This document shows positions 1-64,000 of a stretch of 64,000 nt of DNA, piece after piece (positions within the stretch are counted from its first letter, which is position 1; each line of letters opens with the position of its first letter). The position numbers and the translations under genes are program-made. Origin of the DNA: Paecilomyces variotii (lineage: Eukaryota); assembly GCA_004022145.1 (NCBI GenBank), contig RCNU01000009.1. One strand, written 5' to 3'. The notes under the pieces are model-generated. The model did no database searches, was not told the origin of the DNA, and was given only the letters and a program-made list of their open reading frames with translations.

Positions 1-3000
1 ATACTATTTGTAATTCTACAATTCTACTTAATTATAAATATAGATATGCTATATTATTAGAATAAAGAAGCTTATTTTAAGAAGAGTATAGGTAATTCTA
101 TATTAAACTTAATATTATAATTTACTGTATAAGAAAAAACCTATTAATCTATAGTATTCTGATAAAGGGAATTTATAATCTATTGCTTATATATATACTC
201 TAATTTATATAAAATTCTATAGGGCCTTTAAATCAGGGATTCTAAAGAATCTAATAAATAATTAATATTTAAGATAAGGAAAATTTTAAATAAAAGATTA
301 AATGTATTATTATTATTATCTAACAGAATAAAATTATATCTACTATTATATTCTAGAAGAGTAGATAGATTAATATTTATAATTATTAGTATAAGTACCT
401 TCTAGAAAGATATATTAATAATCTCTGCATATATTATCTTTATAGCCTATAAAATATCTTTATTTAGCTAGAGGGGGCGGACATTAATTCTATAACTTTT
501 GTTTAATATGTCTTTAAGGGTAAATAATTAGTTATATTAATAAAAAAGGCGGCTTAAATACTGGTAAACTGGTTAGATTATTCCTAAATTAAGTATAAAT
601 ATAAAATATCTTTAATATACTATATAGTCGGCGAGGGCTTAAAGATACTAGATCTTCGCGATAATATATTAGAATTATAATAAGTAAAGGTTATTAATAC
701 TAATAGAAGACTTTCCTATATTAGTTACTAAATCTTATCTTATATAGTTAAAACTTACTAAATAAATAGTTTAAATAATATAATTAGAATAGCTAAAGGC
801 TAAAAGATTAATCTATAATTACTTTAATATAAAAGCTATAATAAAAAGATTCTAAGTAGAAAATAATTATAGCAAAAAGTAGAACTTCTAAATTATAGAA
901 GGGTTAAAGAGTAATAAAAAAAGTATCTAAGGAGATAAAAAGAGGGATTTATATCTAGCTGCTTTATTTACTATCTAGTTCTTTATTTACCTCGCGTTAT
1001 TAGATTATCTACCCTTTAAACTAATTAAATGCCCGGATTAGTCTATATATAAAAATTAACCCTCCTAATTCTAATAGAAAGCCTTAATTAAGAGATATAT
1101 TAAGATTATAATTAATTATTAGGCCCAATAAGCAGCTAAAATTACTTAGCCCTGATTCTAAGGATAATAATCTATTATTTAGTTAAATTATCTGAAATAA
1201 TAAATAAATGTTTATTTCTAATTTTTTTTAGGATTTTAAATTTTATTCCTCTTCTATCTCTATTAATATTAATATTTATACTAATAATAGCTCTTTTCCT
1301 CCTATTTAATTAATATCCTATATTTTACTCTTCTTTATAGATAAATAGTATCTATAGCAGTGTTAATAGCCTTAAAATAGCTATAGAAGGATATCTTTAA
1401 TATAAAACACATATAGGATTCTGAAAATTATATAATTTATAGCAGAATCGCGGTATACAGTCTAATAAATTATATATATAGGTTATTAATTATTAGTATA
1501 GCAAGAACTAGAGATAAATATATCTAGTATATGCTTTTACTATGTAATTACTAAATATATCTTCTTATACTAGCTGGTCTAATATAAATCTATAAGTCGA
1601 CCTAACTATATTATAATTTAAGCTTACCTAAATAGATATTAGCTATTAGAAATATAGAAATCTAATAATATACTGTTATCTTTAGCCTAGCAGCTATAGA
1701 ACTAGTATTAGATTACTCTCTGCTTATTATTAATTTATAAGGATATCTTTTAAAGCCTCTCTATAACTAATCTTAAAATCAGCTATATTACCCCAATTAT
1801 AAAAGATATAATCCCAGAATTTAATATAGATTTGGCAAATATCTTAAAGGATAGGGAATAAAATAACTCTATAGAGGATTTAAATAATTTTAACTTAATC
1901 TTATTTAGGAATAATTAGGTCTAGTTTAATTATTTATTTGCTATCTTTAAGAGTATAATAAATAGATCTATATTATTACTCTAGATTTTAATATTATATA
2001 AATTCTCTTATAGGGGAAATTACTTTATAAATAAAAGTATTAATAACTTAGTATTATCTATAATAAGGAGCAGGCGGGGATAATAAGGGGAAAGGAAGAT
2101 TATATATATAATGAGTATAATAATAATATCTGTAATATTCTTAGATAATAGGAATAACTATATAAGTATTTCCTATACTAAATAGTTAATTATTTTAGTT
2201 ATTAATAGGATTATCTGTTTTTTTCTTATAAGAGAAATAACTTCTTTCTGTTTTACCTAGTTTCTCTAATAAAAGAAATAGTCCTTTCTTATTAACTACC
2301 TCTTATATATTTATTTAATTCCTAATTATTAGGGTTTAAATTTAAGCTGTATAACTTAGTAGTACACTAAGCTATTTTTACCTAAATATTTAGTATATTT
2401 AGCCCTTAAGAATACACCCTCAGGTTATTATATACTATAAGATAATATAAGAATAATATAACTAATACAACTAGCAGAATATAAGGCCCTGCTTCCTACA
2501 GATATAAACATATATAATTAGCTTTATCTAAAGTCTTAACTCAAGTAATATTATATATATAAAGAGGACTTATTTAATTAGAAGTCTATAACTTCTTTAG
2601 AATTATCCTTTTAATTAATAGATATAGTTAATAATTAGATAATAGATATAATAGAGAAAGAGGCTATAGCTAAATAAGATACTAAAGAGCTAATAAGAAT
2701 TATCTTGCCTAATTAATTACCTATATCTATTAGAAAAAACCTATCTAAAAGAAAAATATCTATATAATAAAATATAGTAAGAAGAAATAGAAAAGTTTTT
2801 ATCTGCTACTTAAAAGTATAAATAATTATTTTAATATACCCTTAAGCACTATAATAGCATAGTAAAGTTTAAGAAAGAGGTTTTTAATCCTATAGATTAG
2901 CTCCTTTAAGTCTAGCTTATTATTAGGCTTAAAAGAGACTATAATAAGATCTATAGCTATCTATAATTAGCATAGTATAAAAAAGGGAGATTAAAAATAC

Positions 3001-3584
3001 TTACTTTTAAAAGAACTAGCCTACGGCTTATAGTTATAATATTAAGGGGGGAAAATATTTTAAAGGTCTTCTCTATATTAGTTTAAGATCTCTTAGGTTA
3101 GCTAAGGCAATCTATTATAAGAACTAGGCATATTAAATATAATAGCAGTAATTATTTATAGGGCTATATTATATTAGCTACTAATTATTATTTATAGAAA
3201 GAGTTACTTAAGGGGTATATAAGATTTAATAATAAGCAAAAATATAAAGAAAGAAAGATTTTAAGGGAAAGCGCAAAAGATTCTAAAAGGAAGAAATATA
3301 TTTATATTTCTCGCTCTCACTATTAGATTACTTAGATAACTTATATATATATATTATTAGATAAAGGGTATTAAGTAATAAGGATTAGATTAGGATAACT
3401 AAATAAATAGGATTAGATTAAGATAATTAAGCAAATATATAAAGAAGTATTAGTTATATAATATAGCTTAATTTAATATCTTAAAGATTAAGTAAAGATA
3501 AATAAGCTAATTATATAATTAGCAAGTATATATTATAATAATAATTAGCTTAAGAAAGATAGATTATATTTGCTTATAAATAAA

Positions 3585-4470
3585 AGCTAGCTTCTTACTT
3601 AGGTAATAATTATTCCCTTATAAGAGAAAGCTAGCTTCTTACTTAGGTAACAACTTATTCCCTTATAAGGGAAATATTGCTTTTTATTTAGGTAATAACT
3701 TATTCCCTTATAAGGGAAATATTGCTTTTTTAGGTAATAATTATTCTTTTATAAAGGAAATATTGCTTTTTATTTAAGTAATAACTTATTCCCTTATAAA
3801 TAAAAGCTAGCTTCTTATTTAGGTAATAACTCATTCCTTTATAAGGGAAATATTGCTTCTTACTTAGGTAATAACTTATTCTTTTATAAGAGAAATATCT
3901 CTTCGGGTAATAATTATTCTCTTATAAGGGAAATATTGCTTCTTACTCAAGTAATAACTTATTCCCTTATAAAAGAAATATTGCTTCTTACTTAGATAAT
4001 AACTTATTCCCTTATAAATAAAAGCTAGCTTCTTATATAGGTAATAATTATTCTCTTATAAGGGAAAGCTAGCTTCTTACTTAAGTAATAACTTATTCTC
4101 TTATAAGGGAAATATTACTTCTTATTTAGGTAATAACTTATTCTCTTATAAATAAAAGCTAGCTTCTTACTCAGGTAATAACTTATTCCCTTATAAGGGA
4201 AATATCGCTTCTTATTTAGGTAATAACTTATTCCCTTATAAGAGAAATATCGCTTCTTTAAGTAATAATCATTCTTTTATAAGGGAAATATTACTTCTTA
4301 TTTAGATAATAACTTATTCCCTTATAAAAGAAATATTGCTTCTTACTCAGGTAATAACTTATTCCTTTATAAGGGAAATATCGCTTCTTATTCAGGTAAT
4401 AACTTATTCCCTTATAAAGAAAGCTAGCTTCTTACTTAAATAATAATTATTCCCTTATAAGGGAAAGCTA
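3585..4470 (+). repeat. Tandem array, ~20 copies of a ~40-44 bp unit built from two palindromes
   Basis: Unit approx. GCTTCTTACTCAGGTAATAACTTATTCCCTTATAAGGGAAATATT, read directly; one further copy at 5780-5820. Confidence 0.95.
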
Positions 4471-4693
4471 TCTTAGTTTAGTTCTTTATTAATTATTTAT
4501 ATAGCTTATACTAGCAAGCTGTATAATACCTAAAACTAAGAATAAATCTTTTAGAAAAGAAAGAGAGAAGATTAGGTAAAAATAATTTATTCTATTTATA
4601 TTTGCAGGTGTAGCCTATATAACCCTTTAATATAACTAAGATCTAACCTATAATAGAGATATAAAAGTAATAAAATCTAGTAAGATAATAATT

Positions 4694-5691
4694 ACCCTTG
4701 CGGCAAATAGCAAGGATCTTAATATAGAGTTTATACTAAGTTTCTTATAATAAGCAGTAATATCTTAAGCAGCTAGTATAGCAGTATAGGGATAAGACTT
4801 ATTATATTTAGCCTTAATCTTTATATTATTAGTAATAGGGTAATAGTTATAGAGCAGTAATATTTTAAATAGCTAATATAGTAGTAATTGGTAATATCCT
4901 ATAAAGCAATAATATTTTAAATAGCTAATATAGCAGTATAGAGATAGGACTTATTATAGTTAGCCTTAACCTTTATACTATTAGTAATAGGTAATAGTTA
5001 CAGAGTAATAATATCTTAAACAGCTAATATAGCAGCATAGGGATAGGACTTGTTATAGTTAGCCTTAACCTTTATACTGCAGAGGAGAACTATCTTAAAC
5101 AGCTAATATAGCAGTATAGGGATAGGACTTATTATAATTAGCCTTAACCTTTATATTATTAGTAATATAGATAATAATTATAGAGCAGCAATATCTTAAG
5201 CAGCTAATATAGCAGTATAGGGTAAGACTTATTATAGTTAGCTTTAACCTTTATATCGCGGAGGAGAATTATTTTAAACAGCTAATATAGCAGCATAAGA
5301 ATAAGACCTTTATACTATTAGTAATATAGGTAATAATTGCAGAGTAGCAATATCTTAAGCAGTTAATATAGCAGTATAGAGATAAGACCTTTATACTATT
5401 AGTAATATAGATAATAGTCGCAGAGTAATAATATCTTAAATAGCTAATATAGCAGTATAGGGATAGGACTTATTATAGTTAGCCTTAACTTTTATATTGC
5501 GGAGGAGAATTATCTTAAGCAGCTAATATAGCAGCATAGGGGTAGAATCTTTATACTATTAGTAATATAGGTAATAGTCGCAGAGCAGCAATATTCTAAG
5601 CAGCTAATATAGTAGTATAAGGATAGGACTTATTATAATTAGCCTTAACCTTTATATTATTAGTAATATAGGTAATAGTTTTATAATTATT
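4694..5691 (-). repeat. Tandem array (11 units, mostly ~80-100 bp) derived from a ribosomal protein S14/uS11 coding fragment
   Basis: Minus-strand translation gives ITNNIKIKAKYNKSYPYTAILAA*DITAYYKKLSIN..YIKI, matching uS11 [42 protein letters not shown] almost entirely through C>T/G>A changes. KVKA and PYAA survive literally in the copy at 5012-5080. Confidence 0.85.
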
Positions 5692-7899
5692 ATAATTATA
5701 GATATTAATCTTTAAAAAACAAATCTTAGATTAATAATATTAAAGGAAAATAAGTTAAAATAGTAATAAATAACTTTATGCTTCTTATACAGGTAATAAC
5801 TTATTCCCTTATAAGGGAAATTTAAGATTTTACTTAAATAATAACTTATTTTTAAATTAGAAAAGTACTATATTTTTACTATCTTATTACTTAGGAACTT
5901 ATTATAATAAAATTATATATCTACTAAAGAATTAAATAAATCTAACCAGATAAAATATAACTATACTCTTATATATTTAGGTCCTATAGCAATTTAAACT
6001 GGTTTAATTAAACTATATCTTCTATTTATATTATATCTAAAGCAAATATTTTAAGAATTTAATACTATAGTTCCTATCGCAATATTTTAAATATAATATA
6101 TAGTTTATAAGAAGAGAATAGGCGAGCTCTTAACTTATAAAGGTATAGTTTAGCTTAATTACTATATGCCTCTAGCTATTCTAATTAGATAAGAATACTT
6201 AGTTTTGCTTTTTAATAACCTATATAATATTAAGATTAGTTAGTAAGGAGAAGATAGTATAAGAGGGCGGGAACTAACTGAGTCTATTATTAAAATTAAC
6301 TTAGTTATACTATAATTGCGGCACTTGTTCTAGTTTATAATATTTAAGAAAAATTTTCTATATTAGGCGAATAATAAAGATAACTGCTTATTAGAAGGGA
6401 TCTTTTACCTGTAGCTTTTTCTTAATCTAGATCTTTATAAACCTCCCGCTTATCTTTAATTCCTTATATTTATTAGTCCCCAGTTAGATAATATAATATA
6501 TAAGGATAGTAGTATAAATAATAGTAAGTTAGTATTCTTTCTATTTAAGATTAGAGGTTAAAATCTCTTAGGTATATTAGAAGTAATTAGTAAGGTTATA
6601 ATTATTATTCTAGTTATATTCTGCAATATATTTATTAAATATAGATATAATCTATTCGGGTATACTTATTTATAAGAAGGTATAGACCTATAGCTAAACT
6701 ATAGAACCTCTATAAGGCACTACTATAAATAACTATATTTTATATAGCTCTTTAAAATTATTTACGCAAAATATACTGCTACTTAGCTAACTAAGGAATA
6801 CTTAAATATAGCTTTCTTAGATAGTTATAAAAAGAAAATAAATAATAGTCTCTAGCCTAGCCGCTAGTCCAATAATGCGTTTAATATATACTATTATGCT
6901 GTAGAAATACTAGAACTAGTCTGACTAAGAGGGGATAAGGAGATAGGGATTTATAGAGTATATAGATTTAGGCTTATTAGCTGTCTTTTAAAGGATCTTT
7001 ATAAAGTTAAATAGGAGAATTCAGTATCTAGTATTTAGCGCCTAATTTAAATTCTAACACTTAAGATTAATGCGGTTATATATATAAATAAAATATATCT
7101 TTAGGTAGATCTATTATATTAATAGCTATAAGTCCTCTTTATAGTTATTAATAATCTTCTATATAGTCGCGATATAGATACTATAACTATATCCCTTTAT
7201 TTGCTGCTATAGATATTATATAATATAGTTATATATATAGATAGCGTAGAAATAATTAAAAAAGATTATTACCTATATTATAATATTAGGTCTATAGTAA
7301 AAAGAATCCCCTAGTATAAGTCTAGTAAATTGTTCTATAATAATTTATTAATAGATATATTAAGCTATATGCTTATTATAATAAATAATTAATGCCTTAA
7401 GATATGCTAATTAAGGCTTATCTAAATCTCTAATAAAGAGCTATTTATTTAATATTAGAATCTATTAAGTAAGCAAAAAGATATCTAGATCTATATAGAG
7501 CCAATAGTAATAATATAAATAGTCCTAGGAATTAATATAGCGTAGAATATAATATAATAATATATATTAGTTGCTAGTAACTATATAATAGCTAAAATAA
7601 TTAATAATTATAACTGCCTCCCGCGCTGTAAGTAATAAAGTAAGCTTTTTATTTTAAGCTTATTACTGTAAAAAGCTAAGCTAAATTACTTTAAAGAAAT
7701 AAAGATATATAATTATAATTATAGGAAATATCTAGATTACTATATTAGTAGTAGATTTAATACTTATTAGTATAAGAGAAATTACTTATAATTATAAATT
7801 ATAATAGGGGTATAAATAGAAAGACTAACCTTATAAGAGATTTCTTAAATAAGATCCTTCTATATATTTGCTTAATAGAGGAATATATTAATAAAATAG

Positions 7900-8801
7900 A
7901 TAATTAATACAAAAGCTGTTTTATAATAAGATTCTAGCTTAATAAATTTATCTATAGGAATTATAAATTATTATTCTATCTATAAACTACATTAATTACT
8001 TTTTATTACTTATTCTAACTGTACTTATTTATGCTAATAAGCACAATTATTATAATTAATACTAGAGGAGGATTTAAATAAGAGTAAGTAGATTTCTTCC
8101 TATAAGATATTCTTAGGCTTACCTAACCTTAACCCTGTTATTTTATTTAAGGTATATTAGTAGTAGTTCTTAATTAATTAAGTAGTAGGGATAAATAGCA
8201 GTAGGTATATTATTAATATAATAAGCCTTTATATAACTATAAGACCTTACTTATTAAACTAGATAATATATTTCTGTATATTATATACCTAGAATTTAGT
8301 TACTTATATTACTTATATTACTTAGGTTAACCGCTCTATATATTCAGCAGCTAGTATAATAACTCTTATTTATAGAAATAATAGAGGATAAGATATTTAG
8401 CAATTACCCTAATATATATTTATTGCCTATAAATAGATATTATACTTATCTTTATAAGAATTAAATTCTTTAGCCTATATTGCTAAAAGATTAATAAGAA
8501 GCGATAAATATTTATAAGAGAGAAGTTATAATTTAACAGCAATATTATAAAAGAGATAAGAGATATATTCTATATTAATATATTTGCGTAACTTAAGGTC
8601 TAATATAGCTAATATACTATTTAGGTATAATTAATAGTATATACTTAGAATAGAGCTAGTTACTTCGCTATTACCTTTAAAGTTAGAGGTAGTTTTAAAG
8701 AGATTCTTATACTTTATAGGTATTAGCGGGTTTTTAGGCTCTAAAAATATAGGCTAATTCTTAGATATTAATAAAGAGTAAAGCTCTGCAGGCAGACCCA
8801 T
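7900..8801 (-). pseudogene. RIP-destroyed gene-like frame of unknown function
   Basis: Frame starting ATG GGT CTG CCT GCA GAG (MGLPAE...) at 8801 whose stops are mostly TAA/TAG, as expected from RIP of CAA/CAG/TGG. The lower boundary is approximate. Confidence 0.3.
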
Positions 8802-10944
8802 TATAAAATTATCTTAATTTCCCTTATAAAGTAAATTAGCATTTTCTATCTTAAGTATAAAGTTATATTTATATAGTTTAAGATTAATATTACCTCTAAA
8901 AGTATATATATAAAAAGTTAGAATTATATTATGCTATTATTTATCTGCTAAGATATTCTCTTATTAAAAAAAGAACCCCTCCTATTTATTAATAAAGATT
9001 TATTAGAAATAATATTATTATTATATACTTAATCTTATAAAATTAAGTTCTAAGATCCGCTATTTATATAAAATACTATATATAATTAGTTTAGCATCTT
9101 CTTTAAAAATAAAACAGATATAGTCTGCAAGTATCTATATATATTTTAAAGAAAGAGTAATTATTATAGCTTTATCTAGTAACTCTCCCCTATATATAAT
9201 AATAAACTATATAAATTATTTATAATCTTTTGCTAATTAAAAGCAGCGCCCTTATATAAAATATAGAAAAAAATTACTAATATCTAACTAATATTTAAAG
9301 TTTTAATAGTAGAAAGTAAAGATAATTATAGATAGAAGATTATTGCTATTAAAATAACTAAGTACACAGTTTAGGTTACTAATAAGATAAAGATAATTAA
9401 GGTAAAAAGTCCTTATAAAAGCCTTAGGTTTTTATAAAGGTTTTAATCTATAATCCTTATATAGATAGTTATTGCTACTATAATCAATATAATATTATTT
9501 ATAGAGTATATTATAGGCTTTATTAAAGTTAAATAAAGGGTAAGATATAGTTTTAATAAAGTTAAGCGCTGCTAATTAGTTAATAACTTAATCAGATAAA
9601 GTAATAGATAGATAAACTTACAGGTAATTACTATAGGGGTTTTATAATTTATAGATATAATAGTTTAATTATAAAGATTATTATTATCCCTATCTAGATT
9701 AGGGGTATTAACTACCTACTTAGGCAATTTACTAAAGAGTAATAGATTAAAACTAAAATTACTTATTACCTTATTATTACTTTTAACATTTATAGTATAG
9801 GCTTTACCCCTATTAATTAGAGTATTATAGTTAAATAAGTCTTAAATAAAACTATTGCTTTTTTCTATTTTAATTAAGTTTATTAAGAGTATAGAGTATT
9901 AACTTATTAGTAGCAGGCTAATTAGATATTTAAATATTAAGGCTACTAATAATTAACTGGGTAGGGCTTTAATAAAGAAGTTAAAAAAATTTAAAATAAG
10001 CTCTAAAACAGCTATTAATTAATCTTTATAGTCTTAATTTATATCTTCTACTAGTATCTAAAATAAGGTTAAAATTGCTATATTAGTATTACTATTAATA
10101 ATAAAGGGGATATTAATATTTACTGCTAGTAATAGCTAGCCTATTATAAGTATCTGCAAATTATTAATAACTTTAATATCTTATATTTTAAGGGGGTTAT
10201 TAATAATTAATATAAAGACTCCTTATTAGATCTTAGTAATATTACTAGATAATTTAGAGGCTAAATAACTTTATTAATATAGCCTTAATTATAATAATAT
10301 AATTGCTATAGTATCTTCTAATAGTTATATTCTCTTATATATTTGCTTATTAGAAGTTCTCTAACTTAAATTAAAATAGGATTATTAAGAACTTAAAGTA
10401 CTGCTAAATTGGCTAGGGCTGCTAAAAAAATCCTAAATAGCTTATTAATTTAATTCTTATTAGCTATTAAGTTTTTTTAATAATATCTTTAATTAGCAAG
10501 GCATAGTATAGAATTAATAGTATGGCACTTTATTATAATAATAAGATTATAAATTAATTTTTAATAAAAAAATACTAAGATAATAGGATTTTTTTTCTCA
10601 GGGGCTTATAATAGATAAATGCCCTAGGGTATCTTACTGCTTATAGATTCTCTAATTCCCTTATAAGGGAATTAAATTAAATATAGCGGTTAACTATTAT
10701 TTCTAAATTATACTAGTTTACTAAGATTTTACTAAAAAAAAATACTTAATTATATAGTAATACTATCTGTATTAGAGCTAATATAGGAGGATTATAATAT
10801 TATTAAAAAGAAATCGCTTAATAAATATTATTAATAATAATTAATTAAAATATTTAGGTATTTAGATAGTTAAGTAATTGTTAGTTTTATTTTAAGGATA
10901 TTTTATAGACTTTTATTATAATATTAAACCGCGTTATATTAGTA

Positions 10945-10950
<6 letters not shown>

Positions 10951-10988
<38 letters not shown>
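10951..10988. repeat. (TA)19 microsatellite
   Basis: Read directly. Confidence 0.95.
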
Positions 10989-10989
<1 letters not shown>

Positions 10990-11017
10990 TGGATATATAT
11001 ATTCTATATATATATCT

Positions 11018-13581
11018 CTATGCGTACCGTATAATAGACCTTAATATCTTAAATAAGCCTCTAACTACCTACTTGCTAGAACCTATATTAAAGCAATTAC
11101 CTTATGCTTAATCTTATTATACTGCTATAATAATTATAATTATATAGATTAAGCAATTTCCTTTTTATAAGATATAAAAGTCTTCCCTTATTAACTCTAG
11201 TAAAGATACTGCTACTACCTTCTAATAAAATCTTAATCTTTTATATAATTAGCCTCTTTTGCAGCGTAATATTATTAACCTAATATTACTAATAATATAG
11301 TTATAAAAATTTTTATTAAAATTATTAATAATATTAAATTAATAGGACTACGCGCTAAGAAATAATAAATTACTAGAACTAGTCCGCTGCCTAACTATAA
11401 CTTGCTACTATATAGCTAATAATTTTCTCTACTCTTAATTAGCTCTATTAATAATCTCATTCTACTATAATGCCTAATAGTATTAATAAATATAGGATTA
11501 AATAATTATTACTACTATTATTACTATTACTATCTTCTATATAAGATTTATAATATAAATACTTAAAGAAATTAGTTAGGGATTAATCTCTTTAATTACT
11601 TTAATCTCTAGTCTAATTCTTAATTATAGCCTAATATTTATCTACTAGTTCCTTAATAGAGACCCTTAATATAGAATCTTTTCTCTTAGCCTTTAAATAT
11701 TTGCCTAGTCTCTTATATTCTTTATTAATTATATATATAAATAAAGCTTATAATTGCCTGTTTACTACAATATAATTAAAGGTTAGTAAATATTAAATCT
11801 TAAGATAAGAGTAATAATCGATTAAAAAGTTATTAATAAAACTTAAAACTATTATAAGTTACTATATCTATTTTACTAGATTTAGGAGAGCTAACTGCTT
11901 TAATAAGATTAGAACTAATAGATAAACTAACTATAAAAATTTATACTAAAATAGTTGAGAAAAGCGGTCTATATAACTCTCTATATTAATTATTACCTCA
12001 GGTAGTAATATACTTTTTATATAGTTATAGAAGTCGATTATATATTGCTAGTAAAATTAGATAATTTTAGCTTATAAGTTAAGAGCCTTATATTCTATAT
12101 CTTTATTAGTACCAGATAGAAAAAGTAATTAAAAGAGATAATAAATAGCGAGTTTATTAGTTGCTTTTTGCCCTACGCATATATTTATATTATACTATTA
12201 TACAATATAAAGAAAAAGCGACTAATAAGAAATGCTATAATAATTAATTTTATGCAAGATATCTTAGGGATCTATTAAAACTAATTGCGTAAGGAGAAAT
12301 TTAGCTGCTTATTAATATTGGCTATTAAATAGTAACAGCAGTATATCTAGTAATTGCGGAGCCTTAGGGGTAAATTGCTTATTAAGAATATTATTATCTT
12401 CTTTGCAAAGTATTTAGGTTATATAGTTCTATTTAGCAAGAGAAATCTATTAAGTCTTAGGTCTGCTAATACAATAGACTATTTTAATTAAATTATTAAT
12501 CTGGGAATACTAGTACTAGAAGGTATTAATAATAATTAAGCTAGGTTTCCCTTATAAGGGAATTGTAGGCATATATATATTTAATTCGCGACTCTTTTAA
12601 ATAAGTAAAAGTTGTAAGTTAGAATAATAGCCGGGTAACTGTAGTTAAACACTACTTATTATATAAAGAATAATATGCTTTATATTGCTATAAACTAATA
12701 AACTAATTTATAGAAAAGCTATTTTAATCGGTAATATATAAGACTTATAGGATTTCTTATTTAATAATCTAATATACTGTATATTAGATATAGTTAGTAA
12801 ATTCAGAATTGTATTTAATATATTTAGTAAGAGCAACCTATTAATCTCTATTATTATCGGGCAATATTAATAGTATATAGTTATTATATAATTAGCAGTT
12901 AAGCTAGTAGAGTAATATGTCTATTTATAATTATTATAATTAGCAGAAATTATTATAGAAGCTATTATGATAATATAATAGGAATTAAATACTACTATTA
13001 TAAATATTATAAGCCTATTAGAACTTAACAGCATTATTAGAGAATTCTAGAGATTAATTAGCTAAGAATTATTGCAATATAGTAATTTAATATTAGCTAG
13101 CTAAAAGCTCTATTAATTATTAATTTACCGCGAGCTATTTAGTAACTATAGGGGTTTTAATTAGGTTAATTAAAGGGGATTGTTTAAAGATATACTTAAT
13201 TTAATCTATAATCTACTGAGCTTACTTAAATATAGCCGGTTTATTAACTAATAATTAAAGATAATATTATAATTGCTACTATTCTTTTATAGAATAAATA
13301 GCTTATATATAATATTCTAGTAATATCTAATAAAATCTTTGTTAAAAGCTATATTACAGCTGTATAACATATTAATAATTAATAGATTAATTATTGTTAT
13401 AAGATTCTGACTAAACTAATAAGATACTTTATAATTAAACTTAAATCGACCCTAATAAGTGCTCTTAAGCACTTTCCTATATAAACTTATTAGTATTGAT
13501 ATTAGTTATTTATGCTTTTTTAGTCTTTAGAGTATTAGTATTAGTTAATAATTTTTTGCGCTTTGCAGGGGTTAGACTTAT
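11018..13581 (-). pseudogene. RIP-destroyed ParB/Srx-like protein resembling the N-terminus of fungal DUF3723-family proteins
   Basis: De-RIPped motifs in one frame: NRSIDHRHV.QL (13400-13360), ELLAGQHRI..L (13110-13071), WWACDIYD (13021-12997), then LPDNDG. Start and end are approximate. Confidence 0.5.
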
Positions 13582-14584
13582 TATATATAAAGATCTCTTT
13601 TACTTATTATAAAATAGTTTTATAGCTAGAAAGAATAATCTAAATTTTCTGAGATATATCTATATAGAATATTATTAGCTATCTTGCAGTCTAATAAACC
13701 GATTTTATTTCAGTAAGATTGGGGCCTTTTAAGTCTCTATTTTAAGCCCCTTTAAGTAGTAGTAATAATAGTAGTATATATATTATACTAATCCATATTA
13801 AGGTGTTAGAGGATAGGTCTACTTAAGAAAATTATATGCTAGTATTATATTAGGATCTTTAAACAGAATTATTAGTTATTAAATAATAGTATATAATATA
13901 ATTTTAAGAATATTATACTATTATACCTATCTGTTTAACTAATAAGGTTATTTAGTATCTATTAGTAGAGGTTTATTAGATTAGCTTTATAGCTTAATAA
14001 GCTAGCTGTTTTATATTAAAATTAGTTATATATCTGGGTAAGTATCTTATTATTAATTTGCTATTTAAAAATTTTTTACCCAGAGGCCTAAAGAAGCGGT
14101 TAATATTAAAGGGGCTTAGACCTGTTTAATAAAGCTAATAGATATAAGATTAAATTCTACTATCCTTAACTATTGCGGACTAAGAATATTTAAAAAGTTT
14201 TTAACCTATTAATACTATATCTATTTATATATAATTAGTTTATATATCTCCTTCTCTTTATTTAAAACTTGTAAGATAGCCTAAGTCTTATTTATATTGT
14301 AAGAATAATATTTCTATACTCTTTAATTCTTTAAGGATATATAAGATATATTTTTAATCTTTTAGATTCTATTCTATTTATCCAGTAAAAAAATATATTT
14401 ATAGCTTATTTCTCTTATAAGGGATAGAGGGGTTTTTATAATAATATATTATATCTAATTAGAAAGCCTTAATAACTTCTTAGTTATATAGAAGTCTATC
14501 TAATATTTTACTAAAATAAAATTATCTCTTAAGATCTTAGGAATTCCTGCTCCAATTGCTTTATATTAATATTATATCTCCTTA

Positions 14585-15010
14585 ATCTCTTATTACCCAG
14601 GTAAAAAGAATTTATTCTATTTTTATTATTGCTTATTACTTAGATAAGAAGAATTCTTTTTTTATTATCTCTTATTACCCAAATAAGAAGAATTCTATTT
14701 TTATTATTGCTTATTATCTAGGTAAGAAGAATTCTTTTTTTATTATCTCTTATTACCCAGGTAAGAAGAATTTTATTTTTATTATTGCTTATTATTTAGG
14801 TAAGAAGAATTCTTTTTCTATTATCTCTTATTACCCAGGTAAGAAGAATTCTATTTTTATTATTACTTATTACCCAGGTAAGAAAAATTCTATTTTTATT
14901 ATCTCTTATTACCCAGGTAAGAAGAATTCTATTTTTATTATCGCTTATTACCTAGATAAGAAGAATTCTATTTTTATTATCGCTTGTTACCTAGGTAAGA
15001 AGAATTCTAT
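14585..15010 (+). repeat. Tandem array, ~11 copies of a ~39 bp unit
   Basis: Unit approx. TTATTATCTCTTATTACCCAGGTAAGAAGAATTCTATTT. Its core is the reverse complement of the CTTCTTAC-CAGGTAATAA core of the 3585-4470 array. Confidence 0.95.
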
Positions 15011-15599
15011 TTTATAGATTTTTTAGATTTTTATTATCTGGGTAAAAGAAGATTTTATTTCCCTTATAAGGGATAAAATTATTCTTACTTAAGTAATAAA
15101 AAATTTAGGAATTTTATAAAATGAAAGTATTCTTACCTAGGTAAGAAGTCTAAAATTAATAATTAAACCCTTTCTTTTATAGTAAATTAGTACCCCTAAC
15201 CTAAACCTAAGGTACTTTTTTTCCCTAGTATATAAGGTCTTATATAATTAAGACTATAATAGATTTATATAATAAAAACTTTAATAAGCTAATAGAATAT
15301 TAAAAGAGTTTTAAATAAATTAAATAATCTAGAGATAAGTATAAGCTATATAAGGTATATAAGATATATAAGATAGAGAAATAAAGAGGCAAAGAGCTAA
15401 AATAGTAACTTAATAAATTATTAAGATAGATTTATAATAGCTAGAATAAATAAAATAAGATAGTTAATAAGGATTTTATAATATTAGAAAGTTCTTATAG
15501 AAAAAAGTCTTTATTTACTTTTAAATTTTTAAGAAACTTATTATCTATAGAGAGCTTAAGAATTAAATATTAATTAATATACTTGCTAAAAGATATAGA

Positions 15600-17700
15600 T
15601 AAAAATACCTATCTTATTATTAGACCCTAGTTAAATAGCTTTATATAGTCTAAATATAATCCTATTAAGAATACTCTCTTAGAGATATAACTAAGTAAAA
15701 AGAGTAATTATTTCTTATATATATATAATACTATTTCCTATTATTTCTCAGTAATATATTAATATTTTAATATTTTATCTCTATTACTTCTATTATTATA
15801 TAAGATATTACCTAACTAAAAAAAGGACTAGATAATAAGAAGATTATAGGAAGAAATATTAATTTTAATAGAATATATTAGAATTATAAATATATTATAT
15901 AGTATAGGTTAAAAACTTTTTTAAACAGTCTATAATTAGAAGAAATAAACTATCTTATAAAGAAAAAGTATCTAATTAGAATATTATTTATTAAACTAGA
16001 CTTTTCTATTATATAAATAAAGTAGTATTTTTAAAGTTTAGATAATATTTAGGGAGCTATCTTATTTAAAGCGCTTCTTATTTTTTTATTAATAATATCT
16101 ATATATTCTAATAATATCTTATATAATTAAAAAAGATAAGTTCTAGAGTAATATTCTAAGACTATATTAAAACTAGTAAGAAGCTTAATAATATTTAAAA
16201 TATATTAATTAGCTTTTTCCTAGATTAGCTTATTATAAATTATTCTTATATAGGTTATAAATTTTTATATATAGAATAGAGGTTTAAAAGGTATATTATA
16301 ATAGGCTATAGGCTAGGAGAAGAAAAACTGCTAAATTATATATAAACTTTATTAAACTATATCTATCTTTATTTAAGACTTATAATATTATTTTTATTAT
16401 AGTAGATAATAGTAATTATAATAGAAGGAGCTATTTTAAAACTAGAGATAGCTGTTTAATTTAATAATTATATAAAAAAAAAGTTTATTTTAATATTTAA
16501 ATCCTATATAAGAATTAGTATTATATTATTTAAGTTTTTAAGATCTTTAAACTAAGAGAAGGTATAGATATAATAAGACTAGATAAAAAGAATAAAAAAG
16601 ATAAAAAGAATAAAAAGGATAAAAAAAAAAGATTAATAAAAGAAATATAATTACTAGTAATTTATTAATAAAATAATATTTTAATACTCTCTTAATCTTA
16701 AAAGATTAATTCTTTTATCTTAATTAGGTAAATAAAGGTATAAGATAAGCCTATTTAATTAAATATATATACATTTAATTATAAAGCGCTTATTAAATAT
16801 TTTAATACTATTAAGATTATTTAGCAGTTAAATTAAAGTAAGCTAATAGATAATATTAAGCTTAATTAATAGATAATAGAGTAAGTCTTAATTTTAAATA
16901 TATTAAGCTTTTATATACTAATTAGGTTCTTATATAAATATTTAAATACTTATCTAGTAGATATTAGAAAGCTTATTAATTTAGATAATATAGCTATAAC
17001 TAATAGATTATTAAATATATATTTATTTAGGTAAATATATAGTCTAATAGCAGAAGAAATAAATAGAGAATTAAATACTTAATCTATATAAAAAGCTTAA
17101 TAGGTAAGAAATAAAATAAGATAATTTAATAAACTCTTATTTCTATATAGTTTAGCAATTTTAAAGAGAATATAGTAAAAAAGAATCTTTAAAAGGAATA
17201 TTTTATTTAATAGAGCTATTCTCAGCTATAAGTCTATATATAGGCTTAAAGACTTCTACTAGTTTATTACTATTAAAATATTTTATAATACTTTTTTTCT
17301 CTTTATCTAAGGATAGAGGCAGTTTTTAAAACTAGCTAAGTATATTTATTATATATAAAATATTATAATTAATAAAGCGGGATAGTTATAATAATTCTAA
17401 TTTTAAAAAAGAGCTAATAAAATATTTAAGAGTATTAAGATAATTAGGCGCTAAAGAAACTAAATATAATATATCTCCTAAAGAATATCTATTTTTACTA
17501 ATAAATCCTCTATAAATTATAAAAAAAAATATTAAACCCCTTAGTTAATAGCTATAAACTAAGTAAGTATAATATAAATATTTATATTTTTAATTATTAT
17601 ACCTAACTATATTAGTTTAGTATATTTATTTAGCTAATAAGAGAAGCCGAAGATTAATAAATCTAAGATATTTTAATATTTATATTTATAGAAGATATAT
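15600..17700 (+). mobile_element. hAT-like transposase relic (RIP-destroyed)
   Basis: De-RIPped motifs in the expected order: FI.VDN.N (~16395), HLI.K.LL (~16775), PLSWW (~17537), IP....L.RLFS (~17600-17635; hAT C-terminal dimerisation region). TIRs not identified. Confidence 0.4.
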
Positions 17701-19529
17701 ATAATTATACTAGCTTAATATATATTTTAAGCTAATAAAAAGACCTAAATAATAGTAGGTTTAAAAAGTTCTAATTTATAATTTTATCTTAATCTAATAA
17801 TCTAACTATAGTAAATTAGATTTTAATCTCTATGCTATAAAGGAAAGAATAGGAGAAATAATATTATTATATAGGGGCGGGGAAATAGTATTCTTATATA
17901 AAGATAGAGGGGAGAGAATAAAATATTAAATTATATAGCTTCTATAGGAAGTAAGCTATAAACCTATTATATTCTACTATTATATCTTTTATATAAACTA
18001 AATAGTAGCTATAATAGGATACTATCTATATTAATCTATATAGAATTAATAAAGATAGGAGAAGAACTATAGATTAGTTTAATTAAATGTTTAGTTTAGC
18101 TTAGAATAGCTAAAGTATTTAGATAAAGTTAAGGAGTATAAATAGCTAGTAGATTTTAGTATTAATTAATTCTTTAAGCAATTTAGCAATTATTATCTTT
18201 TTATATATTTTTTTAAAATCTTTAATTTTATAGTCCTAGATTTTTATAAAAGGTTAGCAGCTTATAAGAGGGGGAAGAGATAGAGGAATAAAGGGCCTAA
18301 GAAGAATTATATAAATATATATATTTTATATAGACCTTTAAAAAATATTTAAAAAGTATTAAATAGTAAAGTAATTATAGTTTAATCTTATTAATTTTAT
18401 AATTTATAAGATTCTATTTATTTTATTAATAAATATATATTTTTTTTAATATTTAGATATTAAAATATTAATTAGTTTTTATTAATATTCTTATTATTTA
18501 TATTTAGGCTGCTTTATTTAATAAGCTGCTCTATTTAGTAATTAAGCTACTTTACTTAATAAGCTATTCTATTTAATAAGCCGCTTTACTTAATAAGCTA
18601 CTCTGCTTAATTAATATAATTCTCTATTAATTAGATTATCTCTTAAGCTTTTTAGTAATTATTAAATTAGTTTTATTTAACTACTTATTATATTATTAAA
18701 AAAGCCTAAATTATCTAAAGATTTAATTAAGTAAGAGGAAAGGGTCCTATTAGTAATTTATAATTTAAATAAAAATTAAATTCTGTCTATATAAAAAGCA
18801 GTATTAACTTTTAAAGTTCCTTATTTAATGCTTTAAATATAACTATAAAGGTATTAGTTTTATAATAATATATAAAATAATGCAATTATATTATCTGAAT
18901 TATAGGAAGAATTACTTATATAATAGATATTATCTATAGATTAATATAGAGTAAGTCTTTAACTTATTTAAGTTTAAGGAATAATAAGTCTTCTTATAAA
19001 TTAAGATAGCAAGGTTTTAGTTAAATAAGAACTAGGCATTTATTTTTATTAAGTATCTTATAGCTAAAGGGGGGTAGGCTATAAGAAATTATTAAATATT
19101 GCTAATTAAGCTAAGTAAAACATATAGCCTAATATTTAATTTAGAGATTTAGTATATATCTTAAAATAATAAACTATATAAATACCGCCTTTAAACCCCT
19201 TAGCTAGGTATATTATATATAAGATAATAAAATAAAATCTATTATATAATCTAGATTAGTAGTTTAGTAGTATTTATACTAGATTTCTGCCTTTTATATA
19301 TAGGGAAATAATAATTAGCTTAAACTTATAAGACCTTAACCCTATAATTTTAAACTATTTAAAACTAATCCCTAGGTTAAATTATCTTTTTTTATATTTA
19401 GGCACATTATATTATATATAAAATATATAGAAATATATTAATTTAGGGGAGGGGATAAACTAGAAAAAAAAAAAAAGATAAAATTTAAAGCTAGATTTAA
19501 ACTAATAACCTTTTTATTTTAAAACTGCC

Positions 19530-19755
19530 CTATAGCTAATATTATTATAGCTAATATTATTATAGTTAGTGCTATTATAGCTAATACTGCTATTATAGCT
19601 AGTATTATTAGTATAGCTAATACTATTAATATAACTAATATTGCTAATATAGCTAATACTGCTAGTATAGCTAGTATTACTATAACTAATACTATTAATA
19701 TAGCTAATACTATTAATATAGCTAGTACTACTATAGCTAATACTACTAGTATAAG
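19530..19755 (+). repeat. Degenerate 15/18-bp tandem repeat, probably a former coding repeat
   Basis: Repeated TATAGCTAATACTGCT(AG)-like units with lengths in multiples of 3. Confidence 0.7.
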
Positions 19756-21639
19756 TATAATAGAGTAGAAGAATAAAAGAGCTAATAAAATAAAGAAGCT
19801 ATATAGATATAATAGAGCAGAGAAATTAGCCTTTATTTTCTTAACTTAATATAAGAGATAGAGTAATAATATAAAATTAGCTTTATTATAAATTATATAT
19901 ATAGATTATCTTTAATAATAAAGAATATACTTAAAATAGCCTTAAATATAATATTCTTAGGCATAGGACTATCTAGAGCAGTCTTAAAGACCCTCTTATA
20001 ATTATACTTTTAAAGAGTTTAAGAGATTTAAATAAAAATTAAAAGAAGTAGAGAAGCTAATAAAATAGAGGAGTAAATAAAATAAAAGAGCTAATAAAGC
20101 AGAGAAATAAAGGAGCTAATAATATACTCTAAAAAATACCTAATTGTCTATATATTACCTTATATATATTTTATTAATATCCTAGGATTATCTAACTATT
20201 ATAGCCTATATAGGCTATTAAAGCCTATTAATTAAAATATTAGTTTCTATTATTAAATAATAAATAATATAGGACTAATTTATTTTCTCTTCTAATAGAG
20301 TAAAAAAATAAATTAGGCTATTATCCTTAGAGCTGCTAGAGATATATTATTAAAATAAATATTATACCTCTAGTAATATAGGAAAGAAAAGAGAAAGCTA
20401 ATGAATAAAAGCTTATATAATAAGTAAAAGCTAATATAATAGGCTAAAGGTTAAACTAGCTTATTATATTAAAGAAGAGGAAAAAGAAAAAAAAGAGAAA
20501 GAAAAGAAGATAAGAATAGAAATACTCTTTTATATTTAATAAATAAGGTATAAATTCTCTCTCTACTATAAATCTAAGGGGGAAAAAATATAATTATTCT
20601 CTAGATAAATATAAATAAGAAAGATTTTAAATAGAAAGAAATATAGGGTAAAGATAATAAATAATAGCAATTATTAATAGTAGGAGAAGGCCTAATAATA
20701 ATAAAAAAATAATAAAAGAATATAAAAATATAAAGCTATAATAAAGAATAGGAAGGGAGAGAAAAGATAAAAAATTTAATATAAGAATAGCTAGAGTATA
20801 ATATTATAATTAATATTCTAAATAAATTAATAAAAAGCTAGAATTTTAAATAGAAAAAAATACTTTAAAAGTAAGTTTTTATAATAACTAAAAATAATAA
20901 GCTCTAATTAGCTTATTTAGATATTAAATAAGTTTTTAATAGAATATTCTATATCTTACTAATTATTATTATTTTCTTTACTATTATTTATAGCCTCTAA
21001 TTCCTCTATATATAATATTATAATATCTAGAATATTAGAAGAAGGAGTTAAAGGGGTAAAAGGGACCGTATAAATAACTTAAATATATAAACTATAGGTT
21101 AGTATAAGAAAAAGCTATAGAATATCTATTTATATATTAAGACCTTTAATAGTCTATATTAATCTTCTATAGGTCCCTAGAACTATCTAGCCTATATTAA
21201 AGTCTTAGATAATTAAATAGTGCCTTAAATAAGATATTAGAGAGTATTTATATGCAGGAGATAGCTATATAGTTTAAACTCTTTATAAATTCTAAATAGA
21301 AGAGATTTAATATAGCCCGGTCTAGTATTATACCCTAGGATTTATATATATTAATAGTATATGCTATTATAATAGAGAACTAGGTCTATTAATAATTAAT
21401 ATAATTATAAGTAAACTCTTAATAGAATTAAAAGATAAAGATAATTAGATAGCTATTATTATCCTAGCAGAGATATAGCCTCTAATTATTATTAAAGCAG
21501 ACTAAAAGAGCTAATAATAGATCTTACTAATAATTATTACCCTAAATCTATATAATATTAAAAAGCATACTAAAAAAGCTATTTATTAACTCTTACTCTA
21601 CTTAGATATTCTCCTTTAATATAATAAAGTTTTAGATTA

Positions 21640-22545
21640 CTTAGTTTTAAATTAATAAATAACCGACTAATATAAATTTCTAACTATTAAATTTCTTATT
21701 ATTAGATTAGACTAAGTTTTAGATTAATAAATAACTGATTAATATAAATTTTTAACTATTAAATTTCTAATTACTAAATTTCTTATTATTAGACTAAACT
21801 AAGTTTTAAATTAATAAATAACTAATTAATATAAATTTTTAACTACTAAATTTCTAATTACTAAATTTCTTATTATTAGACTAGACTAAGTTTTAGATTA
21901 ATAAATAACTAATTAATATAAATTTTTAACTATTAAATTTCTAACTACTAAATTTCTTACTATTAAATTAGACTAAGTTTTAGATTAATAAATAACTAAC
22001 TAATATAAATTTTCGACTATTAAATTTTTAATTATTAAATTTCCTATTACTAGACTAGACTAAGTTTTAAATTAATAAATAACTAATTAATATAAATTTT
22101 TAACTACTAAATTTCTAATTATTAAATTTCTTATTACTAGATTAGACTAAGTTTTAGATTAATAAATAACTAATTAATATAAATTTTTAATTATTAAATT
22201 TCTTATTACTAGATTAAATTAAGTTTTAGATTAATAAATAATTAACTAATATAAATTTTTAACTATTAAATTTCTAACTATTAAATTTCTTACTATTAGA
22301 TTAGACTAAGTTTTAAATTAATAAATAACTAACTAATATAAATTTTTAATTATTAAATTTCTAACTATTAAATTTCTTATTACTAGATTAGACTAAGTTT
22401 TAAATTAATAAATAACTAACTAATATAAATTTTTAACTATTAAATTTCTTACTATTAGACTAAACTAAGTTTTAGATTAATAAATAACTAACTAATATAA
22501 ATTTTTAACTACTGAATTTCTAATTATTAAATTTCTTACTAGTAG
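21640..22545 (+). repeat. Tandem array, 11 units of 73 or 87 bp
   Basis: Unit approx. ATTAGACTAGACTAAGTTTTAGATTAATAAATAACTAATTAATATAAATTTTTAACTATTAAATTTC..., with or without a 14-bp internal duplication. A 12th unit resumes at 23684. Confidence 0.95.
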
Positions 22546-23683
22546 TATTATAGCACTAAATAGATATTACAATAGCTATAAGATAAATTAGAGTTATAAA
22601 AGGAAATAGCAGAGTAAAATTATTAGCAGAATTATTAACTGCCTGCTATATTAAGAAAGGATTAAGAAATAAAAGATTTTAAAGATAAAAGTATTTAGAT
22701 TTTTACCCTGAATTTTTCTTCTTTTTCTTCTCTAGTTTAAAGTTCTCTATTATATTGTTTTACTAGGTTAAATCTTTAATAAATTTAATTTAATTTGTTT
22801 AAATATAATATTACTTTAAGCTTATTTTATTTATTTTATTTTATTTCCTAGGCTTTCTGTTTAAATATATTATGCTGCTTAAGAAACCTATTTATTGCTT
22901 AATAAAATATTAGACCCTTAAATTAAGTTCTCGCTATAATAAAGCTTATTAATAAATTTAATTGCTATTAGAATAATTCTAAAAATAGAGGTAAATAGCT
23001 TAAATAAAAACCTATAAAAGATACTTATTATATCTTATATTATTAGGATAATAGGCTAAAGGATATAATATTAAATAAGTTCTATAAGAAGCTAAAAGCA
23101 GATTTTATAGAAATCTAGAGAATCTAATATTTTATTATTAATTTCCTTTAGAATAAAATTTATAAATTAAAAAATATTAAATACTTAAATAATTATAATA
23201 TTAAATATAAAAATAATAATAATAATCTTACCCGCTAGCTTTACTAAAAGAAATATTATATTAAAGATATTAAATAATAAGTTATAGAACTTATTTATAA
23301 TTAAAAAAAATATAAAAAGGCTCTTATTAATATAGCTCTTTATTTTAATTATAAAAATATCTTAGAATCTATAAGTAATTAGCCTTAATACTCTATTAAA
23401 TTACTTAACCCTCCCCTGCTTATTAATAGAAAAAATCCTAAATTTAAAGATTAGTTATTATAGATTAAAAATAAGCTTAAGATAAATACTAACTATTATA
23501 GAAGTAAATATTTTTATATTATATATATTTAAAACTACCTAAGTAGAAAAGCTATAGTATATATATTTCCTAGATTTTATAAAGATTTTAGCCTCCTCTT
23601 TTAAATAGCTAATAAGATCTTTAACTATCTTTAAGCTATTTTTTATAATTTAAATTATTATTAGAATATAAAGTATTATAATA
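22546..23683 (+). mobile_element. Truncated LTR retrotransposon: putative 5' LTR (22546-~22810) plus gag fragment
   Basis: De-RIPped gag KLPDPPLLTDGKDPKFEDWL..IKNKL..NADHY at ~23398-23500. Putative LTR termini TATTATAGCAC...ATATAATA (RIPped TG...CA). Confidence 0.7.
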
Positions 23684-24473
23684 ATTAGATTAAATTAAGT
23701 TTTAGATTAATAAATAATTAAGTAATATAAATTTTTAATTATTAAATTTTTGATTAAATAAAAGTTCTAAATTAATATATAGCTTAAAGGCTTTAGCCCT
23801 ATATTATTTATTATTAAGATAATTAGTCTAAGTATTTTATAATAGTTAACTTTATAATAGCTATATTAACTTAAGAATTTATAGGTATATTTCTAGTAAT
23901 AGTTAAATACTAATATAAGTTATAGATCTCCTTTAATTATAGCCTAATATTATAATTTAGTAATCTGCTATTATAAGATTTATTAGTTAGAAATAATTTA
24001 GTAATTGAAAATTTATATTATTTAGTAATTTATTAATCTAAAATTTAGTATTTTATTAGATAAGGCTTAGTAAACCCTATTAAAATTCTCGCCTAAATAT
24101 TAACTCTCTATATCTTTATTAAATTAGGTTAGATTTAAATAGAAATTAATTTATTTTATATATTTAATTTAACTTTATAATATATTAAAAATTTAGCTTA
24201 ATCTAACTTTATTTTACTAAGATATAAAGAGATAAAGTTTTATTATTAAAAAATCTAAAATAAGAAATAGCACTAGTCTATTTTAATTTTTCTACTATAG
24301 CTTATTAATTAAGGCAAAATCTTTAAACCTTAATAACTTATGCTACAGTGGACTAATTTAAAAAAGGAATATATATTTATAATCCTTAGAATAAGCTCTA
24401 TTAATTAATATATAGAATAATATTAAATTTTTAAAGGGGAAGTTTATTTATATATATAATTTTGCCTTATAGA

Positions 24474-27400
24474 TAGATAAGTTAGTTTTAACTATAATCT
24501 TATAAGTCTAGTTAAATAGCTTTAAAATTAGGGCTTAAATAAATATATCTTTTAAAGCTTTAAAACTAGACTGGCAGGCGGGTATTTAATTAAAGAGAAC
24601 TTCCTTCTAAGTTAAGCTTATAAGTAGTATAATTATCTTAGAAAAGTTATAAATAAACTAATAATAAAAATTGCTAAACCTAATAAAGGCTTATATATTA
24701 ATTATATAGGTTGGGGTCTTCTATTTAGCAATTATTTTTACCTTATCTAAGTCTATCTTAATATAGTCCCGGCCGATAATAATACTTAAGAATTTAATCT
24801 TAAAGATAATAAACTTATATTTCTAAATCTTTATATATAGGCCTACTTTATATAGCTTCTGCAGAATAATATAAATATATTAGATATATTTAGAATAAAT
24901 TATATTATATATTAAGATATTGTTAAGGTATATAGTATAAAAGATATTAAAATAATCTTATAGGATATTATTAATAAACTATTAAAATATTGCTAGTACT
25001 CTTATTAAGTTAAATAGTATTATTAATAATTTAAATAGGCTAAATTAAGTATAGAAGGCAGTTAAATATTCTTATTCTTTTTTAATATAAAGGTTATTAA
25101 ATATAGAAATAATATTAATCTTTATAAAATACTTTATTCCTTTTAAATTATTTAGAGTTTTCTTAGTTAAGGGTAGAGAGTATTAATCTTTAATAATTAT
25201 TATATTTAAGGCTTAGTAATCTATATAAATTTATATCTCTCTACTAGGCTTTTTAATAAATAGAATTAGGAATATAATAAGCGATAAGCTTAGGCAGATA
25301 AATCCCTTTTTTAAGTTTTTTTTAATCTATTCCTTTAAGACCTTTAATTTATTTTAAGATATAATATATAGAGGTTTAAAGGGGAGTAACTTCTTCTCTA
25401 ATAGCTTAATATTATAGTTATAAAAATAATATAATAATAAGTGCTTAGCCTTCTTAAGAGAAAAGATATTAATATAATTCTTAAACTTTTTAGGTAATAA
25501 GTAGGCAGGATCTTTTTCCTAAACTTATTTAATTCTTAAAGCAGTATTTAAGTCCTCTAAGATAATTATAAATATTTAAATATTTCTTCAGGTATAGATA
25601 AAATAAGTAGCTAAAAAAATAAAGGCTATATTTCTCTTTTCTAGTCTTCTAAGTCTCAGGGGTAAATATTAAAATAAAGCCTTTAAGGAAATATTATATA
25701 GGGTAAGTATCTTAATTAGCTTTAAAAATATATTATAATTCTTTTAGTAATAATTATTATTAAAAATAATATTATAAGCAATAAATTATAAATGCGGGTT
25801 ATAATACTTTAATTAGAGAAGTCTTAAAATAATAAAGTAATATACTAGTTAGATAATATAAAACTTAGTATCTTTCTTAAAATAATTCTTAATTCTTATA
25901 TCTATCTAGATATAGTATATAATCTTCTTATTTTTTAGTTCTCTTTTATTAAATATATATAGAATAATTAGGCTTTTTAGAGGAATAAGCTCTAACTTCT
26001 AATTTTTAGCCTATCCTTAATCTATAAATCTTTATCTTTTAGCTTTAATATTAAACAGAGCATAAATTAATAGGCAGATCTTTTTCTTTTTTTTTTCTAA
26101 TATTATAGATAGTATTATTAATTTTAATTATTATAGATATTCTTTAAGGTTAATTCTATAAACAGCAGTAGTAGAGATTTAAATAATATATAATTCTTAA
26201 GCCTAGCTATAATTTACTCTAGGCTTATTTTTTTTATTAAGAATTAGCTAAGGAATAGACTATATAAGTTTAAGAACTAGATTATTTAGGGAGTTTAAAA
26301 ATAGGGTTTATATATAGCTATAGTTTAAATCTTCTAGTAGTTATTTAAATACAGGTAATTTTTAATATAATATTTTAAAGAGCTATAATAAAAGCAGGCA
26401 CTAGTTTTATAATATAATAGACTATATTTTTTCCTACCTAGGTATCTAGAAGTGCTTAAGTCTATTAGGTTATATAGCTATATTAGGGCTAATTTACTTT
26501 TTTACATAAGGCTTCTCTAGGGCTAATTATTATATCTTATAGCTAAGGCAGAATTTAGAGCAGATAAAAAAGATTAGATATATTAAATAGATTTTAAAAT
26601 AATAGTATAAATCTTTATAATAAAGGGCTAGTTTATAATATATTAATAGTAATAATTCTTAAGATCTTATAGGAATTTAATAAACTAATAATATTTATAA
26701 CTTAAGGGCTAACTATATAATAATATTCCTTAAAATTCTTAACTAATAGCTTACTTAAGTAGGGTAAATAATATTTCTTTAGATATTTTTTTTTTTAGTA
26801 TTAAGTACTAGAACTTAGTAAAAAAGATTCTAAATTCCTTATTAATTTAATAAAGGTTAAATAGTTTATTATATGTATTATTTATATAATTAGGGTTATT
26901 AAATATATATTTTAAAATATTTAAAATCTCTTAATAGTTATTAAAAATATAAGTCTTATCTCTAATATATAATAATACTTAAGTATAAGATATATTTTTT
27001 AAATAGTTAATTATATAAGCTATATAGCTTTAGGGAGTTAAGAATTAATTTTAATTAATTATTATCTTCTCTTAAATCTAGGCTATAAAGTGCTAAAGAT
27101 CCTTTTAATTACCTTTAAATTTATTTAAATTAAAGAGTCTCTTTAAAAGTTTAAGGGTAAAGAAAGGTATAATAATAAATATTTTAAATGCTCTTACTAA
27201 AGCAGCTGTAGGTCTTTTAATATTAGGCTTAGATTTAAATATAAATAAAGATATATTTATAATAGATATAATTATATAGCGGGTCTAATCCTTTTTAAGA
27301 ATAGCTTAAATATATTATTATTCTTTTTTTTAAAGCTAGGTTTTTTAATATTATTAGACAGCCTTAAATTTAGTAATTTCTTATTTAAGTCTTTATTAAA

Positions 27401-27891
27401 TAATAGCAAATTCTTATTAAAGCTTTTAAAAGTATATTTTAGCTTAATAATTTATCTTATTTATAGTAGTCTTAGTTTTATTAATATATTTATATACTAG
27501 GCAATAGTAATTATATTATTTTGGCCTATAGCTAATAATAATATGCTTAATAAACTCTTCTAAAATTATTAGCAGAAATAAGGGAATTAGAGTAAATATT
27601 ATTAATAATATTAACTCCTAAGTAAGAGCTATATAATATTAAGATATAGGCTTAGGAAGCGGGTTAGAATAAATAAAATAAGGTAATTAATACTAGGACT
27701 AGTTATAAGATCTTTATTTAGCTAATTTAAACTAGAATAGGCTGTTATAAGTAAGTTTAGTAAATAAGATATAGCTTAAAGAGCTTAAATTTAGATTAAG
27801 TTATATATTAAAGATATCTTTATAAGGTTATATAATATCTTATATAAGTATTAACTAGTAGATCTCTGTCTCCTATATTAGCACTATAATA
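24474..27891 (-). mobile_element. Ty3/Gypsy family B, copy 1: 5' LTR (27637-27891), gag, protease, RT; truncated before RNase H
   Basis: Colinear with 34700-38098. RT core reads YLNNILIY (RIPped YLDDILIY) at ~24930-24950, and GFSNFY..FI at ~24650-24680. Confidence 0.9.
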
Positions 27892-28802
27892 ATATTTTCT
27901 AAATTTTATAAAGATTTTAGCCTCCTTTTCTAAATAGCTAATAAGATCTTTAACTATTTTTAAGCTATTTTTTATAACTTAAACTATTATTAGAATATAA
28001 AGTATTATAATAATTAGACTAGATTAAATTTCAGATTAATAAATAATTAAATAATATAAATTTTTAATTACTAAATTTTTAATTAGATAAAAGTTTTAAA
28101 CTAATATATAGCTTAAAGATTCTAGCCTTATATTATTTATTACTAGGATAACTAGTCTAAATATCTTATAATAATTAACTTTGCAGTAGTTATATTAACT
28201 TAAGAATCTATAAATATATCTCTAGTAATAATTAAATACTAATATAAATTATAAATCTCTTTTAATTATAGCTTAATATTATAATCTAGCAGTTTACTAT
28301 TATAAGATTTATTAGTTAAAAATAATTTAATAGTTAAAAATTTATATTATTTAGTAATTTATTAATCTAAAATTTAATATCCTATTAAATAAGGCTTAGC
28401 AAACCTTACTAAAATTCTTGCCTAAATATTAACCCCTTATATCTCTACTAAATTAAGTTAGATTTAGATAGAAATTAATTTATTTTATATATCTAATTTA
28501 ACTCTATAATATATTAAAAATTTAGCTTAATCTAACTTTATTTTACTAAGATATAAGGGGATAAAGTTTTATTATTAAAAAATCCGAAATAAGAAGCGGC
28601 GCTAGCCTATTTTAATTTTTCTATTATAGCTTACTAATTAAGGTAAAATCTTTAAACCTTAATAACTTATACTACAGTAGACTAATCTAAAAAAGGAATA
28701 TATATTTATAATTCTTAGAATAAGCTCTATTAATTAGTATATAGAATAATATTAAATTCTTAAAGGGGAAGTTTACTTATATATATAATTTTGCCTTATA
28801 GA
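27892..28802 (+). repeat. 911-bp direct duplication of 23563-24473
   Basis: The two copies match at both ends with a constant offset of 4329 bp; the differences seen are mostly transitions. Confidence 0.9.
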
Positions 28803-31107
28803 ATCTCTCTATAGTTTATAAACCTTTTAAAGCTATATCTAACTAATTAAAAGTTTAGCTAATTATATTTCTCTTAAGGCAGCTTAATATAGCTAAAAAG
28901 AGATATTAGCTAATAAAAATAGAGGTAGCATATTTAATATAAGTACTATATAAAATACACTATATTATTAAAACCTATTAAAAGCTACTAATTATTTTTA
29001 TAGACTATAATACTATAATTATAATTGCTAAATAAATATCTCTTTAATTAATATCTATAAATTAGACTAACTTATACCTTATCTTAGTATTATAATATAT
29101 ATAGAGATTTAACCTTATACTTATATATAAGCTAGGATATAATAATATTATTATAAATATACTATTATATCTTAAATTACTCTCTATTAAGCTAAATACC
29201 CCTATATTAAAAGATATTAAATATTATTTAGCTATTATATTTCTTAAGACTATATATATTAATAATGTTAAAGATAAGCTATAATATAATATAACTCTTA
29301 TTAAGTTATTAGAGAAATTTAAGACTTAATTAAAGAATAGCTATAAGATTAATCTTTATTAATTTAAGGTTCTTATTATATTATAGAATAATATAAACTC
29401 TATATATTTTTCTTTTATAATTTATAATAAACTTCTTTATATAGTTAATACTAATAATATATAATATCTCTGCGTATTATAGTTAGTTCTTAAGGATATT
29501 CTTAAAATAGCTTATAATAATATAGAATACTCTAGGTATTACTAGATAATTACTAATATTTATAATTTTATAATCTATAGACTTATAAAATAAGTTAAAG
29601 TATATATTAAATATTACTATTTATACTAGATAAACTAAATATATTATTATATATCTTATAGTAGCTATTAGCTTATTTTTATATTAAATATTTCTTTTTA
29701 TATAATTATTATAGACTTTATTATAAGATTACTAAATATAGGGCTATATAATTAAATCTTAATTATTACTTATAAATTTATAAAGCAAATTATATTTATA
29801 TTAGGGCAAGATATATAGATAGCTAAAGACTAAGTATTAATATTATTTAAATAACTCTAGATTAATAATTAAGGTATTTTATTAATAATTCTATTAAATT
29901 ATAATTTAAAGTTTCTATTAAAACTATAAAAAGGCCTATTTAAGTATTTTAATATTAAGTTACTCTATTTAATAATATATTACCTATAAACTAATAGCTA
30001 GTTAGAGTAAACTAATTAGATAGCTAAGATTACTCTATAATATTATTTAGCTGCTTTAAAAGATATTATAGCTTAGCTTAAAATACTGCTATTAATATAA
30101 CTAGTATTAAATTTTAGCCTATTATTTATTATAATAAGATCTCTATATAATTTAATATATAGTACTTAATTAGGCAATGCTATAAACCTCTATAATAGGG
30201 AAATTTAAGACTTTACCTTATAATTTAATATATATAAAGTACTTTACTTAGCTATTATAAATACTAAACGCGCCTATAATAAAAATTACTAGCTAATTTA
30301 TTTTACCCCCGGTAATAAGGTTTTGCTAAAATTATATTATAAATATAATATCTCTAGTATAGCTATTCTTAGAAGAAAGTTATTAGTATAATATATAGAA
30401 CTGCTTATAGTTAAGCAGAGGATTAAATATTTTATATACTAGCTAGATATCTTAGCTTATTAAAAATACTATAATATCTTCTCTATTATTTATCTAGAGC
30501 TATATTATATAAATAATCCTTTTAAATATTCTATATTATCTAATAATATTCTGCTATTATATATTAATATAAAGGATACTAGTATTAGTTATTATAAGAT
30601 TAAGATACTACTTAACTATTATATCTAGCGAGTTTAAGATAAGACTATTATTAAGTATCTAGTTTACTAGAAGAGATATAGTGCTTATTATAATATATAG
30701 TATTATCTTAAGGACTTAGCTAATGCTTAAGAATTTATTTAAGAATATAACTAGTATTTTAGACTATTAGCTAAACTATAGAAGCGCGGGCGACCCTATA
30801 AATAATATTAATTACTATAAACTAGGCGTAAAAGGAGATAAACTATAAAAATATTTAACTATATCTTATACTATATCTGTATATATATTTCTATACTCTG
30901 TTATTAAGAATAATAATATTTTTCTTAAAGAGGGTATACTGATATAGATACAGGTATATAATACTATCTTAGCGTCGCCTGCCTGCTACCTTAGTAAAGT
31001 ATAAAGATATAAGCTTTATATAAAAGCCTCAGGCAATAATTAGCTATATAGTTACTTTCTTACGTAGCTAATAGAAGAATAACTTCTTTATTCCTTATAC
31101 TGTATTA
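28803..31107 (+). mobile_element. Ty3/Gypsy chromovirus family A, copy 1: RNase H, integrase, chromodomain, PPT, 3' LTR (30940-31107)
   Basis: De-RIPped motifs FLSRQL..AEKRYWPTE, SDRDPKF, STAYHPQTDGQSERTNQ and KYLVHWKGY. PPT AAAGAGGG, then LTR TGATATAG...CTGTATTA. Confidence 0.9.
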
Positions 31108-32194
31108 CTAGTAGAAGTTATATAAATTTAGAGATATTTTAGATCCTTTAATTAGGTTAAATCTTAAAGGCGCCTTAGCTTATATATTTATACTAATATT
31201 AAGTATACTATTATTAGGCCTCCCTATATACTATATATTATATAGTTTTAATTTTTTAAACTCTTTTATTAATTAATTAATCTATAATTACTTTATTAAC
31301 TTTACTTTAATACTTTATTATTTAATCCTATTCTTATTCTTATTTAAACAGGTTTTATTAGATTTAATAAGAAGTTATATATTATTTTTTTTAGTTATTT
31401 TCTCCTTTATTAAAGTTATTATATCTTAATCTTTCTCTAGTTTATTATTATTAAGGTAATAAAGGGTTTTAATTATTTTTACTCTATCTATTACCTCTTT
31501 ATAAAAATTAATATATTTAATAATAGATAGAATATAATAGTCTATATTTAATTCTTAAACTATCTATTACTTAAGCTTCTTTAAAAGTCCTTAAAAATAT
31601 TAAACTCCCTATAAATATTAGCTTAATTTATCTAAAGTTATTAGCGCTTTTAATATAGCTTAATATTTTTAATTATACTCCTTTAAGTCTTTAAAGCTAT
31701 TATATTTTATATTTTTAAACCTTTTTAGTTATTAAATATTATATTTCCTTTAATATTTATTATAGTAAATATACTCTTATTTAATTATTTCTGCTAATTT
31801 TAAGTAGTTCTTCTCTTTATATTTAGGTTAAATATTTATTTAAAATAATATTAATAGGCTATAATAATCTATAAACTATTTAATTTTTCTTTTTCTAAAA
31901 GTTAATTTACCTTATATAATCTCTTAAAAAGCCTTAAATAATAAGTAATATTATTCCCTTTAAAATATAGTGCCTTAAGATTTCTAGGTATTAGCATTTA
32001 TAAAGCTAATATAACCTAGATTAGCTATATTATTAATAATCTTATATTTTTAAATATTTAAGCTATTTATATCTCTAGACTTAGTAATATTAAGAAGCTA
32101 AGAGTCTTTCTATCTTAATTAATATTAAAAAAATTAGTACTTTTCTTTATATTTTTTTAAAGGAATAGTAATAAAAATAATAATAAGAAATTCT

Positions 32195-35100
32195 TATTAA
32201 GGTATAGGCTTAGGAAGTAAGTTAGAATAAATAGAATAAGGTAGTTAATACTAAGACTAGCTACAGGATCTCTATTTAGCTAATTTAAACTAGAATAGGC
32301 TATTGCAGGCAGGCTTAATAAATAAGATATAGCTTAAGGAATTTAAATTCAGATTAAGCTATATACTAAAGATATCTTTATAAGATTATATAACTTCTTA
32401 TATAATCCCCTATACTAGTATTATAATAGTATTCCCCTCTTTAAGATTAAGCTCTATTAAGACTATTTTTAAGCTTTAGCTTATTTAAGTAGTAATAATA
32501 GAAGTTTATAATAATTTTTTAGGTATATTATAGGTAATATATAGGCTCTTTAGTTAGATTATTATAACCTAACTATTTAATAGTATATTATAGTTAGGGG
32601 CTTTTATACTTATAATATTCTTATTAAGAGTCTAAAATATTTTTAATAACTTATTTCTTAAGGCTATTAACTTTAACGGGCAGTAGTAAAGATTATCTTT
32701 ATCTAAGTATAAGGTCTTTAGCAATAGAATAAAGCAGGCTAATATTAAATATAAGATAGATATATATTAAGGTAAATAAGTTAAGCTAATAGGTATATAG
32801 GCTAATAACCTTAATAATATAAAATAAGCTAAAATTCTTCTAATTAAATTTCTTCTAGGGGTATTAAATATAAATATTCTAAGTATCTAATTAAATAGAC
32901 TATTCTATATAATAATAGCGGGCTAAAGTTTAGTAATAATTAGTTTACTCTTTATAATAAGCTTAGGCAGCGCAGATCTAGGTATAGATATAATTTATAA
33001 TATCTTATATCTTTTTAATAAAGGCTTTAGCATCTTTAATAATAGGCTAATTTATAGGCTAAATAGATTTAAATCCTATATATAGATAGAACCTATAATT
33101 AGTAAAAAAAGATAATACTTTAATAGTTTTAAAATAATAGGAGTTTAATATAAATTTAGCTAAAGATAGTTAGTTAACCTAGTTATCTTATAGATAGCTA
33201 ATATAGATGCGTAAATATTATTTTAAAATAGTATTTATTCTCTTAATCTAATTATTAGTCTTAGGATAATAGGTAATAAATAGCAGGTTTATAATATTTA
33301 AATATTAGGTTAAGTATTTCTAAAAAGTAGTAATAAACTAAAGGCCTTAATTAAATACTATAGTCTTTAGTAGCCTATAAAGCTTCTATATATAATAAAT
33401 ATATAATTATACTACTCCTTTAATATTATAAATAGCTTAATAGAGAATAAAATATTTTATTTTTATAAGTTAGTTTATAGTAACTAATATAATATTATAA
33501 TCTTAATAAGGTATAAGTCTAATAATAAAATCTATTAAGATATCTTATTAAAAGTATTTAGGGATAAAAAACTAGTATAAGACTTTTTAATAGCCTTTAT
33601 TTAAGAGTATAATATAATAGCAGATATAGCAATTCTGGGTTTAATAATCTATATATTAGTATATATTTAGCTAATAATACTTTTATAAGATTAGGTTATA
33701 AAGCTTATATTTTCTAAAGTATTTAAATATATACTTATTATAATATTCTTATAATAGGTAGGCTCTTAGCTTATTATAATTAGGAATATATAGGCAGTCT
33801 TTATAATATAGATATTTTCCTTTTTATTAATAATTAGCTAGTATAATCTTAGGGTATTAATTAGTTTTATAATCTAAGGCTTATAGAATAGACTATATTA
33901 AGTTATTAAATAAATAAGCTATATTTAGTAAGTCTTTAATACTAAGCAGGTATTTTAGTTTATTAGGTATAGTAAAGGGACTTAATTAGTCTTATTTAAT
34001 AGACTAGGCTATTTTTTTAATAGGCTAAATAATTTCTTTAGTAGACTAAATTATCTTCTTAATAGATTAAATAATCTTAATAGACTAATTAAGCAGTAAG
34101 GTAAACTAAACAGATTCTCTAAGCTAAATAAGTTAATTTTTTAAAATAGGTTAAATAAGTATTTCTATAAGTTTAGCAGGATTTCTAACCTTTTAAGCTA
34201 TTAGATTAGCAAAGTAAATATATCTTATTATTTAACTCCTAATAATAGCTTTTAATTTTAGGGATCTCTAAATCTATAGGTTAAGATTCTTTTTTTTTAA
34301 GACTATTTAGCTCTAATACTATAGCTATTTATCCCCCTTTTTAAGGAGATTCTCTAACCTCCTAGTTAAAGTATTAGGCTTTATTCCTTACTTTCTAAGT
34401 TAGTATATAATTTAGAAGTTAAACTAGGATAAGAATTTAGATTAATAGGCCTATTACTAGTTTAATAGCTTAATTAATATAAAGTATTTTAAATTATAAT
34501 AGTCTATAATAACTTTAATTAGTAATAATATATCTTTAAGCTTAAGGCGCTATTTCTTAAAGCAGCGGATAATTACTAATAGCTCTTTATTATAAATCTT
34601 ATAATTATATTTTATAATAAAGAGCTTTTTTAAGAAAAATATAATAAGATATAAGATTCTTTTATTATTATATTAGGATATAACTTTAGCTAATATATAG
34701 TTAAATAAGTTAGTTTTAACTATAATCTTATAGGTCTAGTTAAATAGTTTTAAGATTAAGGCTTAAATAAATATTTCTTTTAGGGCTTTAAAACTAGATT
34801 AATAGGTAAATATTTAATTAAAGAGAACTCTTTTTTAGGTTAAGTTTATAAGCGGTATAATTATCTTAGAAAAGTTATAAATAAACTAATAATAAAAGTT
34901 GCTAAACCTAATAAAGGCTTATATATTAATTATATAGGTTAGAGTCTTCTATTTAGCAATTGTTTTTATCTTATTTAAGTCTATCTTAATATAGTCCTAG
35001 CTAATAATAATGCCTAAAAACTTAATCTTAGAGATAATAAACTTATACTTCTAGATCTTTATATATAGGCCTGCTTTATATAGCTTTTATAAGATAATAT

Positions 35101-38098
35101 AAATATATTAAATATATTTAGAATAGATTATACTATATATTAAGATATTGTTAAGGTATATAGTATAAAAGATATTAAGATAATCTTATAAGATATTATT
35201 AATAAATTATTAAAATATTACTAGTGCTTTTATTAAGCTAAATAGTATTATTAATAATTTAAATAGGCTAAGTTAGATATAGAAAGTAGTTAGGTATTTT
35301 TATCCTTTCTTAATATAGAGATTATTAAATATAGAAATAATATTAATCTTTATAAAGTATTTTATTCCTTTTAAGTTATTTAAAGTCTTCTTAATTAAAA
35401 GTAGAGAATATTAGTCTTTAATAATTATTATATTTAGGGCTTAGTAATCTATATAAATCTATATCCCTTTATTAGGCTTCTTAATAAATAGAATTAAGAA
35501 TATAATAGGCAATAAGCTTAAGCAGATAAATTCTTTTCTTAAGTTTTTTTTAATTTATTCCTTTAAAACCTTTAATTTATCCTAAGATATAGTATATAAA
35601 GGTTTAAAGAGAAGTAACTTCTCCTCTAGCAGCTTAATATTATAGTTATAAAAATAATATAATAATAGGTATTTAGCCTTCTTAGGAAAAAAGATATTAA
35701 TATAATTCTTAAACTCTTTAAGTAATAAGTAAGCAGGGTTTTTTTCTTAGACTTATTTAATCCTTAAAATAGTATTTAGGTTTTTTAAGATAATTATAAA
35801 TATTTAAATATTTTTTTAGGTATAGGCAGAATAGGCGGCTAAAGAAATAAAGGCTATATTTCTCTTTTCTAGTTCTTTAAATCTTAGGGGCAAATATTAG
35901 GGCGAAGCCTTTAGGGGAATATTATATAGAGTAAGTATTTTAGTTAGCTTTAGGGGTATATTATAATTCTTTTAATAATAATTATTATTAAAAGTAATAT
36001 TATAGGCGGTAAATTATAAGTATAAATTATAGCACTTTAATTAAGAAAGTCCTAAAATAATAGAATAATATACTAGTTAAATAATATAAAACTTAGTATC
36101 TTTCTTAAAATAATCTTTAATTCTTATATTTATCTAGATATAGTATATAATCTTCTTATTCTCTAATTCTCTTCTATTAAATATATATAGGGTAATTAGG
36201 CTTTTTAGGGGGATAGGCTTTAATTTTTAATTTTTAGCCTATTCTTAATCTATAAATCTTTATCTTTTAGCTTTAATATTAAGTAGGGTATAAATTAATA
36301 GGCAAATCTTCTTCTTCTTCTTTTCTAATATTATAAATAGTATTATTAATTTTAATTATTATAGGTATTTCTTAAGATTAATTTTATAAATAGTAATAGT
36401 AGAGATTTAAATAATATATAGTTCTTAAGCCTAGCTATAACTTACTTTAAGCTTATTCTTTTTATTAAAGACTAGCTGGGGAATAAATTATATAAGTTTA
36501 AAAATTAAATTGCCTAGAGAGTTTAAGGATAGGATTTATATATAACTATAGTCTAAATCTTTTAGCGGTTATTTAGGTATAGATAATCTTTAATATAATA
36601 TTCTAGGGAGCTATAATAAAAACAGGCGCTAATTTTATAATATAATAGGCTGTATTCTTTTCTGCCCGGGCGTTTAAAAATATTTAGGTTTATTAAGTTA
36701 TATAGTTATATTAGGGCTAATTTACTCTTTTATATAGGGCTTCTCTAAGGCTAATTATTATATTTTATAGCTAGGGCAAGACTTAAAGTAAATAAAAAGG
36801 ACTAGGTATATTAAATAGGTTTTAAAATAGTAGTATAAGTCTTTATAATAGAGGGCTAGTTTATAATATATTAATAATAATAATTCTTAAGATCTTGCAG
36901 GAATTTAGTAAATTAATAATATTTATAACTTAAGGGCTAATTATATAATAATATTCTTTAAAGTTCTTAACTAATAGCTTACTTAAGTAGGGTAAATAAT
37001 ATTCTTTTAAGTATTTCTCCTTCTAGTATTAAATACTAAAACTTAATAAAAAAGATTTTAAATTCTTTATTAATTTAATAGAGGTTAAACAATTTATTAT
37101 ATATATTGTTTATATAATTAAGATTACTAAATATATACTTTAAAATATTTAGAATCTCTTAGTAATTGCTAAGAATATAAGTCCTATCTCTAATATATAG
37201 TAATATTTAGGTATAGGGCGTATTTTTTAAGCAGTTAATTATATAAGCTATATAGCTCTAGGGAATTAGGAATTAATCTTAATTAATTATTATCTTCTCT
37301 TAAATCTAGGCTATAAAATACTAAAGATTCTTTTAATTACTTTTAAACTTATTTAAATTAGGGAGTTTTTTTAAAAATCTAGAGATAAAGAAAAATATAG
37401 TAATAGGTACTTTAGATACTTCTACTAAAATAGCTATAGGTCTCTTAATATTAGGCTTAAGTTTAAATATAAATAAAGGTATATTTATAATAGGTGTAAT
37501 TATATAGTAAGCTTAATCTCTTTTAAAGATAGCCTAGATATATTACTATTCTTTTTTTTAGAGCTAAGTCTTTTAATATTATTAGATAGCCTTAAGTTTA
37601 GTAACTTCTTATTTAAGTCTTTATTAAATAGCAGCAAATTCTTATTAAAGCTTTTAAAAGTATACCTTAGTCTAATAATTTGTCTTATTTATAGTAGTCT
37701 TAGCTTTATTAATATATTTATATACTAGGCAATAATAATTATACTATTCCGGCCTATAGCTAGTAATAATATGCTTAATAAACTCTCCTAGAATTATTAG
37801 CAGGAATAGGGGAATTAAGGCAAATATTATTAATAATATTAACTCCTAGATAGGAGCTATATAATATTAAAATATAGACTCAGGAAGCAGGTTAGAATAA
37901 ATAGAATAAGGTAGTTAATACTAAGACTAGCTATAGGATCTTTATCTAGCTAATTTAGATTAGAATAAGCTATTACAGGCAGGCTTAGTAAATAAGATAT
38001 AGCTTAAGGAACTTAAATTTAGATTAAGCTATACGCTAAAGATATCTTTATAAGATTATATAACTCCTTATATAATCCCCTATGCTGGCACTATAATA
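32195..38098 (-). mobile_element. Full-length Ty3/Gypsy family B, copy 2 (5.9 kb) with two 234-bp LTRs and a 5-bp TSD ATTCT
   Basis: LTRs at 32195-32428 and 37865-38098. ATTCT at 32190-32194 and 38099-38103. PPT (AAAGAGGGGAA on the minus strand) at ~32432-32443. RIPped gag-pol with the RT YLDD-equivalent at ~35135-35160. Confidence 0.95.
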
Positions 38099-38789
38099 AT
38101 TCTTCTATTTTTTAATAAATAGCTCTTACTTAATAATTTCTTATTCCTTCTAAATTTCTGCTTTTCTTTTATATTTATTAAGCTCTTCTTTATATTTAAT
38201 AATCCTTTCTTTCTCTTATTATTAATATATATTTTTATTCTATATTATATTTATTATCTCTACTAATTTAAGAGATATATTTATCTCTTTTTATTTATAA
38301 TAATAATCTTCCTTAGCTATTTTATTTATTTTTTTATTACTTCTTATCTTTTTCTTTAATTTTAATCTTAACCTTAGCTTTTAGTTCTTCTTTCTCCCTT
38401 ATTTTTATTTAATATTTTAATATCCCCTATATTTAGCTCTAATTTATTATAGGAAAATATATTAAGACTTAGTATAAAGTCCTTGAGCAAATAAGTATTA
38501 AGAAGAAAGAGAAGAATATTTAGCTTTAAAGCTTAGAGTAGAGCTAAAAAAAAAGCTCTAGCTATAAACTAATATAATAAACTAATAATAATCTAATATT
38601 AAACTAATACTAAATAATAATAGAAAAAAAAAGCTAATTATTTTATTTTAAATAACTAAAAGAGTATTATCTCCTTACTATTCTTCTTCCTCTCCTGCTT
38701 TACTTATAGACTTTTTAAAGACTTTAAATAAAAGCATATAATCTCTTAACTAATTACATTCTTTATACTAATCCTCCTTATTATACTAA

Positions 38790-41739
38790 TACTTTTATTA
38801 AGCTAAATAATATTACTAATAATTTAAATAAGCTAAGTTAGATATAGAAGGTAGTTAAATATTCTTATTCTTTCTTAATATAAAGGTTATTAAATACAGA
38901 AATAATATTAATCTTTATAAAATATTTTATTTCTTTTAAGTTATTTAGAGTCTTCTTAATTAAAGGTAGAAGGTATTAATTTTTAATAATTATTATATTT
39001 AAGGCTTAGTAATCTATATAAATCTATATCCCTCTACTAAGCTTCTTAATAAATAGAATTAAAGATATAATAGGTAATAAGCTTAAGCAGATAAATCTCT
39101 TCTTTAAGTTTTTTTTAATCTATTCCTTTAAAATCTTTAATTTATCTTAAGATATAATATATAAGAATTTAAAAAGAAGTAACTTCTTCTCTAATAGCTT
39201 AATATTATAATTATAAAAATAATATAATAATAAGCGCTTAGCCTCTTTAAGAAAAAAGATATTAATATAATTTTTAAACTTTTTAAGTAGTAAATAGGCA
39301 GAGTTTTCTTCTTAGACTTATTTAATTCTTAAAGCAATATCTAGGTCCTTTAAAATAATTATAAATATTTAAATATTTTTTTAGGTATAGGTAAAATAGG
39401 CGGCTAAAAAAATAAAGGCTATATTTCTCTTTTTTAGTCCTCTAAGTCTTAAGAGCAGGTATTAAAGTAAAGCCTTTAAGGGAATATTATATAGAGTAAA
39501 TATCTTAATTAATTTTAAGAGTATATTATAATTCTTTTAATAATAATTATTATTAAAAATAATATTATAGACAGTAAATTATAAATATAGATTATAGCAC
39601 TTTAATTAAAAGAGTTTTAAAATAATAGAATAGTATATTAGTTAAATAATATAGAACTTAGTATCTTTCTTAAAATAATCCTTAATTCTTATATTTATCT
39701 AGATATAGTATATAATCTTCCTATTCTCTAATTCTCTTCTATTAAATATATATAAAATAATTAAGCTCTTTAGAGAAATAGGCTCTAATTTCTAATCTTT
39801 AGCTTATTCTTAATTTATAAATCTTTATCCTTTAGCTTTAATATTAAGCAGGGTATAAATTAATAAATAAATCTTCTTCTTCTTCCTTTTTAATATTATA
39901 GGCAGTATTATTAATTTTAATTATTATAAATATTTTTTAAGGTTAATTCTATAAACAGTAATAGTAAAAATTTAAATAATATATAATTCTTAAACCTAGC
40001 TATAATTTACTCTAAGCTTATTTCTTTTATTAAAGACTAGCTAGGGGATAGATTATATAAGTTTAAAAACTAAATTACCTAAGAAGTTTAAGAATAAGAT
40101 TTATATATAGCTATAATCTAGATCTTCTAGTAATTATTTAAATATAAGTAGTCTCTAATATAATATTTTAGAGAGCTATAGTAGAAGCAGGCGCTAGTTT
40201 TATAATATAATAAGCTATATTCTCTCCCGCCCGGGTATTTAAAAATATTTAAATTTATTAAATTATATAGCTATATTAGGGCTAGTTTACTCTTTTATAT
40301 AGGGCTTCTTTAAGACTAATTATTATACTTTATAGTCGGGGCAGGTTTTAAAATAAGTAAGAGAGATTAAATATACTAAATAGGTTTTAAAATAGTAATA
40401 TAAATCTTTATAATAAAAGGTTAGTTTATAATATACTAATAATAATAGTTCTTAAGATCTTATAAGAATTTAATAAATTAATAATATTTATAACTTAGGG
40501 GTTAATTATATAATAATATTCTTTAAAGTTCTTAATTAATAGCTTACTTAAATAAAATAAATAATATTTTTTTAGGTATTTCTTCTTTTAATACTAGGTA
40601 CTAGAACTTAATAAAAAAGATTTTAAATTTTTTATTAATCTAATAGAGATTAAATAATTTATTATATATATTATTTATATAATTAAGATTATTAAACATA
40701 TATTTTAAGATATTTAAAATCTTTTAGTAGTTATTAAAAATATAAGTCTTATCTCTAATATATAGTAATACTTAGGTATAAAGCATATCTTTTAAATAAT
40801 TAATTATATAAGCTATATAGCTCTAGGAAGTTAAGAATTAATCTTAATTAATTATTATCTTTTCTTAAATTTAGGTTATAAAGTATTAAAGATCTTTTTA
40901 ATTACCTTTAAATTTATCTAGATTAAAAAATCTCTTTAAAAATCTAAGAGTAGAGAAAAATATAATAATAAATATTTTAAATATTTTTATTAAAGTAGCT
41001 ATAAGTCTCTTAATATTAAGCTTAGATTTAAATATAAATATAAATATATTTATAGTAGAGATAGCTATATAATAAGCTTAATCTCTTTTAAAAATAGCCT
41101 AAATATATTATTATTTCTTTTTACTAAGCTATATCTCTTAATATTATTAAATAGCCTTAAGATTAGTATTTTCTTATTTAAGCCTTTATTATATAGCTGC
41201 AAACTCTTACTAAAGTTTTTAAAACTTTACCTTAATTTATTTAATATATTAGCTAGCTTTATTTATAGATAACTTAGCCCTAGTAATATATTTATATATT
41301 AGGTAATAATAATTATATTATTTTAGCCTATAGCTAATAATAATATATTTAATAAACTTCTTTAAAATAGTTAGCAGGAATAAAGAAATTAAGATAAATA
41401 TTATTAATAATATTAACTCTTAAGTAAGAAGCTATATAATATTAAGATATAGGCTTAAGGAGTAGGTTAGAATAAATAAAATAAGATAGTTAATACTAAG
41501 ACTAGCTATAAGATCTCTATTTAGCTAATTTAGACTAAAATAAGCTATTATAAGCAGGCTTAATAAATAAGATATAACTTAAGAAGCTTAAATTTAAATT
41601 AAGCTATGCGCTAAAAATATCTTTATAAAGTTATATAACTCCTTATATAATCTAGAAGAGTATAGTTCTTACTCTTTTAAATTAAGTAAGTATTAGCTAG
41701 CGGGTTAATTATTTTATCCCCTATACTAGTACTATAATA
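38790..41739 (-). mobile_element. Ty3/Gypsy family B, copy 3: 5' LTR (41440-41739), gag, protease, partial RT
   Basis: Colinear with 35225-38098. It has a longer LTR and a diverged gag N-terminus (subfamily). Confidence 0.9.
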
Positions 41740-44530
41740 GAACTAAATATTAAGCTTAACCTTAAGAAGTTCTTTATAGGATTTCTCTCTATATAGTTAT
41801 TAGATTACTATATTAACTTATTAAGAATAAGTATTATTAATAAGAAGATAAAGGCAGTAATTAATATTTTATTTCTTTATATAGCTTAAGTCTTAAAGTT
41901 ATATTTTAGCTTAATAGAATAGTTTAAGTAATATATTTCTTAATATATTAAAATTATATAGCTGCTTTAAGATTAGAAGATAATATTCTTTAATAAAGCC
42001 TTTATAAAAGGCAAAGTATAATAGAGTTTTATAAAGAATATAATCTTAGCTATATTCTTATAAGCTAAGATAAATACTTATAATATTATTTAAAAGTATT
42101 TTAATAATTTATTCTTTCTTATATATTATAATTTAAAGTATTAGCTTTACTTTAATATTAATATTAATATCTCTAGCTTTAATATTATACTATACTATCT
42201 TTATAATAATATTAAGATTTAATTAAATAATTATTATTTTTCTATAGTTTATAAATCTCCTAAAGCTATATTTAATTAATTAAAAGTTTAGCTAATTATA
42301 TTCCTTTTAAGGTAGCTTAATATAGTTAAAAAGAAATATTAGCTAATAGAAATAAAAATAGTATATTTAGTATAAGTATTATATAAGATATATTATATTA
42401 TTAAAATCTATTAAATGCTATTAATTATTTTTATAAACTATAGTATTATAATTATAATTATTAAGTAAATATCTCTTTAATTAATATTTATAGATTAGAC
42501 TAACTTATATCTTATCTTAGTATTATAATATATATAGAGATTTAACCTTATACTTATATATAAGCTAAGATATAATAATATTATTATAAATATACTATTA
42601 TATCTTAAATTATTCTTTATTAAGCTAAATACTTCTATACTAGAAGATATTAAATATTATTTAGCTATTATATTTCTTAAGACTATATATATTAATAATA
42701 TTAAGGATAAGCTATAATATAATATAACTCTTATTAAGTTATTAGAAATATTTAAGGCCTAATTAAAGAAAGGCTATAAAACTAATTTTTACTAATTTAA
42801 GGTCTTTATTATATTATAAAATAATATAAACTTTATATATCTTTTTTTTATAATTTATAATAAACTCCTTTATATAATTAATACTAATAATATATAATAT
42901 CTCTATATACTATAGTTAGTCCTTAAAGATATTCTTAAAATAGTTTATAATAATATAAGATATCTTAAGTATTATTAGATAATTATTAATATTTATAACT
43001 TTATAATCTATAAACTTATAAAATAAGTTAAAATATATATTAAGTATTATTATTTATACTAGATAAACTAAATATATTATTATATACCTTATAGTAGCTA
43101 TTAGCTTATTCTTATATTAAATATTCCTTTTTATATAATTATTATAGACTTTATTATAAGATTATTAAATATAAAGCTATATAATTAAATCTTAACTATT
43201 ACTTATAAATTTATAAAATAAATTATATTTATACTAAGATAAAATATATAAATAGCTAAAGACTAAGTATTAGTATTATTTAAATAACTCTAGATTAATA
43301 ATTAAAGTATTTTATTAATAATTTTATTAGATTATAATTTAAAGTTTTTATTAAATTTATAAAAAGGCTTATTTAAGCATTTTAATATTAAGTTACTCTA
43401 TTTAATAATATATTACCTATAGACTAATAAATAGTTAGAATAAACTAATTAAATAGCTAAGATTATCTTATAATACTACTTAATTATTCTAAAAGATATT
43501 ATAGCTTAGCTTAAGATTTTATTATTAATATAATTAATATTAAACTTTAGTCTATTATTTATTATAATAAGATCTCTATATAAATTAATATATAGTATTA
43601 AACTAGGTAATATTATAAACCTTTATAATAAGGAAATTTAAGACTTTATCTTATAATTTAATATATATAAAATATTTTACTTAGCTATTATAGATACTAA
43701 GCATATATATAATAAGAATTATTAATTAATCTATTTTACCTTTAATAATAAGGTCTTACTAAGATTATACTATAAATATAATATCCTTAGTATAATTATT
43801 TTTAGAAAGAAGTTATTAATATAATATATAGAACTACTTATAATTAAATAAAGAATTAAATATCTTATATATTAGCTAAATATTCTAGCTTATTAAAAAT
43901 ACTATAATATCTTCTCTATTACTTATCTAGAGCTATATTATATAAATAATCCTTTTAAATATTTTATATCCTTTAATAATATTTTACTACTATATATTAA
44001 TATAAAAAATATTAATATTAGTTATTATAAGATTAAGATATTATTTAACTATTATATCTAGCAAATTTAAGGTAAGATTATTATTAAGTATTTAATTTAT
44101 TAAAAGAGATATAATGCTTATTATAATATATAGTATTATCTTAAGAATTTAGCTAATACTTAAGAATTTATCTAGGAGTATAACTAGTATCTTAAATTAT
44201 TAGTTAAATTATAGAAATACAGGCGATTCTATAAATAATATTAGATTATAAATTAGGCGCAGAAAGAGATAAACTATAGAAATATCTAATTATATCTTAT
44301 ACTATATCTATATATATATTTCTATACTCTATTATTAAGAACGATAATAGTTTTCTTAAAAGGGGTATACTAATATAGATATAGGCATATAATATTACCT
44401 TAGTATCGCCTCTACTATTTTAATAGGGTATAAAGATATAAGATGCGAGAGCCTTAGGCTAATAACTTAATTATATAGTTACTTCCTTATGTAACTAATA
44501 GAAGAATAACTTTATCCCCTAACTGTATTA
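41740..44530 (+). mobile_element. Ty3/Gypsy chromovirus family A, copy 2: RT C-terminus, RNase H, integrase, chromodomain, 3' LTR (44371-44530)
   Basis: Colinear with 28803-31107 from ~42235. The upstream frame de-RIPs to KLNPKKSFVGFPSVQLLGHHV. PPT AAAAGGGG precedes the LTR. Confidence 0.9.
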
Positions 44531-45892
44531 TATTACCTTAAGATTAATAATTAAATTAAAAGAATAAATACTATTTTAAAATAATACTTATATATTTATA
44601 TTAGCTACTTATAAAATAATTAGATTAATTAATTATTTTTAGCTAAGTTTATATTAAATTCTTATTATTTTAAGACTATTAAAGTATTATTCTTTTTTAT
44701 TAATTATAGATTCTATTTATATATAAGATTTAAGCTTATTTAGCCTATAAATTAGCCTATTATTAAAAATATTAAAGCCTTTATTAAAAAGATATAAGAT
44801 ATTATAGATTATATTTATACTTAAATTTATATTATTTAAGTTTATTATAAAGAGTAAATTAATTATTATTAAACCTTAGCTTATTATTATTATATAAGAT
44901 AATTTATTTAATTAAATATTTAAAATATTTATATTTAATACTTTTAGAAGAAATTTAATTAAAAGAATTTTAGCTTATTTTATATTATTAAAGTTATTAA
45001 TCTATATATTTATTAGCTTAACTTATTTATCTTAATATATATTTATTCTATATTTAATATTAGCTTACTTTACTTTATTATTAAAGACTTTATACTTAAA
45101 TAAAAATAACTATTATTATTACTTATTAAAGTTAATAGCTTTAAAAAATAAATTATTAAAGATATTTTAAACTCTTAATAGAAATATTAAAGTTATAAAA
45201 GCCTTTAACTATAATATATTATTAAATAGTTAAATTATAATAATTTAATTAAAAAGCCTATATACTATTTATAATATATTTAAGAGATTATTACTAACTT
45301 TTACTACTACTATTTAAATAAGCTAAAGTTAAAAAATAGTTTTAATAAAGCTTAATTTTAAGAAAAGAAGTATTATTATAATACTAGTATAAAAAATAAA
45401 TTATTTAAAGAGATTTATTAGCTAATATTTATATAAAGTATAAGGTATAAGGCTTTAGCAGTATTTTATAAACCTCTAAGAATCTCGATTATTAGGCTAT
45501 ATAGTTTAATACTAGCTTAATTACACTTAAGTATAATTATTATAGTCTTTTTAGCTAAGTAATTAAAGAATTTAGTTTATATAACCTAGAGCTAGCTAAG
45601 TTCTTAATATAAGAAATTATATAATTTTATAAAAATATCTTTAATATATAACTTAATTTAAATTTAAACTCCTTAAGCTATATTTTATTTATTAAGCTTA
45701 CTTATAATAGCTTATTTTAATTTAAATTAATTAAATAAAGATCTTATAACTAGTCTTAGTATTAACTACTTTATTTTATTTATTTAAATTTATTTTCTAA
45801 GCCTATACTTTAATAATAACTAGATTATTACTAGAGTTTATTTAAGTTAAATAAATAAATATAAAATATAGTATATAACTAAGGGTTTTAAT
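44531..45892 (+). mobile_element. Ty3/Gypsy family C fragment: integrase C-terminus, chromodomain, PPT and 3' LTR (from ~45374)
   Basis: De-RIPped [30 protein letters not shown] at 44531-44625. Purine tract AAGAAAAGAAG at ~45360. The LTR end is approximate. Confidence 0.7.
45538..45815 (+). mobile_element. Solo LTR of Gypsy family B (278 bp), opposite orientation, TSD ATAAT/ATAAC
   Basis: 45605-45815 is the reverse complement of the family B LTR; the flanking 5-mers differ by one transition. Confidence 0.8.
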
Positions 45893-46550
45893 ATTAGCTG
45901 CAAATACTATATAAGTCTTTTTTCTAGCTCTAGGTAAAAAGATAAAATATATATATTGCCTTAATATTAATTTATAGGAAAGCTTTATAGGCGTATTATA
46001 TATTTTATATTTATAGACTTTTAAGCGCTTTAAAACTTAATATAGTTAATAAAGACTTAGATTTCTTATTTATTTAAGTTAAATATAGTTTTTAAACCTT
46101 TTTAAATCTTAGCTTTATATAAGTAATAACTCTTATTATATATAACTATTTATATTTAAAAATTTTCTATATTACGCAGGTAATATATTTCTCTTTATTA
46201 CAGTTATCTTTTAAGAAGTATATATAGTATATTAATAATAACTCTTAATAAAGTTATACCTATTATATAATAATAAGGCAGTAGATCTTTATATAGGAAG
46301 ATCCTCTAAGCTTCCTTAGTGCTAATTTACTAGCTATATCGAAGCCTTAAAAATATATAATTCTAATACTCTGATTAGAAGCGGAAATTACCAGGATATT
46401 GTCTTATAATATGAAACAATATTTATATTAAATATTAAATGAAGGGGCCAATTGAAGAATAGAATGTACATGCTATATGTCCTTAGACCAGGATCCTCGT
46501 TCTTGTTATCTAGATGAGGACGTGTCCGCTGTGCAGCATCGATTACAGAC

Positions 46551-48070
46551 TTACGTTCCCTTGATGAGAATCTGCTTCTGCTTCTTGATATGGCGGATAA
46601 CCTCCTCGTCGACCTTCAGGGTCTGCGCAGCGATGTGTGAAGGAGTCAGGGCCAGCCATTGAGCGAGAGAGATGTCTGCAACACGGTCGCTCTTGTAGAT
46701 TTCAATCCACACGAGTTTCTCGGTATCAGACGTGTTCTCAATGTAGTGTCCTATATCTATGGTCAGTTATGTCGATAATGAAAACCAATAGGGTGGATAC
46801 TGACCGGAATTGTCGGGGAAGACCGCAGTATCACCGGCAGAGAAGTCGAAGGTGCGTGACTTCTCGCTACCAATGAAGACACTAGCACGGCCGTGTCCCT
46901 GGTGGAAGTAAAGCCATTCCTCAGCCTACCAGAAAATATAATTAGCTCAAATAGTTTGCTGGAAGCGGTCGAGTGCTCTTACATTAGGGTGCCAGTGGAG
47001 TTCTCTCAAGCCCTTAGGCTCAAGTTCGACGACTGCTGCAGCGATAGTTTTGGCAATTGGGAATGTAGTAGAATCCACCTTGCGGAAGGTACCGCCGTTT
47101 CCAGGCACGGGTTCGGTCTCATGCTGATCCGAGTGGTACACGAAAGAGCTGTTACCGACGAGCGCACCGTTTCCGCCAGTGACATTCTGTTCCTCGACAG
47201 TACCGTTCAGGATGTAGGGGAACTTTTCAGGTACTTTGCCGAAGACGGAGGGATCAACACCAAAGTTCTTCGCAAGAATGTCCTTTGGAGTGTGCTTTAT
47301 CCAGTCGTCGATCATGAAAGTCGTGCTGTGCAGATTGACAATAAGTATACGGCGGTACTCAATTAATAGCAGAGTAAAGCACCAACCCTTGCGCTTCAAA
47401 GTCTCCATCATCGAAGATGAGAAGGTATTCGTTCTGGTCTTCCAATCCCTGGACAGTATGGGCCTGTCCCTTGGGGAAATACCAGATATCGCCTTCCTTG
47501 GCTGTGTCTAGTTCGTACTGGCCGTCCTCATTAACGGCGGAGACTGTGACAGCTCCTTTGTAGACGTAGCCCCACTCAGCCTACAGAAGAACAGTGAGCC
47601 AACATATTACTCTCCCGGAGGAATTGAACGGTGTCACTTACTACTCGATGCCAGTGCAGCTCACGGATAGCTCCCTTTATCAGGTGCTGCTGGGCACCGG
47701 CAATGTCGTGACTCTGTGGAAGATCGGACGTGATCTGCTCCCGAGACCAGCCTCCAGGATAGAGGTTGGTCTTAGAGTCAGAGAAACTCCATTTCAGATT
47801 CGGAACATATCCATTGTCTGTCGACTCGCGGCCCAAGTTATCCGGGTTCTGTATATCGATAGCATGGTTTGTTCCTCCTGATAGTTGTAAATTCTCAGTA
47901 CATACGTCCCTTAGAAGTTCTGACACTAAAGGGAGGAAGTATTTACCAGAAAATGGAGCTCCCTTGCCCGAATCGTTGATAGGCTCACCGTCACCGAACC
48001 CTGAACGCTTGACTGCAGGGGATGCCACAGCGAGGGAGGCGAAGCAGAGGACTTGCGGAAGGAACTTCAT
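46551..48070 (-). CDS. oxdC: Secreted bicupin oxalate decarboxylase/oxidase family protein (6 exons)
   Basis: Exons 48070-47947, 47877-47642, 47580-47387, 47325-46983, 46925-46805, 46750-46551 with GT-AG introns. Signal peptide MKFLPQVLCFASLAVA. Mn-binding cupin motifs RELHWHRVAEW/FPKGQAH and RELHWHPNAEEW/FPDNSGHYIEN. Confidence 0.93.
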
Positions 48071-48479
48071 TGTTTTGGCCTGTAATTTGTGAACCCAATT
48101 AAACAAAGAACACCTGGTCGAGACGGGATGAGACAGAGACAATAGGGGCTTTGATCGGGTATTTAAAAGGTATCGTACCCAAAGCCAATTGAGTTTGCCT
48201 TGTATACAAAACCATCACGACATCGTATACTCATCCAAAAACGCCAGTGCTTAGCCTCAAAACAAACGGAAACTGTTCAACTTCTCGTGATTCCATTCCA
48301 AATACGATCATCACGTCATTTAGAAGCAAAAAAGCTAGATAGAGCTTTGGTCCCTGAAGGATGCGCTGGCGGAGATTGTGGCTATTGTTATCGTCTAGTG
48401 AAGAGCATCTTTCTGATCCACAATATATCGGTGCACACTTGAGGCGTTTGTAGATCAGTGGGAACTTGCAGAGTGCGAT

Positions 48480-48593
48480 CTTGGCGAGGTCTTGTGTTGG
48501 AGAAGCACAGCCTGTTTGTGATATAGGAATGGAGTGAGGATGAAGCAGTATGTCGCCATGCTTGGCACGGGATACTTAGCCAGCATGCCAAGC
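48480..48593. promoter_or_regulatory. Cluster of three PacC consensus sites (GCCARG)
   Basis: CTTGGC at 48480 and 48561, GCCAAG at 48587; 410-520 bp upstream of the bicupin ATG. Confidence 0.45.
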
Positions 48594-50123
48594 CCTCCGC
48601 TGGCGGCCCGTGCATACTTCCAAGTTCCGTGCAAAATATCTAGTAGGAAGCTTCATTTCACCTCAGTTGGGATGTCTGGACCGGAGAGGCAGCTGATCCA
48701 GCTGGATCACATTCATCATGTTGCCTAGCTCAAGGCATGAAACACATATCGTCGAGCGTCTGTCAATTGAAGTCTGAAGGACTGGTAACGACTGGTCGGA
48801 GCTTTTCACTTTCCTTCTCCCCCAATATCGGCAAGCTTGCAGTGCGGAGATTGAGGATTAGATGCTGGGACTAAGTGGAATCGCGTAATAGGAGACCATC
48901 ACTTCGTAGGTTCTCTTTTTGGTCAGTTGGAGACCCGTTAAACTTTGTCCTTCAAGTTCACACGGCTGGTATAGCCCAGAGCTGCACGTTAAAACAAGCG
49001 ACTAACATTTGTTGCAGTTTACCAATGCTGACATTTGAGTCCGTATCATTTCGGCGTCTCTCGGGGTTCGTATTTGGGAGCTCCTGTAGATCCCGAGGAC
49101 CATGTATTATGTTTTGGGAAAGCCGAGAACGATGTCGTGCTTGTCCATCGCACAGACTCAGCTCATGAATTATCTCGATTCAGCGCTAGACGCTTATTCC
49201 TCTTGGATTACCCCTTCAACCCGCGCTCATGGCGGAAAGGAACTGCTTTAGGTTTCCCTTGGGGTCCGCGACTTCAAGCTATGCCTGTCATAAAAGTTGA
49301 GCGATCATATTTTCCTAGATCGCCGAATCATGGAGTTAACAGAAAATGTTGTGTGACTCCATGAGATGATCCGTTCCCTCTGGGTTGTATCATACACAAG
49401 TTCTGGGAGTATAACTAGCTTTACTGGTCTAAGAGAAGCACTGTTCTTCCAAGAAAGGTCAAGTGGCAACCGAGCTCGGTGTTGATGATTCTTCCGGTAG
49501 TTTTTGACGCTCTGAGATAGAATGGGTATCCTGAGAGGAAATGGCCTCTATTCGAATAAGGCGTGCTTTTTTCTAGCTCATATCACCCGCGTTTGCGCCG
49601 CATGCCCCGTATATGTATATTTTCCCGAGCATCAGGTCCACAAGAGGCAGCATTCCTATTCTGCTTGCATTAGCTTAACCCTTAACAGGTAACATAGCCT
49701 TGTCGGTAACCAAGATACGACATATTATCGACATCTCGGAAATGGAATGCCTGGAAGCGGTTGGCTGTCCTCGCCGAGAGAGGATAATTTGAACTCTCGC
49801 CAACTTATCCAGCCTTTTTTGTGGCGGTATATCATATCACAGTTTAGCCGATGATGATCACAATAGTCATTGTTTAGGGTTTTCGCAGACTGAACTTTCG
49901 TTATTCCTCTTTCAATGACACGATCGAGGCCATGGATTGCGCATTGAAGAGATCTCTGCAGAGAAGAAGGCTCAGGAGTAGATACAATATGAGATCAGAA
50001 AAGCATATATACTAAGAGGAAATACCTCAAATGTGCTCATGCTAATCCATTCCTTACTTCAATCACTGTCCGGTTCGAACTAGAGCACATTTTCTGTTTT
50101 GATATCTGGCTGAAGGTGTAACA

Positions 50124-51819
50124 ATGGCTGGCTTTTGGTTTAGCGTCCTGGGGCTTCTTCCCCTTTCTCAAGCTCTTTCACTCCCTCCCCTCATACCTAA
50201 GATCCAAGGTGTGACGACGCCTCTGATCCAACCTCTCTATGAGCTTCTACCGGCATTGCCCATCTTCCAGGCGCCCCTGCCACCACTTGACAGCCCTCCT
50301 TTCACCCCCAGTAACATTAGACCGAAGAAGATCGGATACTATTGGGTCGGAGCGGGGGATAAGGAGCATGCCGATTTCCTGGCTACTTACAGTCTAGATG
50401 ATGTGTGTACGATAAACTCCTGCTCGATTTCATAGCAGCTAAGACATTCTAGGACACCTTTGGAGAACTCATCTATGTGACCGACGTTCCCACTAGTGGC
50501 AACGACCCTCACCATCTGGGAGTTTCTCATGATGGGAAGACCCTTGTCGGTGGAGGTCTTCTATCACTGCTGAAGCTTCAAGACACTGCATACTACTTCG
50601 ACGTCAGCAACCCCTATCGTCCTGCCTTCACGAAGAGCAACCGTGGTGTTCTTGCGTCCATCGCCGACGAAATTCGTGCAAAGCCTGATGGGTAAGACGA
50701 TCCCCCGTCTACAGTTTAGTAGTCTAGGATGTAGAATTGACAAGCAAAATAGGGGTTTTTTCATTACATACATGGGATGTAAGTACAATTGAGAAAACCC
50801 TGTGCTAGAGATCTCGATATTCACATTTTTCTTCTTAGCTGCTCTTGGTACATCCCCCGGCAGGCTCATCGAAACCGATGCCGACTTCAACATCATTCAT
50901 GAATGGCCCGAAGATGTCGAAGGGACTCTTAATATCTTGGGCGAGCAGTTCTCTCCCCATGGTATCTCAATTGACTGGGAGAGGAACTTCATCCTGACCT
51001 CTGACTTCGTTGTTCCTTTGTCAATTCTGAAGCCCAGCACGGGAGTCGTGCGTGCCAACACTCTTCGACTCTGGGACCTAAAGACTCGGACCATCCTCAA
51101 CACCATCACTATCCCTAACGTGAGTTTCATTACCGGATCGAGCTTGAGCATACTGTCTGACCACTGTATGGATTCAGGGTTCAGGTATCCAGGACGTGAA
51201 GTTCATCCCTGGCAACCCTGAAGGTGCTGCTATTGCGGCTACTGTGGGTAGCGGTCAGATCTGGATCGTCTATCCTTCCCGCAAGGATGCCAACGGCAAG
51301 CAGGGTGTCGCAGAGCTCCTCTTCGACTTGGGCGATCAGGCTCGTGCATCGAACCCTATCGCCAGCTAGTATGGTTGACCTATGTTCTTGAAAATCCGTG
51401 CATCAGATACTAACCAGTTCTTACTTAGCACTGATCTTACTCAGGATGGCAAGTTCCTGTACGTGACGCTCACCTCGGCTAACCACGTCGCTGCTCTGGA
51501 CATTAGCGACCTCAACAACGTCAAGCGTCTCGATGATCCCGATGAGGTACATCCCATCGTTAGCCCTCACTACATTAAGGTCACGCCTGATCAAAAGCAC
51601 ATTGTCGTCACCGATTACTTCGTGCAGACGGGTGAAATCGGTATTGTCAACGTTCCAGCCGATTTCAAAGCACAGTACATCGACATCAACGATGATGGCA
51701 GTATTTCCTTCAACCGTTCCATCAATTTCAGCCAGGAATTTGAGAACCGTGGCGGCGGTAAGCCACATTCTGCTGTGGTTTTCGATCTCACAGACCCGGA
51801 GAACCCGCTGTACTACTAG
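50124..51819 (+). CDS. Secreted beta-propeller protein, selenium-binding protein 56 / methanethiol oxidase-like (6 exons)
   Basis: Exons 50124-50402, 50453-50691, 50753-50778, 50839-51119, 51178-51368, 51429-51819. Signal peptide. Motifs DFLATYSLD, GNDPHH, SPHGISID, LTSDF, SPHY, KPHS. Confidence 0.75.
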
Positions 51820-52216
51820 AGTACTTCGGGGGAACGCTTTACTGGCAGAGGTGTTCCGAGGGGTCCTACATTTCAGTTCACTGGCGTTTGCAGTGTATTG
51901 ACTGATACTGAACATCTATTTAAGTACGCCTTCCTCCTCCCAACACCAAATTTGAGCCATGTCGCCTTGTCCCCACGGAGGGGCACCAATAAAATTTAAC
52001 GTCTAAATGCTCGTTATACGTCAATATATACGGAGGCTTCCCTGCTTGCTACTTTCTACGTATAGCATCCATCTAGGAATATTGAAGGAACCCCATAATA
52101 TCGCCTTTATTATTACGCATGAGTATACTACTACCACGGACTCAAACATAATACGCTCCTTACGAGGCTAGATTACATGAATACTGCTTCTACATAAGAT
52201 TGTGTATAGTTTTTAT

Positions 52217-53726
52217 TTACATAGTCGTCGTCTTCATTTGCTCCCAGGGTATTTGTACTCCAAGACTTGACGCCACTCTCATCGCAGAGACAATGCAACC
52301 TTCCAATAATACCATTCCATCCCAGCACCACCCGCCAACAAAGTAGACTCCTCCGCCTCCATTCGTCCACCCTGATGCGAGGCCAACTCTCGAAGGATGA
52401 CCCAGGAAAATGCCGTTGATGATTTCGCGACTCTCAGGAGTACGAAGGACACGAGTGAACGTAGCCGACCGGATAATTTTGGCTGGATCAACCGATTTCA
52501 GGGGGTTCGTGGTCACGATTACCCCGCAGGGCTGTTCATGAGCGGCCTCTGAGTTTCCATCTCGAGTCCACAAATGGATGCCCTGAGCTATCTTTTCAGA
52601 TTGAATCAGAGCGGCAAGAGAGTCGGCTGAAGAAACGACATGTTTCTCTATTGGATGATACAGAGGAGGTAGAGTAGAGTAGTCTGTATGTGCGACTGTG
52701 TCCACCTTGCATGTCGGAATCTGTCCCAGGGTCGATCTTACGGGTTCGAACACAGATGCGGCAATATCCGGCGATACTCCTAGCACGACCAGGTCGAAGG
52801 CTTCTGTTTTAGCGACGCCAGTTGAGTCGGTCCATGTGAGTTCCACGCTGTCACCCCGGGATTCCACTCTCGTCAGACAAACTCCAAAACGCACATCAAC
52901 ACCCTTTGACAATTTATCCTGGACGGACCGAATCCCATCCTCGACCACAAAATGTGGTTGTAGATGAGTGCGCTTTTTGTAACCCAGAACATCCGTTGCT
53001 GGAAAATTCAACATCTCCTGGTGAGAACAGGTACAGACACTCGACATTAAGGGTAAGAGATAATATTTTGTGTGATACTCGGGCATATGGATCCTGTGCA
53101 GGTACTCTCCGAGACTCTCCCCACGCTTTGATGGGGACCCCTCCAAGGGGAAAACCAGATAACAGCAGATGGTGAACCACAGATAGCAAAGCAGTGCGTA
53201 TGCTGCCTCTACCAGCCAAAACAGGAAATCAAGACCTTTCCCTGGGATCCATGGTATTTGATGGAAATTTGATGCATACGTCATATATAACCGCGAGCTT
53301 GTCTGCGACGATCTAGAAAAGCTGAAGAGAAATGGCTGTGCATGATATCGTACGTCAAGATGATCGTACATCTGGATCAGTTGTTGATAGAATCCGCCAG
53401 CGAACGCGCGCATTGGGACATCAGCCCAGCTGGCTGTCTTCCCCTTTTCATCGCTGAAGGATGAGAGTTGGATAGACTCGGAACTCAGAGACAGGTGGTT
53501 CTCCTGCGCCAGGGTGGTTTTGTCAGTCCGTCAGTCACGAATTGGCGGGAAATATTCTTTTGTGCTTCTAACTATTGAACCCGAATGACTAATTCCGCTT
53601 ACCTACTTTCTCTAACAGTTTAACTTGGTACCTCTGTTCAGGATCATGGTGGAGAAGATATGCGGTCGTCAGCCCTGCCATACCCGTGCCGACGACGGCG
53701 ACTGTCTTCCTCCCATCTCCTTTCAT
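52217..53726 (-). CDS. FAD/NAD(P)-binding oxidoreductase (amine-oxidase-like fold), 2 exons
   Basis: Exon 1 53726-53607 (MKGDGRKTVAVVGTGMAGLTTAYLL, Rossmann GxGxxG). Exon 2 53503-52217 with DVPMRAFAGGFY and C-terminal GGWCWDGMVLLEGCIVSA. Confidence 0.88.
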
Positions 53727-54227
53727 ATCGTTATGCCTCTCGCTGCTCCAGGCAAGGCGACTCAGGAAGGGAACAGCAACTCAAAACGGGAGACTTCCAG
53801 AGCATCCGCTCCCTTTAAGAAGGTCGCCGAGATGCGTACCCCGATCAATGTCGCAGGAAAAGAAGACTAAACCCCAGATGCGACAATCCGTGTTTAGCGA
53901 AAGACCACTCCAGACATGGTAAATTCTTCCCTACTTGCTTGCCAGCAAAGGAAGCATATCTATAATATGCGCACTGGAGCTGATAATTGCCTTCTACGCT
54001 CAGAATAAGACTGTGCCCGTCCGCTGGCCGCCATTAATATATTAGCTCTTTCCACTTAACTAGCCTCTCTTTGGCATTGAGCAACGTCTTGGCCATCTCA
54101 ACAATTTTCGCTTAGAGCATGTTCTCCTGGCTTCCTTCTCCACTCAGCTAGACTAGCCTTAGATAGACTAATCAGGATCGATCCACCAAGCCTCGGAACA
54201 AGAAGAACCTCTTTTTTACACTATCAT

Positions 54228-54257
54228 TACTCCGTACTCCGTACTCCGTACTCCGTA
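54228..54257 (+). repeat. (TACTCCG)4 heptamer repeat in the intergenic region
   Basis: Read directly. Confidence 0.9.
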
Positions 54258-55922
54258 GGCCCTAGGGCATCATGTGAAGAAGAAGTCCGTGCAGAAGAGA
54301 GTCGCGTATTTAGCGCATGAAGGTGAGCCTATAGTATCCTCGATATAGTTATAACAAATCATCACTCTGTTCGCACATCATTCCTAATCAAGAAAATGTG
54401 CTTCACGCCGAGGTAAAATGCCGGCGTTTGAGCGGTGCATTTCTAATCTAACTACGTACTCAAGACTTGGGTAGAGATCCCCGCGCCATTGAAAATATCT
54501 ACTTTATAGGGAAGTGTGAACCCGACTTATAATTTGTTTAGAATCTCGGATTTCGCGTGTAAGTGGTATTATGCTAATGCCAGAGGTCTCATCAGAATAA
54601 CAGATGTAGTACTACATGCAAATGATTCTTTTATTCATGAAACATAAGAGCCTAATTCACCTGGCCAGTATTTGTCTATATAATGCCTCCCCAAGAATAG
54701 TAGACTATACTATGAGGTTCAAGGATTTTACCATGTATGTAGAAATGTGAGGCTGAGAATTGTATACTTATCATTGGACAATTAGCGCTGGAGAAGTTCC
54801 GTCTTAGCTCTCAATATTTTATGATTCTTAAAGAAAATGAGTAGGAAGAGAATTCGAAGCAAATGGGGTAAGAACCTGAGAATAGTTTTGTAGGTGTAGT
54901 AGTTAGGCTGTACGTAAAGAGTGCTAAATAAACTACTTCAATAAGATGCCAGTATTAGTAAAAAGGAGTTACTCCCTGCGATGACCGTGTACATTTAGCT
55001 GTAGGCCAGCGAAAAACACTACTTTTGCGACTATATGAAATCAAGACGTCATAACCGTACGACATGAATACGTTTTCGAGACGACAGGTCCGAGCAAAGA
55101 GAGCAATACTCAAGTCTAATAATGCTTTTCGTTGTCATTGGTTCCCATCGAAGGCTTATCCATGGCACTATCTAAAGTCAGGAGCCAGCGGCAGTATGGC
55201 AGCGTTGGTTAGGAGCTCGCGGTTGGTATCCAAAACAATATGCTCACAAGGAGGTGAGAGGATTATAGAATCAGAAGCAATACCGGACTGTGCATAAGAG
55301 CATCCCTGCCTTCTTCTCTCGCTCTCAAGATAAATAGCTGGAGCATCTGGATTGTTGCTGGTGCTGTATACGTAATACTCTCAGTCTAAATGAACATATA
55401 GGCTTCGATGCTTCATGAATAGACCGACTGGAAAGTAGTAGAAGGGCAACCGGGATATATGAAGCAAATTAAAATGAATGTTGACAAGGAAGGCATCTGC
55501 AGCTTATACGTGCAGAACTCATCTCTCGGCATTTTCGGGGCTATGAGCTCGTCTGCAAGCCTACGTGGTCTTCCAGAATGTCTCCCATCTCTGGAGACAG
55601 CCTTCGGGTAAAAGAGGAGAGGCTGAAAGATATAGGATTAAGTGAAAATCTCAAGGAACGAAGTGAGATTTCTGAGCCGGCCATTTCGTGGGAGGCCTCC
55701 GGATACAACGCGCCTTCCTTTTTGGCGCGTCCCCCAGCTCGCTCACAACAAAAAGCCCCTCCCCTTCTCTCACTTTCTCTCCTTCTTCTTCCCTTCCTCA
55801 TCCTCTTCAACCTTCTTCACCACCATCCATCCTTGGAGACTTTCATCAAATCCGCTCGTTCAAAGCTTTATCTTGACTGCCCACTGCTCGTTAAGTTTAT
55901 CTTCTCCCACAACAGCATCAAG

Positions 55923-56809
55923 ATGATGTCCAAGATGAGCTCCAAGATAATTGTGTTGTTTGTCCTCTGGGCCCTTGTGGTCCTTGGACACGGTGACAGT
56001 AAGTCTGCCTACGAGACATAAGAAGTCTTAATGGTCTCGAGTTCTGTATTGAGAGGATCTCGAGAACGAATATCGTTGGTATCTAATCACAACTCACAGA
56101 GCTTCCTCGCGAGGTTGATGCCCTGAAGGGCTATGTCACGAGCCTTGAGGCTCTTGATGGTATGTCCGCCACCAACATATCTTGTCTGCATGAGCTGATA
56201 TCCAGTAGACAACTTGAACCTCCATGATGCGGATGACGCGCCTTACGTTGCCAAGTTCAACCAGCTTTTCGCTCGCGCCGGTAAGTAACTGTGTAGACTT
56301 AAGCTTATTTTTAAATCATTCCTCGACGAAACTTACTGACGCCAGCCTTGACAGAAACTGTCACTACCACTGTGACCGTGGAAGTTTGCTCGTCCGCTCC
56401 TGGAACCACTGCGCAGACTAGCACCACCACTGCGACTATTTCTGAAGTTACGACTTCTTCTGCGCCAGTGATTCCGGTTCCGATTCCTATTCAGACGTCT
56501 TCCATCTCTTCTGGTGGATATAGTTCCAGTGGATATGCACCGATCCCTCCTTATAGTTCTGTGGAGTCTACCTCGACAAGCACTACTTCGGAGCAGACAG
56601 CTTCTTCCAGTCCTGCAGCATCCTCGGTCCCTGCTGCCACGACTTCTGTTGTGGCTTCTAGCGTGTCGGCCACCAAGACTTCGGCGTCCTCGACTTACAC
56701 TCACGCGCCTTATCCATCTGGAACTGCAGTGAGCAACGGTGTTCCCAATGGAGTGCCTAGTGCTATTCTCGGAATGGCCGTGGCAATGATTGCCCTCGTC
56801 ACCCTGTAA
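55923..56809 (+). CDS. Secreted Ser/Thr-rich, probably GPI-anchored cell-surface protein (4 exons)
   Basis: Signal peptide (M)MSKMSSKIIVLFVLWALVVLGHG. Three GT-AG introns (donors 55999, 56160, 56281). S/T-rich body and hydrophobic C-terminus SAILGMAVAMIALVTL. Confidence 0.8.
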
Positions 56810-57169
56810 GCATCATCTAAACAGGTGGACTGAGCTGTCTCGCTACTGTTTCTCCTAGCACTTCATGTAGGGAGAAGGATCTGTGAGTAGCTCGTTGGTC
56901 CATTCTTATCTAACGGTGCATGAGGTATGACTGGCTATGTCTTATGCTTTTATTGAGACGAGGATGTCGCCGGTCGATTTGTATCTTGATAAGAACATGT
57001 TATCAGCTTACTCCGATAATCTTAAAAGAAAGAGAGAAAAAAAAGGTGGAGGAACGTACTTAGTTCTTATGCAGACTGCTGGCCTTTGCCGCAACTAATA
57101 ATGAAAATGTTGCCTTGTGGTAATCTTGCAACTATTCTTTCCTGTCCAATTCGACCACGGAAGTGGCTT

Positions 57170-57178
57170 GTGAGTCAT
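57170..57178. promoter_or_regulatory. CpcA/Gcn4 response element
   Basis: GTGAGTCAT (TGAGTCA consensus) ~300 bp upstream of an amino-acid biosynthesis gene. Confidence 0.65.
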
Positions 57179-57468
57179 CCGAGATCGGCGCTCGGCGACT
57201 CAGCATCGTTTGAAGACAGCATTGGCTCTCTTCAGAGCGGCCACAACTTGCCTAAACTTTTAAAATTATTCGAGATCCTTTCAATTCTAAATTCAAAGCC
57301 TATACATTCAGCTACTCAGGACACCAAGACATCATCTCCGTTGACGTGGCCTGTTCTTCCCGTTTGCAACAGCGGCGAGACCGGACGATCTATCTTCCGG
57401 AGGGGCTGATACCAAAAACTTACCTTCATACGAGGGGCAAAGCCTTTGCAAAGCAACAATTGCGCACC

Positions 57469-59535
57469 ATGGCGAACGAATCTACGGGTAGGGCTCATAC
57501 TGAGTCCCAAATCTATCACTCTACCAGAGGTGGTGACTATGGCGTGAGCTTCCTCCACCTGTGATACGCCCCGACAACATGCTAATGTCTCCAAGCTCTC
57601 GTTCGAGACGGTGGTCCTGAAGGGCCTCGCCGCGGATGGTGGTCTCTTCCTGCCTCACGAAATCCCCACTGCAGTGGACTGGGTACGTGCGAAATGCCAT
57701 ATATCCCGCTATCATATGAGCGCTCGTCGCCGGAGACAACGTTTTAGCCTCCAGAACAGTCTCAATGGATCTAAAGACTGACGACGACCGCAGCGGAGTT
57801 GGAGCGACCTTTCCTACACGGACCTGGCCTTCCAGATTTTCAGCCTTTACATTTCACGCAGCGAGATCCCAGCGGATGACCTGAAAGGCATCATTGATCG
57901 GAGCTACTCGACATTCCGTGCAAAGGATGTTGCGCCGTTGGTTCATCTAAAGGACAACAGCTTGTATCTCCTGGAGCTATTCCACGGTCCCAGCTACTCC
58001 TTCAAAGACTGTACGTTGCGCATGGCTGTGACAATTTCTCAAGCTAACATACTCTAGGCGCCTTGCAATTCCTAGGAAATCTCTTCGAGTATTTTCTCAC
58101 GCGGAAAAACCACGGGAAAGAAGGCAAAGGTGCGTTTAACAAGCAATGTATATGGCTGGATTATGGCAAGGCTATGGGACCTAACCAGCTAGCAGATAGA
58201 CATCATCTGACTGTGGTTGGTGCGACGAGCGGTGATGTGAGCCATCCTCTTTTACTGCCTTGGATCCAACAAAGATATTAACTTGTTTCGCAGACTGGAT
58301 CTGCAGCGATTTACGGTCTCAGAGGCAAGAAAGATGTATCCATATTCATACTGCACCCGAAGGGCCGTGTCAGTCCCATACAAGAGGCGCAAATGACAAC
58401 CTGCTTAGACGCAAACGTCTATAATCTTGCCGTGACAGGGACCTTTGATGATTGTCAGGTATGGATTTAGAATGTCAGAAACGCAGGACTTTGGACTCAC
58501 AATGCAATAGGACATCGTCAAGGCCTTGTTCGGCGACTCTGATACGAACAACGTGTTGAAACTCGGTGCGGTCAACTCGATTAACTTTGCGAGAATCCTC
58601 GCCCAAATCGTCTATTATTTCTATTCGTACTTCTCTCTTGTGAGAACTTCCAATACTTTCAAGCTCGGCGACAAAGTGCGCTTTGTGGTTCCGACTGGAA
58701 ACTTTGTCAGCATCCCCTCTTTCCATTCATTCAGACGCTTAATCTAACAGGCTTGACACAGGGAGATATACTGGCAGGTTATTTTGCGTACCGTATGGGT
58801 CTTCCTGTTGACAAGCTCGTTATTGCAACCAACGAGAATGATATTCTCGATCGATTCTGGAAGACGGGTCGGTATGAGAAGAAGCCGGCTAAAGGCCAGG
58901 AGGCAGAGGGTGGACTCGATGTAGACGGAGCGAAGGCTCACGAAGGTGGCGTGCGGGAAACACTCAGTCCAGCGATGGACATACTGGTCTCCAGCAACTT
59001 TGAGCGACTTCTCTGGTTCTTGGCACACGAATTCGCCAGCACCAGAAGCACAGATGACGAGGCCAGCAATAAACAGGCAGATCAGCAAGTCAGTACTTGG
59101 CTTAGCGACCTGAAAGTAAAGGGCGGTTTTGGCCCCGTCCACAAGGACATTCTCGACAGCGCACACAGGTCATTTGACAGTGAAAGAGTCAGTGACCCGC
59201 AGACTCTCGAGACAATCAAGAACATCTATGACCAGATTGGGTATATCCTGGACCCGCATTCTGCCGTCGGCGTCACGGCTGCCCTTCGATCCCTGCAGCG
59301 CGCTGGCCCAAATATTCCGCATATTTCTCTTTCAACAGCCCATCCGGCTAAGTTCGCCGGTGCCGTCGAGCTGGCTCTCAAGGATAAGGAGGGATTTAAC
59401 TTCGAAAAGGAGGTGTTGCCGGAAGAATTCATCGGCCTTGACAAGAAGGAAAAGCGCGTTATTGCCGTCGAAAACGATTGGCAGGCAGTGAGAGAGCTGG
59501 TCAAAGAGCAAGTTGAGAAGGAAATACAGCTCTAA
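57469..59535 (+). CDS. THR4: Threonine synthase (multi-exon)
   Basis: Motifs YHSTRG, GLAADGGLF, LELFHGPSYSFKDCALQ (PLP lysine), GATSGDTGSAA, AVNSINFARILAQ, VPTGNFGDILAG, TLSPAMDILVSSNFER and STAHPAKF across GT-AG introns. Confidence 0.97.
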
Positions 59536-60305
59536 AACAAACAAACACCATATTCGGGCGAATACGTGTTCTGCTTGCCAGTTTCTGTTGATATTGTGAC
59601 TTGAGTCTTCGGGCCTAGTGAACTTAAAAAAGGTCGGTGGGATAGACTCAGGACTAAAAGCATTCAGTCACACTTCTCTTTCCTCACATCATTTTCTTAC
59701 GATCCATGCATACACCTTGCGCCTGCTGTTGGCAGCAGAAGTCATATGTGCCACCTTCTGGCAGAAGTTTTGTATTTAGTATTCTTGGTGGATGATGCAG
59801 AGTGTAATAAACCCATACCCCGGCGTCAGCGTCGTGGCGGCATTATGAATGGATATTCTCACAGCAACCTCGCCAAATTTTGGAGAAGGAAGCCCCGCAA
59901 ATCATGGCCATAGGTAAGTTATTGTGAATTGATTATATCCAATTCACACTCTTTCCGAATTGACGTCATTGTTTTGGGCCCACTATCCCGAGCCCTTGTT
60001 TAAACCAGCTCAGCTCAGCTTACGAAAAGGGAGAACGATGGGCAGACAAATTGTCAAAATGAAGAGATAGCAAAGGCAAAGTATACAACAGGCATTGTAT
60101 AATGGCCATTCTCGCGTAGGTGGTTGCTGCAGGGAAAGCTTACATGGATGTATTATTATTAGTCTTGTTCTCAACTATTTAACTAAGTTATGGATCTATT
60201 AGTTACACTTCAAAAATAGCATAACCTAATCATTGTTGCCAACAATAGCTAATAATAAGAATTGGGAGAGGCAAAATAAACTTAAGATGAAAAAAAAAGA
60301 CGAAT

Positions 60306-60423
60306 ATATACAAACAGCAGGGATTCGCTGGTGGTCACCCACCCATACTAACCTGCCGGCGTGCGGCTTAAGTACGGCTGAGCGGACGGGAAGCCCTGTT
60401 TTCCACACCCTATGGTCGTATGT
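60306..60423 (-). rRNA. 5S rRNA: Dispersed 5S rRNA gene (variant copy)
   Basis: Minus strand reads ACATACGACCATAGGGTGTGGAAAACAGGGCTTCCCGTCCGCTCAGCCGTACTTAAGCC...GGTGACCACCAGCGAATCCCTGCTGTTTGTATAT, followed by a Pol III T8 terminator at 60298-60291. Confidence 0.95.
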
Positions 60424-61356
60424 GGTTGATATTTATGTGAAAGGATACATATGGACCTTGGTGTTGGGATGGCGCACTTTTGACGGGTTGTGTTGACGTA
60501 TTATTATCATGGGTCTGCATCGGCAAACACTGCTGAAGATACTATACATACAACAGGCCAGTCCATCTTCTCGATTCCAGATGACTCCGCCACATATACG
60601 GGACCTTACTATGAACGAGCCGGACTTTTGCTATAAGTAAGAGTCAGAATACACCTAGGTAGTGTACTCATGGTACAGTTTTCACTGCACCTTAGTTTGC
60701 CGAAGAATAGAGGGATACCGGTTGCTTATGTCCTGGAGATCCCGGGTATAATTTCTAAGCTCGCTTTGGCCCTGAAAGGGAGCTGCAGTATACAAACCCT
60801 AGAAAGTAAAGTATTAGTCAGTGCCCTAGATTGCCTTGCACTTGTAGAGATTAATTACTTAACACAATCGTGTCCCAGATAGTTTTCGACTGCCTCGATC
60901 AGCTCTAAGTATGTCGAGAGCGATGGAGGTTGACGTGTCCATTTTCTTGCGGGAGAGGTCTTCGAACAAGCAACACCGTGGGGTGCTTAAGTTGGACAAT
61001 GCTTCAGTATCAAATTCTATGCTTTTCTTTTTCTTCCTAGATAAGGCGAATGGCTATAATATCAAAAGTGTTTGTATATAGTCAAAGTATCCTGCTGTTC
61101 TCTTTCTAGCCGCCTCAAGGCGGTGGGCGGAGAATCGAGCTTACTCCATTGGGCACACGAAGCTCTCTCCCGCCGTCGGGAGCTTCAGGCCAGGCAGCTT
61201 CTCGCACGCGTCCAACACCTCAGCTCATCACTGCGGCACCGAACCTCTTGGGCCACCTCTCTCTTCCACGATCTAACATCATACTTGAAGAATACCCCAT
61301 TCTGATATATCTTTTCCGTCTTTCTTCCTTTAGTGGTCCAATTTGCCGTCGCCACC

Positions 61357-62415
61357 ATGTCCGGTAAGCGCAGCATGGCCCTGTCGACCATGACTTCATC
61401 GATCACTGACGAATATCATCCGAGCAGGAAGCGCAGGTTACGACAGGCATATTACAATCTTCTCCGACCAAGGCCGTCTGTACCAAGTTGGTCAGTAATA
61501 CCCCGGCCAACGTCTTGTCCAGCGGTAGTCCCGTTAGCGACAGACCCTTCAGCCGTCTATCACTCCCGCGGAGCCCGCTAACACGACGATCTCCATATAG
61601 AATATGCCTTCAAGGCTATCACCGCTGCAAATATCACATCTGTCGGGGTGAGAGGGAAGAACTGTGCCGTGGTCCTGTCTCAGAAGAAGGTCCCTGTAAG
61701 TTGGCAACCTTAGCCGTATATCGTTGCGCCCTTTCTGACAAAGACCGCAGGACAAGTTGATCGATCCTGCTTCTGTGTCGCATATCTTCAAGATTTCTCC
61801 ATCAGTTGGATGTGTCATGACCGGATCCATAGCAGATGCCAGAGCACAGGTCAACCGAGCCCGTGGTGAGGCCGCGGAGTTTCGATACAAGTACGGATAT
61901 GAGATGCCCTGCGATGTCCTCTCCAAGCGACTTGCCAATATCAACCAAGTCTACACACAAAGAGTCTGCAGCCCCCTTATATCGTCACGAAGCTCAACAT
62001 GGATGGCTAACGCATAGACGGTTTTCAGGCTTACATGCGCCCACTGGGAGTTGCCATGACCCTTATTTCGGTGGATTCGGAATTCGGTCCACAGCTGTAC
62101 AAGTGCGATCCAGCTGGATACTACGTAGGCTACAAAGCAACTGCCTCGGGGCCTAAGCAGCAAGAGGCTCTCAACTTCCTGGAAAAGAAGCTGAAGAACA
62201 AGGACTACGCGGAAGGTAGCTGGCAGGATGTGGTGGAGCTGGGTATCACGACCTTGAGTAACGTCCTCAGCGTCGATTTCAAGAAAGGCGAGCTGGAGAT
62301 CGGGATTGTTGGAGGCCCTCGCACCGATGGCCAGGAAGGGACGAGTACGGAGTTCCGGGCACTAACAGAGGATGAGATTGACGAGCGGTTGCAAGCTATC
62401 AGTGAAAAGGACTAG
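61357..62415 (+). CDS. SCL1: 20S proteasome subunit alpha-1 (PSMA6 type), 5 exons
   Basis: [30 protein letters not shown]... [15 protein letters not shown]... [14 protein letters not shown]... [23 protein letters not shown]... [10 protein letters not shown]. Confidence 0.97.
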
Positions 62416-63712
62416 TTAGAACGGGCGTTGATGAGACCGAAGGAGATACGATTTAGCACTCGTGGCCTGGTATGGATTTCGGGTCCCTTGCAGATGTAAT
62501 AAATGACAAGTGATTCTGTGACGTGACTAGCTGGGCTCTCGTTTCGGTCTTCTCTTGGCCTCCGGCTTTCTCATGCCTATTAGTTGGTTGTCGATGCCCC
62601 CGTGCAACAGTCCAGGTGATGTTGAACGTCAGGTGCGCCCGTGTATCAGTGGCAATTTTCGTGTGGTCCAGTAGGCTGGGCAGTGCACTTGCGATTGTTG
62701 GCGCTTCGATTATTAAGGTAGGACAGTATGGATCTCTTTCGTCCCTTGGTCCAGGTAAGCCTCGATCCTAACAACGTCACGGATCTTTTTCACATCTCGG
62801 TTGTGGGGTTTTTCACGCGGGCAACTTGGGACCCTAAATGCAGGGAGAGCTCCAATATCATTGCCGTCTGAGAAGCCCCTAGATCGTTTTTCAACGACCG
62901 GGCCATTGCTCTTTAATCGCGGTGGAGCGACGTTCAGCTTGGTCACTGTCAAGTTGTCAAGGATGCGGCTACCCGCAAGGCTGTAAGTATCTAGCTCCAC
63001 TGCATTCCATGACGCCTTTTTTTTTGCTTGTCGGGTATTCAGAGGCAGCTGGGCCATTATTATTGCTAGAATTGGCGGGCGGCGGAGCAGTTGGCGCACG
63101 GCTGGGGCCGCCCTAAACGGAAGATCGCAAAAATCGAGAGAATCGAGAGAAGGCCCAGGGCATCCACCGTCCGCCCGTGCCCGAAGAAGCCCGTAAAGCT
63201 CTGCGGCGTCTCTTATTCGCAGTCGAATTTCGCAGGGACCTGACGAGCTTCGCCCTGCATGCCACGGATAATCGATCCGTGACGAACCTCACCAGTCTCT
63301 ACTCTCGATTGCCTAGCTTGCCGTTGACGATCCCGTGGCGTTCAGACACTACTATGTCTCCATTAATGTTGCGGATACGCGGGTCTCTTCGAGGAAGTCT
63401 CTTTTATCTAGATCCACCGAGATGGGTAGGAACCTGCTGGGATCTCTTCGTCCGGAAGTTTCAACAGTTATTGGGTGCAGCCAGCCACCTTCTTCAAGAT
63501 GCTCCAATTGACCCTTTCAACAATGTTTTGGTCTTCAGGAGTACCATCCAGAGTCGATATGTGCATGCCCTTATAAGGAATATCTCGTCCTCGGGAATAT
63601 AGATGACAATGATCAGAGGAGGCAGTTTCTGTTGGCTCATACTGTACTTTCCTATTGATTTTCTTTGCATTCGTCCTATCATACATAGAGAGCATCGAGC
63701 TTATCCGGACAC

Positions 63713-64000
63713 ATGGCTGACGGACGTAAGTGTTACTTCTCCATCTAGAAGATCGTAAAACCTTCGCGCCGTACAATATCACTTGACATCGCCTAACATT
63801 GTGGAATATTGTAGTCAACGATGCGCGGGCTGTCAGGGTTGCGGAATTGATCAACGATTACCGCACCCTTCAACTCCATATTTCGCAACAGAGGATGGAA
63901 GTACCGGCGGAAGAACAGCATGAGGAAGGGTTTGCCGTTATGAGGGAGTGTCTCGATGCTGCCCAACGACTGTTATCGTCTCAATATAATTTGGCATCCA
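63713..64000 (+). CDS. Conserved fungal hypothetical protein, 5' part (runs off the window)
   Basis: ATGGCTGACGGAC|GTAAGT intron with CTAAC branch point ...TAG|, exon 2 from 63815. Translation MADGLNDARAVRVAELINDYRTLQLHISQQ... open to the window end. Confidence 0.7.

Follow-up and report, generated by a model that had tools for sequence, protein, structure and literature searches.

The genome of Paecilomyces variotii holds, in an AT-rich block, a tandem array whose minus strand reads, through many changes, like a piece of a ribosomal protein (positions 4694-5691 of GenBank contig RCNU01000009.1 of assembly GCA_004022145.1, numbered within the 64,000-nucleotide stretch that we analysed and call the window). 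The locus raises three questions: from what sequence the units were made, how that sequence came to be repeated where it is, and whether the array has any function of its own.

The tandem array comprises 11 units on the minus strand. The starts of a 15-nt core, found 11 times between 5615 and 4784, are 81, 79, 81, 81, 78, 101, 79, 99, 52 and 100 nt apart. This upholds the number of units given in an initial annotation of this DNA, and an independent repeat search of the window returned one family, likewise in 11 copies. Searched over the whole window, two motifs of the array matched 7 and 10 times and never outside the array, against an expectation of 0.00 from 100 shuffles. TRF reported periods of 81, 99, 152, 160 and 241 in the array. 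The units fall into three length classes and are accompanied by a partial leading unit, a truncated unit and a terminal unit (Table 1). Class A spans uS11 from R-E-T-I to D-V-A-A, plus the junction, and class B units carry a GC-richer TTCTCCTCCGCG stretch. The higher-order periods of 160 and 241 nt are due to the alternation of class B with A or C, and this B/A/C alternation is the pattern expected of unequal exchange. With head-to-tail units, unit variants and higher-order periods, the array has the make-up of a satellite or minisatellite. Further copies of the array or its flanks were not found elsewhere in the 64-kb window, and Rfam and tRNA scans gave no match in or near the array. Its minus-strand translation contains NNYKTITYITNNIKVKANYNKSYPYTTILAA followed by a stop, as quoted in the initial annotation, as well as ...AILAA(stop)DITAYYKKLSIN, with YIKI in the next frame. 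All frames are interrupted by stops and the unit lengths are not multiples of 3, so that the earlier statement that this is not a repeat protein stands.

Table 1. Coordinates of the uS11-derived array, its parts and its surroundings in the window
Feature	Position	Strand	Remarks
RIP-type AT block	1..46000		GC 19.7%; contains the array
45-nt satellite, left of array	3590..4466	+	19.9 copies; palindromic core TTCCCTTATAAGGGAA
Left flank	4467..4693		single copy in the window
Whole uS11-derived stretch	4709..5700	-	partial leading unit, 10 internal repeat intervals and terminal unit
Terminal unit	4709..4784	-	runs on into A-R-C-K-E-L-G-I-N, then frameshift, (L)HIKI.A.T
Truncated 52-nt unit	4885..4936	-	odd junction
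Class A units (~100 nt, full-length)	5215-5115, 5035-4937, 4884-4785	-	3 units, plus the partial leader
Class B units (78-79 nt)	5534-5456, 5293-5216, 5114-5036	-	23-nt deletion; 3 units
Class C units (81 nt)	5615-5535, 5455-5375, 5374-5294	-	20-nt internal deletion; 3 units
Leading partial unit	5616..5691	-	RIP-mutated SGRETI..SSPY
45-nt satellite, right of array	5779..5850	+	~1.6 units; same orientation as left block

For the origin of the units we used as protein query the translated terminal unit with one TAA read through (P0001). A phmmer search with this query against all PDB chains matched 58 distinct sequences, all 58 of them eukaryotic uS11/S14, and the best match (E 3.7e-5) aligned query positions 3-40 to uS11 55-92. 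At the codon level we sorted the codons of the array into those identical to the reference, those that C>T and/or G>A changes alone could have produced from a codon for the reference residue, and those that are neither, the reference being the uS11 part of protein P0003, a stand-in from another organism than the host. The best uS11 match was a minus-strand run of 36 codons from 5691 onwards (SGRETI...DVAA), of which 15 were identical, 19 RIP-derivable and 2 neither. The resulting 34 of 36 compares with a mean of 7.0, an SD of 2.35 and a maximum of 17 when the same 36-residue reference was slid along the rest of the AT block on either strand (~89,000 positions). At the base level, 108 nt were compared with 80 uS11-encoding loci from metagenome contigs, which were found via P0003 and serve as stand-ins for the host gene. 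The best of these stand-ins (L038) had 102 of 108 bases identical or RIP-derivable, against a background with a mean of 50.2, an SD of 5.4 and a maximum of 74. In the codon and base scans alike the array thus lies 9-11 SD above the background and far past its maximum. One of the two unexplained codons falls at a site that is variable among real uS11 proteins (I/V/S/A/C). The other is a change of Ser TCC to TAT/TAC, a transversion common to all units that RIP does not explain and that is presumably older than the amplification.

Standard searches were less informative. Pfam returned no family for P0001 at E <= 10, the PF00411 (Ribosomal_S11) profile included, and none of the 37 candidates from a word-index search of longer proteins with the mutated fragment was scored. 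An exhaustive HMMER search gave three matches, of which P0003 is a genuine uS11-bearing prediction and was used only as a reference; P0002 and P0004 were rejected as unrelated repeat proteins that score via summed short stretches. P0003, a prediction of 321 aa from a public representative library, has one and a half uS11 copies and then a stretch unrelated to them; a faulty gene model or a tandem duplication of uS11 in another organism is the likely explanation. The silence of Pfam on PF00411, both for the translated unit and in a six-frame scan, and the empty word-index search could be taken as signs that the resemblance is a product of chance in AT-rich low-complexity DNA. This reading has practically no probability in view of the uniformly uS11 matches in the PDB, the position of the array beyond the maximum of the ~89,000 background positions and the RIP-like direction and context of the mismatches described below, and the calibrated codon and base scans led us to reject it. 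The derivation of the array units from a eukaryotic cytosolic uS11/RPS14 coding sequence is confirmed.

The extent of the fragment was established with a RIP-tolerant scan in 15-residue windows along the whole uS11 reference, over the 64 kb. All matches fell in the array and were to residues ~41-90, and uS11 residues 1-43 and 98 to the end left no trace anywhere in the 64 kb. The terminal unit extends into non-repeated uS11 sequence, so that the whole stretch represents uS11 residues ~44 to ~97, and since (L)HIKI.A.T can be read after the frameshift in this unit, the end of the fragment lies near residue 97, at ~4709. The window therefore contains a fragment only and no pseudogene, just residues ~44-97 having been found in it. 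About 160-170 nt of uS11 coding sequence was captured, of which the first ~100 nt (R-E-T-I to D-V-A-A with the junction base) became the repeat, and the earlier assignment of ~170 bp to ribosomal protein S14 is supported by the PDB matches and the codon and base tests alike. Since it is interrupted by stops, is confined to residues ~44-97 and has the unit lengths given above, it contains no complete ORF; the array is derived from uS11, yet it is not a uS11 gene.

The changes that separate the array from uS11 genes are strongly directional. Summed over the 80 stand-in loci, a gene G that differs is A in the array in 1655 cases, T in 304 and C in 51, and a gene C that differs is T in 1066, A in 193 and G in 7. 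The mutated fraction also depended on context, with 86% for CpA, 92% for CpG, 38% for CpC and 22% for CpT, and 63% of the surviving cytosines stood in CpT (all from the same five stand-in genes, which are not independent of one another). Measured against the stand-in reference, RIP-type transitions explain 19 of the 21 mismatched codons, and with the directional bias this agrees with the earlier claim that nearly all mismatches are of this kind. Stringent cut-offs for RIP have been set at a product index (TpA/ApT) above 1.15 and a substrate index ((CpA+TpG)/(ApC+GpT)) of at most 0.75, according to the available part of PMC7882544. Both the AT block (1.37 and 0.26) and the array (1.51 and 0.58) pass them, the GC-normal control part of the window giving 0.79 and 1.19. 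The array thus combines the indices, the C>T/G>A direction, a context in which CpT is spared and a repeated nature, and is a RIP-affected sequence by each of these measures.

Comparison among the units showed 32 variable columns in 102 aligned, of which 28 are transition-only, none is transversion-only and 4 are mixed. RIP-type mutation therefore went on after amplification, as 28 of the 32 variable columns hold transitions only. The few non-transition differences, in the 4 mixed columns, belong to class B units. These units also retain a stretch of unusually high GC content, CTCCTCCGCG / CTCCTCTGCA, whose cytosines precede T, C or G. That CpT and CpC persist here agrees with the sparing observed for them, although the survival of CpG is contrary to the 92% loss of CpG elsewhere in the unit.

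The window is sharply divided. From 1 to ~46 kb the GC content is 13-25% per 2 kb and from 46 to 64 kb it is 43-51%, with an abrupt transition at ~46 kb from the RIP block to genes. Units of the 45-nt satellite lie on both sides of the array, which together with its short flanks (4467-5778) is therefore embedded in that satellite; the palindromic repeats that had been reported around the array are real and correspond to this satellite with its palindromic core. Other parts of the AT block are likewise repetitive. A 39-nt satellite at 14585-15013 has 10.9 copies and a 78-nt higher-order period; its unit start, GCTTATTACCCAGGTAAGAAG, resembles the unit start of the 45-nt satellite, GCTTCTTATTTAGGTAATAAC, and because of this likeness the two are possibly diverged relatives. 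Another satellite, at 21632-22550, is extremely AT-rich and has periods of 87, 72 and 15 nt, with higher-order periods of up to 174/246 nt. By eye, the 39-nt and 87/72-nt satellites gave no sign of a coding origin. Between 23500 and 45900 we noted nested dispersed repeats of ~80-90% identity, with direct-family spacings of 10228, 3565-3575, 4329 and ~13432 nt and an 861-nt inverted pair (32411-33271 / 44531-45391); one or two transposons, present in several copies mutated by RIP, are their probable source. The GC-normal part contains ordinary exons, for a cupin (PF00190, 46950-47507, minus strand), a flavin amine oxidase (PF01593, 52220-53530, minus strand) and a threonine synthase C-terminus (PF24857, 58585-59532, plus strand, E 1e-31). 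It also has one complete 5S rRNA gene, standing alone at 60305-60423 on the minus strand (Rfam RF00001, 67.5 bits, model positions 1-120); dispersed 5S genes are typical of filamentous ascomycetes.

We compared contigs and reads of other assemblies with positions 4467-6600. Two assemblies of the same species from two studies (X1 and X2) contain 0.91 and 0.75, respectively, of the sampled words of the window; they may represent the strain of the window itself and are not independent. Among the matches listed, at least 6 contig pieces of X2 agree with the window without a single difference. A further copy of 4469-4654 in X2 departs from it by 14 differences, and the loose end of this copy resembles a unit of the 45-nt satellite changed by RIP. 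X2 moreover has several alternative array joints, one of them a variant of the odd junction of the truncated 52-nt unit. Such a variant recurs in contigs of other assemblies. A third assembly (X3) has diverged copies only, with 27 differences over 4501-4821 and 87 over 5627-6570, and within the array 6-9 differences per ~75 nt. Transitions account for nearly all of the changed places, 127 out of 128 in X3 and 50 out of 52 in X2. Since diverged copies with the same flanks and the same quirks of the array exist, the composite of satellite, flank and array is a dispersed repeat. The composite with its idiosyncratic unit order would then predate the copying, the copies (or strain lineages) having apparently been RIP-mutated independently, and what X3 has may be the orthologue, changed by RIP on its own, rather than a paralogue. 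In two raw-read runs labelled as this species (X7 and X8, ~1.7 billion letters read from each), depth on the array at >=90% identity was essentially zero. The only reads on the stretch covered ~33 nt at 5686-5719 and were flanked by unlike sequence (14 and 19 reads in X7); this is a short AT-rich motif common to another locus in those isolates. The locus is variable among isolates, and its absence at >=90% identity from X7 and X8 makes it dispensable.

We consider it probable that a fragment of uS11 was captured and amplified, that the resulting composite was copied and RIP-mutated, and that what is left is a non-coding relic without function of its own. Our account of the sequence of events, of how the units were amplified, of the capture and of the lack of function is inferred and runs as follows. 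A piece of uS11 coding sequence of ~160 nt (residues ~44-97) would have lodged in repetitive non-genic sequence, beside or inside the 45-nt palindromic satellite. Its first ~100 nt (R-E-T-I ... D-V-A-A) would then have been duplicated head to tail and expanded by slippage or unequal exchange to ~11 units, with two deletion-derived unit classes spreading as higher-order repeats. The composite of satellite, flank and array may next have been copied at least once in the genome, RIP mutation of the composite following amplification and copying. The present state would be that of a non-coding relic, most probably heterochromatic and without its own function. Our best guess for the route of capture is template switching by a reverse transcriptase or filler in break repair, the source being a very abundant mRNA or the gene itself. 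Introns of other uS11 genes bear on this source. In 10 of the 80 metagenome uS11 loci the corresponding region is interrupted by a short intron, placed between RVTG and GMKVK in 6, between SG(R/K) and ETI in 3 and between TFV and HVT in 1. The first of these sites lies inside the captured fragment and the second near the start of the repeat unit, and the array reads through the G-G site without interruption; if the host gene has an intron between RVTG and GMKVK, the fragment came from spliced mRNA.

The proposal that a mobile element made the capture stands in part. The diverged copies of flank, satellite and array mark the composite as a dispersed repeat, but neither a transposon relic nor bracketing terminal repeats were detected, and the dead giant element of the initial annotation is at most a candidate carrier. 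A six-frame Pfam scan of 1-14400 (stops as X) returned no families that would mark transposon protein relics; it missed the uS11 fragment too, and is therefore weak evidence on this point. Direct or inverted repeats of at least 80 nt bracketing the array were not found, and heavy RIP may hide termini. These two results would suit an account that does without a mobile element, in which the array began as a complete RPS14 paralogue or processed pseudogene, whose ends were then deleted and of which an internal piece was amplified. Ribosomal protein mRNAs are very abundant and commonly yield retro-copies, and the read-through between RVTG and GMKVK would point to a cDNA source, provided that the host has that intron. 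We nevertheless hold such an origin to be unlikely: nothing of residues 1-43 or 98 to the end can be traced in the 64 kb, the fragment has units of the 45-nt satellite close by to its left and right, and diverged copies of the composite that include this satellite are better accommodated by cargo of a repeat than by a solitary pseudogene.

Whichever way the fragment arrived, a function for the array now seems doubtful. Even when the codon nearest to the array is picked at every reference residue, a best-case bound that real identity must fall below, the array is at most 74-80% identical to any gene encoding the reference uS11, with a longest possible perfect run of 9-15 nt. It thus lacks the long near-identity to a target that characterizes anti-gene small-RNA repeats, and these values are too low for siRNA targeting or homology sensing, which disfavours silencing; the earlier suggestion of small-RNA or pairing-based silencing of RPS14 is not supported for the present day. 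A tandem repeat of antisense-capable, gene-derived sequence is what one would look for in a working small-RNA source or pairing partner that silences or tunes RPS14 in the manner of Su(Ste) and Stellate. Quelling and meiotic silencing are often found in fungi that have RIP, and before RIP the array would have offered ~1 kb of close homology. Against this stand not only the low identity and short runs but also the absence of the locus at >=90% identity from two raw-read runs, which marks it as dispensable, and the harm that silencing of an essential gene would do; we regard a silencer as extremely improbable. A structural role, for instance as a centromeric or heterochromatin-nucleating AT block in which the gene origin is irrelevant, is hardly easier to credit and in our view very improbable. 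AT blocks with satellites and repeat relics do form heterochromatin and centromeres in RIP-competent fungi, and the block here extends over at least 46 kb with several satellites and nested repeat relics. The array, however, occurs once in the window and is absent or more than 10% diverged in other isolates, so that no specific sequence requirement is apparent. The data sets listed as containing the stretch included no RNA run. An inert RIP relic would be the most economical reading of the array as judged from its sequence.

The array as it stands is a curiosity that reveals no new mechanism. It does show that, besides dead transposons, parts of essential host genes multiplied in tandem can occur in fungal AT blocks degraded by RIP, and that scanning codons with tolerance for RIP can reveal where a sequence came from when standard profile searches miss it, Pfam having been empty here. 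Should the host gene have the G-G intron, the array would document the capture of spliced mRNA into a fungal repeat. Comparison of the native RPS14 segment with the array would tell whether short dispersed homology (~100-160 nt in 11 copies) exposes an essential gene to RIP. A bolder scenario, which we think very unlikely, is that the array before RIP, with ~1 kb of near-perfect RPS14 homology on a spreading repeat and perhaps made from spliced mRNA, endangered RPS14 itself, as it would in a fungus that has both RIP and RNA silencing; the native 160-nt segment would then be RIP-scarred, or the array would have been a selfish silencer that genome defence disarmed. If that were true, the locus would amount to nature's own test of how little homology RIP and silencing can sense.

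In kind the locus belongs with what is already known: RIP relics, large AT regions, capture of gene fragments and satellites made from other classes of sequence. Our literature search, which extended to papers and not to supplementary repeat libraries, found none linking RIP with a satellite derived from RPS14/uS11 or another ribosomal protein. The zeta-eta region of Neurospora, a tandem duplication with 5S rRNA pseudogenes, is a natural RIP relic. Like zeta-eta, the array repeats in tandem part of a host gene for the translation machinery, is riddled with C>T/G>A changes and apparently non-functional, and lies in AT-rich DNA. It differs in its source, a protein-coding fragment of ~160 nt instead of a 5S gene region in a two-copy 0.8-kb duplication, and in having ~11 short units of three length classes that lie within another satellite in a 46-kb RIP block. 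Satellites are also known from transposable elements and from 5S and tRNA sequences, and the Su(Ste) repeats of Drosophila derive from Stellate. As in these, part of a former functional unit has been amplified in tandem, here with higher-order periods of 160 and 241. Unlike Su(Ste), which is near enough to its target for piRNAs, the array shares at most 15 consecutive bases with a uS11 gene.

Plants have gene-fragment-capturing transposons in the Pack-MULEs. For fungi, capture of gene fragments by Helitrons is described in the available parts of PMC4289320 and PMC5148889. Like the cargo of either kind of element, the array stems from a short stretch in the interior of a host gene, lacks the gene's ends and sits in a non-genic repeat of which there is more than one copy. 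Unlike in Helitron or MULE carriers, no termini, Rep/Hel or transposase relics or target-site duplication could be demonstrated around it, and unlike typical captured cargo the fragment has been amplified in tandem. The setting is that of the large RIP-affected regions or AT isochores of Pezizomycotina, as portrayed in the available part of PMC7882544, with a GC content of ~20%, a product index above 1.15, a substrate index below 0.75 and degenerate repeats and satellites. Such regions are described there as transposon graveyards; the one analysed here differs from the AT isochores in that partial account by holding, among its relics, a satellite made from a fragment of an essential host gene.
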